From the NCBI GenBank assembly GCA_964448285.1, contig CAYUWG010000013.1, forward strand, positions 10,970-74,969: a stretch of DNA of 64,000 nucleotides, given 5' to 3'. This document shows positions 1 through 64,000 of this stretch, piece after piece. The DNA is from an uncultured Chromatiales bacterium (GTDB lineage Bacteria > Bacteroidota > Ignavibacteria > SZUA-365). Numbering within the stretch: position 1 is the stretch's first letter; the number at the start of each line of letters is the position of its first letter. The notes beneath the pieces were generated by a model, which saw only the letters and a program-made list of their open reading frames with translations, made no database searches and was not told where the DNA came from. A program made the position numbers and the translations under genes.

Positions 1-276
1 AGCAACGGTTCGTATGGTTCGAGGCTGACCGGCGCAGGCTTCGGTGGATGCACAATACATCTCATTCAAGAAGAGAAGAGCAATACATTTATTTCGCAAG
101 TGCTTAATGCTTTCTACACTGCAAAAAGAATACATGCATTCGAACAATCGACTGGAGAAGAATTCCGGGTAGATGATGCTGTCTTCTCGTGTAAACCGGA
201 AATGGGAGCGATGATTGAAAAGCTCGATAGACGCGGGCTTTCTTCTATCTCGAGCGTGGTGGAGGGAGGAGGATAG
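1..276 (+). CDS. galK: galactokinase, C-terminal fragment (gene starts upstream of window)
   Basis: Frame 1 translates to ...GSRLTGAGFGGCTIHLIQEEK...EEFRVDDAVFSCKPEMGAMIEKL, the GHMP-kinase C-terminal motif of galactokinases. Stop TAG at 274-276 overlaps the GTG start of the next ORF. Confidence 0.8.
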   Translation, partial: SNGSYGSRLTGAGFGGCTIHLIQEEKSNTFISQVLNAFYTAKRIHAFEQSTGEEFRVDDAVFSCKPEMGAMIEKLDRRGLSSISSVVEGGG

Positions 277-2105
277 TGTCACCGGATGACAGGCGGCAAT
301 ACCTCATTTCGCTTTGTACGGAATGTGGAAAGCGATACTTCAATGCAGAAACTCGAGTGTGTCTGATCCCGCGGGATACATTGTGGTTTGCGACCGGTTT
401 GGTGTTGAATGGCAGTAAAACAGACCAAGATCTTGGGATGTCATTGATCGAAGAATCAAAAAACGAAGACAACTCCCATACACCGGCGACGATGATCGTC
501 GTGTTGCATGCGCTTCGAGACATTCTTTCTGAAAAAGCAAATGTACATCTTCGATCAGAGATACAGCGGTCGCTCGTTCGTGCTGCACTCGTTGAATGGC
601 ACGACGGAAATGTCAATCATCCATTGGGTGCTTGGTGCACATTGACATGCGGGGGCGAACTATCCGATGAACGTTGGGCGGTAGAACTTGGGTATCAACG
701 ATTGAAGCGGTTCCGCTCGATCATTGGTGACCGACGGCATAGTAATCTTAGGCAAGCGGAGATGTCTGAGTACAATAGTCTGACATACTCGGCACTCGAT
801 ATAATCTTCCTTGCGATCATTGCTGAATATGTTGTTAATCAAGAAACGAAGCATCTCGCTCTTTTCCTAGAGCAACGACTTTGGCTTAACATGGCAATGC
901 AATTCCATGCACCGAGCGGACAGTTCGCAGGACCTCACTCACGTTCCTACATCGATGATTCGCATGGTGGCTATTCAGCGATGCACGCTCTTTGGTATCG
1001 AATCTTCGATAATGTCCGTCTCGATCCTGAAATTCCCAAGACTTATAATCATCCTTCAAATCTGCTTCAAAATGCGATTACTGCTATTACGCCATTGCAC
1101 ATACCTGAGCCGGCGGTCGAGATGGCGTGGAAAAAGCCCTTTCCATATTCATTCAGAAAACGGACATACGGTGAGTCATATCACGAGAATCATTCTGAAA
1201 AGTATTTCGATTCTGAAGTTTATCCCGGCGGATGGAGTGAACTAGTGACATACATGACGCCGGAGTATGCACTCGGAACAGCCTCGTTGCCGTACGTAAA
1301 TGCCGCGCAGTCTGACAGTGTTATTCTAAGAATAAAAAACAAGTTCGGCCATCGTTCAATGTTCTCACGTGCAGTGTTTAATGACTCAGTCGCCGGTCAG
1401 AAAAACCGTTGCCATGTTACGAAGGGACAGATCGATGAAAGCTATCTTTACGAAGAAGGCAGAGTGTTCACAGCCCAGCATAACGGGAAAGCAATCGTTT
1501 GCTATCATCCGAAACGTGCGGGACATACCGGCATCCGGAGTTTTCGCGTGGATATCATTTGCACTTTCGATAAGAGTTTCGAACAGTTGCATATTGGTGA
1601 TATCGAGATGACACATTATCCTCAAGAGTTTCATTCATTGGTACCTATCTTCTTTCAGGATTACCAGACATTCTGTGCGATCGTCCCTTTGATGCTTTCG
1701 CCCTTGAGTAATCCTGCTATGAAAGTGTGGCTAAACAATGGATATTTGATAATATCGCTGATTAACTATGATGGGAAAGAAAAGGATTGCACCAGAGATG
1801 AACTGACTGCGTGGCGTAATGGATTTATTATCAAGGTAGCAGAGTCACGCGAATACACGTCTTTTGATAAATTCAAGGCTTACATAGAAACTACTCGTAT
1901 CGATGATTTGTGGCAAGACCGCGTGCGGACGTTGAAGTATCATGATCAAAATAATACCCTCGCACTTTCCTATGATCCATTCGCAGAACGAATTCTTTTA
2001 TCTACCGTCGATGAAAACGAATGCAAGTACGATGGAATGTTTGTCGAATGTGAGGGATTGAATTCGTTTAGACCGCAAACGTTGTTTGGGAGTGAGGCAC
2101 TGTGA
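276..2105 (+). CDS. hypothetical protein (609 aa), probable glycan-active enzyme in a sugar-utilisation operon
   Basis: Long ORF translationally coupled to galK (TAGTG overlap) and to the downstream permease (GTGA overlap at 2102). No motif I can assign; the family is not recognisable from sequence alone. Confidence 0.5.
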   Translation: MSPDDRRQYLISLCTECGKRYFNAETRVCLIPRDTLWFATGLVLNGSKTDQDLGMSLIEESKNEDNSHTPATMIVVLHALRDILSEKANVHLRSEIQRSLVRAALVEWHDGNVNHPLGAWCTLTCGGELSDERWAVELGYQRLKRFRSIIGDRRHSNLRQAEMSEYNSLTYSALDIIFLAIIAEYVVNQETKHLALFLEQRLWLNMAMQFHAPSGQFAGPHSRSYIDDSHGGYSAMHALWYRIFDNVRLDPEIPKTYNHPSNLLQNAITAITPLHIPEPAVEMAWKKPFPYSFRKRTYGESYHENHSEKYFDSEVYPGGWSELVTYMTPEYALGTASLPYVNAAQSDSVILRIKNKFGHRSMFSRAVFNDSVAGQKNRCHVTKGQIDESYLYEEGRVFTAQHNGKAIVCYHPKRAGHTGIRSFRVDIICTFDKSFEQLHIGDIEMTHYPQEFHSLVPIFFQDYQTFCAIVPLMLSPLSNPAMKVWLNNGYLIISLINYDGKEKDCTRDELTAWRNGFIIKVAESREYTSFDKFKAYIETTRIDDLWQDRVRTLKYHDQNNTLALSYDPFAERILLSTVDENECKYDGMFVECEGLNSFRPQTLFGSEAL

Positions 2106-3004
2106 GGACTCCGAGATCATCAGCAATCGGGTATGCGTTCGTATCTCCATGGCTTTTCGGATTTCTCCTATTGACAGCGGGACCTATGCTGTATTCCTTA
2201 TACCTTAGCTTCACCTCAGCATCCCTATTGAGCCCGCAGCGATGGACAGGTCTTGAGAACTACGAGCAGATGCTTCTCGACGATTCACTCTTCTATGAAA
2301 GCCTTTTGAATACCGTGCATTATGTCGGGTTCTCCGTGCCGCTAGGAATAGTACTTGCGCTCGCGTTAGCCGTATTACTACATCAAAAAGTTCGAGGAAT
2401 TGCATATTTCAGGACAATGTTCTTTCTCCCGTCTGTTACGAATATGGTTGCGATTTCTGTATTGTGGTTGTGGATTTTCAATCCTGAATTCGGACTACTC
2501 AATTCAGTATTATCGTGGTTCGCTATCGAAGGACCCCTGTGGCTGCAAAGTGAAGAATGTTCGAAGCCTGCATTGATTCTCATGTCTCTATGGGGGGTAG
2601 GAGGAATGATGATCATCTTTCTCGCCGCACTGCAAGGTGTTCCAAGTGAACTGTACAAGGCAGCAGAACTTGATGGTGCCGGTTCGTGGGCTCGCTTCCG
2701 CAAGATTACAATACCAATGATTTCTCCTGCTCTCTTTTTCAATCTCATTATAGGAATCATCGGAAGTTTTCAAGTATTCACGCAGGCGTTTGTGATGACA
2801 GGAGGAGCTCAGCCCGGCAGTGAAGGTGGTCCGAACAACTCAACGTTGTTTTTCGTGTTGTATCTCTACAAAAAAGCATTTCAGGAATTCAAAATGGGGT
2901 ATGCTTCCGCTCTCGCTTGGGTACTTTTTGGAATTGTGGCAGTTCTTACCTTTCTGTTAACCCGAACTACGAAGGGGTGGATTCACTATGAAGCAGCGAG
3001 TTAG
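2102..3004 (+). CDS. carbohydrate ABC transporter permease (MalF/UgpA-like)
   Basis: Multi-TM protein with an EAA loop region AAELDGAGSWARFRKITIPMISPALFFNL typical of family-1 sugar ABC permeases. Confidence 0.9.
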   Translation: MRTPRSSAIGYAFVSPWLFGFLLLTAGPMLYSLYLSFTSASLLSPQRWTGLENYEQMLLDDSLFYESLLNTVHYVGFSVPLGIVLALALAVLLHQKVRGIAYFRTMFFLPSVTNMVAISVLWLWIFNPEFGLLNSVLSWFAIEGPLWLQSEECSKPALILMSLWGVGGMMIIFLAALQGVPSELYKAAELDGAGSWARFRKITIPMISPALFFNLIIGIIGSFQVFTQAFVMTGGAQPGSEGGPNNSTLFFVLYLYKKAFQEFKMGYASALAWVLFGIVAVLTFLLTRTTKGWIHYEAAS

Positions 3005-3007
3005 CTA

Positions 3008-3844
3008 ATGCGCCCGAGCATAAAAGCTATTCCGACCTACAGCCTTCTAATTGTCTTTGGGTCTGTATTCTCCCTTCCAGTACTTTGGATGTTGTCTTCC
3101 TCATTACATGAATTAAAAGATATCTTCGTACACCCGTATCGCTGGATACCGTCCGTACTCCGATTTGAAAATTATGAGCGGGCAGTCACTCTGATGACAT
3201 TTTTGAGATATCTCATAAACACACTGATTATTACAATTCCAACGATCGTATTCACTGTCCTTTCGAGTTCCATAGTTGCGTACGGATTTTCACGATTAAA
3301 ATTCAAGGGTCGTGACAAACTCTTTGCGCTTTGTCTTGCTACGATGATGTTACCCGGTCAGGTGACGATGATACCGCTCTATATGGGTTATGCCTCGTTA
3401 GGCTGGGTTGATACATACCTTCCGCTGATCATCCCAGCATTGTTCGGCTCTCCATTTTATATTTTTCTTCTGCGTCAATTCCTTCTTACAATCCCGAAAG
3501 AATATGATGAAGCAGCATTGATGGAGGGAACGAGTCGTCTAAGGATATATTGGAGCATCATTTTACCCCAGGCGAAGCCAGCATTGTTGACGGTTGTCAT
3601 TTTCGCATTCATTGGCTCGTGGAATGACTTCTACGGCCCTCTAGTGTATATCAACTCACCTGAACTAGCGACACTCACGTTGGGACTCAATATGATGAAG
3701 ACACAGATACTCGGATCAGGAACCATCGAATGGAATGTTATGATGGCGGCGTCGATGCTTATCCTTCTGCCGAACGTCATAATCTTCTTTTTTGCTCAAA
3801 AACATTTTGTCACTGGTATCAACATCGGTTCATTGAGAGGGTAG
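3008..3844 (+). CDS. carbohydrate ABC transporter permease (MalG/UgpE-like)
   Basis: EAALMEGTSRLRIYWSIILPQAKPAL EAA motif and six predicted TM segments. Directly follows the first permease. Confidence 0.9.
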   Translation: MRPSIKAIPTYSLLIVFGSVFSLPVLWMLSSSLHELKDIFVHPYRWIPSVLRFENYERAVTLMTFLRYLINTLIITIPTIVFTVLSSSIVAYGFSRLKFKGRDKLFALCLATMMLPGQVTMIPLYMGYASLGWVDTYLPLIIPALFGSPFYIFLLRQFLLTIPKEYDEAALMEGTSRLRIYWSIILPQAKPALLTVVIFAFIGSWNDFYGPLVYINSPELATLTLGLNMMKTQILGSGTIEWNVMMAASMLILLPNVIIFFFAQKHFVTGINIGSLRG

Positions 3845-3851
3845 GATCCTA

Positions 3852-5174
3852 ATGGTCAAATATGGTATCGTTACCATTACCTTCAGCTTTCTCGTTTCGT
3901 GCGGGCGGAATCATGATGATATTCCCGAAGTTGTTTATAACTGCTCTGCGAATACTGTGGAAATCGCTTCACTGCAGGAAGAACTTCCAGCATTCGAAAA
4001 ATCATCGGGAATTCGTATCAAGCTCAGCCCCTTCAGTGGTGATGAGAAGCTGATTGCGATGATCGCAGCAGGACAAGCTCCAGATATATTCTATACCAAC
4101 AACACGATGCGCGATCGCTTTGCCTCAGAAGGACACCTTTTGGATCTAAAATCGATTCCTGAGATGACTTCACTCTTAGAGAAGCTGCGTAAGGTAGATG
4201 TCGACCGCAGTACTTCAGTCGATGGAGGAATCTATGCTCTTAGCAACTGGACATTCACATCCGGTGTGTACTACAACCGTGCGATATTCGATAGTCTGAA
4301 GATCTCATATCCGGATTCATCATGGACATGGGACGAAATGGTCGAGATTGCAAGGCAGCTTACTGTGGATACGAATGGCGATGGAAAAACGGATCGGTAC
4401 GGTATTTTTATCGGAAGCCATTTTATAGAGGCGTTCGAGCAAATGAATCATGCACCAATTCAACGAAACGCATTGTACTTGTCTATTTCCGAGGAGTCAC
4501 AGGAAGTCTATCAGAAATATATGTCGCTCATGAAGGAGGGTATCATGCCCGATCTTCGTCGAGTGCAGGCAATGGGGATGCAGGCTTCGCAGATGCTGGA
4601 AAGTGGCCGAGTTGCTATGCTTGTCGAGGCAGTACCGAACATAGGACTTCAAGAGATGCTGAACATCGATTGGGGTGTTGCTGTACTACCGCGATTCGGT
4701 CAAAAAGTCCCACGGTATTTTCGCGCAGGCAGTGGTGGACTTTCAGTAAGCTTGAAAACGAAAAATATAAGCGCGTCAATACGTACACTTGAGTGGATAA
4801 TTTCGAAAGCGAGATTCTATCAACCCAATCCGATACTATCTGAGAGATCATTTGCAGATGAATGGGAGAAAAAGTACCCTCATCTAAAGAACAGGGGAAT
4901 GCGGGAAGTCTGGCTTGCAAGCGAACGATACGACGGTGGGGATGTACGATACTTTGTACGTTTCTCAAGTTGGACATCACAGTCAATACTTGAGCAACTT
5001 CAACCAAAGCTCGATCAACTGTGGGCTGGAAACCTTATGATTTCTGAGCTGGTCGCATCGGTACCTACCATCAATGCACGAGCGAAGAGAGAACTGGAAG
5101 CGGTTCTGTTGAATCCCGGAATCAAACCGTCGTTCAGGACTGCTATCGAAAGCGAAATTGCACGAAGTCGTTGA
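3852..5174 (+). CDS. extracellular solute-binding protein (family 1 sugar ABC SBP), lipoprotein
   Basis: N-terminal lipoprotein signal ...FSFLVSCG. Size of about 440 aa and position downstream of two permeases. Typical SBP composition. Confidence 0.8.
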   Translation: MVKYGIVTITFSFLVSCGRNHDDIPEVVYNCSANTVEIASLQEELPAFEKSSGIRIKLSPFSGDEKLIAMIAAGQAPDIFYTNNTMRDRFASEGHLLDLKSIPEMTSLLEKLRKVDVDRSTSVDGGIYALSNWTFTSGVYYNRAIFDSLKISYPDSSWTWDEMVEIARQLTVDTNGDGKTDRYGIFIGSHFIEAFEQMNHAPIQRNALYLSISEESQEVYQKYMSLMKEGIMPDLRRVQAMGMQASQMLESGRVAMLVEAVPNIGLQEMLNIDWGVAVLPRFGQKVPRYFRAGSGGLSVSLKTKNISASIRTLEWIISKARFYQPNPILSERSFADEWEKKYPHLKNRGMREVWLASERYDGGDVRYFVRFSSWTSQSILEQLQPKLDQLWAGNLMISELVASVPTINARAKRELEAVLLNPGIKPSFRTAIESEIARSR

Positions 5175-6511
5175 TTATGTTTCGCTTTGACCAGACAGAC
5201 ACTGCGAGCGGTAAAATATTCTACCGTGATGCGTGCATTGCCGAAATAGAAAATCTGAGGATGGGAAACATACGATTTCGGCTGGAAGGGGAAATATCCA
5301 TTGGAATGAACGTCCCCGTCAATCTCTTTTGGCAACAGTATATCAAACATCAGAATCCAGAGAGGAACGCGGGATCGCATGCTAGAATTGAGCATGTAGA
5401 AGCCGGTCACATCCTGAAGTTTAAATGCGTTGGTTCAAACGCGTCCGATGCTTTAGAGAGTGTGTATTATGCAAATGTATCTCTCCGTGATAGCGAGAAT
5501 ATCATATATGATATTGATGCGAGTCTGCGGATTCGCCCGGGTTGTGAATGGTTCATAGAGCCTAATCCACATCACGGTGAATTGGAGTTTTGCCAGGTCT
5601 GGCCGTACCAAACATTCCCTATAGATTCACGCGGGCAAAAGCGGTATGACGCATGCTTGATTCGAAGGAATGATACTTGGCAAAGAATCCCCCATCATCA
5701 CATCGAATCGTCGGACAAGCATAACATCATTCTCAACAGCGGTGATCAGTTTTGCTGGATTATCGAAGATGAAAATCCTGTGGTTGAAATATTCTCAAGG
5801 AACCAAGTATATGCGGGACTTTGCGCATACATGTGGGACGGTCACTTTGGATATCGTGCCCCCCTGAACGGTGTACTTAAAGAAGATGATTCGTTTACTG
5901 CACGGTTTCGTCTCTATTCAATCGACAGAGTGGAGGCTTCGTTGAAATCCCGGATGTCCCAGGAAACGTATCCACAAGAGATAGGAAATACACCGATCGT
6001 ACAAGCGGGGGTCAATACATTTTCTGATACACTGATTACTACACGAATACCGTGGAGACATGTATGGCCTTGGACGTACGAGGTGAAAGGGGCGGCTGAA
6101 TGCTGTCGTGATATATCAGTTGGATACGATGATTCAGCTTCGCTTCGCATCACCTCAAGTGGGGGAGAAGCTCGATGGATGGCTACTACATTTGGATCTG
6201 CTTTCGGCTTTGCGCCACTCCCAGATAACACACATTATCGATTGAGTGCATGGATAAAGACACATGACATTCGTGGGACAGTTCGCCTGCTTATACGAAT
6301 ACATAGAAAGGATATCGGTGATGTATTCGATGTTGAGACATACGATGTATTCTCGTCTATACCGATAGAATCGAGTCTTGAGGACTGGACTATGGTTACC
6401 GTCGAAACACCAAGTATTCACCCGGTACCCGATCGCTTACATATCATCTTGAGCATGAAAGGTGTTGGGACTGTGTGGTTCGATAATGTGTCGTTAAATA
6501 TGGTGGAGTAG
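5171..6511 (+). CDS. hypothetical protein (446 aa), C-terminal beta-sandwich/CBM-like region
   Basis: ORF overlapping the SBP stop (ATGA-type coupling). No recognisable catalytic motif. The C-terminal ~150 aa (..GTVRLLIRIH...VWFDNVSLNMVE) resembles carbohydrate-binding beta-sandwich modules. Confidence 0.45.
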   Translation: MIMFRFDQTDTASGKIFYRDACIAEIENLRMGNIRFRLEGEISIGMNVPVNLFWQQYIKHQNPERNAGSHARIEHVEAGHILKFKCVGSNASDALESVYYANVSLRDSENIIYDIDASLRIRPGCEWFIEPNPHHGELEFCQVWPYQTFPIDSRGQKRYDACLIRRNDTWQRIPHHHIESSDKHNIILNSGDQFCWIIEDENPVVEIFSRNQVYAGLCAYMWDGHFGYRAPLNGVLKEDDSFTARFRLYSIDRVEASLKSRMSQETYPQEIGNTPIVQAGVNTFSDTLITTRIPWRHVWPWTYEVKGAAECCRDISVGYDDSASLRITSSGGEARWMATTFGSAFGFAPLPDNTHYRLSAWIKTHDIRGTVRLLIRIHRKDIGDVFDVETYDVFSSIPIESSLEDWTMVTVETPSIHPVPDRLHIILSMKGVGTVWFDNVSLNMVE

Positions 6512-6516
6512 CATCA

Positions 6517-8553
6517 GTGGATCTTCACCGTCTTCCAACCGGCATGATGATGTGGTCGATCACGGACGAAGTGATAGAAAATCCGTTGACTCGTGCGACG
6601 CAGTTCAAGGATATACAAACGGCTGGTTTTGACGGTGTAGCGATTTTCGTGCGTTGTAGCCGGTACTCCTGGGATGAGGCGGAAGCGATCGGTGCACAGA
6701 CACATATTCAGGATATGTGCAGAGAGAAGGGTATGCATTTGTGGATCGGTGCAGATCCTCGAATGATGAGGCCGTTCGATGAGCGGTGGTCTGGTGCTAA
6801 TGTGCTTCTATTTGGGAATTGCCCTATGGCAGGTGATGCCTCGAATCTTGTACAGGTTGTCAATGGCCGTTTTTCCGTGCGATGTGAATATCATCCGCGT
6901 CCGGTGCATACGCTTCGCGACTGTGCCGTGGATTATTTACCACTCGGTATTACGAAAGTGTACGCCGTAAGGAGGAATAAACAACCTCTCACTGCAACTG
7001 ATATACAGGATATAACATCCACAGCACATTATTTTATCAACGCTCGTGACCGATATGTTGAAGCTCACGGATTTTACGATCATCCAAAGGATGAACGATG
7101 GTCCGTTGTCGCTTTTTTCCATTTTGCAACCAACCATTTCGACTTTTCCAATCCTATTCATCTATCGCATTATGAAAACAGATTGAAAAAGGTGAGCGAT
7201 GCTGGGTTAAGACCGTATGGCATTCAGTGGGATGAACCCGGTTATACATGTATCATGGGAAGTCTTCCATTTACGCCCGTAATCCGGGAAACATTCAGGG
7301 ATCGAACAACACAACCGTTAAAGGATCTCCTATGGAAGCTTGTATTCGAAGTAGATGACGAATCACACATCACGGTTCGCAAGATTTACTATTCGTTAGT
7401 GCAGGAAACAGTCGATAACGCCAGAATGCGATGCATCACATTCGCACAAACGCTATGGGGCGAAGGATTGATGGAAGGCATACACGATTCGTGGAGATGG
7501 GAATCTGCCGATATGAGTGATATGAATCATGGAAGCCTTGACCTTTGGCGTGCAGGTAAAAACCGCAACGGTGGATACATCGATCTTGGTAGCGTCAACT
7601 TATTGCGCGAAGCACAATCGCCCTTTTACAAAAATCTCGCAACGGTGTTGATTGCAGGAACATCTTTAGCGCGCAACAGCAACCTTCCAGTTGTGTTCAA
7701 CAATCTTTGGACTTCCGGTGACGATGAAGGACGCGGTTGGCAAGTCGAGGTGCTGGCGCATTGCGTCAGGGCAATGGCACTCTTTGGGCACAGATGGATT
7801 GCGCATATCTACGGTCCCGCCGGCATCCTTGGGCAGGAACGATCATTTCTGGGATTACCCGATACTCCCGGTTATCCCACTCATAATACCTGGCTTGCTT
7901 TTCCGGAGTGGTTAGAAATTCTGAAAAGACATCATTCGGCAATAGCACACCAATTACCCTTCTCGAATCTTCTGGTTGTATTTCCAGTCGAAACGATGTA
8001 CGCATTAGCGGATGCACGCGCCAACGTTGCCGCGAGTGATATATTCAATTTGTTGCTTGCGCTGCTCGATTGTAACTACCACGTGGAACTGGCAGCACCG
8101 TCGAGCTTAGAGAGAGCTTACTGGCAGGGGGGTCATTTCTTCTACAATGAACGAGCTTACGACGCAGTTGTCTATCCGTGGCCGAACGTCTTACCGGAGA
8201 ATTGCAAATTGCTGATTGGTGCCGACTACAGAAGGATGATCTTCGCGTTTTCCATGCCGCAGAAAACCGTTCAAAACGAACCGGTGCTTATATTCGATAA
8301 ACCGGAAATGGAGATACAAGCAGTGCTTGACAGACTTTCGTCGTTTTCGACACTCCGACCAGTCGCTGTGCCTCAAAACACATGGGTGACTATGACCAAC
8401 AATGGAGAAGGTACAGTCATCAGTGTGATGCCTTCGAGGGTAGGAGGATCGTTCAGCGGAGTCATTCAATACGAAGGGAGAGAATACACTATACTTGATG
8501 AGCATGGTCTCATTCGGCTATTATTCACGGGGGACGGCGTTAGGATAATATGA
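6517..8553 (+). CDS. hypothetical protein (678 aa), probable glycan-active enzyme
   Basis: Long ORF in the same operon with 5-nt spacing. Unknown family. Confidence 0.45.
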   Translation: MDLHRLPTGMMMWSITDEVIENPLTRATQFKDIQTAGFDGVAIFVRCSRYSWDEAEAIGAQTHIQDMCREKGMHLWIGADPRMMRPFDERWSGANVLLFGNCPMAGDASNLVQVVNGRFSVRCEYHPRPVHTLRDCAVDYLPLGITKVYAVRRNKQPLTATDIQDITSTAHYFINARDRYVEAHGFYDHPKDERWSVVAFFHFATNHFDFSNPIHLSHYENRLKKVSDAGLRPYGIQWDEPGYTCIMGSLPFTPVIRETFRDRTTQPLKDLLWKLVFEVDDESHITVRKIYYSLVQETVDNARMRCITFAQTLWGEGLMEGIHDSWRWESADMSDMNHGSLDLWRAGKNRNGGYIDLGSVNLLREAQSPFYKNLATVLIAGTSLARNSNLPVVFNNLWTSGDDEGRGWQVEVLAHCVRAMALFGHRWIAHIYGPAGILGQERSFLGLPDTPGYPTHNTWLAFPEWLEILKRHHSAIAHQLPFSNLLVVFPVETMYALADARANVAASDIFNLLLALLDCNYHVELAAPSSLERAYWQGGHFFYNERAYDAVVYPWPNVLPENCKLLIGADYRRMIFAFSMPQKTVQNEPVLIFDKPEMEIQAVLDRLSSFSTLRPVAVPQNTWVTMTNNGEGTVISVMPSRVGGSFSGVIQYEGREYTILDEHGLIRLLFTGDGVRII

Positions 8554-10850
8554 GTGGATCCGTATGGACGATTCCATTCGATGATATTGGGAACGGTGCG
8601 TCGATACTACAATTGTCTCGGGACATCGATGCACCGTGTATCGTCTCGATCGAATGCGACGCCGGGTTCTATCCGTTAGAGAAACACTTTCGGTATGCCA
8701 GGCATGAAGGGGGGAATGCACCCTACACGTTTTCGCATTTTGGTTTCTGCTCTTCACCACCAGGAATTCTCGTTGGACCATGGCCGGGATGGAGAGATAT
8801 CGAACAGATGCCGCGAGTATCTATCTCTTTTGCGGAGAAGCAGATTCCCGGTCAATACCAATTTTACGGTGATGAACTGGTGACACGAGTGCTGAACCTC
8901 ACATTTAGAGTAAGCGAGATGTGCGACCTAAAACCCGTCTTGCATATCAGTGATCATCGAATTCGTCCAACGAAATGTACGATTCGACGAGTCCCTGATA
9001 ATCGTACAATCCCGATAGCAGTATCGTTGATTGAAGAAATGCAGGGTATGCACCCACGTCTGTTTATCACACCAACGACTATAGATACCTTTTGGAACAG
9101 AGCGTTGACATCTCATCGCGAGCTCCATAATAGAATTGTGGAACTTCTCGATAACTGGGAACTGCCTCCTGATAAAACTCCGGAATCCAAACTTCCTGCA
9201 GGTCCGGAGCGGTTGTTCGCTGAAGACCGTGTTGTTCTCTCTGCACTACAAACTCTGCTGTTTCCTTCCGAACAGCATCTTGAAAGAGCGATCGATGCTT
9301 TGCTTGATTACGTAACTCTCACTCAACGAGATGACTATGAGCCGCTTCGGATAGATACGCAAAGTGGTGAGGTTCTTTTTACACTCTGTATCGGGTACGA
9401 CTGGCTCCATCGTGATTTGAATGACCATCAGAGATCGATCGTTGAGTCGCGTTTGAATGAAGTCGCACAGGTATGTTTGAATCATTTGCCGGAAACGAGA
9501 ACGGATTATGCGCAAGCACATTTTCTCGGTTGTGGATTGGGTTTGCTCGCGTACGCGTTTCTTCTTTGGGAAGATGATGCCATGGCGCCAAACCTTGCGG
9601 CGAGAATGAGAGGAGCGTTGGAGCGCGTGATCAACCTTCTTCCCGACGATGGATTCTTTCCACATGGAATCAATCTCTGGAGCTATGAACATGGTTTTCT
9701 CTTTCGATGGTTGGAATTATTTCGCTGTTGTACCGGCGAAAATCTTTGGGAGGGATTTCGATACTGGAAAAATGCCTCACGATTTCGCGCTTCTGTAACT
9801 TCGTCCGATTGGACGACCGCTATTACGTTAGGCGATCCACAGTATCGTGTCGGAGGCGATTCCTGGTGCCATGACCTGGTCGCGGCTCGAACGAAATCCC
9901 GGCAAGCTCAGTCACTCGCGAACGCATTGAGGGATCTGCCGGTCGATGGAGTGGATTATCGGCATGCTTCTGCGAGAAGGCGAGTGTGGGAATTTCTCTT
10001 TCACGATCCGGTCATCGAGCCTTATGAAAGGAATAATGGAATTCAGGTTTTCCATGATGGTGGACAAGTCAATGCCCGACATGGGAAAAGACTTGTCGTA
10101 TTCCGGAGCGGTGCACCGCTTGGAAAGAGCCGACGCGATGGCGGAGAGCTTGGAGCGTATGGCCATAGCGATCCAGGCAATGGCGGATTGCTCGTCCATG
10201 ATGGTGAGGACTTTATCCTGAGCGGTCCTGGACCGAGTTATTGGAGATCGACGTCTTTACACAACATTATCATCATCAATGGTAGAGGGCAATTCGGTGA
10301 TTCCTGCGTATGGCTACCGGATGTTTTTCCTGAGAGTGCCATTCCCGCTGAGCCGATAATTCATGAAAGCGAAGAATGTGTTTCTATTTTCGCCGAGCTT
10401 ACACGAGCGTATCTCCCCTCAGTTGGAGTCAAATCGTATGTTCGCGCACTGTTTATCGCTCCCGAAATCATCATTGGAGTCGATTCAATTTCGTTGAACA
10501 TACAGTCCGATATAGCACTGAATTTCCATTCATGGGGATCGTTCATACGAAATTCAGATGGAGTCTGGAGGATCAATGGAAAGAGCGAGAACTATGAGCT
10601 TCACTTTTTCTCCCGAACAGCTTTCAACGTAGAATGTGGTCTGACAGAGTTCGTCCCTGCGTACCCGCATAGCGGCACCAGAGATTCATTTCTACGGATG
10701 ACCGTTTTTGCTGATGAAGAATGCATGTGCTGGTTTCTCGGATCGGCGCCGATATCACGGCCCACCATCGTACATCGCAATGATCACATCCTGCTGACGT
10801 GCGGCAAGAGACACGTAAAGTTCAGCAGTGCAGGCTTGATGGAGTGCTGA
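8550..10850 (+). CDS. heparinase II/III-like (polysaccharide lyase-like) protein, tentative
   Basis: 766 aa. N-terminal helical region (ALLDYVTL..DWLHRDL), then ..GAYGHSDPGNGGLLVHDGEDFILSGPGPSYW, reminiscent of the H-x-H-x-D region of the Hepar_II_III C-terminal beta-sandwich. Assignment is weak. Confidence 0.4.
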   Translation: MSGSVWTIPFDDIGNGASILQLSRDIDAPCIVSIECDAGFYPLEKHFRYARHEGGNAPYTFSHFGFCSSPPGILVGPWPGWRDIEQMPRVSISFAEKQIPGQYQFYGDELVTRVLNLTFRVSEMCDLKPVLHISDHRIRPTKCTIRRVPDNRTIPIAVSLIEEMQGMHPRLFITPTTIDTFWNRALTSHRELHNRIVELLDNWELPPDKTPESKLPAGPERLFAEDRVVLSALQTLLFPSEQHLERAIDALLDYVTLTQRDDYEPLRIDTQSGEVLFTLCIGYDWLHRDLNDHQRSIVESRLNEVAQVCLNHLPETRTDYAQAHFLGCGLGLLAYAFLLWEDDAMAPNLAARMRGALERVINLLPDDGFFPHGINLWSYEHGFLFRWLELFRCCTGENLWEGFRYWKNASRFRASVTSSDWTTAITLGDPQYRVGGDSWCHDLVAARTKSRQAQSLANALRDLPVDGVDYRHASARRRVWEFLFHDPVIEPYERNNGIQVFHDGGQVNARHGKRLVVFRSGAPLGKSRRDGGELGAYGHSDPGNGGLLVHDGEDFILSGPGPSYWRSTSLHNIIIINGRGQFGDSCVWLPDVFPESAIPAEPIIHESEECVSIFAELTRAYLPSVGVKSYVRALFIAPEIIIGVDSISLNIQSDIALNFHSWGSFIRNSDGVWRINGKSENYELHFFSRTAFNVECGLTEFVPAYPHSGTRDSFLRMTVFADEECMCWFLGSAPISRPTIVHRNDHILLTCGKRHVKFSSAGLMEC

Positions 10851-12997
10851 CGCGGCAATTCAATTTCGGTTCTCTTGTAGATCAGGGTTGCTGGATTTCC
10901 TATGATCGTGTCAATGCGTTTTTATCGCTGGATGGCGTGAAGGAAATCGGTTATCATGGACGGCAACCGGTCAGTAAAAACTCACGGGTCCTGGTATCGC
11001 AACACGCTGTTTTGAGTTTTGAATATCGTCCCAAGGGAGAAACGGGAAAAGCGCTGCGCTTCGACCAAGTGGAGTGGTCGCCATCGAACGTCATTACTGA
11101 GTCGATCGATGGACCTTCGATTCGAATGACCACAAAACACAGAAGCTTGGGAATTCAGGTTCGAAACACCGCGCACAAAGACATCGAATTCGTCATTCAT
11201 TTTCACCGTGCCTCATGTCACGCGGAAATACACGGGGAAAGGTTCTGGTCACAACCGGTTGTCCATGGATCGGAGATCACAATGCATTTTCGTGACAGGA
11301 TCATCTTGCACGATTGGTTGAAAAGAACCGGGCCGTATGCTGGTGATTTTCTTATTCCCGAACCTTGGCGCAGAGTGTTGTTCGTAAGACCCATCGTATC
11401 TGGAAATGCAACGATCGACGATGTGAAGTCGGAGTATAGGGAATCGCTCGTGCCGCTTTACGATGTGACAACGTACATGAAACTTGGTGGCAGTCATTAT
11501 CGACCCAAGGTGTTGGACGACGTGATCAGTTTCTCCTCGTCGATAGAGCCATCCGATACTGTGGAGTTTCATGTTGCCTTTTCCGATACCGAGGCGAACA
11601 GTCATATCGGTATTGTAACGGAACATGAACGAATGCAATCCGATCGTGATGCACCGCAGTTGACCCTGGAAGGATTTTCGCACATAGAACGATTCTTCTC
11701 AAACGTTCCAGACTTGATTGATTCATGCCGTGTTACGGATCTTGGAATGACTCGTGCGAGCGCAGGTGCGTACTACTGGATTTGGGCATGGGACAACATC
11801 ATCACCGCGATGGAGTATCCCCGATGGAGCGCTCTCGGTCCGATGGAACAGACGGTCGAATTTTTAAACGCTCATCGTGATGTGAACGGTCTTATTCCTA
11901 TGCGATGGACTCGCGATCTGCTGCCACTCGATACCCCGGCGCGCGGTGGTTTGGAATCACTCTTCGGAATCCTCGTCCATAATCTTCTCCTCAATGGCGG
12001 TTCACGACAATATATTCTGTCTGCTTATCCGTTTCTTGTTACGCACCTCGATGAGACCACGAACATGACGGATGAATACGGGCGGTTCAGGTCGTTAGGC
12101 TTCTATCCGGATTTACCCCTGCGGCTTGGCAGAACCGAAAATTCCGCCGTTGCGATGGAATGTGCGTTGCAGTATGCATTCTGTCGTGCTTTGTCGAAGG
12201 TCGCGATGGAAATAGGTGATGATGCAGTGTCAGAACGTTCACGAATTGCCGCCGCGCGGATACATCGTTTTTTCCTCGAAAATTTCTGGTCGCAACAGTA
12301 TGGCTTCGTGTGTGATTCAATCGATGTCGTGACGAATCAGCAATTGGAAAGCTTTCCTCTCTACTCATTTGCATTTCTGCTCTTGCCGGAGGCGATCGAT
12401 TTGCTTCAGGATCGGGTGGCGGACATTGCAAACGTCATCGAACGGAACCACCTCACGCCGAATGGTATCAGGACGGTTCCATCCTGGGATAGAAACGCTC
12501 ATACCGAATCAGTCATGTCTGCATGGTATCCGTGCTGGGATTTTGCAGCGGTGAAATTCCTTCGTCAAGCCGGTCGCTCGGAAGCAATCATGCATTGGAT
12601 GAACAGCGTGGAGGAGACTCTTCAGCATTTCGGTTACTGTCCGGAGTTTCTCTCGATGGATAATTTCGATGCTTCTGATATCGGCTCATGGAAACGTCAC
12701 GGTGCGGCGTCCAATCTCAATTGCGTCACCGGATGGTTTCGAGCTTTGATAGAAGGATTGACCGGCGTTGAGTTTCACGCGAATGGACTAACCGTAATGC
12801 CGTGCAAACTTCCCATAAACGAATTGGAACTCAACGGTATTCATCATCTTCAGACGGTGTGGCGTATCACCGTTATAAATGGTGAAGGTGAAACGTGTCG
12901 GCTTGAAATAGACGGCGAACAGTTGCAATCTCTCGATGTGAGCAGACGGTATTTCGACGGTAATGCTCGCCATCTAACAATCCGCTACGGGTCGTGA
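10799..12997 (+). CDS. six-hairpin (alpha/alpha-toroid) glycoside hydrolase-like protein, tentative
   Basis: 732 aa. The region GAYYWIWAWDNIITAME...GLESLFGILVHNLLLNGG resembles the catalytic (alpha/alpha)6 domains of GH63/GH78/GDE-type enzymes. True start may be internal, since the first 52 nt overlap the previous ORF. Confidence 0.4.
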   Translation: MRQETRKVQQCRLDGVLTRQFNFGSLVDQGCWISYDRVNAFLSLDGVKEIGYHGRQPVSKNSRVLVSQHAVLSFEYRPKGETGKALRFDQVEWSPSNVITESIDGPSIRMTTKHRSLGIQVRNTAHKDIEFVIHFHRASCHAEIHGERFWSQPVVHGSEITMHFRDRIILHDWLKRTGPYAGDFLIPEPWRRVLFVRPIVSGNATIDDVKSEYRESLVPLYDVTTYMKLGGSHYRPKVLDDVISFSSSIEPSDTVEFHVAFSDTEANSHIGIVTEHERMQSDRDAPQLTLEGFSHIERFFSNVPDLIDSCRVTDLGMTRASAGAYYWIWAWDNIITAMEYPRWSALGPMEQTVEFLNAHRDVNGLIPMRWTRDLLPLDTPARGGLESLFGILVHNLLLNGGSRQYILSAYPFLVTHLDETTNMTDEYGRFRSLGFYPDLPLRLGRTENSAVAMECALQYAFCRALSKVAMEIGDDAVSERSRIAAARIHRFFLENFWSQQYGFVCDSIDVVTNQQLESFPLYSFAFLLLPEAIDLLQDRVADIANVIERNHLTPNGIRTVPSWDRNAHTESVMSAWYPCWDFAAVKFLRQAGRSEAIMHWMNSVEETLQHFGYCPEFLSMDNFDASDIGSWKRHGAASNLNCVTGWFRALIEGLTGVEFHANGLTVMPCKLPINELELNGIHHLQTVWRITVINGEGETCRLEIDGEQLQSLDVSRRYFDGNARHLTIRYGS

Positions 12998-14784
12998 TGT
13001 TCGAGCCATTGCTCGAAAATCTCGATGCATGGATAGAGACGGAGACAGATTTGCTTCGCTTCCGCTCAGAAGATTTTAAAGACAATTCAAATGCACAAAA
13101 ACGTGGTGTCGATTTTCGTCGGTCGATAGCGATGCTTACTGATCAGGAAGCGATGATCGGCTGTGAGCTAACCAATGCCTCGAATGATGATATCAGAGTG
13201 AGACGCATAGCAGCGTTCGATTACGCACCGGACTGGGTTACTGATGGATTGCTTACTGTATCGAGTCAGACATGCGTCATCACATTTCCCGCAGAGCGTG
13301 CTTATGGTTACGACGGATCACATTCCGTGACCGATAATCAACCGCTGGTTTCATTCTGGTGGCTTGCGATCCACGACCCGCGAACAGAGAGAAATGTATG
13401 CATGGGAGTGATCTCACCGCCTTCGTCACTCGTCCGGTTTCACATTACTCCGCTGCTGTCTTCGACGGAATCGAAGCGCGTCTTGCGTGTGCGTTGTGAG
13501 ATGGATTGTTTGAGTGGAAGGCGCGGTGTCAGGCTTTCACGAAAGGAAGCTTTCACACCGGGCGAGATCTATCTTTCAACATGGGAAGGGAGATACAATT
13601 CCGGAATGAGAAGAATGGCGGAACGTATGCGAGAGCGCATTCAGCGAAAGCCGAATTCGACGCCGAAGGTTGCGTGGTGTTCATGGTATGCGGGTTACGA
13701 GTCGAATATTACGGAGAGCGAAATAGATGTAAACATGACGAACGCCCACGCCATCGAAGGACTTGATACCATCCAAATCGATGACGGATGGACTTCCGGA
13801 AATGGGTCGCGAAAGCTTGGCGAAATAGAAATCGATCAAGCGAAATTTCCGTCCGGTATGAGCGCTCTTGCTGCACGCATCCATGCAAAGGGATTCCATC
13901 CGGGAATTTGGTTGCGCCCATTTCAGCGATGGGAGTCGAACGATGCACCGACGTGGGCGAAAGACACCTTCGACCTCTCGCATCCCGACGCGTTGGCGTG
14001 GTTAAAAGCGCTTTCATCGGCGATTGCGGGATGGGGATATGATTACCTGAAGATCGATTTTCTGACGTACGATTATTTCGAAAGCTGGGGGATGGAATTG
14101 CTTGACATGCGCGGAATTTCATTTCATCCATACGACGATACAATCACCAATGTACAGATGTACGGAAACGGTTTGCGAGCATTGAGAGAGGGATTTGGTG
14201 ATGAACGTTTTCTGCTCGGGTGTAATTGTCTTCTCGCCCCTGCCCTTGGAATCGTGGATGGGATGCGGATCGGTGATGACGTGAGTGCAGGCAACTGGGA
14301 AAGAACGTTCCTGATGGGTGTACGCTCGGTTGCCCCGTTGCAATTTCTTAATCGACACGTTTGGTGGAACGATGCGGATTGCATGTTTACGCATGAACCT
14401 TTGACCATTCGGCGAGCAACGTTGTGGAATAACTTTGTCGCCTTTGCGGGAGGATTGCGCGTTCTCAGCAGCAAGCTCCACGACTTGGATGAAAAGCGAC
14501 GAGTACTGATCAATGATGCGTTGCGCATGACTTACGGTGCAACGTTACCGTTGGATTTTCCCGAACATGATGTCCCGTCGTTGTGGTTGAAAAAAAACGA
14601 GTCGGGGGCCACTCTCGGAGTTTTCAATTGGTCGGAGGAAACGCAGCAAATCGCGGTCGCTGAGTCCAAGCTCGATGGATGGATTTTCTCGGATGAAGAG
14701 AAGAACATGGTGGGTGATGGTGTTCACAGGTTCGAGCTTGAATCGGAATCATTTTGCATCGTGCCTTTAGTCGAACGATCATGA
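12994..14784 (+). CDS. alpha-galactosidase (clan GH-D, GH36/GH27-like)
   Basis: CSWYAGYESNITE...LDTIQIDDGW...KFPSGMSALAARIHAKGFHPGIWLRPF...YDYLKIDFL carries the melibiase/alpha-galactosidase catalytic-domain hallmarks (DDGW, K-x-D nucleophile region). Confidence 0.75.
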   Translation: MMFEPLLENLDAWIETETDLLRFRSEDFKDNSNAQKRGVDFRRSIAMLTDQEAMIGCELTNASNDDIRVRRIAAFDYAPDWVTDGLLTVSSQTCVITFPAERAYGYDGSHSVTDNQPLVSFWWLAIHDPRTERNVCMGVISPPSSLVRFHITPLLSSTESKRVLRVRCEMDCLSGRRGVRLSRKEAFTPGEIYLSTWEGRYNSGMRRMAERMRERIQRKPNSTPKVAWCSWYAGYESNITESEIDVNMTNAHAIEGLDTIQIDDGWTSGNGSRKLGEIEIDQAKFPSGMSALAARIHAKGFHPGIWLRPFQRWESNDAPTWAKDTFDLSHPDALAWLKALSSAIAGWGYDYLKIDFLTYDYFESWGMELLDMRGISFHPYDDTITNVQMYGNGLRALREGFGDERFLLGCNCLLAPALGIVDGMRIGDDVSAGNWERTFLMGVRSVAPLQFLNRHVWWNDADCMFTHEPLTIRRATLWNNFVAFAGGLRVLSSKLHDLDEKRRVLINDALRMTYGATLPLDFPEHDVPSLWLKKNESGATLGVFNWSEETQQIAVAESKLDGWIFSDEEKNMVGDGVHRFELESESFCIVPLVERS

Positions 14785-15815
14785 CATATCCGGATCGCAT
14801 CGAAACAACTGAACAACTCGAAGATGTGATGACCATGCCCTGCGAAGAGCTTATCGCATCTATTGCGCGACTCGATGGAGATATCATGATTCTCGGTGCA
14901 GGTGGGAAGATGGGCCCTACTCTCGCACGACTCGCGCTTCGCGCAATGGATAAAGCGGAAATCGGAAAACGCGTTATCGCGGTCTCACGCTTTACGGAAG
15001 CGAGAGCCTTGCACAAGCTGAAAAAAATAGGAGTGGAAACGATCGCGTGCGATCTTCTCGAGCGATCCGCGTTAGATGCACTCCCGGATGTCGAGAACAT
15101 CATCTTTATGGCTGGAAGGAAGTTCGGTTCGACGGGAAACGAAGCATTGACCTGGGCGATGAACGCGTATTTGCCGGGCATGGTGATGCAGCGATTTGCC
15201 AGGTCGCACATCGTCGCACTTTCAACAGGAAATGTTTACCCATTCACACACGTCGCCTCAGGTGGCTCGCTTGAAACGGACTCACTTGCTCCGGTCGGTG
15301 AGTACGCACAGTCCTGCCTCGGTCGTGAAAGAATCATTCAGTATTGGTCGGAGAACAACGGGACGCCAGTGTGCATAATCCGTCTGAATTACGCGATCGA
15401 CCTGCGTTACGGAGTACTGCTCGATATCGCACAACGAGTGTGGACAAGAAGACCGGTCGATCTCCGAATGGGTTATGTGAACGTGATCTGGCAGGGCGAT
15501 GCGAACACCGCGATTCTCATGGCATTCGAGCGATGCTCACAGCCGCCTGAGGTTTTAAATATGACCGGTCCGGAGGTGATTTCCGTTCGATCGGTGGTAG
15601 AGCGTTTTGGAGCGTTGCTCGGTACCGATGCTCGGTTCGATGGCGTTGAACAATCCACCGCACTGCTTTCGAATGCATCACGATTTCATCAGGAAATGCA
15701 GTTCAAAAAACTCCCGCTTGAAACAATGCTCCAATGGACTGCGAATTGGCTCATCGCGAACGGGGAGACGTTAGATAAACCGACTCATTTCGAAGAAAGG
15801 ACAGGTGTATTTTAA
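14781..15815 (+). CDS. NAD-dependent epimerase/dehydratase family protein
   Basis: Rossmann motif ILGAGGKMGPTLARLAL near the N-terminus. Start taken at ATG 14781 (ATGA overlap with the alpha-galactosidase stop) rather than the track start 14754. Confidence 0.8.
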   Translation: MTYPDRIETTEQLEDVMTMPCEELIASIARLDGDIMILGAGGKMGPTLARLALRAMDKAEIGKRVIAVSRFTEARALHKLKKIGVETIACDLLERSALDALPDVENIIFMAGRKFGSTGNEALTWAMNAYLPGMVMQRFARSHIVALSTGNVYPFTHVASGGSLETDSLAPVGEYAQSCLGRERIIQYWSENNGTPVCIIRLNYAIDLRYGVLLDIAQRVWTRRPVDLRMGYVNVIWQGDANTAILMAFERCSQPPEVLNMTGPEVISVRSVVERFGALLGTDARFDGVEQSTALLSNASRFHQEMQFKKLPLETMLQWTANWLIANGETLDKPTHFEERTGVF

Positions 15816-15956
15816 TCAATGAATCGACGGCATTCGTCGTACATCTCATGTACTGGGAATGAAAAAGTGACCTCACGTTGTTCTTTCCTCAACTTAAACC
15901 TCGGTATCTTTGCGTCGTCCTACTCACGATCACTGTACAGTCACGAAAAACTCCTC

Positions 15957-18776
15957 ATGAAATTTCTCCTCCCCATACTCTTTCTCATTTCATTCACGTT
16001 CAATCTTCAAGCACAGGGCTTTTCCGTTAGCGGAAGTGTTTACGACGGCGTAACCGGCCAAGCGCTGAGTAGGGCGAACGTATTCATTTTCAAACTCCCT
16101 GACTCAACGCGGCGCGGAATGACTTCCGATGCGAAGGGCGGATTCACATTTCAGGACGTCGAGAAAGGACGGTACGTTCTCCGCATAAGCTTCATCGGTT
16201 ATGAAACCGTCACGCGAAACTTCCAGGTTCTTGATAAAGGGGTGAATCTCGGCCGTATCAATATGAAAGAAGACAGCATCGCCGTGAGTGAAGTGGAAGT
16301 AACCGCCCGACAACCGATTGCCGTCGTGAAAGATGACACGACGGAATTTCAAGCAGGCGCATTCAAGACCAATCCGGATGCTTCCGCAGAAGATCTCGTG
16401 AAGAAGGTTCCGGGTGTTACCGTTCAAGGCGGCCAGATTCAGGCACAAGGTGAAACGGTTCGACAGGTGCTCGTCGATGGAAAGCCTATGTTTGGCATGG
16501 ACCCAACTGCCGTTCTCAAAACTCTACCGGCAGAACTCATCGATCGCGTGCAGGTTTTCGATCAGCAAACGGAACAGGCGCAGTTCACGGGCGTGCGTGA
16601 CGGGAATGAGAGCAAAGCGATCAACCTGATCACCAAGAATGCATTCCAGAATTCCCGTTTCGGAAAGATCTATGGCGCTTACGGAAGCGACGATTTGTAT
16701 CGCGTCGGTGGAAACGTCAATTGGTTCAGCGGGAAGACGAGGCTGTCATTCCTCGGAATGTCCAATAACATCAATGAGCAGAATTTTTCGATCGAAGATA
16801 TCCTTGGCGCAACCGGTCAAGGAGGAGGCTTCGGCGGAATGTTCCGGACGGTGGTGGGCATTTTCGGTGGAGGCCGGGGAGGCGGTGCCACACGCTTCGT
16901 TGGCGGCAGCGGCGGTCGCGGTTTTGGTGGGATCAGTGATTTTACGGTGGGTCAGCAAAACGGCATCGCACAAACGCACGCCATCGGTTTGAATTATTCC
17001 GATCAATGGGGGCAGGACGTCGAACTCTCGACCAGCTATTTCTTCAACCTCAATGACAACAACGCGAGCAGCGAAACCTTTCGACAATACCTCGCCGATT
17101 CGGGACTCGTGTATGACGAGAAAAATCTCAGCGACAGCCGCAACATCAATCACCGGTTCAATATGCGCTTCGACTGGAAGTTAGACACGACGAATTCGAT
17201 TCTTGTCAGGCCGCGACTGACGCTGCAGCAAAACGAGAGTTCAAGCGATCTCAACGGAAACACGACACAGAATATTCTTCCCGTCAGTGGCACAGCGAGC
17301 ACAACGTCGAACGACTATCTCGGGATCAACTTCAGCAACGAACTCCTGTATCGGCATCGCTTCGAAGCGAAGGGACGGACATTCTCTATCAATCTTTCGC
17401 AGGGTTACAACAAAAACAGCGGTGACAGTTACCTTCTGTCGCAGAACAATTTCTTCGGCAGGACGGTGATCAGGGATACGCTGAACCAATTCTCTTCGCC
17501 GCTCACCGATGGCTGGTCACTCGGAACGGAAGTCGCTTATACGGAGCCGATCATCGAGAACAGTACGTTGGAGTTTCGTTATGAGGCATCCCTGAAACGC
17601 GATGACTCCGACCGCAGAACCTATGATTTCAACCAACTGACTTCCCTCTATGACCTGCTTGACCCGACGCTCTCAAGTACGTTCAACAGCGACTACATGA
17701 CGCATTCCGGCGGCGCTCGCTTCCAATACGACAAAGATGAGTTCAATATGAACATTGGAGCGACGTTTCAGGTCGCGAAGCTGACCGGCGATAACGTATA
17801 TCCGTTTATCAGCACGGTCGATAAGACATTCCAAAACATCCTTCCAAGCGCGCATGTCCGGTACCGGTTCACGCGTGAATCCCATCTGAGAATGTTCTAC
17901 CGCGCGCGAACGAATGCTCCAAGCATCACGCAGCTTCAGGACGTGGTGAACAACTCCAATCCTCTCCAGCTTTCGATTGGAAATCCCGATCTGAAACAAG
18001 CGTACTCGCACAACATGAACTTCATGTTCGTCGATGCGGATATTCCGAATGCGAAGTACTTCTTCGGGATGGTCGGCGGTTCGATCACCGATGACAACAT
18101 CGGCAACCATACGATCATTGCTTACAGCGACACGCTGGCGGACGGCGTCTCACTTCTGCGCGGTACGCAACTGACAAAACCGGTGAATCTCGATGGCGCG
18201 TATTCCCTTCGTTCGATGGTAACCTACGGTTTCTCATGGCCGCTCATCTCATCGAACCTCAATCTCAACGCGATGGCGAATGTCAGCCGCTCACCGGGTC
18301 TCATCAACAACGAGTTGAACTACACGCTTTCACCTACGTTTACGCTCGGTGCTGTGGTCAGCAGCAACATCAGTCCGGAAGTCGATTTCACCATCTCGTC
18401 CCAATCCATCTACAGCATCGTGGATAATTCCTTGAGAAAGGAACTCAACACAGAGTACTTCATGCAGAACACGAGTCTGAAATTGAACCTGATTTTCCTC
18501 GGCGATTTCGTATTCTCGACGGATCTCAATCACCAGCTCATCAACGGACTTTCCTCCGATTACAACGAGCGAACCATGCTCTGGAATATGAGCATCGGAC
18601 GGAAGTTCTTCGACAATACCATCGATGCACGGTTGGTCGTGTTCGATTTGCTGAAGGAGAACAACAACATCTCCCGTAACGTGACGGACGTGTATTTCGA
18701 GGACGTTCGTTCGAATGTCTTACAGCAGTACTTCCTCTTCCAGGTAACCTACAACCTGAAGATGTTTGGCGGCTGA
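15957..18776 (+). CDS. TonB-dependent receptor / outer-membrane beta-barrel protein with N-terminal CarboxypepD_reg-like domain
   Basis: Signal peptide MKFLLPILFLISFTFNLQAQ, then the SGSVYDGVTGQALSRANVFIF...GRYVLRISFIGYETV carboxypeptidase-regulatory-like fold, then a long beta-strand-rich barrel. Track start 15819 rejected (non-signal-peptide extension). Confidence 0.8.
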   Translation: MKFLLPILFLISFTFNLQAQGFSVSGSVYDGVTGQALSRANVFIFKLPDSTRRGMTSDAKGGFTFQDVEKGRYVLRISFIGYETVTRNFQVLDKGVNLGRINMKEDSIAVSEVEVTARQPIAVVKDDTTEFQAGAFKTNPDASAEDLVKKVPGVTVQGGQIQAQGETVRQVLVDGKPMFGMDPTAVLKTLPAELIDRVQVFDQQTEQAQFTGVRDGNESKAINLITKNAFQNSRFGKIYGAYGSDDLYRVGGNVNWFSGKTRLSFLGMSNNINEQNFSIEDILGATGQGGGFGGMFRTVVGIFGGGRGGGATRFVGGSGGRGFGGISDFTVGQQNGIAQTHAIGLNYSDQWGQDVELSTSYFFNLNDNNASSETFRQYLADSGLVYDEKNLSDSRNINHRFNMRFDWKLDTTNSILVRPRLTLQQNESSSDLNGNTTQNILPVSGTASTTSNDYLGINFSNELLYRHRFEAKGRTFSINLSQGYNKNSGDSYLLSQNNFFGRTVIRDTLNQFSSPLTDGWSLGTEVAYTEPIIENSTLEFRYEASLKRDDSDRRTYDFNQLTSLYDLLDPTLSSTFNSDYMTHSGGARFQYDKDEFNMNIGATFQVAKLTGDNVYPFISTVDKTFQNILPSAHVRYRFTRESHLRMFYRARTNAPSITQLQDVVNNSNPLQLSIGNPDLKQAYSHNMNFMFVDADIPNAKYFFGMVGGSITDDNIGNHTIIAYSDTLADGVSLLRGTQLTKPVNLDGAYSLRSMVTYGFSWPLISSNLNLNAMANVSRSPGLINNELNYTLSPTFTLGAVVSSNISPEVDFTISSQSIYSIVDNSLRKELNTEYFMQNTSLKLNLIFLGDFVFSTDLNHQLINGLSSDYNERTMLWNMSIGRKFFDNTIDARLVVFDLLKENNNISRNVTDVYFEDVRSNVLQQYFLFQVTYNLKMFGG

Positions 18777-18799
18777 CATTTAGCAATCTCTGAAAGAAA

Positions 18800-18826
18800 A
18801 AAGGGCGCGATGAGCGCCCTTTTCGT
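18800..18826 (+). terminator. rho-independent terminator after the TonB receptor gene
   Basis: aaaaaaGGGCGCgatgaGCGCCCttttcgtttt: a GC stem followed by a T-run, 25 nt after the stop. Confidence 0.6.
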
Positions 18827-18844
18827 TTTGTGTGCTGGGAGTTG

Positions 18845-18895
18845 ATTCAATGGAGCACCTTGCGCGAGAGAGCGTCGTTGTTTTGGTTGCTATGC
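18845..18895 (-). repeat. terminal partial attC-like site (R''/L'' half only), end of cassette array
   Basis: gagagagcgtcgttgttttggttGCTATGCgatg closely matches the stop-proximal half of the other inter-cassette elements (gagcgccgtgttgccgtttGCTATGCgctcg). It sits 13 nt 3' of the restriction-endonuclease stop. No matching core-proximal half is present. Confidence 0.4.
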
Positions 18896-18908
18896 GATGT
18901 GGTGGCGT

Positions 18909-19598
18909 TCAGCCTCGTTCAAGTCGCTGAATCTCGCTGTTGATCTGAATGAGCACTTCGGGATTGCCGATCTCCCCGTCTAGACTGAAAACAATGAAAA
19001 CCTTTCCGCCATACGTTTGAGTAAATTCTTCAAAGCTGGCTTTCATGCGCTCGGAGAGCGAATACCCACCGAAATTTGCTTTTGCGGTAACAGGTTTGAT
19101 TTGAATCCCGAAAGCCTTGTCTCCTACCCATCCTAAGTAGTCTATGTCCCCCGCATGATCCAGTTGAGGCGATGACTCTTCAAACGTGATGGATGGAAAC
19201 TTCTTGCTCAGACCATCAGTGACGACGGACTTCTCAGTGACATAACCGTCGTAGGTACGGTTAATTGTGAGATTGTAAATGAAATCGATGCAGTCGTCGA
19301 GAGTTAGTGTTCGGAATGCCTCTTGCCATTCCGGAATAAGGAACTCGGTAATCTTGGTATACAGCCGTTCACCAAGCTCTTGCAAACTTTCCTTTGTAAC
19401 CTTGTGCGGAACCTTCGTTTTTGTATGAGCGTGCTCAAAGTACCACTGTTCCCATTCCTTGAATGTCTTGGGTTGACACTCCCTAATGAGAGCCATTACC
19501 TCGCCGACCTTGTGTGTCTTTGTAAGACCCCATTTCCCATTCGCATAGTTCAAGACCATTTCTTTGGTCCCAAAATCCTTGGAGTATTTTTTAGGCAT
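18909..19598 (-). CDS. putative type II restriction endonuclease (PD-(D/E)xK-like), partner of adjacent methyltransferase
   Basis: 229-aa ORF starting at ATG 19598 (track start 19673). ATG overlaps the MTase stop by 8 nt (ctgcATGCCTAA), i.e. translational coupling. Candidate D...(Q/E)xK element GDIDYLGWVGDKAFGIQIKP. Confidence 0.45.
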   Translation of the reverse strand: MPKKYSKDFGTKEMVLNYANGKWGLTKTHKVGEVMALIRECQPKTFKEWEQWYFEHAHTKTKVPHKVTKESLQELGERLYTKITEFLIPEWQEAFRTLTLDDCIDFIYNLTINRTYDGYVTEKSVVTDGLSKKFPSITFEESSPQLDHAGDIDYLGWVGDKAFGIQIKPVTAKANFGGYSLSERMKASFEEFTQTYGGKVFIVFSLDGEIGNPEVLIQINSEIQRLERG

Positions 19599-20904
19599 GC
19601 AGTCCTGATGTTGGCTGAATAATAGTGAAGGCGAGAAACTTGTCCTTGTATTTGTAAGTGCGAACAACGTCAACGTTAACGAAGCCTGACTTGATCAAGT
19701 GTGCGTTCAGGAATGTCTTATTCTTGAGGTAAACGTAGGACAACAGAATCCCGTTCTCGTCATGTTTGTCCTTGTCGAATCTCAGGAAGACCCTCTGACC
19801 CTTCATCTTGGAATTCAGGAACTCCATAGCCTCTTCTCGACGTCTTGGCTCTTCGGCTACTCCAATAAGCCTGATCGTAAGCCCGTTGTTGAGTTTGAGA
19901 AGTTCAGGGCTGAGGATCTCCGTTACGTTATACAACTCGGCTCTTTCTCCATTATCGCCGTTCTCGATCTTCGAGCCGAACTTCAGCTTTCGAGGATCAA
20001 CCTTCTTGTCCAACTCGTGCGGGTCAGTAAACCTGTATGGAAGGGATTCAATGTCCTTGTCTAAGTTCTCGTGTGCCTGTTGTTGAGTAACGAAATCACA
20101 GGAGGCATCACCGAATATATCATGCTGGGAAATCTTCAATTTATTCTTGATAATTGGAGCGAATGAAGGGTTTATTTCATAGCCGATGGAATTCCTGCCG
20201 AGGTTCTTTGCGGCAAGCGATGTCGTTCCGCTTCCAAGAAAAGGATCAAGGACGGTATCGCCGACGAATGAAAACATTCGAATCAATCGCCGGGGAAGTT
20301 CTTCGGGAAACATTGCTAAGTGCTTGTCTTGGCGTTCGCCAGCAAAGTTCCAGTGCCCGGCAAAATAGGTATTCCATTCGTCTGTTGTGAGTTTGGAAAG
20401 TTCCTTCATCTCTTTGCTGACTTTTGGCGGGTCACCTAACTTCTTGAATATGAGAATGAACTCGTAATCAATCTTCAGGATGCCATTTCTTGGGTAAGGA
20501 AATGAACCCATTATTGAGGCACCACCGGTCGTGTTGGTTGTCGTTACCTTTTGCCAAATAATGGCGCCCATGTAGTCCATTCCGATGGTCTCACAGAACT
20601 TAGTAATCTCCGTCCTAATCGGGATAACCTTGTAACGCCCGTAATAAACGGAGCGGGCGAACTGGTCGCCGATATTGATGCAAAGCCGGCACCCTTTATG
20701 GAGAACCCGAGAGGACTCCTTCCACACAAGATTCAGATTGTTGATATAGCTTTCGTACGTATCGTGAAAGCCTATCTGTTTCTCGTCCCCATAGTCTTTG
20801 AGTTGCCAGTACGGCGGCGAAGTGATAACAAGGTGAACGGATTCTGCTGCGATTTCTGTCATTCGCCTTGCATCGCCGATTACTATTTTGTGATGGGTGG
20901 CCAT
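19591..20904 (-). CDS. beta-class N4-cytosine/N6-adenine DNA methyltransferase fused to a C-terminal SNase-like (thermonuclease-fold) domain
   Basis: Motif IV VITSPPYWQLKDYG precedes motif I VLDPFLGSGTTSLAAKNLGRNSIGYEI (beta-class order). C-terminal ~140 aa (LTIRLIGVAEEPRRREEAMEFL...YVYLKNKTFLNAHLIKSGFV) aligns with the staphylococcal-nuclease fold. Start moved to ATG 20904 (MATHHKIVIGDARRM). Confidence 0.85.
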   Translation of the reverse strand: MATHHKIVIGDARRMTEIAAESVHLVITSPPYWQLKDYGDEKQIGFHDTYESYINNLNLVWKESSRVLHKGCRLCINIGDQFARSVYYGRYKVIPIRTEITKFCETIGMDYMGAIIWQKVTTTNTTGGASIMGSFPYPRNGILKIDYEFILIFKKLGDPPKVSKEMKELSKLTTDEWNTYFAGHWNFAGERQDKHLAMFPEELPRRLIRMFSFVGDTVLDPFLGSGTTSLAAKNLGRNSIGYEINPSFAPIIKNKLKISQHDIFGDASCDFVTQQQAHENLDKDIESLPYRFTDPHELDKKVDPRKLKFGSKIENGDNGERAELYNVTEILSPELLKLNNGLTIRLIGVAEEPRRREEAMEFLNSKMKGQRVFLRFDKDKHDENGILLSYVYLKNKTFLNAHLIKSGFVNVDVVRTYKYKDKFLAFTIIQPTSGLHA

Positions 20905-20976
20905 ACTTCCTGAACCAATGTACTGAATCTCAATCACATTTGCTGGTTCTTTGCGCAAGAGAAACGCCACCAGTTC

Positions 20977-21266
20977 ACCTAATGCTCAGCGCAAGTACGC
21001 CGCTGTTATTGCCGTTCAGGAACGATACGTCGGAAGCCGCTTCGACGCATTTCTTCGCTGTTGGAACCACAAACCAATCCGTGAGCAAATCCGTTGAGTA
21101 GCCACAACTATCCTTCCTAAGCTTCAACCAAGCCATATCAACAAGTGAGCGCCGTTGTATTCGCTGCTTTGTGCCTTGTGCCTTCTACCACAACTTTACA
21201 TTTAGCCAAACCTTCATTCAACATCGCCAATAAAACGTGCGAGCGCCGTGTTGCCGTTTGCTATGC
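20977..21266 (-). repeat. attC-like inter-cassette element A (contains an internal tandem duplication of the stop-proximal arm)
   Basis: Left end ACCTAAT is a degenerate complement of the GTTAGGT core. The body has two tandem copies of ..accacaact..catatcaacaagtgagcgccgttg... Right end GCTATGC lies 28 nt before the rsgA stop. Similar to elements B, C and D. Confidence 0.5.
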
Positions 21267-21294
21267 GCTCGTGAGCGGCGGCCGCTTAGGTCTA

Positions 21295-22371
21295 TCAAGA
21301 CGAAGGTTTTCGCTTCTTAAGCTGTTCCACTGCAGTCTTTATCATTCGCCCAAATTGCTTGTCCTTCTTGCGTCTTTCGACGTAGGTCATCTCGTGGAAT
21401 TGGGATTCCCTGATCAATTTCATGTAACTCCGATACTTAGCTTCGCTTAGAGAGCCACTCTGAACCGCCACTAAGATCGCACAACCGACTTCGACAGAGT
21501 GCGTGCAATCATTGAACCGGCAGCGGTTCGAAAGTTCGTGGATATCAGAGAAACTGTCGTCAATACCGACGCTAACGCCCATCAATCCCAGTTCCCTCAT
21601 GCCTGGAGTGTCAACCAAAAGTGCTCCGCTGTTTAGGACTGTCATCTGTCGGCGCGCCGTCGTATGTCTTCCTCTGCTATCCTTTTCACGAACGGGATTC
21701 GTTTCGAATGCCTCGCAACCGAGAAGATGATTGAGAAGTGTGGTTTTGCCCACGCCAGAGGACCCAAGCAAGCAATATGTTTTGCCATGTTGCAGAGCCT
21801 GCCTGACTCTGTCGAGGCCCGTTTCAGTTTTGCTGCTGAATGCGATGATCCTTGTATTGATTTGTGCGTCTCGGATATCTGATATCCGTTTCTCCAATTC
21901 CTCGGCGCTGATGAGATCGCTTTTGCTAAGCAAAATGACAGGCTCGACATGGCCTTCATTGACCATTACGAGATATCGCTCCAACCGGCGGAGGTTGAAA
22001 TTGAGATCGCACGATTGCATGATGAAGGCGACATCGATATTCGAAGCGATCATCTGGTATTCAACTTTGTCACCGGCGGACTTGCGACGCAAGAAGGTTC
22101 TTCTTGGGAACATGTCATGAATGATTGCGAGTGTGCCGTCATTGTGGTACTGAACGAATACCCAGTCCCCGACGCATGGGAGCTCCTGGGTTGAGTCGGC
22201 AGAATAGAGGAGCTTGCCCGTTGGCTCCGCTTGAACTTCATTGTGCTCGTCGCGAACGAGGTATCGGTCTCTATCGACTCTTGTGACGCGCGCGATAGTG
22301 CAGTCTTGTAACGCAAGCCCCGCACGTTTCTCTTCAAACCAATTATCAAATCCGAGATCTTCTAGCTGCAT
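21295..22371 (-). CDS. rsgA: ribosome small-subunit-dependent GTPase A (RsgA/YjeQ family), cassette-borne copy
   Basis: N-terminal OB fold, circularly permuted GTPase with G1 LLGSSGVGKTTLLNHLLG and VDTPG, and a C-terminal zinc finger CRFNDCTHSVEVGC. Confidence 0.85.
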   Translation of the reverse strand: MQLEDLGFDNWFEEKRAGLALQDCTIARVTRVDRDRYLVRDEHNEVQAEPTGKLLYSADSTQELPCVGDWVFVQYHNDGTLAIIHDMFPRRTFLRRKSAGDKVEYQMIASNIDVAFIMQSCDLNFNLRRLERYLVMVNEGHVEPVILLSKSDLISAEELEKRISDIRDAQINTRIIAFSSKTETGLDRVRQALQHGKTYCLLGSSGVGKTTLLNHLLGCEAFETNPVREKDSRGRHTTARRQMTVLNSGALLVDTPGMRELGLMGVSVGIDDSFSDIHELSNRCRFNDCTHSVEVGCAILVAVQSGSLSEAKYRSYMKLIRESQFHEMTYVERRKKDKQFGRMIKTAVEQLKKRKPSS

Positions 22372-22416
22372 TTGGTGTCCTAAGTATAGTCAGTAAACAA
22401 GGCCGCTGCCCATGGC

Positions 22417-22619
22417 GCCTAACATTTAGCGCAAGGACGCCACTGTTTTTGCCTTTCAGAAATGCCGCGCACGGAGCCGCTATCAATAGACTAATTTCTT
22501 GCGGCGAAGTGCGCATACCAACTTGCGGCAAAAACCGTTGAGCGACCACAACTATTTTTCCCCACAGCTTTAACTGAGCCATATAAACAAATGGGGCGGC
22601 GTGGTTACGCCTGTTATAC
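22417..22619 (-). repeat. attC-like inter-cassette element B
   Basis: Plus strand begins GCCTAAC (complement of the canonical core GTTAGGC) 45 nt upstream of the rsgA ATG and ends GTTATAC 28 nt before the peptidase stop. The arms are mutually complementary (gcgcaaggacgcc / ggcgtggttacgc). Confidence 0.55.
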
Positions 22620-22646
22620 GAAAAATGCCACAAAGCCTTTCTCATT

Positions 22647-24065
22647 CTAATAGCGTTTCACGATGTCATCAATGGAGACTCCTTCAATCAGGAGTTGAGA
22701 AGATTCTATTCCATAGATCCACTCTTGGAAGAAATCACGAAGATCCCGGCTCGAGACGCGCTCGCAAAGTTTATAAAACTCTTGAAAGTTGATGACGCGA
22801 CCTTTGAACTCCAGAAGCATGGTTCGAATGATCGTCCTAAAGGTGCTTTCTCCAACGAGGCGATACAAAACATACAGGGACCAGGCGCCCTTCGTGTACG
22901 AATGCCTGCCGAGTTCTTTCGCCCCGTAGCCGGCAATCGGCGTTTCAAAAACTTGTCGGTCATACTCCGCCCATCGCACAAAGAGATCTCGACTCTTTTC
23001 CATGTCTTCCTCAAAAGCTGCCTCACCGCGAAATGCCCGGATTGCCAGAGCCTCAAAAAACGTCGCAAACGCCTCGTCGAAGTACCGACACCGCTGCACA
23101 TCTGCCGACGGTGTCGCATTCCATGAGTGTCCGATCTCGTGATAGGCTTCGGAAATTCTCGTACTGTCTTTGAATGCGGCCGCCGTTTGCAGGAAGTAGT
23201 AGTCGCTGGCTTGCGAACCCCATCCATCCGGAATTTCTATAATGGAATATCCCTTGAAGCTTTCGGGTAAGCCGAACATTTCGCTATAGAGCTTGATGAC
23301 GTCTTTCGAGGCGTTCATGACTAACCTCGCTCCGATGCTGTCCTCAGGCAGGTGATACACAACGAGTTGATCGGTCGGATTACTCAGAACTGTGAACTTT
23401 GCCACGGCAACGTCGATGCGCCACGTTGGTATCTTGCTTCGGAATACGAACGTTGCATTCTCTGAGTCGATCTGTGAATCGACCAACTCTCCCCCGCAGG
23501 CCGCACGGTAATCCGCCGGAACGGTTGCGGTTACTTCGTATGTGAATTTCGTGTCATTGGACGCTAAGGTACTGGCGAATGTCGGCTTGGCAAGGATCGG
23601 ATAGGCAAACGCGTCGGGACGTAGTAGAGAGTAGTTCTCATCTATCCGGTCCCTAACGTATGCCATCACTTCCGGATATCCGAAGATGAATCCATCGTAT
23701 TCCAAGACAACGGTCGTCGTGTCGTTAGGTCGAAGCGGAGTACGAAGGTTGACGATAACTTCTCTGGCCTGAAGAGAAGGTTCATCACGAAGTTGACCGA
23801 TATCCTGTTTGAAGTGGAGCGGTGTGCCGGTGCGATCGCTTACCTGTTTAACTTCAAGCAATCGGTACAGCAGAAAGGGGAGTTGCGCGTGTGGCTGATC
23901 GGTGATATTGCGTATTGAAAGCGTTGCCAAAATGGAGACGCGCTGCTCTCTGAGGTGAAATTGCACATTGAGTTTGTAGTGCACAACGGCAGGAAGGTCT
24001 GAAGCAGTCGCCGAAGTCATTTCGCAAAGAGAAACAAGTACAGTGATAAGGAATAGCCTTCTCAT
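22647..24065 (-). CDS. secreted M1-family-like gluzincin metallopeptidase
   Basis: Signal peptide MRRLFLITVLVSLCEMTSATA. HEIGHSWN...(18 aa)...E zinc-binding HExxH-x18-E motif. Start taken at ATG 24065 with an aaaggag RBS; the track start 24095 is TTG. Confidence 0.7.
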   Translation of the reverse strand: MRRLFLITVLVSLCEMTSATASDLPAVVHYKLNVQFHLREQRVSILATLSIRNITDQPHAQLPFLLYRLLEVKQVSDRTGTPLHFKQDIGQLRDEPSLQAREVIVNLRTPLRPNDTTTVVLEYDGFIFGYPEVMAYVRDRIDENYSLLRPDAFAYPILAKPTFASTLASNDTKFTYEVTATVPADYRAACGGELVDSQIDSENATFVFRSKIPTWRIDVAVAKFTVLSNPTDQLVVYHLPEDSIGARLVMNASKDVIKLYSEMFGLPESFKGYSIIEIPDGWGSQASDYYFLQTAAAFKDSTRISEAYHEIGHSWNATPSADVQRCRYFDEAFATFFEALAIRAFRGEAAFEEDMEKSRDLFVRWAEYDRQVFETPIAGYGAKELGRHSYTKGAWSLYVLYRLVGESTFRTIIRTMLLEFKGRVINFQEFYKLCERVSSRDLRDFFQEWIYGIESSQLLIEGVSIDDIVKRY

Positions 24066-24099
24066 GTGTCGGGCTCCTTTCGTGTCAATTTTCAAATGA

Positions 24100-24295
24100 C
24101 GTTTGCAGCAACAACGTAGCGGTTTATGCCGCTCAAAGATGAGCGCCGAAGGGAGCTATCAAAGGACCAATTCTCGGCGCGCGTAGGCGCAAGACCAACA
24201 CGCGGCAATAACAATGGATAGACCACAACGACCTTTTCCATAGCCTTAACTGCGCCCTATCAACAAAGGGAGCGCCGGTGTTACTGCTGTTATGC
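24100..24295 (-). repeat. attC-like inter-cassette element C (core-proximal 7-mer apparently deleted)
   Basis: Right end GTTATGC (24289-24295) contains the TAA stop of the HNH gene on the opposite strand. The body is similar to element B. At the left end, the cataacgt found at the same position in element D is missing (aatgacg---tttgcagc). Confidence 0.5.
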
Positions 24296-25189
24296 GTTCG
24301 TTGGTTTGCCGCGCTTCTTCCATTGTTCCTTCTTGAGCCTCTTCTCGAGTCTCTTGTGGCATCTGTCGTGTAAAAGGATAGCATGTGTAAGATCGTCAGT
24401 CTTACCACCTTTGGCGTGCGGAATGATGTGATGTGATGACGAATCACCAAATCGCATCTGTTTGCCGCATTCGCCACACAGTCCATTTTGGCGAAAAAAA
24501 AGAAGTCGTTTTTGCTCAGCATCATGCAGTCGGTCGGGGTCCCTGACAATAATGGGGTGAAGCCTTTTGAATTCTTCTATCATGATCCCAAGGCGATTTG
24601 TCAATGACTCAGAAGTTGTCAAGATTTTCGACTCTTGCTTGAACTGCTTATATCGTGAGAACAATTTTTTGGTCATGCCAGGTGGTGGGTCAACCTCGTA
24701 GAGCGAGAAGCTATTAAGGTTTCTTAGAAATTCCTTGCCAAATTCGAACAACTCATTTAACAACTGTGAATTGTCAGCACGCTGCTTTCTGAGCCATGAT
24801 ACAAGCAGATAGAAAGCAATCGATTCCCTGGGTGAGAAGGCCGTAAGCATCAGGTTGAGAGATGAATGAAGAACATCTAGATTGCCGATGAAGGCTTTGA
24901 CCTTCTTTGCAGGAATCTTCTTTTGGTATGACTTGACCCCCTTGACAAGCGTGTGGAGTTCTAGGTCAGGGAAGACTCTTCTTTGAAAATCACCTTCAAG
25001 TTCGATTAGCAGCATCTCGGCGGCAAGTTGTCTCCACCTGAATCGTTTGTCTTTTCCAAGAAGTGTAAAGAACTTATGTGTCTCACGGGTGTTCTTAAAG
25101 GTATCTTTGAATAGACCGCGATGAGCGCTGATCTTTTCTGCCTTGTTAAGTGGTGTGCCTTCCCTGTAAGCGTAGAAAGGTTTGAACAA
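24290..25189 (-). CDS. HNH endonuclease domain protein (DUF1524-like), C-terminal half of a GmrSD-like type IV restriction module
   Basis: GLCGECGKQMRFGDSSSHHIIPHAKGGKTDDLTHAILLHDRCHKRLEKR is an HNH motif. Overlaps the upstream DUF262 ORF by 44 nt in another frame. Confidence 0.7.
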   Translation of the reverse strand: MFKPFYAYREGTPLNKAEKISAHRGLFKDTFKNTRETHKFFTLLGKDKRFRWRQLAAEMLLIELEGDFQRRVFPDLELHTLVKGVKSYQKKIPAKKVKAFIGNLDVLHSSLNLMLTAFSPRESIAFYLLVSWLRKQRADNSQLLNELFEFGKEFLRNLNSFSLYEVDPPPGMTKKLFSRYKQFKQESKILTTSESLTNRLGIMIEEFKRLHPIIVRDPDRLHDAEQKRLLFFRQNGLCGECGKQMRFGDSSSHHIIPHAKGGKTDDLTHAILLHDRCHKRLEKRLKKEQWKKRGKPTNA

Positions 25190-25589
25190 TGTCTTCTTCC
25201 TTGCTCTCTGGATCGTGACTTTTCAGCTTCAAGTAGAATACGCAGTATGCGTCAAGTAGAGTCTTGTCTGGAAAGTCTAGATGAGAGTACTTGGTAATGT
25301 CCGTATCATCAAGGTCGAGTTTATCCAATAGGTAGTTATGGATAGCGAGTAGTCTCTGTTGACCGTCCAAAACCTCATACTGGCCGTGTTCGTTCACAAA
25401 AAGGACAAGGACACCTATGGAATAACGATTAATGATGGACCTGATAAGCTCGATTTTCTGGGAGTGTTTCCAAATATCCCCCCGCTGGTACTCCTGGTTG
25501 ATGAAAATCTTTCCGGCGTCGAACAACTTTGGGATTTGGGCAAGGACGAACTTGTCAAAGTGTATGTCAGGAACAGTTTGTTTAGGCAT
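25146..25589 (-). CDS. DUF262 (ParB-like nuclease fold) protein, N-terminal half of a GmrSD-like module
   Basis: Conserved VLDGQQRLLAIHNYL (the DGQQR motif of DUF262). 147 aa, shorter than a complete DUF262 domain. Confidence 0.7.
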   Translation of the reverse strand: MPKQTVPDIHFDKFVLAQIPKLFDAGKIFINQEYQRGDIWKHSQKIELIRSIINRYSIGVLVLFVNEHGQYEVLDGQQRLLAIHNYLLDKLDLDDTDITKYSHLDFPDKTLLDAYCVFYLKLKSHDPESKEEDIVQTFLRLQGRHTT

Positions 25590-25628
25590 AGTTCCTCAGT
25601 AGTCTAAGTCAAGCGGCAAACCAATGAC

Positions 25629-25755
25629 GCATAACGTTTTGCAGCTACCCGAAGGTTTTAGAAGCACTAAACTGTCAATCTGCACTAAAGCTGAATAGAA
25701 GCACGAACCTTCAATTAACCACGTCACCGCCACTTTTGGGTAGGTGCTGTTATGT
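25629..25755 (-). repeat. attC-like inter-cassette element D (127 bp, best-preserved palindrome)
   Basis: Plus strand GCATAACgttttgcagCTACCCgaagg ... GGGTAGgtgctGTTATGT. The arms are reverse-complementary (L'/L'' gcagctaccc / gggtaggtgctg). It ends 12 nt before the stop of the 153-aa gene and 39 nt before the DUF262 ATG. Confidence 0.55.
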
Positions 25756-25768
25756 GTAGTTTTTCTTG

Positions 25769-26185
25769 TCATTCGTCAATCTGAATTTCATAGGTCTTAC
25801 CATCTTCTCCATATACTGTTGCAGTACCATCTTCATCAATATCAGCATATGAAATATGGTCTTCGTTTAAGTAGCCGTCATTTGGGAAGTTAATTTGAAC
25901 GACTTGACAGTCTTGAACATCAACGTCAAGCGTGTATGTTGCAGAGTATCCTGTTTCAGGATTATTGTAGTCGACAGTTGCTGAATAAGTTCCATCTTCA
26001 AATTTACAGTCTGATTTATACTCACTTGTTCCATCGCTCTCATCATTATTTTCATCTTCATAATCAGACGAATTTGAATATGAACTTGAATTATCGCTTC
26101 TTTTTTTGTTCTCCGATTTCGAGGAGCAAGAAGACATTTGACTAATTAAAGTCAGAAAGCAAATAAAAATTATTGTCTGTTTCAT
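25769..26185 (-). CDS. small acidic lipoprotein (hypothetical)
   Basis: Signal peptide MKQTIIFICFLTLISQMSSCSS (lipobox). D/E/S-rich mature region. Gene is AT-rich. Start chosen at the internal ATG that begins the signal peptide. Confidence 0.5.
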   Translation of the reverse strand: MKQTIIFICFLTLISQMSSCSSKSENKKRSDNSSSYSNSSDYEDENNDESDGTSEYKSDCKFEDGTYSATVDYNNPETGYSATYTLDVDVQDCQVVQINFPNDGYLNEDHISYADIDEDGTATVYGEDGKTYEIQIDE

Positions 26186-26192
26186 AAATATA

Positions 26193-26615
26193 TTATTCAA
26201 ATATTTTGTCATACCATTTGGATACGTCATCCCTTATTAAATCGTAATACTTGTAAATTATTAATGCTAAGTCGAAGTCAGCACGTTTGGCTTTATACTC
26301 GTTTACTGTAAAGTATCCATAAAAATTACCTTCTTTGTCAACAACAACAGGCGGATTAGTCCCATAAGCATTCCAAGGCGAATTTGAATTATATTCATTG
26401 CCATATGTTCCGTATTCATTCCAAATGGATTTTGAATTATAGCTATTTCCATAGGTTCCATATTCGTTCCATATAGAATTATTATCATAGCTATTGCAAT
26501 TTAAGCAACCAAGATATTCATCGTGATTCTGTCCGCCATATAAGTGCAAAGTTTGAGCATACGTTGTTGTCTCAAAAGCAACAATTAGAAAAAGAAAAAA
26601 AAGTGTTTTGTTCAT
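26193..26615 (-). CDS. small secreted protein with SIWNEYGTYGN tandem peptide repeats (hypothetical)
   Basis: Signal peptide MNKTLFFLFLIVAFETTTYAQ. Three tandem repeats SIWNEYGTYGN(S/E)YNS. AT-rich. Start at the internal ATG. Confidence 0.5.
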   Translation of the reverse strand: MNKTLFFLFLIVAFETTTYAQTLHLYGGQNHDEYLGCLNCNSYDNNSIWNEYGTYGNSYNSKSIWNEYGTYGNEYNSNSPWNAYGTNPPVVVDKEGNFYGYFTVNEYKAKRADFDLALIIYKYYDLIRDDVSKWYDKIFE

Positions 26616-26700
26616 ATTCTTTCGTTTTACTGGTTCGTTAAAATTACACATAACTACCGTAAGTACGAACACCTTCGCATATACTGCCAATATAGGCGGA

Positions 26701-26720
26701 TAAACGAACATGTTCGTTTA
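26701..26720. repeat. perfect 20-bp palindrome TAAACGAACATGTTCGTTTA overlapping the intI-fragment stop codon
   Basis: Read directly from sequence: 9-bp arms and a 2-nt centre. Located between the recombinase fragment and the first cassette. Candidate recombinase-binding/attI-like site or terminator hairpin. Confidence 0.5.
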
Positions 26721-27251
26721 TTTCGATCCTGTAAGAACAGCCGTGTCTAATGGACTGACGATCTTGCCAAGCGACTTCTTGCTTACGTGCGTATAATTCT
26801 CCGTCGTCTTCGAGCTGGCGTGACCGAAGAGTTCCTCTATGTACCGGAGGCCAGTCCCGGCTTCCAGAAGGTGTGTCGCAAAAGCATAACGCCGGCTGTG
26901 AACTATGACTTTCTTGCGAATCCCCGCAGCAGCGACAGCCCGCTCGAAGACGTACTGGACACTCCGTTCCGACAAGTGCTTCCTGCCGTCCGCGCCTTCG
27001 AACAAGTACTCCATCGGCTGGCAGGTACAGAAAGACTCGCGCAACGGCTCCGAGGCAACGTAGGAGAGAAGGGAGTACATGTCCTTTATTCCTTTCGAGC
27101 CATGCAGGTGCAGGAGCATTCGTTTGCTGTGGCTGTGTTTCCTCAACCTCATCTCTCTCTCCACTGTCTCGAAAAACTTGTCGGCCATGTGTGGCCCCTG
27201 TGCAGGTTCAACAATCAGTTGTTGCAACGTTACGGAAAGAGTCACTTTCAA
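26718..27251 (-). pseudogene. 5'-truncated tyrosine recombinase with integron-integrase-like C-terminus (intI remnant)
   Basis: Catalytic C-terminal region HSRRYAFATHLLEAGTGLRYIEELFGHASSKTTENYTHV (HxxR...Y), followed by VSPLDTAV as in IntI1 (VRSPLDAL). GSKGIKDMYSLLSYVASEPLRESF is comparable to IntI1 [23 protein letters not shown]. Only about 177 aa are present, with no N-terminal domain and no upstream ORF. Confidence 0.65.
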
Positions 27252-27383
27252 TGCAAGCCCTTGAGAAAGAAAATTTCATGGCGGAGCGCACTTGCTAACG
27301 ACACTCATTACTGTGCTTTCCAACTCACCGGTGTGTGAAGAAGGTTACGGTGCAGGCAGACTCTGCTTTGAATCGCGCTTTGC

Positions 27384-28388
27384 ATGAAAGTCAGGTCGGG
27401 TTATTATAGCGGCGTGAAGTACCGCAAATCTCTCATCGTCCTGTTTGGAACTGTGCTGTCAGTGAACCTTGCGTCGTCCCAAGTGCGACTGACGCCGACG
27501 GACAGCCTTGGCGCATACAGCGAGATGACAGGGATGAATCGCAATCCGCTTCCCGATTATGTGCACGGCGAAACGACGGGAGAAATCAACACGACGCGCC
27601 TCTGGATCGTCGGCGGTACGATGGTCCTGGTCGATGTCGGCGTCATGTGGTATTACTTCGAAACGTTTTATTCTCCCCGCGAATCGGAGCGCTCGAAGTG
27701 GCATACGTTCAACGACTGGTATAACTCCGATCTGAACGTCGATAAGCTCGGCCACGTGTGGGGTTCGCAGGCATACACGAACTCGCTCTATCACATCTTT
27801 CGCTGGACGAATATGAGCGAGGCAAGCTCGATGTGGTGGTCGAGCGGCGTGTCGTTGTTTCTTCAGGCACAGATGGAGATGACCGACGCTTTTTACCGGC
27901 GCTGGGGTTGGAGTTGGTGGGATACGGGCGCGAACACTCTCGGCGCCGTCTGGCCGAACCTGCAACGCGTATGGGAGCCGTTGCAAAGCATCAATCTCAA
28001 GATGAGCTATTGGCCTTCGCGCGCGATGAAGAACGGTTGGGTCGATTACGTGCTCAAAGACTACGACGGTTTTACGTACTGGCTTGCCTTCACCGTCGAG
28101 AACTTCTTGCCGCAAGCGTTGAAGCCGTACTGGCCGGACTGGTTAGGAGTCGCAGTCGGATTCGGCGCAGACCGAACGTTCATCGGTAAGAATGCCTACA
28201 ACACCGATCGTAACAATAAGGGACTCGGCGATCAGGAGTGGTACATCGCGTTGGACTATGACCTTCGGAAACTCCCGGGCGACACGCCGTTTCTGCGCTT
28301 TCTCAAAGAGCAACTCAATCTCATCCATTGGCCTTCGCCTGCAATCCGATTCACTCCCACAAGCATTTACTACGGATTGTATTTTTAG
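27384..28388 (+). CDS. hypothetical secreted Trp-rich protein
   Basis: Signal peptide, then W/Y-rich segments (SMWWSSGVSLF...RRWGWSWWDTGANTLGAVWPNL). Family not assigned. Confidence 0.55.
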   Translation: MKVRSGYYSGVKYRKSLIVLFGTVLSVNLASSQVRLTPTDSLGAYSEMTGMNRNPLPDYVHGETTGEINTTRLWIVGGTMVLVDVGVMWYYFETFYSPRESERSKWHTFNDWYNSDLNVDKLGHVWGSQAYTNSLYHIFRWTNMSEASSMWWSSGVSLFLQAQMEMTDAFYRRWGWSWWDTGANTLGAVWPNLQRVWEPLQSINLKMSYWPSRAMKNGWVDYVLKDYDGFTYWLAFTVENFLPQALKPYWPDWLGVAVGFGADRTFIGKNAYNTDRNNKGLGDQEWYIALDYDLRKLPGDTPFLRFLKEQLNLIHWPSPAIRFTPTSIYYGLYF

Positions 28389-28432
28389 AACCACCGGTGC
28401 CGTTTATAGTCCGGCACGATGACGATACGCGA

Positions 28433-28465
28433 TAAAAAAAGCCGGTCACGCGACCGGCTTTCTGT
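28433..28465. terminator. bidirectional rho-independent terminator between convergent genes
   Basis: aaaaaaaGCCGGTCacgcGACCGGCtttctgttt: an A-run, a GC stem and a T-run. Confidence 0.6.
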
Positions 28466-28476
28466 TTCCTTATGTC

Positions 28477-29235
28477 TCAGTAGGGGAGTGGGAAGGTGAT
28501 GTTGAGGAGGAAGCGGAGGTTGGAAATATCCCATGTCTCGGCATAGGAGGCATCGGCGACTTCATTCAGTCCAATGTTGTAGTGAAGTTCGGGACTCGCG
28601 AATCCATAAGAGAAAAAGAATTCGTAGCCGATCATCGCATCGAGTGAGTAGCGGATGGCGTGAATATCCGGGATGCCGCCTTTCTCCGAGCGGCTCTCCG
28701 AACCGCGTGCCCAATCGGGTTCGACGATAACGGGGGCGTTCAGGTAGCTGTCCTGCAGCAATGCGGAAAGCGTGCCGCCGCCGCCGATGAACGGACCGGG
28801 ACCGCCCGTCGGATACAACCGGAAGTATATGCCGAGCGAGAAATACCGGATAACGTATTCCGTAACCTGTTTGCGCGTCACGTCATAGAGCCTGCCCTGC
28901 GAATCGGAGATGCGATACGGCTCGGTGAAATCTCCTTCGATCTTGACGCTCATCGGATCGAATGCGAAGCGCGCCCCGAAGAGGATCAATCGCGAAAGAG
29001 CTTTTTCCACGTTGACCCCGAAGGTGAAATTCGTTCCGGAACCGTTTCCGAAGAACAAGTTCTCCGGCGTCGGTTTGAATGGCACGTCGCCGCTGTAGGT
29101 GGTTCGCGTCGCACCGACGAGAATACCGCCCCGCACGGCATGCCATGTGCGGTCATTGGCGCGAGTGAACTGTGCCGACGTTTCCATCGCCGATGCGAAA
29201 AGGAGGAGAGGAATGATTGCATACAAGGATTTCAT
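28477..29235 (-). CDS. outer-membrane beta-barrel protein, possibly PorP/SprF-like partner of the upstream T9SS adhesin
   Basis: Signal peptide MKSLYAIIPLLLFASAMETSAQ. Alternating beta-strand pattern and a C-terminal aromatic (..FPLPY). Start overlaps the adhesin stop by about 11 nt. Confidence 0.55.
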   Translation of the reverse strand: MKSLYAIIPLLLFASAMETSAQFTRANDRTWHAVRGGILVGATRTTYSGDVPFKPTPENLFFGNGSGTNFTFGVNVEKALSRLILFGARFAFDPMSVKIEGDFTEPYRISDSQGRLYDVTRKQVTEYVIRYFSLGIYFRLYPTGGPGPFIGGGGTLSALLQDSYLNAPVIVEPDWARGSESRSEKGGIPDIHAIRYSLDAMIGYEFFFSYGFASPELHYNIGLNEVADASYAETWDISNLRFLLNITFPLPY

Positions 29236-29245
29236 GGTAGGCTCC

Positions 29246-32200
29246 TTATCTGGCAAGAATCAGTTTCTGTGTGCTGATGGACTGTCCATCGTTGAGCGAA
29301 ATGAGGTAGAGACCGCTCGGCAAATCCGATGGAGGCGTGAAGAAGAGCGAGTGCGAACCCGCTTCGAGATTGCCGCGATAGACGATTGCGACTTCGCTGC
29401 CGAGTTGGTTGAAGACCTTAAGCTCGACGAACCGCGTCGTCGGAATGGTCACTCCGATTTCCGTGCGCTGCGGTCCGTTCTGCGAAAGGACGTTCGGACG
29501 CGGTGCGGCGAGAGGATTGATGCCAAGGTCGGCCAACGTCGTCACACCGTCGCGCGCTTTCACGGCAATCGTATCGTCGCAACTCTCATCGAGCGTGACG
29601 AGTGCGAGTGACGGTTGAAATTCCGCATTCGTAATGGAGAAGCCTGCTTGCGCCGTTCTTCCGACGAGCACTTCCATTTGAACGCGCGTCAATTCACCTT
29701 CAACGAATGGAGCGCGAGAAACGGTAACGCGAATGCGATCGGGAGCGACGCGCTTGAATGTCGCTTCGCCCTGCAATGAGACGACCTGGCGCGGGCTGAG
29801 CGAATACACGTTGAAGCGCACGTCGAAATTCAATTCGAGATTGGGCGCCGTGCATTCAAGACCGCTGCGGAGGAACACCGGAATCTCGACCACGTCGCCC
29901 GGTCGTCCGGTGAGTGCGGCAGAGCCGCCTGTGACCGAGCTGCAACTGATCGTGACTTCCGGTTCTGACAGGAGAATCATCAACGGCACGATCGCTTCAT
30001 AGCGACATCGAGTGTCCATCGCACGAAGCACTGCGGTTGTCGATTGGTTCGCATTCGGTGTGTACCGCACCGTCACCAACGAACTGGATCCCGGTTGGAT
30101 CGTCAAGGTTTTGCTGCTGTCCACCAGCGAGAACGCTGCCGATCCTTCGACCGATAGCGCGAACGTCGTGATCGTAGTCCCGTTGTTTACCAGTCTCGCC
30201 TGCATCTCAACCGGTTCGTTGGAACACGTCGAGATTCCCTTAACGGTGTCTTGTGCGAATTGGTATTTCACGCGAAGCACACGACCCGCAAAAGGAACAG
30301 CGGCTACTTCAGGGAGACATCGCTGATCGCGGACGATAATGAAGTTCACAGAGCCATTGAAGAAACTCAATGCGCTGTCGATCGGCGGAGTCAACCCGAA
30401 CGTAATCGTTTGCGAAGCGCCGGGCGCGAGTCCGAACACGGAGTCGATCGGTGAGAACAAGCGGATCGGAGAATTGGAGGGTTTGATCAACGCTCCGATC
30501 GTCAGCGGAGTCGTTCCCGTATTCCGAACCTCGATTGTCGTCGTGAGGCGCTCGATATCCTCGTCACGCACGTTTCCACCGGGGCATACGGTAATGTCAT
30601 TGAACGTCGCTTCACCCGGTGTGACGGTGAACGCCGTATGCCGGAGTATCACCGATATCGGGAAGGAAATACTCCCGTCGCACGGCGCGGACGACAATGT
30701 AACGACGCCGCTGTACGTTCCGGGATTCGTCTCGACGAATCGAATACCGAGGTCCTTCGACTCTCCTGACTGCAACGTGAATGGGAATTGTCCCGGCGGG
30801 TCATATGCGAAGCCGAGCGGAAGAACCGAGCCATCGGTGATGGTGATGGGATCGGAGCCGGTGTTGTTCACTGTCGCTTTGAGTTGCTTCGATAGCGGTG
30901 TTTCGCAAGTCAGAACATCAAGCGGCGGAGTGACATCCGTGACTGAGAACTGCGGCTTTACTCCACGCCCACGCACGACGAAGGTAACGGGCTGGAGACA
31001 CACGTCGTCGGTGAAGATCAGGTTCGCCGAATGCTGTCCGGTTGCCGTAGGATTGTATCGAATCGGGAAAGCTTTCGATTGGCCTGCTCCAACGGTGACT
31101 CTGAACGGCGATGCGAGAAAGGCGAACGGCGATCCGACCGGCAATGGAGAAGAAGTAACGTTCAAGGTTTTATCACCCGTGTTCGCGATCACGAACATGC
31201 GGGTGGATGAACTATTGAGACAGACGTCGCCGAAGTCTGCTGATGCGTCCTCCTCCCGGACGAGATAGCCGGGTTTGTATCGCTCACCGATGAGAGCGAC
31301 GGGAAGCGTTTGCGTGCATATTCCACCGGAGCCTGCAAGGACGTTGAGGTACAACGAATCGACGAACGGACCGCCTGTTCCGAGTCGCGCCTGCACGGAG
31401 ATATCCAATCGTCCAAGAGAAGGAACCGCAACACCCTGCGACGGGAAGGGCGTTGCTCCCTGGAAGATGGAGTAACGCACAATCGGTGCCGACGCTGTAA
31501 CGGTGATCGGGAGGGGGCTGTTGTTCTGAAGCGTAATCGTTTGCACCGGCGTGCTCGATCCCGAACCGCAGTCCGTTATCACGCCGAAGTCGATCTGACC
31601 GGGAGTGAGCGTGACGCGGGGAAGAACGCGCTCACCCGACAGCGAGAAATAGACGCTCGTGCCGCACGGTTCACCGAACCATTGAACGCTTCCACCGAAC
31701 TGGTTTCCTTCACCAGTCGGTGGATTGAACAGGATATATCCATCGAACGGATTCCCGGCGCCCGGTACGATGACGATAGGCAAGGTGATCGTCGAGTCCC
31801 ATTCGAATCCCGACGGCAGATCCGGAAGTGAACGGAAAATTGCCGGCGCAGTGCCGGTGTTCGTGATGGTCACTCGGATTTTTGCATTCGGTTCACAGTT
31901 CACGAGAGTGACTGATGTGGGGTTGATGTTCGAAGCGAGGAGTTGCTGGCTGAAAGTATGTCCGCGAAGAGCAACGGTAGCGCTCAGGTTGCAGAGATTC
32001 GAGGCGATCGTGAGGGTCTGGTTGAACGCACCGCTCGTTACAGGGTGAAAGCGAATCGCAATGATTTTTTCCTCACCTGCTTTGAGCTGGAAAACGTTGT
32101 TGAACGCGTCGATCTCGAACGGTGCAGCGATGGTTAGTGTCATCTGCATGTCCGCAGTCCCGTTATTGACGATACGGAGTGATTTCGGTGCAGAGTATCC

Positions 32201-35200
32201 GCCGACGCAGGTCGTATCGAACAATTGCGGCGGAAGCGTTCCGGGTGCATTCACCGCTTCGACGAAGAAGGATGGATTCTGGCGCTTTCCAACCAAGTCG
32301 ATGAAGAACACTTCCTGGCATACACCGAAATCTGCCTCGATGCGCATGACGCTCTTGATCGAATCGCTTCCGGTCCGTTGAGCCTGCAAGCTGACAGTCT
32401 GAGTCCCGCCGCCGGAAACGGATGACGGCGCAGTTACAAGGACGATCCCGTTCGGAACCTCATAGCGAAGCTGAGCCGCTTGTGTGTGGTTGTTCGTCAG
32501 CGTGAGACTTCGCGTCGGAAGCGGATCGGTCGGGCACGCGTTGATCAATCCGAAGTCGAGCAGGTTGCTGTTGGTCGTGACCGTTGGCGCGATACGGATT
32601 CCCGTCAGGGTGAACAGCACTTGCTGGCCGCACTCGCTTGCCGTCAGGACGACGTTTTCCGAAATCAAACCACGCTGATTTGGCGATGGCGCAAACTCGA
32701 AGAACAATCGCGAACTATCTCCGGACGGAACGACGAGCGGGAAAGAGCCGGCATTCTTCAGAGCGAATCCTTGTCCGACGGCAGGAGGAGCCGGGAAGAG
32801 GATGTCCTTCGCACCTGAATTGAAAATCGTGACGACGAGGAGGTCGTTCGCCTTAGCCTGGCAACTCAACAGAACGGGTGATCCCATCGTCGTCGCGGAA
32901 AGCGTCGAGCGTCCGACTCGCAGTAATACGGGAACATTGAGGATTACCGGAGGCTGTCCATCGAGCGTAATGGTGATCGTCGTTGCATGAGTGCCCTGGC
33001 ATGGGATTGCAGAAGTGATGATGCTCACCGTAATCGAGTCGTCACCCGTGCCGTTGAGTTTCGAGAGGCGAATCCATGGTGCGGCAGCATTTGCCGACCA
33101 CTTGTAGCAAGAAAGCCCACCCGTGTTGATGAGGTAAAGCTTCTGTGGAGTTGGTGCGGTCTGGTTGACAACAAAAGTGTCCAGGGTGGAGACCGTGACC
33201 TGCGGTACTACCCGCTCGCCAGAGAGGATAAAATACACGCTGGTGCCGCACGGCTCTCCAAACCACTGGACGCTGCCTCCATAGATTCCGCCTTGGCCTA
33301 CAGGCGGCTGGAAATTGATAAACGCTTCGAATGGATTACCTACTCCCGGATTGACGATGACGGGAAGCGTTATGCCTGCGTCCCATACGAATCCGGAAGG
33401 AAGCGCTGGAAGATTGTGGAAGACGGCAGGCTGTGTCCCGGAGTTGATGATGCTGATGCGCACCTTCGCACCGGGATCACAATTGGCGAGCGTCACCGAT
33501 GCCGGTGATACGTTGCTCGCAAGAATCTGCTGGCTGAACGTGTGGCCTTCAAGCGTTACGCTCTGCGTCAGAGCGCATTGGTTCGCCGTCATGGAAAACA
33601 TCTGTGAGAATGACCCGCCGGTTGTCGGATGGAAACGCACGTTGATGACTCTTTGCTCGCCGGCAGGTAAGGCAAACACAGTGCTGAATGCATCGATTTC
33701 GAACGGAGGCGCTATAGCGAGAGTCATGATGAGATCGGCGGTTCCGTCGTTGATGATTCGTATTGCTTTCGGCTGCGAATAACTGCCGACGCACGTCGTA
33801 TCGAACAACTGCGGCGGAAGTGAACCGGGCGTCGCAACAGCTTCAGCGCGGAATGATGGATTTTGCCGCTTGCCGGTCAGCGCTACGGATATGATTTCCG
33901 TGCAGACTCCGAAATCGGCCTCGATGATGAGCGTGCTGTTTATTTGAGCAGCGCCCAATCGGGTTGGCTCGATACCGACGGTTTGTGTCCCCATTCCTCC
34001 GATGGAGGCTGGAGCAGTCGTGAGGACGAATCCGGTCGGTACCTGATACCGCAACAGAGCCGTCTGCGAATAAGCGTTGTTCAGAACGATGCTTCTCGAT
34101 GGCAACGGGTCGGAGGGACACGCGTTGATGTTTCCGAAATCAAGTTCGAATACGTCAGCGGTGACCGTCGGTGCGATGCGTGTTCCTCGCAGTTGAAACA
34201 GAACTTGTTGACCACATCCTGAAGCGGAGAGAATGACGTTTTCAACGATCAATCCTTGCTGGGTAGTGAGCGGTGCAAATTCGTAATACAGCCGCCCGGT
34301 GTCCGCCGGAGGAATGGTCATCGGGAATGCGAGAGGATTCTTGAGGACGAATCCGGGACCGACCGCAGGCGCGCTTGGAAACGTCACGGATGAAAGTCCG
34401 CCGTTGTAAACGGAAACGATGATGAGATCGTTTGCCTTGGGTTGGCAACTCAGGATCGTCGGATTGCCGATCGTATTCGCGCTCAACGATGCAGAGCCAA
34501 CCTGCGCGGTAACCGGAACCGGTATCGTTGTAGGATTCGATGCATCGGACGTGATGAGAATCGAACCGGCATGCATTCCCGGACACGGGAGTGCTGCGGT
34601 GTTGATTGAAACGGTGATCACGCCATTCCCGATTCCGGAAGAAGGTGAGATGTTGATCCAGGGCTGAGTTGCCGTCGCCGTCCAATCATAACAAGCGAGA
34701 CCGCTGTTCGAAATGATCAGCGATTGAGGAGGAGGAGTACCCGGGTTGACGATGAACGGGCTTAAGGATGAAACGGTGACGGGGAATTTTCTTCTCGCAT
34801 AGTTTGCCGTGATGTTCTTGTTGTTGTTCATCGTGACGTTGATCGTCGGGTTCGTCCCGGAGGCATCACCGCTCCAATGCGAGAAGACATAGCACGTATC
34901 CGGAGCGGGGAGATTGTTTGCCGTGAGAGTGACGAGCGTTCCCTGCGCATAGTCAGGTTGATTCGGAATGATCGTGATCGAACCCTTCCCGGCAGGGGCG
35001 ACTTGTGTGTTCAAGGTATATCGTGGTATCGGCGGACCTCCGTATGTGACGGTGACGAAGTAGCGATTCGTCCCAACGGGCAGAAGGATCTGATTGGTTG
35101 CGAACATATCGACGTTCACGATACTCGGATCGGGATAAGAGACGACGCGCGCTGCGGAGATTCCTATCGAAAACGGGAGTGTCCAAGCCATCCATGTATT

Positions 35201-35587
35201 GGTCGCGGCTGCTGCGCGTCGGGCGCGGACTTCGAAGGTGTACGTAATCGGCGGGGTAGTGAATATTCCTCGGAGGTCCAAGACTACTCCATTGCCAAGA
35301 AGAGATGGCGAACGTAGATCAGTGTCAATCAATCGGGCGTCGAAGTTACCCGGAGGCGGAGCCGGACCGAGCATTGCCTCGCCCAAACCACCATCGATTC
35401 CATCGGTTGCAGAAGGATTGATGCCTACTGTCAGAACCTGACTGTTTCCGATGTTGTCAAAGACAGTCAGATTCGTCCGGATATCCTGCGCAGTCAAACC
35501 TTGCGCAAGGAAGAACAACGCCGCTGCAAGCGTGATTATCCGACCAGTACCTCTTTGGTTTGTGGTTCTTGATGTATCGAAAAGCAT
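29246..35587 (-). CDS. giant (2113 aa) T9SS-secreted repeat protein, adhesin-like, Ig-like beta-sandwich repeats
   Basis: N-terminal signal peptide. C-terminal Por-secretion-tail-like domain (..GVTIPTTRFVELKVFNQLGSEVA...GLYLISLNDGQSISTQKLILAR). Internal tandem duplication of about 636 aa (aa ~268-905 vs 906-1541). S/T/G/N-rich composition. Confidence 0.85.
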   Translation of the reverse strand: MLFDTSRTTNQRGTGRIITLAAALFFLAQGLTAQDIRTNLTVFDNIGNSQVLTVGINPSATDGIDGGLGEAMLGPAPPPGNFDARLIDTDLRSPSLLGNGVVLDLRGIFTTPPITYTFEVRARRAAAATNTWMAWTLPFSIGISAARVVSYPDPSIVNVDMFATNQILLPVGTNRYFVTVTYGGPPIPRYTLNTQVAPAGKGSITIIPNQPDYAQGTLVTLTANNLPAPDTCYVFSHWSGDASGTNPTINVTMNNNKNITANYARRKFPVTVSSLSPFIVNPGTPPPQSLIISNSGLACYDWTATATQPWINISPSSGIGNGVITVSINTAALPCPGMHAGSILITSDASNPTTIPVPVTAQVGSASLSANTIGNPTILSCQPKANDLIIVSVYNGGLSSVTFPSAPAVGPGFVLKNPLAFPMTIPPADTGRLYYEFAPLTTQQGLIVENVILSASGCGQQVLFQLRGTRIAPTVTADVFELDFGNINACPSDPLPSRSIVLNNAYSQTALLRYQVPTGFVLTTAPASIGGMGTQTVGIEPTRLGAAQINSTLIIEADFGVCTEIISVALTGKRQNPSFRAEAVATPGSLPPQLFDTTCVGSYSQPKAIRIINDGTADLIMTLAIAPPFEIDAFSTVFALPAGEQRVINVRFHPTTGGSFSQMFSMTANQCALTQSVTLEGHTFSQQILASNVSPASVTLANCDPGAKVRISIINSGTQPAVFHNLPALPSGFVWDAGITLPVIVNPGVGNPFEAFINFQPPVGQGGIYGGSVQWFGEPCGTSVYFILSGERVVPQVTVSTLDTFVVNQTAPTPQKLYLINTGGLSCYKWSANAAAPWIRLSKLNGTGDDSITVSIITSAIPCQGTHATTITITLDGQPPVILNVPVLLRVGRSTLSATTMGSPVLLSCQAKANDLLVVTIFNSGAKDILFPAPPAVGQGFALKNAGSFPLVVPSGDSSRLFFEFAPSPNQRGLISENVVLTASECGQQVLFTLTGIRIAPTVTTNSNLLDFGLINACPTDPLPTRSLTLTNNHTQAAQLRYEVPNGIVLVTAPSSVSGGGTQTVSLQAQRTGSDSIKSVMRIEADFGVCQEVFFIDLVGKRQNPSFFVEAVNAPGTLPPQLFDTTCVGGYSAPKSLRIVNNGTADMQMTLTIAAPFEIDAFNNVFQLKAGEEKIIAIRFHPVTSGAFNQTLTIASNLCNLSATVALRGHTFSQQLLASNINPTSVTLVNCEPNAKIRVTITNTGTAPAIFRSLPDLPSGFEWDSTITLPIVIVPGAGNPFDGYILFNPPTGEGNQFGGSVQWFGEPCGTSVYFSLSGERVLPRVTLTPGQIDFGVITDCGSGSSTPVQTITLQNNSPLPITVTASAPIVRYSIFQGATPFPSQGVAVPSLGRLDISVQARLGTGGPFVDSLYLNVLAGSGGICTQTLPVALIGERYKPGYLVREEDASADFGDVCLNSSSTRMFVIANTGDKTLNVTSSPLPVGSPFAFLASPFRVTVGAGQSKAFPIRYNPTATGQHSANLIFTDDVCLQPVTFVVRGRGVKPQFSVTDVTPPLDVLTCETPLSKQLKATVNNTGSDPITITDGSVLPLGFAYDPPGQFPFTLQSGESKDLGIRFVETNPGTYSGVVTLSSAPCDGSISFPISVILRHTAFTVTPGEATFNDITVCPGGNVRDEDIERLTTTIEVRNTGTTPLTIGALIKPSNSPIRLFSPIDSVFGLAPGASQTITFGLTPPIDSALSFFNGSVNFIIVRDQRCLPEVAAVPFAGRVLRVKYQFAQDTVKGISTCSNEPVEMQARLVNNGTTITTFALSVEGSAAFSLVDSSKTLTIQPGSSSLVTVRYTPNANQSTTAVLRAMDTRCRYEAIVPLMILLSEPEVTISCSSVTGGSAALTGRPGDVVEIPVFLRSGLECTAPNLELNFDVRFNVYSLSPRQVVSLQGEATFKRVAPDRIRVTVSRAPFVEGELTRVQMEVLVGRTAQAGFSITNAEFQPSLALVTLDESCDDTIAVKARDGVTTLADLGINPLAAPRPNVLSQNGPQRTEIGVTIPTTRFVELKVFNQLGSEVAIVYRGNLEAGSHSLFFTPPSDLPSGLYLISLNDGQSISTQKLILAR

Positions 35588-35738
35588 GTAATGACCTCAT
35601 AACCTGTTGGATATGAACAGAATACTGGCCTTAACTTAAGTGTTTCATTAACAAAAAACAGTAAGAAACTCATTTTTCGAAAATTTTTTTTTCAAAGAAC
35701 CAAGCCAATCAAAACTCTTCTCGTTCAGAACAAATCCG

Positions 35739-36299
35739 TCAATGCCTGCGGAGAAGAGCTTTCATCTGAACTTCTGTGAGCGTAATCCAATTCCCAGATT
35801 CTAATGATTCCAAAGCGAAATCGCCTATTCCCACTTTCATCAGACGAAGCGTAGGAAATCCCACCCGTGCCGTCATTCTGCGTACCTGTCTGTTCTTTCC
35901 TTCTGTCAGCACAAGCTCGATCCATGTTGTTGGGATGTTCTTTCGAAAGCGAATGGGCGGTGTGCGGGGATCGATATCAGGCTGGGGAACGAGAAGATGA
36001 GCGCGTGAGGGTTTCGTCAGGTAATCCCCAATTCGAACTCCGGCCGACATCTTTGCCAAAGTCTTTTCATCAGGGATTCCTTCAACCTGCACGAAGTACT
36101 TCCGGGGATGCGAATCCGACAGCAGAGCAGAAGCGACGGCCCTTTCATCGGTGAGAATCAGTAGTCCTTCCGAATCATGATCGAGTCTCCCAACCGGATA
36201 GACTCCAAGCGGGAATCCAAAGTCCGCCAGAGATCCGTGGAGAGGATGCGGACGAAACTGTGAGACGACGCCGTAAGGTTTGTTGAATGCGATTACCAT
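35739..36299 (-). CDS. RluE/RsuA-family pseudouridine synthase
   Basis: MVIAFNKPYGVVSQF...GRLDHDSEGLLILTDE catalytic motif (GRLDxDSEGLL). The track N-terminal extension to 36584 is rejected because it overlaps the divergent nfeD-like gene. Confidence 0.8.
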   Translation of the reverse strand: MVIAFNKPYGVVSQFRPHPLHGSLADFGFPLGVYPVGRLDHDSEGLLILTDERAVASALLSDSHPRKYFVQVEGIPDEKTLAKMSAGVRIGDYLTKPSRAHLLVPQPDIDPRTPPIRFRKNIPTTWIELVLTEGKNRQVRRMTARVGFPTLRLMKVGIGDFALESLESGNWITLTEVQMKALLRRH

Positions 36300-36377
36300 G
36301 AAACACACCTGCTGGTGGTGAATCATAAAATGCATACCTTTCGAACGCTCATGAAATCGACACTTGAGTAACTGGAA

Positions 36378-37013
36378 ATGCTGACTCTTTATATCGCTTG
36401 TCTCTTGTTTGGGGGTGTCTTGATGCTGGTATCGCTTTTCGCCGGAGGAGACTCTTCCGGTGATGGTGATATGGTTGCGGATCATGATGTCCACGCGCTC
36501 GATTCGCATGGAGCGGACATGGACAGTGGACATGATGTAGTGACAACGGATCACGCTGGAGATCACGTTCACGCACACGAACATGTGAGCGTTGAAGCGG
36601 TCAAGTTCCTCAGCTTTCGAAACTTCGTTTTCTTTTCCGGCTTCTTCGGATTGACGGGCACAGCTTTGACGTTACTGGCGATGCCCTTTCTCCTGACGCT
36701 CGTTTCATCGGCAGGCGTCGGGCTTCTTTCTGCGCAAGTCGGATATCGCTTCCTTCGCTATCTCAAACGCACGGAGTCCGGCCAGGCGATTCATCTCAAC
36801 GAATTGCAGGGAAGGACTGGCCGCGTCCTCGTCGGATGTTCGAAGCAGCACCCCGGAAAGATTTCGCTCACGGCAGGCGGTCAGGTCTATCAGCTTGTCG
36901 CTCGCGCATCCGAGGATGCATCGCGCTCATCGTTCAAGCCCGGCGAGACGGTCATCATTTCTCATATCGAACAAGGAATCGCCTACGTCATTGAAGGCAA
37001 TCTTCTTCCGTAA
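36378..37013 (+). CDS. NfeD-like membrane protein with His/Asp-rich linker
   Basis: N-terminal TM helices, then the acidic His-rich stretch DHDVHALDSHGADMDSGHDVVTTDHAGDHVHAHEHV, further TM helices and a C-terminal OB-fold-like region. Directly upstream of a flotillin gene. Confidence 0.65.
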   Translation: MLTLYIACLLFGGVLMLVSLFAGGDSSGDGDMVADHDVHALDSHGADMDSGHDVVTTDHAGDHVHAHEHVSVEAVKFLSFRNFVFFSGFFGLTGTALTLLAMPFLLTLVSSAGVGLLSAQVGYRFLRYLKRTESGQAIHLNELQGRTGRVLVGCSKQHPGKISLTAGGQVYQLVARASEDASRSSFKPGETVIISHIEQGIAYVIEGNLLP

Positions 37014-37036
37014 ATCTTTTTCAGGAGGGTTCATCC

Positions 37037-38374
37037 ATGGTTGAAAATTTTCTTGCCACCATCATCATCATCAGTCTGGTGGCGGTTGTCGTCGTCATGA
37101 TGGTCATCAGCAGGCTGTTGCTGATTTGCCATCCCAACGAAGTCATCATTCTTTCGGGTCGAGCGCGTGAGATGCCGGACGGAAATACCGTCGGATACCG
37201 CATCATCAAAGGTGGTCGCGCGATCCGTGTTCCGTTCATCGAAAAAGCTGCGCGCATGTCGTTGGAGACGATCCCGCTCGACCTCGTCGTGCAGAACGCA
37301 TACTCTCGCGGTGGTATTCCATTGAAAGTGGAAGCCATCGCCAATATCAAGATCGATTCGAGCGAGCCGACGTTTGGCAATGCCGTCGAACGCTTCCTTG
37401 GGATGAAGCGTGAAGAGATTCACGAAATCGCGAAAGACACTTTGGAAGGAAACCTGCGTGGCGTTCTCGCAACGCTTACTCCGGAAGAAGTGAACGAGGA
37501 CCGCCTCAAATTCGCGAGCAGTCTCATAGAGGAAGCCGACACAGATCTCAAGCAACTCGGTCTTCAACTAGACACGTTGAAGATTCAAAACGTCTCGGAT
37601 GAAGCAGGGTACCTTGACTCCATCGGTCGTCGCAAAACCGCCGAAGTGCTTTCGAACGCGCGTAAAGCAGAAGCCGAGAAAACCGCAGAAGCAGAAGAAG
37701 CGGAAGCCGGCGCGAGACAGCGCGCTGAAGTCGCAAAAGCGAATGCGGAGTTGGAAATCCAGAACGCGAAGATTCTTTCGGAACGAGGCATTCAGGTTAC
37801 GCGCGCACGCGCCTCGCAAGAAGTAGAAACGGAAAACAACAACCTGCGCATCAAGAAAGCGGAATTGGAAAAGTCCGCAGTGATAAAGGAACAGGAAGCC
37901 GAAGTCGCCGGACAGATTGCGAAGGTGCAGTACGAGCAGGAGATGGAACAGCAGCGCATCGTCCTTCAACAGAAGCGATTGAACGCGGACGTCATCGAAC
38001 CGGCAAAAGCGAAGAAGGAAGCGATGGAATTGGAAGCGAAGGGCGACGCTGCTTCGATCATCGAAAACGGAGAAGCGAATCTCCGCGTGTTGAACCAAAT
38101 GATCGCTGCGTTCAAGAGCGCAGACCGAGACGGAGAGAAGATCTTCATGCTCAACATGCTTCCGGAAATCATCAGGCAAATCGTTCACTCCGTCGGCGAT
38201 GTTCACATCGAGAAAGTGAGCGTCATCGAAAACGGCGGAGGTGACGCAAGCGGCGTGGCGAAAGTCGTAAATCAAATACCCGCCGCCGTTGTCTCCCTGA
38301 CGGAAATGATCGAGAACGCGACCGGAGTCAACATCCTGAGTCACTTCAAGAAAGAAGGAAAAGCGGATTCATAA
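37037..38374 (+). CDS. flotillin/SPFH (band 7) domain protein
   Basis: N-terminal TM. SPFH core (VVQNAYSRGGIPLKVEAIANIKIDS..). Long E/A/K-rich coiled coil (AEAEKTAEAEEAEAGARQRAEVAKANAELEIQ). Confidence 0.85.
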   Translation: MVENFLATIIIISLVAVVVVMMVISRLLLICHPNEVIILSGRAREMPDGNTVGYRIIKGGRAIRVPFIEKAARMSLETIPLDLVVQNAYSRGGIPLKVEAIANIKIDSSEPTFGNAVERFLGMKREEIHEIAKDTLEGNLRGVLATLTPEEVNEDRLKFASSLIEEADTDLKQLGLQLDTLKIQNVSDEAGYLDSIGRRKTAEVLSNARKAEAEKTAEAEEAEAGARQRAEVAKANAELEIQNAKILSERGIQVTRARASQEVETENNNLRIKKAELEKSAVIKEQEAEVAGQIAKVQYEQEMEQQRIVLQQKRLNADVIEPAKAKKEAMELEAKGDAASIIENGEANLRVLNQMIAAFKSADRDGEKIFMLNMLPEIIRQIVHSVGDVHIEKVSVIENGGGDASGVAKVVNQIPAAVVSLTEMIENATGVNILSHFKKEGKADS

Positions 38375-38438
38375 TCGAGCCATCGCTCATCATCGAAGGG
38401 CACGGCTCAGCCATGCCCTTTCTTTTATCCATCGTAAG

Positions 38439-39305
38439 TTGTCAACCGTGGTCTATACGAAATGCAAACTCTGTCAGAGCGCGAATATCTCGTCCCGTTA
38501 CAGGATGGATAACCGCGAACTTGCCATCCTGAAGTGCGGCGACTGCGGCTTTTGCTTCGTGGATTTCTTCAATGCCGAATGCAACGACGCGATGGAAACA
38601 GATTGGAATTTTGCCGCGCATGCACCGGCTCTCGCGAAAAAATTCTCCGCTTATGCCGATCACATCGAGCGATACGTTACTCTCGCCGGAAAGACCGTTC
38701 TCGACGTCGGCGCTGGGGGCGGTGATTTTCTGCAGCAAGCAAAGCTCAGGGGAGCGAACGTACACGGCATCGATCTCGATCGTGCCGGTGTGCGGTTTGC
38801 ACGGGAAGCGTTCGGCATTTCGCTTCACGACTGTCTGCTTGAAGAGCTTGCCCTTCAGAGCGAATCCCAAGACATCTTGACTATGTGGGAAGTTCTCGAA
38901 CATCTGAACGATCCACGAAGCACGATGACTGAAATCGTGCGCATCCTCAAACCCGGTGGGTGGTTGCTGCTCTCTACGCCTTGCCGCGACAGCCTGTGGG
39001 ATACGTTCGCATTCATGATGTACAACCTCAGCTTTGGTCGCATCCAGTTTCCTCTTCTGTATCGCTTTTCCTGGACGCACCTGCAGATTTTTTCTCGCCG
39101 GGACATAGAGCGACTTCTCTCTGAGTTCGGATTCGTAATCGAGTACTACGATCAACGGACGGAATTGACATACAGCACAGAAGAATATCTCCAGTGGTTT
39201 CGACCGGCATTTTTTCGAAGACCGGCAGCTTTCATTTGGAACTTCGTCAAGCCTCTCATTCCTCTCGGGAATAAGATGGTTGTTTATGCGAGAAAAAATC
39301 CGTGA
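38439..39305 (+). CDS. class I SAM-dependent methyltransferase with N-terminal Cys4 zinc ribbon
   Basis: CKLCQS...CGDCGFC zinc ribbon, then motif I VLDVGAGGGDFL. Confidence 0.7.
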   Translation: MSTVVYTKCKLCQSANISSRYRMDNRELAILKCGDCGFCFVDFFNAECNDAMETDWNFAAHAPALAKKFSAYADHIERYVTLAGKTVLDVGAGGGDFLQQAKLRGANVHGIDLDRAGVRFAREAFGISLHDCLLEELALQSESQDILTMWEVLEHLNDPRSTMTEIVRILKPGGWLLLSTPCRDSLWDTFAFMMYNLSFGRIQFPLLYRFSWTHLQIFSRRDIERLLSEFGFVIEYYDQRTELTYSTEEYLQWFRPAFFRRPAAFIWNFVKPLIPLGNKMVVYARKNP

Positions 39306-39376
39306 TCGTTTTCACCGCTTCGACATTCGACGTGAGGAATCTATCTTCGAACGGGAACTCTTGAATCGACACACTG

Positions 39377-39811
39377 ATGACAATGCCTGACAGTCCAAAA
39401 ATTCTTTACTCCCGCTTCGAAACGGTGATGCAGGTTCGACCGGATGATATCGATATGAACCAACACGTCCATAACAGCCGCTACTTCGACTATGTCTTAG
39501 CCGCTCGTTACGATCAGATGGAACGCTGCTACCAGATGCCGATGTCGATCTTCATCGATTATGGATTCAGTTGGGTGATCCGCAAAGCGTTCATCGAATA
39601 CAAACGTCCGTTAGGTTTAGGAGATTGGTTCGTCGTGCAGACATGGATCATGCGGATTGAAAACGACAGCGCTTATGTCGGTTTCGAAATAAAAAGAAAA
39701 GACAACAACAAGGTTTGCTGCGACGGAGAGTTTCACTACGTCATGGTGAACAGCACGACCGGTCGTGCAGAGAAGATCCCGGAATGGATGAGGGAGAAAT
39801 ATGAAGTGTGA
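39377..39811 (+). CDS. acyl-CoA thioesterase (hotdog fold, 4HBT/YbgC-like)
   Basis: 144 aa. VRPDDIDMNQHVHNSRYFDYV is the typical 4HBT thioesterase N-terminal region. Confidence 0.65.
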   Translation: MTMPDSPKILYSRFETVMQVRPDDIDMNQHVHNSRYFDYVLAARYDQMERCYQMPMSIFIDYGFSWVIRKAFIEYKRPLGLGDWFVVQTWIMRIENDSAYVGFEIKRKDNNKVCCDGEFHYVMVNSTTGRAEKIPEWMREKYEV

Positions 39812-39832
39812 CATCACTGATGGAGTGTCGGA

Positions 39833-41665
39833 ATGATGATTCGAACCCTTGCCTTCCTGCTGATCACTCTGCAATCGTACGCGCAGTCGATTCCGAACGC
39901 AATCGTTGTCGGCGGGGTCACGCATGAGTCGGCTCGCTTGTGGATAAGACTCGAAGGCATCGGCAGCGCGATTCTGGAGATCTCTTCGCTTCCCGATTTT
40001 TCTTCTATCGTCATTTCGAAGCCGTTCAGCACTTCGATTCAGAGAAGAAACTCTGCGCTTGTCGATGTCGGCGGACTTCAACCATCGACACGCTATTACT
40101 ATCGCGTAGTCGATGGAGCGAATCCAATCTCGACATTTCGTTCATTCGAGACATTCCCATTGCCTGAGTCGGCGACGACGTTTTCGTTTGCGTTCGGAAG
40201 TTGTCAGCAGAGCGGAAGATTTCTCCCTTCAGGAGCCGAGCCGGGAAACGTATTTCGTGAGATCATCAATCACCAGCCGGAGTTCTTTCTTCAGCTTGGC
40301 GACTGGGGCTATCCCGATACGACGCATTTCCTTCCTCTCACGAACACGTTCTTCGCCGGTGATTATGAACGCGTGATGGATTCCTATCTCACGAAGTTCG
40401 ATGCGACGTATCCGATGGATTCGTTGCTTGCATTCGTTCCCGTGGACTATGTCTATGACGACCATGACTTCATGGCGAACAACGCCTCGGCAACGACCTC
40501 GAGCTATTCCATACCGATCAAACCGAATCCGCTCGGCCAGGATTTCATCATCGCGGAAATTCCTAATCCACAGAATGCCCGCGAGAACAGTATCCGCGGA
40601 TACAGGGAATTCATGCCGACGTATCCGCTCGTGAACGACAGCCGCGGAATCTATCATTCGTTTCGTTATGGCAACGTCGAAGTATTCATGCTCGACCTGC
40701 GTGCTCAACGAAGTCCGAACCACGATCCTTTCCGTAAAGACGCCGTGACGCAGAAGTGGGTGTTCGATCCGAAGCCCGGTCACTCCATCGTTGGAAGGGA
40801 GACATCTCCCGGTTCAGGACAGAGTCAGATGGATTGGCTGTTGGAAGGATTGAAGCGTTCTACGGCGACGTGGAAGTTCATCGCCTCGTCCGTTCCTTTC
40901 AACGCCGCACATGCTCTTGGAATACAGGCCGGGATCGCGTTACAGGATTCGGTGATCAGCGTGCCGGGATATTCGCAACAAGCGAATGCGATCTTCGCGT
41001 CTCTCGAACTTGCGGATAAATGGGCGGGCTTTCCGGAAGATATCGACAGGTTGTTGGCTTTTCTGAGAACGGAGAACATTCGAAATGTCATCGTGCTGAG
41101 CGGCGACTCGCATACGGCTGCTCTCGACGATGGAACGAACGCCGGGCTTCCGGAAATCATGGCCGGTGGTTTGGACATCACGAACTCGAAGATCATTTCC
41201 ATCATGAAGCACTTCGGCGTGGAAATATGGAACAGGGGTGGGCAAGGTTTGAGCACGGATGCGTTCAACAACGCCTTTGGCAAGGTCACGGTCAACGGCG
41301 AGCAATCCGTCACGCTTGAGTTGATCGATGAATTCGGCGATACGTTCGCTGCTCATACGATAACGAATGCAATGACTTCGCGTGAAGAAACGCTTTCACC
41401 CGAAAGCATTCAACTTCGACCGGTGTTTCCGAATCCTTCGCACAGCATCATCCATCTTGCATACAGCGTGCAGTTGCCTTCATCAGTGACGATGCGGATC
41501 GTCGATGTCTTCGGGCGAGAGCGTATTCGAAGAGAGCGGTTTGTCCAATCGACCGGCTGGAATGAAGAGCGAATCGCCGTTAACGAGATGCCGTCAGGAG
41601 TGTACCTGATTCAATTCGCGACTTCGGGCAAGACGGTGTTCCAGCGCATTCAGATCGTTCGATAG
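39833..41665 (+). CDS. PhoD-like alkaline phosphatase / metallophosphoesterase with T9SS C-terminal sorting domain
   Basis: Signal peptide. FN3-like N-terminus (ARLWIRLEG...YYYRVV). Metallophosphatase core (FAFGSCQQ...GDWGY...DDHDF). C-terminal ..FPNPSHSIIHLAYSV...GVYLIQFATSGKTVFQRIQIVR Por-secretion-tail-like domain. Confidence 0.7.
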   Translation: MMIRTLAFLLITLQSYAQSIPNAIVVGGVTHESARLWIRLEGIGSAILEISSLPDFSSIVISKPFSTSIQRRNSALVDVGGLQPSTRYYYRVVDGANPISTFRSFETFPLPESATTFSFAFGSCQQSGRFLPSGAEPGNVFREIINHQPEFFLQLGDWGYPDTTHFLPLTNTFFAGDYERVMDSYLTKFDATYPMDSLLAFVPVDYVYDDHDFMANNASATTSSYSIPIKPNPLGQDFIIAEIPNPQNARENSIRGYREFMPTYPLVNDSRGIYHSFRYGNVEVFMLDLRAQRSPNHDPFRKDAVTQKWVFDPKPGHSIVGRETSPGSGQSQMDWLLEGLKRSTATWKFIASSVPFNAAHALGIQAGIALQDSVISVPGYSQQANAIFASLELADKWAGFPEDIDRLLAFLRTENIRNVIVLSGDSHTAALDDGTNAGLPEIMAGGLDITNSKIISIMKHFGVEIWNRGGQGLSTDAFNNAFGKVTVNGEQSVTLELIDEFGDTFAAHTITNAMTSREETLSPESIQLRPVFPNPSHSIIHLAYSVQLPSSVTMRIVDVFGRERIRRERFVQSTGWNEERIAVNEMPSGVYLIQFATSGKTVFQRIQIVR

Positions 41666-41777
41666 TGACGTTCCGTATTGCCGTGATGTGACGTGGAACT
41701 TCTCCATCAGATGAAACAAGCACTCCGGTGACTCGTCGGGTCATTCGCATTTTTTCACTTCATCAGAAAGGAAATTT

Positions 41778-43052
41778 ATGAGACGCATTCGTTCTATCGC
41801 AGTCGTGATGGTTGCGATTTCCGTGTACGCATTTGCCGGCAACTCCATTGTCATCAAAGCCGGTAAGCTGCTCGACCCTGCAACGGGTAAGGTGTTGGAG
41901 AATCAACTTATCCTTGTCGAGGGCGCGAAAATAAAAGCCGTTGGATACGACATCACCATCCCGGCAAATGCGGAGATCATCGATCTCTCGAACATGACCG
42001 TGCTTCCGGGATTATTCGATTGCCACACCCACGTCTGTCTCGACCGCTTACCGACAACTGCGCCTACCGGTAGAGCCGAAACGGAAGCACTACTCACGAC
42101 GGCGATCGTTCAATCCTCTGCGTACCGCGCATTGCGAGGTGCGTACAACGCGAAGTCTCTCCTCGATCATGGCTTCACGACAATCCGCGATGTAGGTAAT
42201 GCCGGTCACTATGCCGACGTGGAAGTCATGCGCGCGATCAAGGAAGGTCTCATTCCCGGACCGACGATGATCGCATCCGGGAAAATCATTACACCTACCG
42301 GAGGCCAACTCCCGATGGTGCAAACCCACGAGCATCCGCATCTCGGCGAGGTGGAGTATATCTACGCCGATACGCGTGATGAGATGATGAAAGCAGTCCG
42401 ACAGAACGTTCTTTACGGAGCGAACGTCATCAAAATCGTTATCGACGCGATGCCGTTCAATTACACTGTCGATGATATCCGATTCATCGTTGAAGAGGCT
42501 GCGAAGTCAGGATTGAAGGTTGCCGCTCATTGTCTTTCAGATCAAAGCTCGCGCGCAGCGATTGAAGGCGGCGTTGCTTCCATCGAGCACGGCCTTTTCA
42601 TGTCGGATGAAACGCTCGCACTCGCAAAGCAAAAGGGCGTCGTGTTGGTCGGCACGGATCTCACCGTCGAAGCTGCGACCACGTATGCAGGGAACGAACA
42701 ATCGGGGAAGCAAATCCACAAGCTGTTCGTGGAGCGCCTGAAACGTGCGCACAAAGCGGAAGTCACGATGGCGTTCGGATCGGATGTTTTCTTTGAAGTA
42801 CCGGGGAAGTCACGCGGCCAGGCAACGATCGATTATATCGATAGTTGGGTTGAAGCGGGCATTCCTCCATTCAAAATCATTCAATGCATGATCCCGAATG
42901 CCGCACGCCTGCTCGGTATTGAAAAACAACGAGGCCAGATCCGGGAGGGAATGTTCGCCGACATCATCGCGACTTCCGTGAATCCGCTGGATGATATCAC
43001 AACGTTGAAGAGTGTCGCCTTCGTCATGAAGAACGGGCAAGTCGCTCGCTAA
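41778..43052 (+). CDS. secreted amidohydrolase-family metal-dependent hydrolase
   Basis: Signal peptide. PGLFDCHTHV metal-binding HxH. HCLSD, GVASIEHG and FGSDVF motifs of the amidohydrolase superfamily. Confidence 0.75.
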   Translation: MRRIRSIAVVMVAISVYAFAGNSIVIKAGKLLDPATGKVLENQLILVEGAKIKAVGYDITIPANAEIIDLSNMTVLPGLFDCHTHVCLDRLPTTAPTGRAETEALLTTAIVQSSAYRALRGAYNAKSLLDHGFTTIRDVGNAGHYADVEVMRAIKEGLIPGPTMIASGKIITPTGGQLPMVQTHEHPHLGEVEYIYADTRDEMMKAVRQNVLYGANVIKIVIDAMPFNYTVDDIRFIVEEAAKSGLKVAAHCLSDQSSRAAIEGGVASIEHGLFMSDETLALAKQKGVVLVGTDLTVEAATTYAGNEQSGKQIHKLFVERLKRAHKAEVTMAFGSDVFFEVPGKSRGQATIDYIDSWVEAGIPPFKIIQCMIPNAARLLGIEKQRGQIREGMFADIIATSVNPLDDITTLKSVAFVMKNGQVAR

Positions 43053-43152
43053 GACTCTTTCTATCGGGTAGGACTCGCGTTGGAATTCGACCGGCCTCCG
43101 TTATTTTCCGTCGTCGGAGTGTGGAGCTGTCGAACCAACGCATACTATCCTT

Positions 43153-44706
43153 ATGAAAGAACGAAAAACATACTCAGGGAAATATGGACGCATTACATCG
43201 CTCCTGCTGCTTGCCGGAGCGATCTGGTTTACTTCATGCGCGCCATCGAATGAGGCTCGAAACGATGCTGATGTTGTCGAACTTACGATCGTGCAACTGA
43301 ACGATGTTTACGAGATCACACCGCTTCAAGGCGGGAGGTACGGGGGCATGGCGCGTGTCGCAACGCTCGTGCGCTCGCTGAAAGCGGAAAATCCCAATAC
43401 GCGCGTTGTCATTTCGGGGGATTTCCTCAGCCCATCCGTGATCGGAACTGTGAAGCTTGACGGCAAGCGCATCGCGGGAAAGCACATGGTTGAAATCATG
43501 AATGCACTCCCGATCGATTACGTCACGATCGGCAATCACGAGTTCGATATCAAGGAAGATGAATTCCAGGAAAGGCTGAACGAGTCCATGTTCACGTGGG
43601 TAATTGCGAACGCCCGGCACCGAATGGGGAATAACGTCGAACCGTTCGCGCGGCGCGCCTTCGATAAACCCGATTATCTTCCGCAAACGGAAATCATCGA
43701 AGTGCGCAATGTCTCAGGCAAGCGTTTCCGACTTGGACTTTTCGGCGTCATGATTCAATCGAACAGGGCGGCGTACGTCGAGTACGAAAACGAAATCGCA
43801 GCAGCATCACGATGCCTATCCGAGCTTCGATCGAAATCGGATGCAGTCGCCGCGATCACGCATCTCTCGCTTGCGCAGGATAAGGAATTAGCGCAGCGAG
43901 TCCCCGGCATCGCGCTCATCATGGGAGGTCATGAGCATACTAATATGATTGAAGAAATCGGCGGCACGCGCATTACAAAGGCGGATGCAAATGCGCGCAC
44001 GGTCTATATCCACCGGCTCTATTGGAAAACCGATACACGGCAGTTGAGTGTCCGCTCGGAATTGAAGTCGATCGATACATCGATTCCGGAAGACTCCAGC
44101 ATGAATGAACTCATCCGCAGATGGGTGACACAAGCGCACGGCGCATTCAAGAAGATGGGTTTCGATCCGGATAATGTCGTCACGCAGGTCAGCGAACCGC
44201 TCGATGGACTTGAGGCGCACATACGAACGCGACCGACGAATCTCGGCGCCATCCTTGCGAGCGGCATGAAACACGCTTTTCCCAAAGCTGAAGGCGCGTT
44301 GTTGAACTCCGGCTCCGTACGCGTCGATGATGAAGTGTCCGGCGTCATCACGGAGTTCGACGTGTTGCGTATTCTCCCCTTCGGTGGGAAGGTTCTGCTC
44401 GTCGAGATGACAGGCGCATTGCTTCGAAGAGTCCTCGATGCAGGTGAAAAAAACGTGGGGAACGGCGGCTACTTGCAACGTGCTTCTATCGAAAAGAGAG
44501 GCAACGATTGGTTCATCGGCGAAGAACGGATAGCGGACAACTCCATCCACCGAATCGCGATGACCGAGTATCTCCTTACCGGCATGGAGAGCAATATGGA
44601 TTTTCTCGTGCGGACGAATCCGGGGATCACTTCAGTTCATGAACCGCAATCCGGTGAAGCGGGATATGATATTCGTTTCACACTGATGAATGAGCTGAAG
44701 AAATAA
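43153..44706 (+). CDS. 5'-nucleotidase / bifunctional metallophosphatase (UshA-like), lipoprotein
   Basis: Lipoprotein signal (..WFTSCA). QLNDVYEI...GDFLSPS...GNHEFD calcineurin-like phosphoesterase motifs. C-terminal 5'-nucleotidase substrate-binding domain. Confidence 0.8.
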   Translation: MKERKTYSGKYGRITSLLLLAGAIWFTSCAPSNEARNDADVVELTIVQLNDVYEITPLQGGRYGGMARVATLVRSLKAENPNTRVVISGDFLSPSVIGTVKLDGKRIAGKHMVEIMNALPIDYVTIGNHEFDIKEDEFQERLNESMFTWVIANARHRMGNNVEPFARRAFDKPDYLPQTEIIEVRNVSGKRFRLGLFGVMIQSNRAAYVEYENEIAAASRCLSELRSKSDAVAAITHLSLAQDKELAQRVPGIALIMGGHEHTNMIEEIGGTRITKADANARTVYIHRLYWKTDTRQLSVRSELKSIDTSIPEDSSMNELIRRWVTQAHGAFKKMGFDPDNVVTQVSEPLDGLEAHIRTRPTNLGAILASGMKHAFPKAEGALLNSGSVRVDDEVSGVITEFDVLRILPFGGKVLLVEMTGALLRRVLDAGEKNVGNGGYLQRASIEKRGNDWFIGEERIADNSIHRIAMTEYLLTGMESNMDFLVRTNPGITSVHEPQSGEAGYDIRFTLMNELKK

Positions 44707-44789
44707 AGCATTTTGCATTAGCAACATCTTGAAGTAAGTTCAGGCAGAAAGCAGAAAGAAGAACAAAGAAAGGTGTCGGTGACACAGAG

Positions 44790-47273
44790 TTGAACAGAAT
44801 TCATGCGAACACGAGCTTATCAGCGTTCGCTGTGCGCTATGGACTGCTGTTCATTCTCTTTCTGAGTAGTCATCTCATTCCCGAGTCGGCCGTCAGCCAG
44901 CAAAAGGCGATCGATTCTTTGCGCATCGCTGACCGGATTGGGAAGAACGATATTCAGCATGTCAACGATTTGAACAAGCTCGGGTATCTCCTTCAGTCCG
45001 TCAACCCATCGGAAGCCGATTCGCTTCACCACCGAGCACTGACTCTTGCCGAAAAGCTTCGCTTCAAGAAAGGCATCGCCGAGGCGTACGGAAATCTTGG
45101 AAACATCAAGAGCAACCAGGGAAAGTATGATGACGCGATGGAGCTGTATGAGCGCTCGATGAAAATACGCACGGAGATCGGTGACAAGCGGGGAATCGCC
45201 GGAAGCAATCTGAGTTTCGGAAACATCCTCTTCAAGAAGGGCCAACTTCAGCAGGCGATGGAGCGATTTCGTACAGCGGTGGAATACTATAAGGAACTGA
45301 ACGATACCGAGAACCTTCCGGTCGCATACAACAATCTCGGCCTGACCTATCGTGTCCTTGGCGATCATCCCAAGGCAATGTCGCTCTACGTGCAAGCTCT
45401 CGCACTCGCGCGTGAGATGAACAACAAACGGGGAGAAGCCAGCGCGCTGAACAACATCGGAGTGATTTACCAGAAGATGATGAACGACTCACTCGCGATG
45501 GAGTATTATCAGCAGGCACTTGCGCTCAGAATGGAGTTAGGCGATAAAAAGGGAATGCTCAGTTGCTATACGAATTTGGGTGAAATTCACAGTGGACGAG
45601 GACAAAAGGAGACGGCGCTTGAATACTACCAACAAGCCTACGATTTAGCCGTTGAACTTGCCGACCGAAAGAACAGTGCGATGATTCTTGCAAACATGGG
45701 CGTCATCACCATGAGCAAGAAGGAGTATCCTCTTGCGGAACAGCGCTTTCGCGAAGCGCTGGATTTGCAGCGGAAACTCAATGACCAGCGTGCTATCGCT
45801 CATAGCTTGATCAATCTTGGAGTCTTGAACTCCGATATGGGGAACTACCAGGAAGCACACCGTTTCATCGGGGAAGGGCTTTCACTTGGACGCACGTTGA
45901 AAGCCAACGAAACGATCAAGGATGGTTTGTACGCGCTGAGCAGACTGCATCTTCGCGAGAACAACATCGAGGAAGCCTACAAAGCGCACGTCGAACTGTC
46001 GCAGGTAAAGGATTCGTTGTTCAACATCGAGAAGACGAAACAGATCGCAGAGATGCGGGAAAAATTCGATGCGGAATCACGTGAGAAAGCAATTCAGCTG
46101 CTGAACAAGGAAAGTGAGATTCGGGAACTCGAACTTCAGCGCAAGGAAGAAGCGCTCATGAGGCAAACGCTGGAGACGGAAAAAGTACAACGGGAGCGCG
46201 AATTGAAGGTGCTCGAATTGGCAAAGAAGGAGACCGAACTTCGGCAGCAGCATCTTGAAGTGGAATCCCGTGGAAGAAAGATAGAACTGCTGAACAAGGA
46301 CAAGCTCCTGCAGGAAGCGGAATTGGATAACGAGCGGTTCTTCCGCAATGCGTCCATCGCCGGCTTGGTTGCGATCCTCATCATCACCGCGCTGCTGTAT
46401 AACCGCTATCTCTTTCGCAAACGCTTGACGGCGCAATTGCAGGATGCCCTCGATACGGTGCAAAAGGCACAGCAGCAGTTGATTCAGTCGGAGAAAATGG
46501 CTTCGCTCGGACAACTCACCGCCGGCATCGCTCACGAGATTCAGAACCCGCTGAACTTCGTCAATAATTTTTCCGAGTTGATGTCGGAAATATCAGATGA
46601 AGCGCTCGCTGAAATCCTCGGCGACCCGAACAGAACCGATATGGAAAAGCTCTCTGAAATCCGATCGGTCTTGGAGGAAATAAAAGCGAACTCCGAGAAG
46701 GTGACGTATCATGGAAAGCGCGCAGGAGACATCATCCGGCAGATGCTGATGCACTCACGAAATACCGGGATGAAGTACTCGAAGGAAGATGTGAACAAGG
46801 TTCTGCAGGAAATCATCACGCTTGCCTACCATGGGCGTCACGCACAAATGGAAGATTTCAGTGTGACGATAAAGAAAGAATTCGCTCCCGACCTTCCTCC
46901 CGCACAAATCATGATTCAGGATTTCAGCCGCGTGATCGTGAACCTGCTGAACAACGCCTTCGATGCGGTGCAGGACAAGCGAACGAAGAATCTCAACGGC
47001 TACGCGCCGGCGATCACCATAAAGACACAGCGTGCTTCCAAGCACCTCGAGATTCGCATCCGCGATAACGGGATCGGCATTCCTTCCGATGTGATGGATA
47101 GAATCTTTCAGCCGTTCTTCACGACGAAGCCGACCGGTCAGGGGACTGGGCTTGGATTATCACTTGCCTACGAAATCATCACGAAAGGACATCACGGCAG
47201 TATCCGTGTCGAAAGCGAAGTGGATACGTTCACGGAGTTCGTTGTGTCGTTGCCGACGGCGGATGGTGTATAG
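44790..47273 (+). CDS. TPR-repeat sensor histidine kinase
   Basis: About 9 TPR repeats (AYGNLGNI...AL.L). A TM segment and a coiled coil. HisKA region ASLGQLTAGIAHEIQNPLNF. HATPase_c region (DNGIGIP...GTGLGLSL). Coordinates from the ORF track; the stop position disagrees with the printed lines by 1 nt. Confidence 0.8.
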   Translation: MNRIHANTSLSAFAVRYGLLFILFLSSHLIPESAVSQQKAIDSLRIADRIGKNDIQHVNDLNKLGYLLQSVNPSEADSLHHRALTLAEKLRFKKGIAEAYGNLGNIKSNQGKYDDAMELYERSMKIRTEIGDKRGIAGSNLSFGNILFKKGQLQQAMERFRTAVEYYKELNDTENLPVAYNNLGLTYRVLGDHPKAMSLYVQALALAREMNNKRGEASALNNIGVIYQKMMNDSLAMEYYQQALALRMELGDKKGMLSCYTNLGEIHSGRGQKETALEYYQQAYDLAVELADRKNSAMILANMGVITMSKKEYPLAEQRFREALDLQRKLNDQRAIAHSLINLGVLNSDMGNYQEAHRFIGEGLSLGRTLKANETIKDGLYALSRLHLRENNIEEAYKAHVELSQVKDSLFNIEKTKQIAEMREKFDAESREKAIQLLNKESEIRELELQRKEEALMRQTLETEKVQRERELKVLELAKKETELRQQHLEVESRGRKIELLNKDKLLQEAELDNERFFRNASIAGLVAILIITALLYNRYLFRKRLTAQLQDALDTVQKAQQQLIQSEKMASLGQLTAGIAHEIQNPLNFVNNFSELMSEISDEALAEILGDPNRTDMEKLSEIRSVLEEIKANSEKVTYHGKRAGDIIRQMLMHSRNTGMKYSKEDVNKVLQEIITLAYHGRHAQMEDFSVTIKKEFAPDLPPAQIMIQDFSRVIVNLLNNAFDAVQDKRTKNLNGYAPAITIKTQRASKHLEIRIRDNGIGIPSDVMDRIFQPFFTTKPTGQGTGLGLSLAYEIITKGHHGSIRVESEVDTFTEFVVSLPTADGV

Positions 47274-47274
47274 C

Positions 47275-47440
47275 GTATAGCGTATAGCTGATGGCTGATG
47301 GCTGATGGGGTATGGCTGATTGCTGATGGGGTATGGCGTATGGCTGATGGGGTATGGCTGATGGGGTATGGCTGATGGCGTATGGCTGATGGCGTATGGC
47401 TGATGGCGTATAGCTGATAGCGTCATCGTTCTGAGCGTAG
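47275..47440. repeat. 14-nt tandem repeat GGCTGATGG(G/C)GTAT, about 10 copies (minisatellite)
   Basis: Read directly: ...gctgatggctgatggctgatggggtatggctgattgctgatggggtatggcgtatggctgatggggtat... Lies between convergent genes. It generates spurious PYAISHT-repeat ORFs on the minus strand. Confidence 0.85.
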
Positions 47441-47498
47441 TCTCGAAGGACGCTCACAGTAACAGTCCCGGAGGGACGACCTATCGGAAGACTGAATT

Positions 47499-48479
47499 CT
47501 ATTTCAGAAGATCTGAAACCACGTCGCGTTCTTCTCGGAGTTCCTGAAGCGTCGCTTGAATTTTTTGTTTCGCGAAATCGTTGTGCGAGAGTCCCTGGAC
47601 GATGGACCACTTTCCGTTTCCTTCCAAACGCAGGGGGAAAGAGAAAAGCAATCCTTCATCGATCCCATAACTTCCGTCCGAAGGAACTGCGGCGGAGAAC
47701 CAATCACCTTCGGGCGTTGGATTGAGGAAGCGTTTCACATGCTCGATTGCGGAGTTCGCCGCCGAAAACGCCGACGAGCTTCCGCGCGCTTCGATGATCG
47801 CAGCACCGCGCTGCTGTACGGTCTTGATCAAATCGCTCCTGAGCCACTCGTGATGCGTGATAACTTCCGTGGCCGGTTTCCCGCCGATCTTTGCGTTCTC
47901 TGCGTCGGGATACTGCGTTGCGGAGTGGTTGCCCCAGATCGCCATGTTCGTGACGGATGAAACGCCAACGCCTGCTTTCATCGCGAGTTGTGCCTTCGCG
48001 CGATTTTCATCGAGCATAGTCATCGCCGTGAAACGGTTTGCGGGAACGCCGCTCGCGTTGTTCATCGCAATGAGGCAATTCGTATTGCAGGGGTTTCCGA
48101 CGACGACGATCATGACGTCATCGGCGGCTTTCGTGAGCGCATTTCCCTGCCCGACGAAGATCGGTCCGTTATCGCGGATCAAATCCTTACGCTCCATGCC
48201 TTTCGTGCGTGGTTTCGAACCGATGAGCAGAGTCCAGTTCGCACCAGCAAAGGCGCTATCGGCATTATCGAAAACATCGATCGAATCCAGGAGCGGGAAT
48301 GCGCAATCGTTCAGTTCCATGACGACGCCGTCGAGGGCTTTCATTGCGACGGGCAGTTCGAGCAGGCGCAGACGAATCCGCGTGTCGTGTCCAAATACTT
48401 CTCCGGAAGCAAGGCGGGGAAGGATCGCATATCCGATTGCGCCGGCAGCTCCCGTAACGGCAACTGTAATTGATTTCAT
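47499..48479 (-). CDS. mdh: malate dehydrogenase (NAD-dependent, LDH/MDH superfamily, MDH type 2)
   Basis: [25 protein letters not shown] Rossmann motif. [15 protein letters not shown] and [11 protein letters not shown] catalytic-region motifs typical of cytosolic-type MDH. Confidence 0.9.
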
Positions 48480-48578
48480 GAATGAATCTCCTTAAAACTT
48501 CTCGTGGGATGGTTTCGCACGAACCGTGCACGACAAATGTAACGAAATCACCCTCGGTGTGCGATGACCTTTATCACG

Positions 48579-49706
48579 TCACCCGCTCGAACGGCCTTTC
48601 CACGCAGCCCACTGTGCGAAGACGAACTCACGGATGCGTTCGCGAAAGACCTGCTTATCGAAACGCTCAGCGTGCTTTCGGATTTGCAGAGGATCGAAAC
48701 GCTGCTGCTGAAACGCGAGCACGGCGTTCGTGAGTGATTCGACGGTCTGTTCTTCGAAGTGCAGGCCGCTCAGGTTGGGTATCACCGTCTCCGTCGCGCC
48801 GCCGCGTCCGAAAGCGATAACGGGTTTTCCGCATGACATGGCTTCGACGGGAACGATGCCGAAGTCCTCTTCGCCGGGGAAGAGCAACGCCTTACACTCT
48901 GTGTATGCACGCGCGATTTCCCCGTCCTCACGCCAGCCCTCGAACGTGATGGATGCGCCCGCAAGCGATTCGAGCTTCCGCCGCTCCGGGCCTTCGCCGA
49001 TAATACGCAGCGGCAGATTCAGCCTGTTGAACGCTTCGACTGCAAGCTCGACCTTCTTGTACGGCACGAGCGCTGAGACGATGAGATAGAAATCCTTCGA
49101 GAACTCCGACACTGTGAACCGCGAAATATCCACGGGCGGATAAATCACCACAGCGTCACGATCGTAATGGCGTTGTATGCGCTTGCGGACGTGTTCCGAG
49201 TTTGCAATGAAGGCGTGAACGCGATTGCACGTGCGCACGTCCCAGCGCCGAAGCCGAGAAGCGATCATCATGATCAGAGCGCGCTTCAACTTGCCGACTT
49301 GTGCGGTTGAGAAGTACTGGTCGAACATATCCCAGACATAGCGCATCGGCGTGTGCACGTAGGAGATGTGGAGCGCACCGGGACGCGGCCTGATTCCTTT
49401 CGCAACGGCGTGCGATGAAGAGAGGATCAAGTCGAAGCCGGACATGTCGAAGCGCTCGATTGCAAACGGATAGAGCGGCAGGTAGGAACGGTATCGGCTC
49501 TCGATGACCGGCATTCGCTGGAGGAAGCTCGTTCGGATTTCATGCATGCGAATGGTCTCACTTGCCTTCTCAGGAAAAGCGATGAGCGTATGGATTGGTG
49601 CGGCGGGGAAGAGTTCGCAAAAAACCTCCAACACCTTCTCGCCTCCGCGCATACCGGTGATCCAGTCGTGGGCGAGTGCTATGTTCAGTGATTGTTCTTC
49701 AGTCAT
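48579..49706 (-). CDS. GT4-family glycosyltransferase
   Basis: MTEEQSLNIALAHDWITGMRGGEKVLE N-terminus. C-terminal EGFGIVPVEAMSCGKPVIA (E-x7-E GT4 motif). Track N-terminal extension rejected; it translates the upstream GGTAAAG repeats. Confidence 0.8.
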   Translation of the reverse strand: MTEEQSLNIALAHDWITGMRGGEKVLEVFCELFPAAPIHTLIAFPEKASETIRMHEIRTSFLQRMPVIESRYRSYLPLYPFAIERFDMSGFDLILSSSHAVAKGIRPRPGALHISYVHTPMRYVWDMFDQYFSTAQVGKLKRALIMMIASRLRRWDVRTCNRVHAFIANSEHVRKRIQRHYDRDAVVIYPPVDISRFTVSEFSKDFYLIVSALVPYKKVELAVEAFNRLNLPLRIIGEGPERRKLESLAGASITFEGWREDGEIARAYTECKALLFPGEEDFGIVPVEAMSCGKPVIAFGRGGATETVIPNLSGLHFEEQTVESLTNAVLAFQQQRFDPLQIRKHAERFDKQVFRERIREFVFAQWAAWKGRSSG

Positions 49707-49734
49707 AGTGACAAACAAGGTTAGTGACAAAGAT

Positions 49735-49806
49735 AGGGGGAAGAGGGAAGAGTTTGAGGTTGTGAAAAGGTAAAGGGTGAAGAGGTAAAGGGTAAAGGGG
49801 TAAAGA
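49735..49806. repeat. array of 7-8-bp direct repeats (GGGAAGAG / GGTAAAGG / GGTGAAGA), left arm of inverted pair
   Basis: gggaagagggaagag...ggtaaagggtgaagaggtaaagggtaaaggggtaaag. Its reverse-complement counterpart lies at 50634-50689. Confidence 0.8.
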
Positions 49807-49876
49807 GCGAACATGTCCCTCTTGAGGTTGTCTTCGCTGGCTTGCAATTCATCGGCGAAACAGGGTGACGATGAAT

Positions 49877-50550
49877 ATATCCCCCCTTGAGGGGGGCAGG
49901 GGGGTGACAAGCGCACACGTTCGTACATCCTGAAGATGCGATCGCTTCAAACCCGCGAGCATCAGCAATACAACCGGACTCACCTGAGAGTGAGGGAGAG
50001 CGACGGCAATTCCACAATGCGTCGATTAAATCCGTGTAGGGGCGAGGTGACCTCGCCCCTACGTGCTCGGCATTTTAATCCACGCGCGTACGAGGCGCGC
50101 GACTCCTCCCCCTGCCCCCTCCAGAGGGGGAGAGCTTATTTCAATTGACACGCGCACGAGGTATTCTCAAGAAAGATCTGAAAGAGAACATATCCCGCCT
50201 TGAGGGGGGCAGGGGGGTGACAAGCGCACACGTTCGTACATCCTGAAGCTGCGATCGCTTCAAACCCGAGCGCATCAGCAATACAACCGGACTCACCTGA
50301 GAGTGAGGGAGAGCGACGGCAATTCCACAATGCGTCGATTAAATCCGTGTAGGGGCGAGGTGACCTCGCCCCTACGTGCTCGGCATTTTAATCCACGCGC
50401 GTACGAGGCGCGCGACTCCTCCCCCTGCCCCCTCCAGAGGGGGAGAGCTTATTTCAATTGACACGCGCACGAGGTATTCTCAAGAAAGATCTGAAGGTGA
50501 ACATATCCCTCCTTGAGGGGGCAGGGGGGTGGCGAGCACACACACGCCGT
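49877..50550. repeat. 313-bp tandem direct repeat, 2 full copies plus partial third
   Basis: Unit starts atatcccc(c/g)ccttgaggggggcaggggggtgacaagcgcacacg at about 49877, 50190 and 50503 (period 313, about 98% identity between copies 1 and 2). Each unit contains a perfect 12-bp-stem hairpin GTAGGGGCGAGGtgacCCTCGCCCCTAC and a distal complement pair gggggcagggggg / ccccctgcccccc. Confidence 0.9.
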
Positions 50551-50633
50551 TGATCCCGCGATCATCCTTCTGCTGCGTTCAGGATTCGGCTGCGCTCAGG
50601 ATGATGAAGAAGGAGTGACATTTCCGAAAACCA

Positions 50634-50689
50634 CCTTTACTCCTTCACCTCTTCACCTCTTTACCTCTTTACCTCTTCACCCTTTCACC
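50634..50689. repeat. array of seven 8-bp repeats CTCTT(T/C)AC, right arm (inverted) of the GGTAAAG-type repeat pair; overlaps the last codons of mfd
   Basis: cctttactccttcacctcttcacctctttacctctttacctcttcaccctttcacc is the reverse complement of the 49735-49806 array. Confidence 0.8.
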
Positions 50690-53600
50690 AATTCACTGAT
50701 ATCGAGAAGCAGTGTTCGGACTTCGAGGGGGTTCTCGATGTCACGAATGATCAACCTCACCTGTTTCTTGTCTTGTTCTAATTTCGTTTTCTCCGGGTGG
50801 GCGCTCACCCAGTCCATCAGAGACGGGAAGAAGGTTACATAGAATTCTTCGTCGGAGTTTGGCGGGAGAGCGAGCGTGAGTTGCTTCGCTTCGAGCGTTA
50901 CGCGCGAAAGGCGAATGGTGGACGCGAGCAGGCGCAGGCGCACGACGAACAGCAGGTTCTCGACTTCAGTCGGCAGCAAACTGAACCGGTCGAAAAGCTC
51001 TTCTTCGATTTCCCGTATCTCCGTTTCCGACTCGGAGGTGTAGAGGCGCTTGTAGATGTCGAAGCGTTCGGTCGCATTGGGAATGAAGGTCTGCGGGAGG
51101 TATGCGTCGATGCCCAACTCCATCACGACGTCGGGGCGTTTCTTCGGCGCTGCGGGGACAGCGTCTCCGAAAACGTTTTGGAATTCGCTCTGCTTGAGTT
51201 CCCCGACGGTTTCCTCCACCGTTGCAAGGTAGAGTTCGAAACCGATCTCGGTAATGAAACCGCTCTGCTCTGCGCCTAAGAGATTTCCCGCGCCGCGAAT
51301 CTCGAGGTCGCGCATGGCGAGTTGAAAGCCGGAGCTTAGCTCGGAGAATTCCTCGATTGCCTGCAGGCGCTTCAATGCATCGCGCGAGAGTTTCTTCTGT
51401 TCGTTGACGAGCAGGTACGCGTACGCCTGAACGTTCGAGCGTCCGACGCGGCCTCGCAGTTGATATAACTCCGCAAGGCCGAAGCGCTCCGCGCGATGGA
51501 TGAAGATCGTGTTCGCGTTCGGAATGTCTAATCCGGACTCGACGATTTTCGTTGTGACGAGCACGTCGATCTTCTTTTCGAGGAAGCGCATCATGACGCG
51601 TTCGAGTTCGGTGGCGTTCATCTGGCCGTGCGCGATGCCGAGCCGCACGCCGGGAATGTACGAGCGAATCTTATCGGCGAGAAGTTCGAGGTCGGATATG
51701 CGGTCGTTGACGAAATAGATTTGTCCTCCACGCGCAATCTCGCGTTGGATGCCTTCGGCGACGACGTTCTTCGTCATCGGCAAAATGACGGTGACGATCG
51801 GAAGCCGGTTCTTCGGCGGCGTTTCGATGACGGAAAGGTCGCGCGCGCCGAGAAGGGAGAAATTCAGAGTTCGCGGAATCGGCGTGGCGGTCAGGCTCAT
51901 CGTGTCGATGTGTTCCCGCATCTCACGGAGTTTTTCTTTTGCGGCGACTCCGAAGCGATGTTCTTCATCGATGATGAGGAGGCCAAGGTCTTTGAACTCC
52001 ACGTCCTTGCTCAGCAGGCGATGCGTCCCGATGATGATATCGATGCGTCCTGCTTTGAGTCGTCGCAGCGTGTCCTTCATCGCGGTGCCGGTTTTGAATC
52101 GTGAGAGCACGTCGGTTTGCGCGGAGTAGCGATGGAGGCGGTCGTTGAACGTGTTGAAATGCTGCTGCGCGAGAATCGTCGTCGGTACGAGTACGGCGAC
52201 CTGCTTGCCGTCGAGCACGGCCTTGAATGCGGCGCGAATCGCGACTTCCGTCTTTCCATATCCAACGTCGCCGCAGATCAAGCGGTCCATCGGGACGGGA
52301 GTGCACATGTCCTTCTTCACGTCGAGCGTCGCCTGATATTGGTCGGGCGTGTCTTCGTACATGAATGACGCTTCCATTTCCTTTTGCCACTGCGTGTCCT
52401 GGGTGAACATAAAGCCCTTCGCCATTTTTCTCCGGGCGTAAAGCGTAATCAGGTTGCGCGCGATTTCTTTTATCCGCCGCTTCGTCTTATCCCGTATGCG
52501 ATCCCATTCGCCGCTGCCGAGTTTCGAGAGCTTCGGAGTGTAGCCCTCGTTCGCGGTGTATTTCTGAAGGCGGTTGAGGTAATTGAGATTCACGTAGAGG
52601 ACGTCGTTTTCCGCATAGAGGATCTTCGCAGTTTCCTGCAGTCCACCGGCGACGGAGATCGTTTCGAAGCCTGCGAATTTTCCGATTCCTTTGTCGGTGT
52701 GCACGACGTAATCGCCGACGTGGAGCTGGCGCATTTCACGGAGCGATAATCCTTTCGGAGTGCGTTTCTTTTCCGCGCGCACAGGCCTGCGATTGAACAC
52801 CTGATGTTCGGTGATGATAGCAAGCTTGGCGCGGGGCAGAATGAAGCCGCGTGAGAGAGGGACGAAATGCACCGTGTGAAGATCAGGTGCGGGAAGTTCG
52901 TCGCTGCCGTTTGCGAGAATGTCCGTGAAGCGCGCGGCCTGCTGTTCGGAATCCGCGAGAAGGAAGACACGGAAGCTTTGCTCGGCGAATTCATCGAGAA
53001 CGCTTCGCAGCATCGCAACCGAGCCGTTGAACGCAGGCTGGGCATCGCTGCCAAAGTCGAGCGCCGGACCGTGAGGTTTCAGCAGCGGAAGCTCCAGCGT
53101 TTGAAAGGGTTCGATCGCATCGCGAAACACTCCTTCGAGTTTGGCTTTCTCGGCCGCGCGTTCGATCTCTTCGATCCGGTGAAGAACGATGACCGCATCG
53201 GAAGAGAAGCACGACGTCATGAGATTGCGTTCCGATGTTTCGGCATCCAAGAACAACGACGTGATGAAGCTGACCGTGTCGAGCGACCGGATGGACCTCT
53301 GGCTGATTGCATCGAACTCTCGAATCGAATCGATTTCATCGCCAAAGAACTCGATGCGCAACGGGTGGGAAAAACCCGGCGGAAAGACGTCCACGATTCC
53401 GCCGCGCACCGCGAATTCGCCGTGGGTCGTGACGTAGTCCTGCTGGGCAAGGCCGCCGTATGCAAGGCGCCGCACGAAATCCGTTTGCGGATGAATCGCG
53501 CGCGTCTCCAGATGGATAACGTTCGCGGTGACTTCTTCTGAGGCGGGCATCGGTTCGAGAAACGTCTCGATATCCGTTATGACGACTTGCTTCGGTTGTT

Positions 53601-53973
53601 CGATCAGATGGCGCAGGACTTCGGCGTGTTCCGCAAGAGTGTTCTCGATCGTCTTTACCTGTGAGCGGTCGCCATGCCACGCTTCGCCGATAACGCTGAC
53701 CTGTTTATTGGAAAGAAAGAGCGAAACGTCGCCCGCGATTTCCTCTGCGGATTCATGACCGGCCGTGATGATCACGACCTGCCGTCCGCTTTTTTCGAAC
53801 AATTCCGCTGCGAGCAATCCGGGAAGGGAACCGTGCACACCCGTGAGAATCGATTTCTTTTCGTTCGCGCGAAGGACGTGCTCGATGACGGGAGCGCACA
53901 CGTCGGCCTTTCGCAATTCCGCGAGGACGCTCACCGATACATTGCCGCGCTTCTGCGTTCGTGTTTTATTCAT
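50677..53973 (-). CDS. mfd: transcription-repair coupling factor Mfd
   Basis: 1098 aa. UvrB-homology N-terminus, RNAP-interacting domain, DEAD/DEAH box helicase motifs (..GDVGYGKTEVAIRAAF..., DEEHRFG) and the TRCF C-terminal domain. Confidence 0.95.
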   Translation of the reverse strand: MNKTRTQKRGNVSVSVLAELRKADVCAPVIEHVLRANEKKSILTGVHGSLPGLLAAELFEKSGRQVVIITAGHESAEEIAGDVSLFLSNKQVSVIGEAWHGDRSQVKTIENTLAEHAEVLRHLIEQPKQVVITDIETFLEPMPASEEVTANVIHLETRAIHPQTDFVRRLAYGGLAQQDYVTTHGEFAVRGGIVDVFPPGFSHPLRIEFFGDEIDSIREFDAISQRSIRSLDTVSFITSLFLDAETSERNLMTSCFSSDAVIVLHRIEEIERAAEKAKLEGVFRDAIEPFQTLELPLLKPHGPALDFGSDAQPAFNGSVAMLRSVLDEFAEQSFRVFLLADSEQQAARFTDILANGSDELPAPDLHTVHFVPLSRGFILPRAKLAIITEHQVFNRRPVRAEKKRTPKGLSLREMRQLHVGDYVVHTDKGIGKFAGFETISVAGGLQETAKILYAENDVLYVNLNYLNRLQKYTANEGYTPKLSKLGSGEWDRIRDKTKRRIKEIARNLITLYARRKMAKGFMFTQDTQWQKEMEASFMYEDTPDQYQATLDVKKDMCTPVPMDRLICGDVGYGKTEVAIRAAFKAVLDGKQVAVLVPTTILAQQHFNTFNDRLHRYSAQTDVLSRFKTGTAMKDTLRRLKAGRIDIIIGTHRLLSKDVEFKDLGLLIIDEEHRFGVAAKEKLREMREHIDTMSLTATPIPRTLNFSLLGARDLSVIETPPKNRLPIVTVILPMTKNVVAEGIQREIARGGQIYFVNDRISDLELLADKIRSYIPGVRLGIAHGQMNATELERVMMRFLEKKIDVLVTTKIVESGLDIPNANTIFIHRAERFGLAELYQLRGRVGRSNVQAYAYLLVNEQKKLSRDALKRLQAIEEFSELSSGFQLAMRDLEIRGAGNLLGAEQSGFITEIGFELYLATVEETVGELKQSEFQNVFGDAVPAAPKKRPDVVMELGIDAYLPQTFIPNATERFDIYKRLYTSESETEIREIEEELFDRFSLLPTEVENLLFVVRLRLLASTIRLSRVTLEAKQLTLALPPNSDEEFYVTFFPSLMDWVSAHPEKTKLEQDKKQVRLIIRDIENPLEVRTLLLDISELVKG

Positions 53974-54292
53974 TGTCTGCGGGAGATTTACAGAAGGAAA
54001 GCAGGAGAGAATACGGATAGATGCCGGTGCTGTGGCCGTCTTTCCAGATGAACTTCAAGGCGTAATAGCCCTGCGGTTCGATGGATGCAAGCGTAATGGC
54101 GTCACGCGTGAAAAGCGGAATGAAGGAATCGCTCTTCGAACGCGCTTCGGTCAGACACGTGGCGCAAGGGCATCGCTTTCGGAGTTCGGAAAGGAGATAG
54201 AGGCACTCCCGTCCATCCGACCATTGAATGGTCAGGTGCTTGTCGTCAGTGCGTGAGATTTTGATTGGTGTGGGAGAAGAATGAATCGGCAT
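53966..54292 (-). CDS. DUF971 (gamma-butyrobetaine hydroxylase-like N-terminal domain) protein
   Basis: 108 aa from the internal ATG. IQWSDGRECLYLLSELRKRCPCATC...WKDGHSTGIYPYSLL matches DUF971 hallmarks (W.DGH.S, C-P-C-A-x-C). Stop overlaps the mfd start by 8 nt. Confidence 0.7.
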   Translation of the reverse strand: MPIHSSPTPIKISRTDDKHLTIQWSDGRECLYLLSELRKRCPCATCLTEARSKSDSFIPLFTRDAITLASIEPQGYYALKFIWKDGHSTGIYPYSLLLSFCKSPADNE

Positions 54293-54421
54293 GTGGCGAA
54301 ACAATAATGGCGGGCTTTTTCCGGAAGAAAAAAGCCGTGAATGAAAGCCCGGTGTTCCTTCAGCGTGCCGGCAAGACCGGACTGCCTTTATCACCAACCC
54401 GATGCGCCGTACATTTGCAAT

Positions 54422-55267
54422 ATGAATCGCGCAAACCAGCACCCGATGGGCTTCCTCGAAAAGTTAGATGCAGCCGCCACCAAAAACAACAGCCTCGTTT
54501 GTGTCGGTCTCGATACGGACGCGACGAAAATTCCACCTCACCTTCTCACGGAGTCGAATCCGGTGCTCGCATTCAATAAGCGCATCATCGATTCGACGGC
54601 GGATCTGGTTCAAGCATACAAACTCAATCTTGCGTTCTATGAAGCTCTCGGCTCAACGGGGTACGAGACCATGAAGCGCACGCTCGAGGTCATCCCCAAT
54701 GAGATTCCCGTGATCGGCGATGCGAAGCGCGGTGATATCGGCAACACCGCTTCGCTCTATGCAAAGGCTCTGTTCGATGATCTCGGTTTCGACGCGGTGA
54801 CGCTTGCGCCCTACATGGGTTATGATTCCATCGAACCGTTTTTGCGATATGAAGAGCGCGGGGTGTTCGTACTCGTGCTCACGTCGAATTCCGGTTCGCG
54901 GGATTTTCAATACCTCAAGTCAGGAGATGAGGAGTTGTATATCCACGTGGCGAGGAAGGTCGTTGAGTGGAACGATCGGAAAAACTGCGGAATGGTTGTG
55001 GGAGCAACGCATCCCCAAGAGCTTCAAACCATTCGGAGCATCGCGGGAAGAATCCCGATTCTCGTTCCCGGACTTGGCGCGCAAGGAGGAGACGTCGAGT
55101 CCTCGGTGCAGGCAGGGATAGATGAAGCCGGCATGAGAGCGATATTCAATTCCAGCAGGGCAATTCTCTTCGCTTCGTCCGAACGCGACTACGGCGAGAG
55201 AGCACGAGAGAAGACCTTAGAGTTTCGCAATGAAATCAACGCATTTCGTCAGACAGTGAAAGCATAA
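54422..55267 (+). CDS. pyrF: orotidine 5'-phosphate decarboxylase (type 2)
   Basis: MNRANQHPMGFLEKLDAAATKNNSLVCVGLDTD...PVIGDAKRGDIGNTA are OMP decarboxylase type-2 motifs. Start at the internal ATG 54422. Confidence 0.85.
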   Translation: MNRANQHPMGFLEKLDAAATKNNSLVCVGLDTDATKIPPHLLTESNPVLAFNKRIIDSTADLVQAYKLNLAFYEALGSTGYETMKRTLEVIPNEIPVIGDAKRGDIGNTASLYAKALFDDLGFDAVTLAPYMGYDSIEPFLRYEERGVFVLVLTSNSGSRDFQYLKSGDEELYIHVARKVVEWNDRKNCGMVVGATHPQELQTIRSIAGRIPILVPGLGAQGGDVESSVQAGIDEAGMRAIFNSSRAILFASSERDYGERAREKTLEFRNEINAFRQTVKA

Positions 55268-55273
55268 GACGGT

Positions 55274-56464
55274 ATGAGGATCGCGTACTTCGATATGTTT
55301 TCCGGAATCAGCGGGGATATGCTTCTCGGTGCGATAATCCATGCGGGCATTCCAATCGAACACATCAGAAATGAGCTTGCAAAGCTCCCGCTCTCAGGAT
55401 ATCATTTGAACATCAGTATGATCGAGCGGAGCATGGTGAGCGCTGCAAAGATCGACGTACATCTCATCGATGAAATGCACGAACATCATGGTCATCATCA
55501 TCACGCGGACTATGCGGGTATCAGGTCGATGATTCTTGCAAGCGGCATCACGGAACGGGCGAAGGGCATCGCCGTCGAGGTATTCGATGCGATTGCGAAA
55601 GCGGAGGCGAAGATCCATGCCGTCCCCGTTGAGAAAGTGCACTTTCACGAAGTCGGCGCGGTCGATTCTATCGTCGATATCGTCGGCTCAGCCATCGGAC
55701 TTGATGCGCTCGGGATTGAAGCGGTCTATACTTCACGCGCGTTAGTCGGCAGCAGCGGGTTCATAGAAACACAGCACGGCACGATGCCCATCCCGACGCC
55801 GGCCACGCTGGAGATTCTCAGCGGTTATCCCGTCGAGATGGCTCCGCTCGACCAGGAATTCACCACGCCAACGGGAGCCGGTTTTATCAAGGCGCTCTCG
55901 AAAGGCGTGCTTCCTTCGTCGTCGGTGATCACTGTAGAGCGCATCGGTTACGGAGCGGGAACGCGCGAAATTCCCGGAAGGCCGAACCTGTTTCGTCTCG
56001 TCATCGGTGAGTACGCTGATGAAAAACTTCCCGGCGCGGTAACGATGCTCGAAACGAACATCGATGACATGAACCCGGAGATATTTCCGCATGTCATCGA
56101 ACGATTGCTTGAAGAAGGCGCGAATGACGCATACATCGTTCCCATCATCATGAAGAAAGGAAGGCCGGCGTTCCTGCTCGTCGTCAATTGCGAAGGCGAG
56201 CGCGTCGAGCACGTCACCGGCGTGTTGTTCGCGGAAACGACGACCACCGGCGTTCGCATCTCGACGCAGAGCCGAATGAAGCTTCTGCGAAAGCAGACGG
56301 AGAGAAACACAAGATTCGGCGTCGTGCGATTCAAAGAAGTGCATCGCAACGGTGCCGTGACGCTCGTGCCGGAGTTCGAAGAATGCCGTCGCATTGCGAA
56401 GGAATATCGAATACCGCTCGTTGACGTGTACGCGGAACTGGAGTACATTGCACGCACGAAATGA
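55274..56464 (+). CDS. larC: LarC-family nickel-insertion protein (DUF111)
   Basis: MRIAYFDMFSGISGDMLLGAIIHAGIP N-terminal signature of LarC/DUF111. His-rich HEHHGHHHHADY segment. Confidence 0.85.
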   Translation: MRIAYFDMFSGISGDMLLGAIIHAGIPIEHIRNELAKLPLSGYHLNISMIERSMVSAAKIDVHLIDEMHEHHGHHHHADYAGIRSMILASGITERAKGIAVEVFDAIAKAEAKIHAVPVEKVHFHEVGAVDSIVDIVGSAIGLDALGIEAVYTSRALVGSSGFIETQHGTMPIPTPATLEILSGYPVEMAPLDQEFTTPTGAGFIKALSKGVLPSSSVITVERIGYGAGTREIPGRPNLFRLVIGEYADEKLPGAVTMLETNIDDMNPEIFPHVIERLLEEGANDAYIVPIIMKKGRPAFLLVVNCEGERVEHVTGVLFAETTTTGVRISTQSRMKLLRKQTERNTRFGVVRFKEVHRNGAVTLVPEFEECRRIAKEYRIPLVDVYAELEYIARTK

Positions 56465-57750
56465 AGCACGCAGCGGCTCTCCTCATTCTCATCATTGCAC
56501 TCACGAAGCTGTCGGCACAGGACAATCCCCTCAGTTCCGTTACCGTGCCCGAGAACATTCGCAAGGAGATTATCACGCAGCATTTCGAAGAGCACTCCGT
56601 GTTCGACCTGCTCTGGAATAACTACCGCACCGAGACCATCATCATCGCAGTGATCCTTGCGATACTCGGCTTATGGTTCAGGAACTATGCGCGACAGCTC
56701 GTCCGGCATGAGGAGCGCATCATGGATTCCCTGCTTACGAATGCCGTCATCCTCTTCGACCGAAACACCGATTTGAAGCTGATGAACCGCGCCGCAAAGC
56801 AACTTCTCGGTCTGGATGATTTCGTTTCGATGGAGGAGGAGTACAAGTACTATTTCCAAAACGCGCCTTCGCCGGAGATATTGGAGTTGTTCGAAGAACT
56901 GAAACGGAACCGCCACACCATCGAGCGTGAGATCATTTTCAATCACGCGAAGATGATGCGAACGCTCGTCTTCAAAGGCTATCCCCTCTACACGGAAAGC
57001 AAGCGCCTCGATGGGTTCGTCATCATGATCGCCGACATCACCGAAGCTATAGAAAAGGACCGCCGCATCAACTGGTCGGGCGTCGCACAACACGTCGCAC
57101 ACAAAGCGAAGACGCCGCTCTCGACAATCACGCTCACCGCACAGCATTTGGAGATGGTGCTCGGAGAGCAGGATAAACCCGTCCCGGAAGCGTCGAAATA
57201 TCTCGACCGAATCGTCGGGGAATCGCGCAAGCTGAACGATATCGTTCACAACCTCACGCGCCTCGCGAACAAAGAGCAGCTCAATCTTCTCCCGAACGAT
57301 GTGAACATCGTTATCCAGCACATCATGGATGATTACCGCGCGAAAAGCTCGCGCAACGTCGAGATCGTCACGCATTTCTATCGCTCGCTCCCAAGGGTGG
57401 GAATCGATATCGCGCACTTTCCTGAAGCGATGCAGAACCTCATGGATAATGCGATACGCGCCATCGGAAATCGCGACGGTCGCATCATCGTCGCTACGAG
57501 TCCCGGGCAATGGATCGACCGCACGGGCGAATACGTCGAGATCACGATTCAAGACACGGGGCAGGGTATGACCGATGAGATCAAGAAGAGTATCTTCAGG
57601 CCGTTCTCGACCCACAGCCAGGGCGGGACCGGCCTGGGTCTCGTCATCGTTCAGAAGATCATTCAGGAACACGGCGGCGAGATCACGTTCAACAGCACTC
57701 CCGGACTTGGGACAACATTTCAAATTCGTTTACCCGTAATCAGGTACTAA
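56461..57750 (+). CDS. sensor histidine kinase (TM, PAS-like, HisKA, HATPase_c)
   Basis: ATGA overlap with larC. H-box GVAQHVAHKAKTPLSTI. N, G1 and G2 boxes (NLMDNAIRA, DTGQGM, GGTGLGL). Confidence 0.85.
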   Translation: MKHAAALLILIIALTKLSAQDNPLSSVTVPENIRKEIITQHFEEHSVFDLLWNNYRTETIIIAVILAILGLWFRNYARQLVRHEERIMDSLLTNAVILFDRNTDLKLMNRAAKQLLGLDDFVSMEEEYKYYFQNAPSPEILELFEELKRNRHTIEREIIFNHAKMMRTLVFKGYPLYTESKRLDGFVIMIADITEAIEKDRRINWSGVAQHVAHKAKTPLSTITLTAQHLEMVLGEQDKPVPEASKYLDRIVGESRKLNDIVHNLTRLANKEQLNLLPNDVNIVIQHIMDDYRAKSSRNVEIVTHFYRSLPRVGIDIAHFPEAMQNLMDNAIRAIGNRDGRIIVATSPGQWIDRTGEYVEITIQDTGQGMTDEIKKSIFRPFSTHSQGGTGLGLVIVQKIIQEHGGEITFNSTPGLGTTFQIRLPVIRY

Positions 57751-57752
57751 TC

Positions 57753-59123
57753 ATGGATGGAAAAAACACAATCCTCATCGTCGATGATGAAGAAGAATTC
57801 TGTACGACGGTATCAGAGATTCTTCAACACATGGGATACGCGACGGTCGTAAAAAACAATCCGGTGGAAGCGATCGAGTACATGCACGTGCATACGGTCG
57901 ATCTTGTCCTGCTCGATATCATCATGCCGCAGATGGATGGACGCGAGGTCCTGTCCCAGATCGTCATGAACTGGCCGGAAGTGCCGGTCATCATGATTAC
58001 GGGACAGGCTTACCACGTCCCGGTTGCGATCGAAGCGGCGAAGAAAGGTTCGTTCAACTTTCTCGCGAAGCCGATCGACATCGCGGCCTTGAAGGAAACG
58101 GTGAAGCAGGCGCTCGATTCGAAAAGCCCGAAAGATGTCTCGCCCGGCATCGAAGAAGTCATGCGTGAAATCGGCATCGTCAGTGCGAGCAACGTCATCC
58201 GCCAGATCATGAGCATGGCGGAGAAGGTTGCAAAGACGACGGTCCCGGTGCTCATCACGGGTGAAAGCGGCGTCGGCAAGGAAGTGCTCGCGAAAGCGAT
58301 CCACTATCTCTCGAATCGGAGAACGAAGCCCTTCATCAGCCTCGACTGCGGAACCCTCACGGAAACGCTCCTCGAAACCGAGCTCTTCGGTCACAGCCGT
58401 GGCGCATTCACCGGCGCCACCGTCGAAAAGAAGGGACTCTTCGAAGAAGCGAACGGCGGGACGATCTTTCTCGATGAGATCACGAACACGTCCATCACGT
58501 TCCAGCAAAAGCTTCTCTACGTCCTGACGAACGGGAAAGTCCGGCGGGTCGGCGATACGCGCGAGAGGGAGATTGACGTGCGCGTAATCAGCGCAACGAA
58601 CAAGAACCTTCAGCAGTGCATCGAGAAGGGCGAGTTTCGTGAAGACCTCTACTACCGGCTTAACAAGTATGACATCCACATCCCGCCGCTGAGGGAACGC
58701 ACGGACGACGTTCCTCTGCTCGCGCGTCATCTTTTAACGAAAGCCTGTAACGAGCATGGGCTTATGCAGCACTTCTTTTCGCCGGCGGCGTTGGATTTGC
58801 TCTCGAAGCAGGAGTGGCGCGGCAACGTGCGCGAGTTGGACAGCGTCGTCACAAAGCTCGGCATCTTCGCCGAGTCGGAAGAGATCGACGTGCATACCGT
58901 TGCGCATGCGTTGAAAGCGGAGACGCAGCCGCAGCCGTTTTACGTGAAAGACCAAAGGCCGTTGATGGACCAAGTCGAAGAGTTCGAGAAGCGCCTCATC
59001 ATCGAAGCGTTGCGCGCGAACGGAGGGAACCAGACGAAAGCAGCGGAACAGCTTGGCGTCGAGCGCACGAACTTCGTCAAGAAGATGCGCAAGCACAATC
59101 TTCAGAAGGATGACTACCTCTGA
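57753..59123 (+). CDS. sigma-54-dependent response regulator (NtrC family)
   Basis: REC domain (ILIVDDEEEF...DLVLLDIIMP). AAA+ sigma-54 activator domain (VLITGESGVGKEVLAKAIH, GAFTGA). C-terminal Fis-type HTH. Confidence 0.9.
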   Translation: MDGKNTILIVDDEEEFCTTVSEILQHMGYATVVKNNPVEAIEYMHVHTVDLVLLDIIMPQMDGREVLSQIVMNWPEVPVIMITGQAYHVPVAIEAAKKGSFNFLAKPIDIAALKETVKQALDSKSPKDVSPGIEEVMREIGIVSASNVIRQIMSMAEKVAKTTVPVLITGESGVGKEVLAKAIHYLSNRRTKPFISLDCGTLTETLLETELFGHSRGAFTGATVEKKGLFEEANGGTIFLDEITNTSITFQQKLLYVLTNGKVRRVGDTREREIDVRVISATNKNLQQCIEKGEFREDLYYRLNKYDIHIPPLRERTDDVPLLARHLLTKACNEHGLMQHFFSPAALDLLSKQEWRGNVRELDSVVTKLGIFAESEEIDVHTVAHALKAETQPQPFYVKDQRPLMDQVEEFEKRLIIEALRANGGNQTKAAEQLGVERTNFVKKMRKHNLQKDDYL

Positions 59124-59182
59124 GGATTGCAATTCCAGCCGCTCAATCCTTATATTCGCAGTGCCTCTTGAGAGGCCCGGAT

Positions 59183-59255
59183 GCGGGAATAGCTCAGTTG
59201 GTAGAGCGCAACCTTGCCAAGGTTGATGTCGCGAGTTCGAGTCTCGTTTCCCGCT
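59183..59255 (+). tRNA. tRNA-Gly (anticodon GCC)
   Basis: gcgggaa/ttcccgc acceptor stem. D-arm tagctcagttggtagagc. Anticodon loop cttGCCaa. T-arm gcgagttcgagtctcgt. 73 nt, no encoded CCA. Confidence 0.9.
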
Positions 59256-59257
59256 CA

Positions 59258-59285
59258 AAAAAACGCTCCCACGGGAGCGTTTTTC
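59258..59285. terminator. rho-independent terminator (bidirectional) after tRNA-Gly
   Basis: aaaaaaACGCTCCCacgGGAGCGTttttc, flanked by convergent genes. Confidence 0.65.
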
Positions 59286-60243
59286 ATTTCAGATGATGCG
59301 CAAGGTACGCGCGCTTTCGCATCCAGTGCGGGTCGATGAACTTCACGACTTGCAGAGTAAGGAAGGCGAAAAGCGCACCGGCCACAAGGTCGATGACGTA
59401 ATGGTATCGCAGATAGACCGTCGCAATGATGAGCAGAGAGCCGACCACGCCGAGGAACCATCTGCTTCGCGCGCGATAGCGAAACGCGACGATCATGACG
59501 ATCAACGTGATCTGGGTGTGACCGCTTGGAAAAACATCACGCTGGACGTTTCGTTCGACGTTCTCCGAGCCGGGAGGTATGGACTCTCCAATGTCGGTAT
59601 AGACTCGGAGCGGTTCAGTGAGCAACAAGCCGGGGAGTTCTTCATTGATGGCATGGAAATCATGCAGCGTAAAGCGCGGCCCGATTGCCGGCACGCTGAC
59701 GTAGCCGATGTAGGAGAGATAAAACCCGAGTATGACCGTCAGGAAGACGAGCCGGAACGCATGCATCCGTTTCTTCCGATACAGATCCACCGTCAGGATC
59801 AATGGCAAGAGATAGAAACTGGCGTAGGCGAGTTGCAGCACTTCCGTGAGAAGCGGATGCTGGAATCGATAGATCCAGTGCGTCGGATGCACGCCGAAGA
59901 TCGCGTAGTCGATGGCCATCAGCGCGGAGTCGTAGTCAATCGGATGGATGGCGGGCACGAGGAAGTACATTTCCTTGAACGCGATCGGGATGCAGGCCAT
60001 CATGTAAAAACCGTGGAAGAGCTTCCAGATATGCTTTCGTGTATAAGAGAACTCAGCGAGCCGGAAGACGATGACGATCACACCCGCATTGACCAGGACA
60101 AAAAACCACGCGAGGGGAACATCCTCCGACCAGAGCGCCATCGCGATGGAGAGCATCGCAAAGAAGAGAACGTTGATCAGGTCGGTGGTGTCGAGGTATG
60201 AGATCGAGCGCTTGATCGCTCGCGAAAGGGAAGAGGAACCCAT
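59284..60243 (-). CDS. PAP2-superfamily integral membrane phosphatase/transferase
   Basis: Multi-TM protein. PAP2 motifs: FPSGHT (PSGH) and ..YLRYHYVIDL (SR...H...D-type). Confidence 0.65.
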   Translation of the reverse strand: MGSSSLSRAIKRSISYLDTTDLINVLFFAMLSIAMALWSEDVPLAWFFVLVNAGVIVIVFRLAEFSYTRKHIWKLFHGFYMMACIPIAFKEMYFLVPAIHPIDYDSALMAIDYAIFGVHPTHWIYRFQHPLLTEVLQLAYASFYLLPLILTVDLYRKKRMHAFRLVFLTVILGFYLSYIGYVSVPAIGPRFTLHDFHAINEELPGLLLTEPLRVYTDIGESIPPGSENVERNVQRDVFPSGHTQITLIVMIVAFRYRARSRWFLGVVGSLLIIATVYLRYHYVIDLVAGALFAFLTLQVVKFIDPHWMRKRAYLAHHLK

Positions 60244-60244
60244 A

Positions 60245-61660
60245 TCAGAGGTAGAGAAGCGTCAGAAAACCCAGATAGATGAAGAGTCCGAGTGCATCGT
60301 TCGAAGTCGTGATGAAAGGCCCGGTCGCGAGCGCAGGATCGATTCCCATGCGGTCGAGCAGGAATGGAACGACCGCACCGACGAGTGTCGCGTTGATGAT
60401 GACCACCAAGAGCGAGAGCGCGACCGTTGAACCGAAGGCCACGTCTCCAATCCACCAGAACACGATGCCGAACAGAAGGACACCGAAGACGGCACCATTG
60501 AGGAACGAACCGGCGAACTCATTCCAAAGTCGTGAGCGGATACTGCTCAGTGCTAACTCGCCTGTCGCTAAGCCACGCACGACGATCGAGGAAGATTGGA
60601 TGCCGGAATTTCCGCCCATCGCCATGATGACGGGAATGAAGAACGCTGACGCAAGCACCTGCTCGATCGATGCCTGAAACGAGCTAAGGACGATCGCGGC
60701 GAGAATTTCACCGATGAATCCGACAAGAAGCCACGGGAGGCGTCCTCGTGTGATTGAAAAGACCGTCGCGTGCGATTTCGTCTCCTCGCTCGTTCCGGAC
60801 ATCCGCTGGATATCCTCGATGGCTTCCTCGTGGATCACGTCAGCGATGTCGTCGAAGGTGATGATCCCGACGGGTTTGTTCTCCGCGTTGACGACGGGAA
60901 GCGTCAGGAGGTCGTACTTCCTCATGACGTTAGCAACGTCTTCCTGGTCCACGTCCGTTCGCACGCTGATCACGTCTTCGTCCATGATGCTTGCGATAGG
61001 CGTATTCGGTTGCACGAGGATGAGATTCTTCAGGCCGACGGTTCCTCTCAGTCGCCCGTCTTTATCGACGACATAGACTTCGTAGATGTCCTGGGTCTCT
61101 TCTGCGAGCGAGCGAACGCTTTCGATTGCATCCTGCGCAGTGCCGGTGAAAAGCACTTCCGGAAACTCCGTCGCCATGAGACCGCCGGCGGTGTCTTCCG
61201 CGTATCCGAGCAATTCCCGAAGCTCGGCTGACTCTTCCGGTTCAAGTTGCTGGAGTACTTCGTGCGCGACTTCATCGTCCAACGCGCTGACGATATCGGC
61301 GGCATCATCGGAATCCAACTCTTCGACAATATTACTGAGTCGTTCAGCCGACAAGCTTTCGACGAGGCTCTCACGTACCGTGTCCTGCAAGTCGAGAATA
61401 ACTTCCGACGCCTCTTCGGTTGAGAGAAGGTTGAAGAGGAACCGCGCCTGTTCCTCTTCCAAGTGGTTGAGGATCTCGGCGATATCCGCCGGTAGCAAGT
61501 CGAGCATGATGTTCCGCAACGCACCGCTGGAACGGCTTTCCACCAAGCCGGTGATGTCGTTCAGGAGTTCTTCGTCAACGAGTGTCGTTGTTGACTGCAC
61601 GCCATCGACGGAGTCGAACAACTCCTCATGTCGCTCTATTTCATGATGCGTTTCAGACAT
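60245..61660 (-). CDS. mgtE: magnesium transporter MgtE
   Basis: MgtE N-terminal domain, tandem CBS domains and a C-terminal five-TM MgtE membrane domain (..GNSGIQSSSIVVRGLATGE..). Confidence 0.9.
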   Translation of the reverse strand: MSETHHEIERHEELFDSVDGVQSTTTLVDEELLNDITGLVESRSSGALRNIMLDLLPADIAEILNHLEEEQARFLFNLLSTEEASEVILDLQDTVRESLVESLSAERLSNIVEELDSDDAADIVSALDDEVAHEVLQQLEPEESAELRELLGYAEDTAGGLMATEFPEVLFTGTAQDAIESVRSLAEETQDIYEVYVVDKDGRLRGTVGLKNLILVQPNTPIASIMDEDVISVRTDVDQEDVANVMRKYDLLTLPVVNAENKPVGIITFDDIADVIHEEAIEDIQRMSGTSEETKSHATVFSITRGRLPWLLVGFIGEILAAIVLSSFQASIEQVLASAFFIPVIMAMGGNSGIQSSSIVVRGLATGELALSSIRSRLWNEFAGSFLNGAVFGVLLFGIVFWWIGDVAFGSTVALSLLVVIINATLVGAVVPFLLDRMGIDPALATGPFITTSNDALGLFIYLGFLTLLYL

Positions 61661-62447
61661 GTGCGACGGCGTTTGAGAGCATGATGAAGTCGTGAAGCGA
61701 AAGTTGTTCGGGGCGTTTCAGAAGAAGATCGGCGAAAGAGGAGTCGAGCTTTTCCGTCGGGATTCCGATGTTCCGCAAGCCGTTTGCAACGGTCTTTCGT
61801 CGGACACCGAACGTTCCGCGCACGACACGTCGAAAACATTCGAAGTCCACGGCTTCTTCTTTCGGCATTTCGAAAAACCTCAGATGGACAACACACGATT
61901 TCACTGCCGGTTTCGGAACGAATACTTCGCGGGACACGGGAAACGCAATGCGCGCTTCCGCGAAGTAGCGTGTCATGACGGAAAGGATTCCGTATTCCTT
62001 TCCGCCCGGCTTACTGCACACGCGCTCGGCAACTTCATACTGCATCATCAAGACGGCATCACGAATCGAAGCAGAATGTTCGAACAATCGGAAGAAGATC
62101 GGACTGGTGATATTGTAAGGGAGATTCCCAACGACGCGGATTTTCCCGTCCCCGACTCCGGGGATCGAAGAAAAATCGAATTCAAGAAAATCGGCTTGAT
62201 GAATTTCGACGGCTTGCCACCGACGTTCCTGCTTGAGAGATGAGAGATGTTCGTATGCGCGTCCGTCGATTTCAACGGCGATGATTGAGGCCCCGGATTC
62301 AGCGAGGAGCGACGTGAGCGCGCCTGTCCCCGGTCCGATTTCCACGATCGTTTCTCCGGGTTTCGGATCGAGGAACGCAACGATCTTTCGCGAGACGTTC
62401 GCGTCGCGAAGAAAATGTTGCCCAAGAGATTTTTTCGCCTGAATCAT
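61653..62447 (-). CDS. rsmA: 16S rRNA (adenine1518/1519-N6)-dimethyltransferase RsmA/KsgA
   Basis: MIQAKKSLGQHFL...IVEIGPGTGALT motifs. Start at the internal ATG 62447; track extension rejected. Confidence 0.9.
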   Translation of the reverse strand: MIQAKKSLGQHFLRDANVSRKIVAFLDPKPGETIVEIGPGTGALTSLLAESGASIIAVEIDGRAYEHLSSLKQERRWQAVEIHQADFLEFDFSSIPGVGDGKIRVVGNLPYNITSPIFFRLFEHSASIRDAVLMMQYEVAERVCSKPGGKEYGILSVMTRYFAEARIAFPVSREVFVPKPAVKSCVVHLRFFEMPKEEAVDFECFRRVVRGTFGVRRKTVANGLRNIGIPTEKLDSSFADLLLKRPEQLSLHDFIMLSNAVAHV

Positions 62448-62695
62448 GGTGAGCCAAAGATAAGGCAATGAGCCGTGAGCAGAAACAGGGAGTGTTGTAC
62501 GGCGCAATTGTGATAGCCATCGGAAGAAAAAAGAAAAGCCGTGTAACTCGATTCGACGACGACTATATTTGGAAGTGCGTAGTACGTGAGTAAGAGTTCA
62601 CCATCTGAAATGTGAGAGGTAATGCAGTCTATCAACGCTACCGCCGGAAGGAATCCAAGGCATCTTCAATCCACCTTTGTGCTTCGGGAAATGAT

Positions 62696-64000
62696 GTGAC
62701 AACGCAGCAGTCACATCATCGAAAGCTTGCAGCGATCATGTTCACCGATATGGTGGGCTACAGCGCATTGGCACAAAAGGATGAAGCGCTGTCGCTTGCA
62801 CTGCTCGAAGAACATCATGCGTTGCTCAGACCGATCTTCTCGCGATTCGGCGGAGTGGAAATCGACACTGCCGGCGATTCATTCTTCATCGAATTCGAAA
62901 GCGCCGTCAATGCCGTTGAATGTGCGATCGAGATTCAGAAGCTTCTCTTCGAGCGAAACCATCAGCTTTCTGCGGACCGGCAAATAAACGTCCGTATCGG
63001 AATACATCTCGGTGACGTGGTTCATATGGGTTCGAAGGTTCACGGCGATGGAGTCAACATTGCTGCCCGCCTCGAGCCGCTTGCGGAGCCGGGAGGGATT
63101 TGTCTGTCAGGCGATGTCGTTCGCCAGATCACCAATAAGGTGAGGCTGAATTTCCAAAAGATGGAGCGCCCGGTCTTGAAGAACATCAGCATCCCGATGG
63201 ACGTGTACAGTGTGGTTCTTCCGTGGAGGCGTTCCTTTGCCGGCATTGACAAAGAGCTTGCACGGGTCGTTCTCAAGAGGAAGTGGAAGCCCGCAGCAAT
63301 GATCGTACTCCTTCTCCTCCTGACTGGTGTGATCGTCGATCGAATTGTCATTCCTTTCTTCGAAGAAGCGGAGCGAGCCACGATTGCTGTGCTGCCGTTC
63401 CGTAGTCTTCACGAGAGTGATGAATACTTTACTGTAGGCTTGACGGAGGATGTAATTACAAGAGTCTCCCGGATCGAAAATCTTCAGGTCACCTCGATGA
63501 CTTCGGTATTACGATTCCGCAACACCGATAGAACGGCAAGAGATATCGGGAAGGAGTTGGGCGTTGCGAATATCCTCGTTGGGAGCGTTCGACGGGAGGA
63601 AGACCGGCTGCGCATTTCCGTCGAGCTGATCGACGTTGAAACCGACAGAAATTTGTGGACAAACCAATATGACCTCGAACTCACCCGCCTTCTCGAGGTG
63701 CAGGAAGACGTATCGAAAAAAATCGCTCACGCGCTTGAAACGCGAATCTCCCCGGAACGCCTGAAAGAATTCACGCGAAGTTCAACGCTCAATCCCGATG
63801 CTTACGATCTTTATCTGAAGGGCCGACACCATTGGAACAAGCGTCAACCGGAGGACCTGAAAAAGAGCATCGAGTATTTCCAGAAGGCGTTGGAGCTTGA
63901 TCCGCGGTATGCGCGCGTGTATGCGGCGCTGGCAGATGCATACATCATCATGGGTGATTTCAACGTCCTCCAACCTGTTGAGGCGTATCGGCGGGCGAAG
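62696..64000 (+). CDS. class III adenylate/guanylate cyclase domain protein with TM and TPR/TolB-like C-terminal region (3' partial, runs off window)
   Basis: ..RKLAAIMFTDMVGYSAL...GVEIDTAGDSFFIEFES...IRIGIHLGDV class III cyclase motifs. Open to the end of the window. Start is ambiguous: GTG 62696 or ATG 62738. Confidence 0.7.
   Translation, partial: MTTQQSHHRKLAAIMFTDMVGYSALAQKDEALSLALLEEHHALLRPIFSRFGGVEIDTAGDSFFIEFESAVNAVECAIEIQKLLFERNHQLSADRQINVRIGIHLGDVVHMGSKVHGDGVNIAARLEPLAEPGGICLSGDVVRQITNKVRLNFQKMERPVLKNISIPMDVYSVVLPWRRSFAGIDKELARVVLKRKWKPAAMIVLLLLLTGVIVDRIVIPFFEEAERATIAVLPFRSLHESDEYFTVGLTEDVITRVSRIENLQVTSMTSVLRFRNTDRTARDIGKELGVANILVGSVRREEDRLRISVELIDVETDRNLWTNQYDLELTRLLEVQEDVSKKIAHALETRISPERLKEFTRSSTLNPDAYDLYLKGRHHWNKRQPEDLKKSIEYFQKALELDPRYARVYAALADAYIIMGDFNVLQPVEAYRRAK

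Follow-up and report, generated by a model that had tools for sequence, protein, structure and literature searches.

At 25629–25755 of the 64-kb stretch of DNA analysed here (64,000 nt; hereafter the window) lies an imperfect palindrome of 127 nt, GCATAAC…GTTATGT, which an initial annotation read as the attC site of an integron. This raises the question of what kind of element it is, whether it belongs to an array of gene cassettes, and which recombinase would act on it.

Element D is a palindrome with paired arms

The palindrome, element D, consists of two outer boxes (R' and R'') and two inner arms (L' and L''), and is the best-preserved site within the window:

25629–25755, minus: element D, short-form attC-like site
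25629–25635: R', GCATAAC
25637–25640: bulge TTTT, on the 5' arm of the plus-strand fold
25641–25652: L', including CTACCC at 25645–25650
25736–25747: L'', including GGGTAG at 25738–25743
25749–25755: R'', GTTATGT

The coordinates, length and symmetric arms described initially check out. The inner arms, CTACCC and GGGTAG, are exact reverse complements of each other, as proposed; the outer 7-mers, for which the same had been claimed, match at six of seven positions, the seventh being a G·T wobble on the plus strand. As single-stranded DNA, the plus strand of D closes end to end (−19.2 kcal/mol, z = −2.06), and no end-to-end fold was obtained for the minus strand (z = +0.33).

Scanning both strands of the window for a strict hairpin (TAAC, a spacer, a 12-nt stem and its partner, a second spacer and GTTA, with at least 10 of 12 Watson–Crick pairs) returned D as the sole match. 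Since the same scan gave one match in total over 30 shuffles, or ~0.03 expected per window, the palindrome is real rather than a product of chance. The arms of D are homologous to those of a second element, C (ACGTTT(T)GCAGC … TGCTGTTATG), a homology seen by eye, and the likeness of D to elements A, B and C is confined to the arms. MAFFT placed D wrongly when it was aligned with these three. Short forms built like D are present in four related loci (L004, L018, L023 and L028).

Element D belongs to a decayed cassette array

All genes between 18.8 and 27.3 kb of the window lie on the minus strand, and GC falls there to 38–50%. The array runs from an integrase fragment through two small ORFs, D, a GmrSD-like gene, C, an M1-peptidase-like gene, B, an RsgA-like gene, A2, A1 and a restriction-modification pair to E0, with elements occupying every gap between the co-oriented minus-strand cassettes:

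26718–27251, minus: truncated tyrosine-recombinase gene fragment (Pfam PF00589, 63.8 bits)
26697–26714: perfect palindrome AAACGAACATGTTCGTTT, just past the integrase stop
26648–26654, minus: attI-like core GTTATGT (ACATAAC on the plus strand), 64 nt past the integrase stop and 33 nt before the first cassette ORF
25769–26615, minus: cassette 1, two small ORFs of low GC (38%), at 26193–26615 and 25769–26230, both with signal-peptide or lipoprotein-like N-termini
24290–25589, minus: cassette 2, GmrSD/NsnA-like DUF262 + HNH defence gene (Pfam GmrSD_N and HNH; PADLOC NsnA, 3.9e-18)
24087–24305, minus: element C, long form; R' 24092–24100 (TCAAATGAC, TAAC changed to TGAC), spacer GTTT 24101–24104, L' 24105–24116, L'' 24276–24287, R'' GTTATGC 24289–24295
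22647–24095, minus: cassette 3, secreted M1-peptidase-like protein (Pfam Peptidase_M1, 7.8e-10)
22407–22624, minus: element B, long form; R' 22415–22423 (GCGCCTAAC, GTTAGGC on the coding strand), spacer ATTT, L' 22428–22439, L'' 22600–22611 (8 of 12 paired), R'' GTTATAC 22613–22619
21295–22371, minus: cassette 4, RsgA-like GTPase (Pfam RsgA_GTPase, 1.5e-48; TIGR00157)
21187–21273, minus: element A2, limited to the stop-proximal side (R'' GCTATGC, L'', a portion of the centre); nhmmer E = 1.6e-5 over profile positions 147–228
20970–21184, minus: element A1, long form, both cores degenerate: R' CACCTAAT (AAC changed to AAT), R'' GCTTTGT
18909–20970, minus: cassette 5, type II restriction-modification pair, N4/N6 methyltransferase 19591–20970 and MjaI-like endonuclease 18909–19673 (Pfam; PADLOC MTase_II, 3.5e-181, and REase_II, 6.8e-94)
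18842–18896, minus: element E0, terminal remnant at the distal array end; stop-proximal arm …GAGAGCGTCGTTGTTTTGGTTGCTATGCG retained with a vestige of the centre, no R'/L' arm

Searches of Pfam, NCBIfam and PADLOC assigned no family to the ORFs of cassette 1. The gene of cassette 2 is split in two overlapping ORFs (25146–25589 and 24290–25189) and is probably frameshifted. The palindrome past the integrase stop is a candidate attI accessory site, operator or terminator; relatives carry a ACGCAATATTGCGT-like palindrome at the equivalent place, and a small palindrome often precedes their attI-like GTTA. No Pc promoter was identified.

Profile and hairpin scans found the elements between 18.8 and 26.7 kb, inside the array, and none elsewhere in the 64 kb. 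A, B and C, each ~210 nt, are 70–75% identical over their full length in pairwise comparison. The core-proximal 7-mer of C, reported initially as missing, is in fact there in point-mutated form (TAAC to TGAC): in the family alignment C reads TCAAATGAC-GTTT-GCAGC, the family consensus being GCGCCTAAC-GTTT-GCAGC. The GTTATGC of C does hold the TAA stop (24290–24292) of the minus-strand ORF of cassette 2, and the core of A is degenerate (ACCTAAT on the plus strand, that is, ATTAGGT), both as originally noted. A tandem duplication within A had also been proposed. Two stop-proximal arms are indeed present (20970–21184 and 21187–21273), but duplication is not demonstrable, as the second arm, A2, while ~80% identical to A's own arm, is equally similar to elements of other genomes. 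We rejected a recent tandem duplication for this reason; A2 may have come from another element, as its stump, or from an old duplication, and the first origin would explain its sequence as well as the second does. E0, at the far end, adjoins the terminator of a convergent TonB-dependent receptor gene. Truncated elements resembling E0 end the arrays of three related loci (L004, L010 and L017).

The integrase fragment, the loss of AAC in A (AAT) and C (GAC), the split GmrSD-like gene and the stump that forms the last element show that the window array has decayed, and the system here is dead or frozen. A 46 kb contig of an independent assembly repeats the gene order running from the GmrSD-like gene through the restriction-modification pair, and two more repeat its distal part. 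Together with the signs of decay, this recurrence bears out the initial view of an old, sedentary integron-type array. Contigs of three other metagenome assemblies that contain the window locus stop inside elements B or D.

The same elements form arrays in related genomes

A search of related genomes for the palindrome family, which the initial annotation had suggested as a check, found arrays of the same elements in many Ignavibacteria/Bacteroidota metagenome genomes. One pattern taken from the conserved centre matched 14 metagenome-assembled contigs, most of them labelled Ignavibacterium, Ignavibacteriaceae or Bacteroidota, and we compared these relatives over 8–20 kb around each match. Searching with a profile made from A, B and C revealed arrays in L005, L006, L007, L008, L012 and L014, with up to six elements per 8 kb at a spacing of 0.7–2 kb. 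The ORFs of these arrays lie nearly all on the strand antisense to the element profile, as in the window.

Many seemingly partial profile matches are complete elements of 100–130 nt that lack the inner hairpin, and the truly truncated ones stand at array ends. Short forms measure 100–150 nt and most family members 200–270 nt. The centre of the long forms, a module of ~130 nt, is structured and is conserved across genomes of 40–54% GC.

Element arms covary to preserve a folded structure

Minimum-free-energy (MFE) folding alone left the ends of A, B and C unpaired, and the window copies fold poorly (B, z = −1.68; C, z = −0.21; A, no fold, z = +1.11); the structure emerged only from comparative alignment. 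An alignment of 27 long elements supports six named nested stems, comprising R, a 12-bp L with a 3-bp extension, and three inner stems, which we counted as five helices. In this set 86.5% of cells are paired, compared with 78.1% in shuffles, none of 500 shuffles reaching the observed value; 23 pairs show changes on both sides, and the covariation score of 0.248 falls to 0.125 on shuffling and to no more than 0.067 on sliding the partners. The L stem exists in a small number of covarying variants, among them GCAGCAACAACG/CGTTGTTGCTGC, AGCGTAAGCACG/CGTGCTTACGCT and GGCGTAACCACG/CGTGGTTACGCC. TAAC and GTTA are conserved in 25 or 26 of the 27 elements, as in D (GCATAAC…GTTATGT) and B (GCCTAAC…GTTATAC). 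The outer R-box positions are often unpaired, which is the outcome that exchange at the core would give. About 7 of the 27, on the other hand, carry mismatched L'/L'' arm types, which counts against recombination sites of this design, since exchange at the R box cannot produce such mismatches. The covariation fits an RNA hairpin as well as a DNA hairpin.

Two unpaired features, and no others, are conserved: between the R and L stems a GTTT faces one T, and after the L stem there is a symmetric C·C mismatch. In well-formed elements, the MFE fold of the antisense (bottom) strand consists of the R stem, a three-T [3x0] bulge on the 5' arm and then 12 bp, and the coding-strand fold contains an internal loop of 1x4. 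Of the 27 elements, 21 fold more stably as the bottom strand, and so does D. Wobble counts (48 G·T, 39 A·C) show no strand bias.

Canonical attC sites measure 57–141 bp and carry 5–6 unpaired spacer bases per arm, together with two or three extrahelical bases near L'' that dock in the I2 helix of the integrase (PMC5027507). The spacers here, by comparison, measure 1 nt and 4 nt when read on the coding strand, not 5–6 nt per arm, and both the alignment and the folds of the 27 elements show a 12-bp L stem without a bulge and no extrahelical bases near L''. D is therefore not the textbook attC that had been announced: it lacks the extrahelical bases, its spacers are asymmetric (4 nt vs 1 nt), its bulge lies on the opposite arm, and the associated integrase family lacks the IntI-specific domain.

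Arm covariation that maintains pairing, and a bottom strand that usually folds more stably, make it probable that the site works as a folded single strand, like the sites of integrons and of CTX-phage/Xer integration. With a recombinase that lacks I2 and sites that lack extrahelical bases near L'', the asymmetric bulge is a candidate for the feature that sets strand and orientation.

An I2-less integrase accompanies the arrays

The recombinase fragment of the window matches residues 152–288 of a 298-aa integrase from a related locus (L007) at 50% identity (tblastn). It lacks the N-terminal ~150 aa, including the first catalytic Arg, and scores 82 bits against the integron integrase profile TIGR02249 (cutoff 265), with only profile positions 233–314 matching. 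For the full-length L007 protein, TIGR02249 is the top NCBIfam match, at 228.8 bits and below that cutoff; the match is split in two, and the stretch listed stops at profile position 177. The same protein scores 224.8 bits on the XerA model and passes its cutoff of 220. Among solved structures VchIntIA (2a3v) is its best relative; the alignment falls into two pieces, with 20 residues where IntI has 59. Foldseek likewise ranks 2a3v first and archaeal XerA next, so that IntI is narrowly ahead of XerA as top NCBIfam, PDB-sequence and Foldseek match.

Integron integrases carry an additional domain, the I2 helix, which interrupts the catalytic domain close to patch III and is treated as defining and essential (PMC4889954, PMC7790495). 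Alignment shows no such insertion in 14 relatives of the L007 integrase (57–80% identity), nor in the window fragment, and an AlphaFold model (pLDDT 82.7) has no helix at residues 187–206, but only coil and short strands. The catalytic residues R, K, HxxR, H and Y are invariant in a further alignment; the window copy is truncated. Judged from these comparisons, the integrase family is IntI-like, nearest to IntI and XerA, and without the I2 region. In its account of the integron-like subgroup, a survey of tyrosine recombinases describes the insertion as 'not fully conserved' (Smyshlyaev et al. 2021, PMC8138268).

In L007 an array holding a reverse-strand RelE/Phd-like pair directly follows the integrase gene and runs in the same direction. 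A full-length integrase gene stands just upstream of an array, or of a lone element at the contig stop, in L007, L018, L022, L023–25, L026 and L028, and wherever an array has an integrase, it lies on the same strand as this ~300-aa enzyme in every locus examined. Most of the loci compared have an attI-like N|GTTAKGYG 30–70 nt past the integrase stop, namely L007, L018, L022, L023, L026, L032 and L081. Six more integrase homologues extend the picture: three (P0038, P0109 and P0078) precede a same-strand array of small ORFs and same-design repeats, one (P0003) is followed by two elements and then the contig end, and the contigs of the other two (P0016 and P0096) end 50–800 nt past the integrase gene, one of them inside an element. 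Contigs ending right after the integrase are as expected at repeats.

We also applied the strict hairpin scan to 80 further metagenome loci with integrases of 43–61% identity. Downstream of the integrase there are 36 strict hairpins in 160 kb, compared with five in 252 kb upstream (~11-fold), and in 25 of the 36 the 3' spacer is 3–4 nt longer than the 5' spacer when read on the integrase strand; the commonest spacer pairs (s1,s2) across these loci are (1,5), (0,4), (1,4), (0,3) and (1,3). Of the 21 more distant integrase loci that have 2 kb or more of downstream sequence, seven gave no strict hairpin. This adjacency of integrase and array suggests that the array-adjacent integrase is the enzyme that acts on the sites.

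The elements could instead be ordinary attC sites of a canonical integron, whose I2-bearing IntI lies elsewhere in the genome or has been lost, the ~300-aa recombinase being a Xer-like neighbour without a role. Complete integrons have been reported in Ignavibacteriae by the IntegronFinder authors (PMC9024848), the R boxes fit RYYYAAC/GTTRRRY (B reads GTTAGGC), and the crossover position described below is canonical. This account would nevertheless have to treat as incidental an I2-less integrase that occupies a fixed place and orientation, with an attI-like GTTA past its stop, in every independent lineage examined, and the ~11-fold enrichment of hairpins downstream of it. The sites offer no extrahelical bases for I2 docking and bear their sole bulge on the other arm (compare PMC5027507), and the integrase fragment of the window likewise lacks the insertion. 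On the 8–20 kb compared around each match, we therefore regard a canonical integron as unlikely.

A second alternative treats the units as duplex Xer/dif-type modules, as on Acinetobacter plasmids, with short double-stranded cores at the element ends and an incidental hairpin. The pdif sites of such modules are 28-bp duplex cores, two inverted 11-bp arms around a 6-bp centre, in alternating orientation. By inspection, no 11-6-11 core is visible in either arm of our elements, and all of them are directly oriented, unlike the alternating pdif sites. The recombinase is Xer-sized, passes the XerA cutoff (224.8 vs 220 bits) and lacks I2, a domain held necessary for single-strand substrates (PMC7790495). 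The arms, however, covary without keeping a fixed binding sequence, and the geometry from R to L is conserved only as a folded structure, which makes duplex modules highly improbable.

Exchange occurs at the start-proximal GTTA

A tandem duplication in L026 locates the crossover. The locus reads X | cassette+Y | cassette+Y | next, and all three junctions share ACGTTAAGCGTCATGC; the crossover is resolved to within this shared 16-nt junction. The duplication implies that what moves is the content together with its downstream element, and that the crossover falls in R', which is also its place in integrons. In L018, two different elements are each followed by the same cassette start, and a toxin-antitoxin cassette common to four genomes shows homology from R' to the next R''. 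This shared cassette is ambiguous as to which element travels with the gene, arm types differing among the loci; L026 settled the matter. Exchange thus takes place at the start-proximal GTTA, as it does in integrons.

We had also considered the coding strand as the recombined strand, its extra bases lying on the 3' arm as in canonical bottom strands. This idea was rejected, since the duplicated unit carries the downstream and not the upstream element, and the bottom strand folds better.

These breakpoints bear on a further reading, in which the elements are intergenic palindromic repeats that act in RNA, as terminators, mRNA stabilisers or processing sites, or belong to REP/BIME/MITE-type repeats, and are not recombination sites. 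Hairpins on the transcribed strand between co-directional genes would suit such a role, as would the conserved, structured centre of the long form and a covariation pattern compatible with RNA. What speaks against it is that the GTTA/TAAC cores are the exact breakpoints of cassette duplications and of cassettes shared between genomes, that assemblies break at the elements, and that the elements are tied to an integrase and an attI-like site and, in the 64-kb window, stay inside the array at 18.8–26.7 kb. An Rfam E-value scan of 17–29 kb returned no relevant family. We hold a purely RNA-level or dispersed-repeat origin to be very unlikely.

A model for cassette exchange by an I2-less integrase

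Taking together the observed site anatomy, covariation, integrase linkage, crossover position, absence of I2 and decay, we consider it likely that D is the attC-equivalent site with which the first cassette of a chromosomal integron-like array ends on its 3' side; that A, B and C are its siblings in long form, with E0 a stump at the far end; and that in relatives such an array is a platform run by an I2-less integrase.

On the coding (minus) strand of the cassettes, R'' (…CMTAAC) sits just past the stop codon or overlaps it and is followed by 1 nt, the 12-nt L'', a variable centre (short, or the conserved branched module of ~130 nt), L', a 4-nt spacer (NNAC) and R' (GTTAKGYG). The folded strand would present the R stem, the three-T bulge on the cleaved arm, the 12-bp L stem and the conserved C·C mismatch. 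In intact relatives, the IntI/XerA-like recombinase of ~300 aa would exchange strands at the conserved GTT/AAC of R', either between two element sites or between a site and the attI-like GTTA just past the integrase gene. The predicted outcome is excision and insertion of units made of one or more genes and the downstream element.

More tentatively, we suggest that the Ignavibacteria and Bacteroidota may hold a widespread lineage of integron-like platforms in which a recombinase intermediate between IntI and Xer, which never had I2 or has lost it, works on folded hairpins whose 3-nt bulge between R and L replaces the I2-docked bases. Such platforms could represent a living pre-I2 'proto-integron' or an independent way of recombining cassettes as single strands.

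In the prevailing view, the I2 helix is needed for cassette capture, and I2 and single-strand recombination are exclusive to integron integrases (PMC7790495); integron-finding software drops recombinases without the IntI-specific region (PMC4889954). If I2-less integrases do drive large cassette arrays in nature, with hairpin sites that covary, the origin of integrons from Xer-like ancestors would become directly testable with natural proteins and sites, integrons would have been under-counted in Bacteroidota-related phyla, and a bulge on the cleaved arm would provide a second way to choose strand and orientation, open to study and engineering. For the window alone the outcome is modest: a frozen array with defence genes.

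Comparison with known systems

Integron architecture is present in the relatives and decayed in the window, and the counterparts of intI and attC each lack one defining feature, the missing I2 domain and the missing extrahelical bases going together. The likeness to sedentary chromosomal integrons, such as the Vibrio cholerae superintegron with its VCR repeats, begins with the layout, in which an integrase and an attI-like GTTA are followed by an array of cassettes of one or two genes. It extends to TAAC…GTTA imperfect palindromes that end the cassettes and are homogeneous within a lineage, to the mobile unit of gene and downstream site, to the crossover in R', to the more stable bottom strand, to toxin-antitoxin and defence cassettes, and to assemblies that break at the repeats. 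Unlike the integrases of integrons, the enzyme here lacks the IntI-specific I2 insertion and, in all loci seen, its gene points the same way as the cassettes. The sites, in turn, differ from attC in lacking extrahelical bases near L'' and in spacers of 4 nt and 1 nt, which yield a three-T bulge on the cleaved arm; the long forms, at 200–270 nt, also exceed the 57–141 bp of attC (PMC5027507), whereas D, at 127 nt, does not.

Since IntI is the best profile, PDB and fold match, the proteins described here are probably members of the 'integron-like' simple tyrosine recombinases of Smyshlyaev et al. (2021, PMC8138268). That survey, in the portions drawn on here, treats the insertion as essential for integron function and draws no link from members without it to arrays of cassettes or to sites of a distinct geometry. 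Our literature search found no description of an I2-less integron, a proto-integron or an Ignavibacteria array of such design.

With pdif modules and Xer-dif the system shares an I2-less Xer-like recombinase and gene modules bounded by sites, but the sites here are hairpins of 100–270 nt in direct orientation with covarying arms. In contrast to REP/BIME or MITE repeats, which are dispersed genome-wide, the elements are confined to the array within the 64-kb window and, in relatives, clustered downstream of the integrase.

The attP(+) hairpin of CTX phage, integrated by XerC/XerD (IMEX), shows an I2-less Xer recombinase at work on a folded single strand, with one exchange followed by replication (PMC7790495). 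The proposed system resembles it in an I2-less recombinase that would act on a folded strand mimicking a two-arm core with an unpaired centre, replication then following the single strand exchange, and departs from it in a dedicated, array-linked recombinase, many tandem sites, cassettes rather than a phage genome, and no dif or FtsK link. In how they would work, the arrays described here stand closest to integrons and to the folded CTX-phage strand that Xer recombinases integrate.

Long elements share a conserved centre, with hybrid arms in some

The branched centre of the long attC-like elements is conserved and covarying, with three nested inner stems (columns 47–330 of the alignment of 27 elements, A2; window 22440–22600 in element B and 24117–24275 in element C). 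After this centre comes a segment whose sequence itself is conserved, GCGGCAAAAACAATGGAGCGACCACAAC…AGCTTCAAC…GCCATATCAACAAAGGGAGCGCCG, and which is retained between genomes spanning 40–54% GC. Approximately 7 of the 27 aligned long elements, found among those of metagenome loci L005, L008, L012 and L014, are hybrids with an L′ arm of one type and an L″ arm of another, and because the two arms differ in type, the 12-bp L stem of these elements contains 5–6 mismatches. Only about three arm types recur between different genomes. Such L′/L″ hybrids cannot be produced by exchange at the R box, the TAAC/GTTA core.

Probable outer border and cassette genes of the array

Two further palindromic features lie in the window:

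18795–18826, GC-rich hairpin between A and T runs, aaaaaagggcgcgatgagcgcccttttc, separating the convergent TonB-dependent receptor gene from the last cassette
26697–26714, perfect 18-nt palindrome, AAACGAACATGTTCGTTT, immediately 3′ of the stop of the truncated integrase gene

The hairpin is probably a bidirectional terminator that marks the outer border of the array. In relatives, a ACGCAATATTGCGT-like palindrome occupies the position equivalent to that of the 18-nt palindrome, ahead of the attI-like GTTA. Some 2 kb beyond the integrase fragment, the minus strand carries one uninterrupted ORF (29246–35587; 2113 aa).

The first cassette ORF (26193–26615) contains an internal repeat:

26359–26502, three tandem 48-nt repeats

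The product is a small secreted protein in which the repeats give a recurring peptide unit rich in Asn, Tyr and Gly. GC content in this region is 38%, compared with ~53% in the flanks. The GmrSD/NsnA-like defence gene of the second cassette is present as two ORFs, a DUF262 part and an HNH part, overlapping by 44 nt (25146–25189). This gene has probably been split by a frameshift, which is consistent with decay of the array.

Related arrays in public assemblies

In public assemblies, contig ends fall recurrently within elements or directly 3′ of the integrase gene (L001–L003, L018–L022, L030). Arrays of this kind are therefore systematically under-represented in short-read assemblies. One 3.6-kb contig with four elements (L006, DATLXY010000434.1) is binned as the archaeon Nitrososphaera, an assignment that is most likely wrong.

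Four loci contain a RelE/Phd-like toxin-antitoxin cassette:

L004, 1607–2102
L007, 4883–5375
L008, 2858–3350
L012, 3343–3835

Its coding strand is opposite to that of the other cassettes, and it is common to four different genomes at 76–83% identity, one of them labelled Chitinophagaceae (40% GC).

Follow-up and report, generated by a model that had tools for sequence, protein, structure and literature searches.

An internally deleted relic of an integron-integrase-like tyrosine recombinase next to a probably frozen cassette array

The locus described in this study raises the question of whether a short tyrosine recombinase gene, whose product ends like an integron integrase, is the leftover of such an enzyme, and how it relates to the series of genes that follows it. 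The window, by which we refer to the entire analyzed stretch of 64 kb, contains on its minus strand an open reading frame of 177 codons (26718..27251), which had initially been annotated as a 5'-truncated integron integrase gene. The frame exists as described and its translation contains all of the motifs quoted at the time, including H-x-x-R and the catalytic Tyr, in the segments HSRRYAFATHLL, ENYTHV, IVSPLDTAV, GSKGIKDMYSLLSYVASEPLRESF and GSKGIKDMYSLL. The reported replacement of the Arg in the K-x-R patch is equally evident in a protein alignment, where the hairpin sequence K-D-R-Y of the family reads KDMY, and the space left before the next gene on the plus strand, estimated as about 130 nucleotides, amounts to 132 nucleotides (from 27252 to that gene at 27384). 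The gene itself is shorter than the frame. It starts with the ATG at 27188 (MADKFF...), which is shared with a called protein of 156 residues (P0001, 100% identical) and with an intact ortholog (P0002), and it ends with the stop codon at 26718-26720, thus defining a remnant of 156 residues (26718..27188, minus strand). The TTG at 27251 is a mere extension of the reading frame, which had wrongly added 27189-27251 to the gene, since the 195 nucleotides preceding the ATG are conserved in contig L001 of a related strain. This intergenic region (27189..27383, minus strand), which aligns with L001 at 84-91% identity on the DNA level, is the presumed promoter and 5' untranslated region.

The remnant combines a 20-residue N-terminus of the family with the β-hairpin Lys, HxxR, GH, Tyr and the SPLD tail. 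In a Pfam search it matches PF00589 (Phage_integrase) alone, with residues 43-158 of the 177-residue frame covering profile positions 52-170. The match corresponds to the C-terminal two thirds of the domain, with Arg I deleted and K, HxxR, GH and Y kept, and the full R-K-H-R-H/W-Y set is present in intact relatives, which in databases comprise 285-300 residues and contain PF13495 in addition to PF00589. The nature of the lesion becomes apparent in a comparison with P0002, an intact ortholog of 284 residues and the closest relative, which is 82% identical over the shared part. It is encoded on L001, whose synteny with the window includes genes for a 2113-residue protein, a 252-residue protein and a DUF2279 protein, with the recombinase gene occupying the equivalent position. 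An alignment including ten relatives shows that the N-terminus is retained (MADKFFETVEREMRLRKHSH in the window compared to MADKFFETVRKEMRLRNYSP in P0002) and that the window protein then resumes at SKRMLLHLHGSKG, and tblastn divides the match into two blocks, which relate residues 1-19 of P0002 to 27188-27132 and residues 149-279 to 27128-26736. On the DNA level, the window lacks exactly 384 nucleotides, equivalent to 128 codons and in frame, which are found at 10059-10442 of L001. The junction of this deletion, as defined by protein and DNA alignments and by tblastn, is located on the minus strand between 27131 and 27130 (27131|27130), and it concerns codons 20-148 of P0002. With the first 19-20 codons kept ahead of it, the deletion has removed the entire SAM-like core-binding domain together with the catalytic Arg I, which resides in the motif GLRVGE. 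Since the same allele recurs in three further assemblies (L003-L005) with 99.4-100% identity, the deletion is not an assembly artefact. Judged by these alignments, the gene is an internally deleted copy and not the outcome of a 5' truncation. The initial annotation of a lost N-terminal half does not hold in this respect, as the gene still has its true N-terminus and upstream region and it is 128 internal codons that are missing; no displaced N-terminal half was found in the three minus-strand frames translated over 26700-27500. Concerning the origin of the deletion, an ACAGC pentamer flanks both of its ends, yet the window keeps both copies, and a microhomology-mediated event was rejected, as no collapse of the pair is evident.

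The part of the protein that is left has deteriorated as well. It deviates at 11 of 66 positions that are invariant in the family, compared to 0-5 in leave-one-out controls and a single position in P0002, and the changed residues include the conversion of KDRY to KDMY and of HSLRH to HSRRY, the latter adjoining the catalytic Arg. Based on the loss of the core-binding domain and Arg I and on the changed invariant residues, the remnant is predicted to be a decaying, catalytically dead pseudogene of the tyrosine recombinase of a cassette array, in line with the initial assessment of the gene as probably inactive. Alternatively, the in-frame product of 156 residues could have retained a function, such as that of a DNA-binding regulator or a dominant-negative subunit, in which case the gene would not be a pseudogene. 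The preserved frame, the intact start codon and upstream region, the presence of the allele in several samples and an overall dN/dS of 0.13 between the remnant and P0002 are all features that a functional protein would display, but the low ratio mirrors a long shared history (dS 0.92) and not the recent lineage, and the protein in question is devoid of its core-binding domain and Arg I and has lost invariant residues including the hairpin Arg and neighbors of the catalytic Arg. Since another member of the family, in locus L095, is broken as well, the decay of the recombinase also recurs, and we consider a persisting function very improbable. In L095 (9473-10342), the gene is split into two open reading frames encoding an N-terminal part of 141 and a C-terminal part of 113 residues, the attI-like site described below is conserved, and the region downstream contains no more than a few small open reading frames. 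The two alleles found in the window and L001 are old, as reflected in a dS of 0.92 in the retained parts of the recombinase compared to 0.04-0.13 in flanking genes. The divergence between both sequences climbs steeply toward the recombinase (26718-27383 in the window and 9804-10855 in L001), with the attI region being 68% identical, which suggests either that the alleles are old or that lineages have exchanged the entire platform.

Whether the gene should be considered as an integron integrase depends on how this class is delimited. IntI proteins are defined by an additional domain (PMC9024848, PMC9668308), which comprises about 35-55 residues near patch III with the I2 helix and also serves their detection by software, with IntegronFinder using the combination of PF00589 and intI_Cterm as criterion. 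This domain was described as necessary for activity (Messier and Roy, 2001, as cited in PMC9668308), and the acquisition of the I2 helix as the key innovation that has enabled the recombination of single-stranded attC sites (PMC4792948, PMC7790495). Among NCBIfam profiles, the remnant scores highest on the integron integrase profile TIGR02249 (82.2 bits, profile positions 233-314), compared to 76 bits for XerC and 68 bits for XerD, with all values far below the respective cutoffs. Five intact relatives reach 222-242 bits on TIGR02249, compared to a cutoff of 265, and 175-195 bits on the XerC and XerD profiles (cutoffs of 335 for TIGR02224 and 330 for TIGR02225), thus about 40-50 bits less. Their match to TIGR02249 is divided into two parts. 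The part that is listed extends to profile position 178-180, and in conjunction with the match of the remnant at 233-314, the profile region in between appears to be skipped. The intact relatives also pass the cutoff of NF040815 (recomb_XerA_Arch) with 226-236 compared to 220 bits, and the remnant obtains 73 bits, as expected for a fragment, but this profile describes an archaeal XerA equivalog, and its passing thus says little on function. The NCBI product name of the relatives, 'site-specific tyrosine recombinase/integron integrase', is that of NF040815.

The same relationship is evident on a structural level. Among solved structures, the best match by sequence is VchIntIA (2A3V, 157 bits), where residues 2-180 align with residues 2-180 of P0002 and residues 238-318 with 196-276, leaving 15 residues in a place where IntI contains 57 (181-237), which constitute its additional, I2-containing domain. 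The remnant itself reads LRESFCTCQPMEYLFEG in this region, with no insertion. A Foldseek search with an AF2 model of P0002 (pLDDT 76.6) returns 2A3V in first place (E 2e-16), and the absence of a helix at the I2 position of this model constitutes weak evidence in light of the same pLDDT and of values below 50 for the loop 192-202. The distance between the K-x-R hairpin and HxLRH comprises 58-59 residues in the family and in other short relatives, 62 and 66 residues in E. coli XerC and XerD and about 100 residues in most of the sampled canonical IntI proteins in which the motif search worked. In a distance-based neighbor-joining tree calculated from 271 columns after removal of those of the insertion and rooted on E. 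coli XerC/D, canonical IntI proteins are monophyletic in 100 of 100 bootstraps, and so is the family, which is placed outside IntI equally often.

The initial annotation had regarded the S-P-L-D tail as a mark of IntI proteins over XerC/D. The tail is indeed absent from E. coli XerC/D and present in 21 of 22 sampled canonical IntI proteins, but it also occurs in 13 of 13 members of the family and in no fewer than 27 further short recombinases without insertion, and it is thus not specific for IntI. At least three of these tail-bearing short proteins are linked to IS91 (L015, L022, L030), where the next gene encodes an IS91-type transposase with a zinc-finger N-terminus. Although the IS91-associated recombinases resemble the family in being short, insertion-less and SPLD-tailed and in falling into the same broad assemblage of the tree, the family forms a separate clade in 100 of 100 bootstraps, and no IS91-type transposase is found near the remnant in the window, where the downstream genes encode small secreted proteins and a GmrSD-like pair. 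XerC, XerD and the archaeal XerA are similar in their size, their two domains and the missing insertion, but the family shares 29.5% identity with E. coli XerC/D compared to 37.6% with IntI, Xer proteins lack the tail, and the family is located next to an attC array and not a dif site. With canonical integrases such as IntI1 and VchIntIA/IntI4, it has in common a collinear N-terminal PF13495 domain, the catalytic motifs and the tail. From these comparisons, the family can be described as resembling IntI in its two halves as well as in the SPLD tail, yet without the defining feature of IntI. The proposed IntI identity thus stands in so far as the best profile and the best structure are those of IntI and not of XerC/D, and it fails with respect to the IntI-specific domain, the cutoff and the clade; likewise, a generic XerD without IntI signature, which had been named as the refuting outcome, describes the protein correctly in the absence of the IntI-specific domain but not in its closer proximity to IntI than to Xer. 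That the fragment is a canonical IntI gene which has lost its 5' half by truncation, as might be concluded from its best NCBIfam match (TIGR02249, 82 compared to 76 bits for XerC), its SPLD tail and the adjoining cassette array, is barely conceivable in light of the syntenic intact ortholog, which refutes it by revealing a retained N-terminus and upstream region and an internal deletion, and of intact orthologs that are without the IntI domain, below the TIGR02249 cutoff and outside the IntI clade in 100 of 100 bootstraps.

A second feature that relates the family to integrons concerns the region directly 3' of the stop codon, where five loci (the window, L001, L088, L093 and L095) share an attI-like architecture. 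A palindrome of 14 bp, either ACGACATATGTCGT or a variant of it with compensated changes, adjoins the stop codon and is followed by a spacer of about 25 nucleotides, a second palindrome, 9-10 further nucleotides and a GTTATGY core, which is located 66-68 nucleotides from the stop codon in all five loci. The palindromes are of the ACGACAT/ATGTCGT type, and the geometry is kept across loci with different flanking genes. In the window, the attI-like site occupies 26648..26717 on the minus strand. Its first palindrome (ACGAACATGTTCGT, 26717-26704) directly adjoins the stop codon, the second is located at 26678-26664, and the core, which reads GTTATGT, at 26654-26648. The window and L001 can be aligned to just past this core and then continue with unrelated cassettes, encoding small secreted proteins in the window and an ion channel in L001, which is the pattern expected of insertion at an attI.

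In integrons, attC sites are imperfect palindromes with RYYYAAC and GTTRRRY ends and a structure-conserved stem, which are located between unrelated genes. Hairpins of this kind are found in the intergenic regions downstream of the recombinase in L088, the locus of the relative P0076 on a 4.5-Mb contig, in the order R'' GCCTAAC, AA, a variable 11-bp stem, GACGCTC...CACGRC, the complementary stem, NGGAC and R' GTTAGGC. When 15 such sites, taken from L088 and L086, are aligned, pairing extends to 91% of cells, compensatory changes occur in 9 of the 11 stem pairs, and none of 500 shuffles attains the observed covariation. A covariance model built exclusively from these 15 sites (R1), with no contribution from the window, returns exactly three matches when run with filters off over the 64 kb, all of which are intergenic, belong to the minus strand and follow the remnant. 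With a further model (R2), a fourth site is recovered, which did not belong to the training set of R2; the other three are part of this set but were found independently by R1, and the E-values of both models are to be taken as rough. The window thus contains three matches of R1 and one of R2, besides two degenerate copies.

Matches outside the training sets were also obtained in L086, L089, L091 and L093, and in each case they follow the recombinase gene and have its orientation. Each of the six loci with at least 5 kb of downstream sequence (the window, L086, L088, L089, L091 and L093) contains 2-12 sites downstream of the gene on its strand and no match of R1 or R2 upstream of it, and in the five loci besides the window, an intact relative stands at the head of a co-directional array with up to 12 attC sites. 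The upstream genes are different in each locus. Many contigs end 0-2 kb downstream of the gene, as would be expected beside repeats, and the relatives returned by a scan of genome contigs all share 53% identity or less. The fixed order, strand and distance of gene, attI and array across loci lead us to consider this unit as real. R2 shows no matches in about 1 Mb of more distant recombinase loci, and neither model finds sites in distant short-type loci or in the loci of canonical IntI, a result that says nothing on canonical attC sites since both models are specific to one attC sequence family. Two loci, L032 and L045, which a heuristic attC finder had suggested as arrays, were dismissed as false positives, as their maps show tightly packed large genes.

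The attC-like sites of the family share with their canonical counterparts the R''/R' cores and a stem that is conserved in structure and variable in sequence. They differ in the conserved inner motifs, in an asymmetric internal loop with 2 versus 5 nucleotides and in the lack of obvious bulged bases within the first 11 bp of the stem. The inner motifs, GACGCTC following the 5' stem and CACGRC preceding the 3' stem, are found in the sites of the window, L088, L086, L091 and L093, and they are resembled by the half-site ACGAC of the attI palindrome. They could provide a sequence-specific binding element that replaces the structural recognition by I2.

In the window, the array extends over about 8 kb from approximately 26650 to 18790 and comprises five cassettes, with every open reading frame from 26615 to 18909 located on the strand of the remnant, a lower and variable GC content and repeats between the reading frames. 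The first cassette (25769..26615, minus strand) contains two small low-GC reading frames (26193-26615 and 25769 to about 26184) with N-termini resembling signal peptides or lipoproteins and no Pfam family above cutoff; the former, encoding a signal-peptide protein, harbors three tandem 48-nt repeats (26359-26502) which translate into a repeated NS..WNEYGTYGN. It is followed by attC-like site 1 (25629..25755, minus strand; R'' ACATAAC, R' GTTATGC), which is detected with 14 bits by R1 (E 0.47) and with 34 bits by R2, where it belongs to the training set, and which is also defined by its fold. Cassette 2 (24290..25589, minus strand) encodes a type IV restriction-like pair consisting of a GmrSD_N protein (25146-25589, 147 residues) and an HNH protein (24290-25189, 299 residues), whose reading frames overlap by 44 nucleotides and could represent either two genes or one gene split by a frameshift. 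Site 2 (24094..24295, minus strand; R'' GCATAAC, a degenerate R' GTCATTT; R1 18.5 bits, E 0.048) and site 3 (22417..22619, minus strand; R'' GTATAAC, R' GTTAGGC; R1 23.1 bits, E 0.0046) are of a long type and enclose cassette 3 (22647..24095, minus strand), which by domain search encodes an M1-peptidase-like protein of 482 residues. Cassette 4 (21295..22371, minus strand), equally assigned by domain search, encodes an RsgA-type GTPase of 358 residues, which is located between two attC-like sites; RsgA-type GTPases are normally housekeeping factors of ribosome assembly. The degenerate site 4 (20979..21172, minus strand; R'' ACAAAGC, R' ATTAGGT) was matched by R2 at 21172-21011 (23 bits, E 0.019) outside its training set, and its 5' arm is partially duplicated at 21241-21266. 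R boxes are thus degenerate at some of the sites in the window. Cassette 5 (18909..20970, minus strand) combines a fusion of an N6/N4 DNA methylase with an SNase (19591-20970) and an MjaI-type restriction endonuclease (18909-19673). Behind it, a degenerate attC 5' arm (18790..18895, minus strand; GCATAGC-A-ACCAAAACAAC-GACGCTC), for which no matching 3' arm was found, presumably marks where the array ends, next to the terminator that belongs to a convergent gene on the plus strand. No other recombinase was found in the window by tblastn, and the initial notion of an array that can no longer shuffle by itself agrees with the predicted death of its recombinase. We thus regard the array, with its five cassettes and two restriction-type defence modules, as probably frozen.

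Collectively, these observations make it likely that the remnant is the pseudogene of the array's own recombinase, an IntI-like protein without I2 that has suffered an internal deletion, leaving its cassettes frozen. In an intact locus, the recombinase gene would be followed by the fixed attI-like site and by genes that are unrelated and mostly co-directional, with imperfect hairpin sites between them that have an R'' ending in TAAC, a covarying stem and R' GTTAGGC. By analogy with integrons, we infer that the recombinase acts on its array, where it would insert and excise cassettes by recombining a folded attC with attI at G|TT. In the window, the in-frame deletion of 384 nucleotides would have abolished catalysis by removing the core-binding domain and Arg I, the remainder of the protein would then have gathered substitutions at invariant positions, and the five cassettes would have been placed beyond rearrangement by their own enzyme.

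The main competing explanation assumes a generic Xer-like or mobile-element recombinase that happens to reside beside a CALIN, a cluster of attC sites without integron integrase, whose cassettes are, or once were, moved by a canonical IntI located elsewhere in the genome. IntegronFinder rules would probably classify the locus in this way, as a CALIN with a nearby non-IntI recombinase, and four recombinases detected near attC sites in a previous study, which lacked intI_Cterm, fell between IntI and Xer and were accompanied by fewer than three attC sites each, were concluded not to be IntI (Cury et al., 2016, PMC4889954). The absence of the I2 domain and the association of more distant short relatives with IS91 transposases instead of arrays would both comply with such an arrangement. 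It does not, however, account for six loci that share the order and strand of the gene, an attI-like site at fixed distance and the attC array next to unrelated upstream genes, for the very frequent contig breaks shortly behind the gene, which would be expected beside repeats, or for the likeness of the ACGAC half-site to the motifs in the attC arms. In contrast to a CALIN, both the recombinase gene and the attI-like site are here conserved as components of the locus, and we thus consider a chance neighborhood unlikely and prefer to view the remnant as derived from the recombinase of the array.

The organization of these loci, with a cluster of attC sites between unrelated genes and an attI-like site next to gene and array, corresponds to that of integrons. 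In particular, it resembles integrons whose gene, attI and array share a strand and whose attI closely follows the stop codon (PMC9668308, PMC4889954), although the integrases of the latter are reported to contain the IntI-specific domain that is missing in the family. The existence of IntI-like proteins without insertion is in accordance with the integron-like subgroup of Smyshlyaev et al., 2021 (PMC8138268), where, in the sections considered here, the insertion 'is not fully conserved' and is called essential for integron function, and where the same sections describe no cassette arrays for insertion-less members. Within the incomplete part of the literature covered, no account was found of an attC array with an insertion-less IntI-like recombinase at its head. 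As a tentative proposal, with the balance slightly against it, Bacteroidota-type genomes might contain a lineage of chromosomal integrons whose integrase, represented by the family, never had an I2 and where an IntI-like enzyme of the size of Xer recombines attC hairpins with a palindrome-bearing attI, perhaps helped by the conserved motifs inside its attC sites. Such a lineage would represent either a surviving stage of integron evolution that precedes I2 or an independent solution to hairpin recombination. If its enzymes were active, many 'CALINs' may be complete integrons that are missed by current tools, the requirement for I2 could be directly tested with natural proteins, and the order of events at the origin of integrons, with either arrays or I2 coming first, would become addressable. 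The pseudogene itself is ordinary, and it is the fixed link of the family with attC arrays in several unrelated chromosomal contexts that provides the interesting lead.

Several further properties were observed in the arrays and in the remainder of the window. The long attC type of about 200 nucleotides (22417-22619 and 24094-24295 in the window, 14019-14230 in L093 and 15762-15922 in L091) can be aligned over its full length across organisms, including its central region, and on this basis appears unusually conserved for attC sites. When the whole repeats are folded as single hairpins, z-scores are near 0, and it is the pairing of the outer R boxes and the stem alone that is supported. In L089, three genes of IS110-family (DEDD) transposases reside inside the array (10952-17560), two of which abut attC matches (15489-15599 and 17611-17726), with one located directly after the recombinase stop codon, a placement that is reminiscent of attC-targeting IS1111-type elements. 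A long run of plus-strand genes (276-18776) has a GC content of 0.43-0.53, compared to 0.53-0.57 in the right half of the window. Its last gene (15819-18776), which encodes an outer-membrane protein resembling TonB-dependent receptors, converges on the end of the array. On the minus strand, 29246-35587 encodes the protein of 2113 residues, which contains internally repeated Ig-like modules of the ASH/HYDIN type and is strongly conserved, with a dN of 0.003 and a dS of 0.042 relative to its counterpart in the syntenic strain. The single Rfam match in the window is a tRNA gene on the plus strand (59183-59255, 70 bits).
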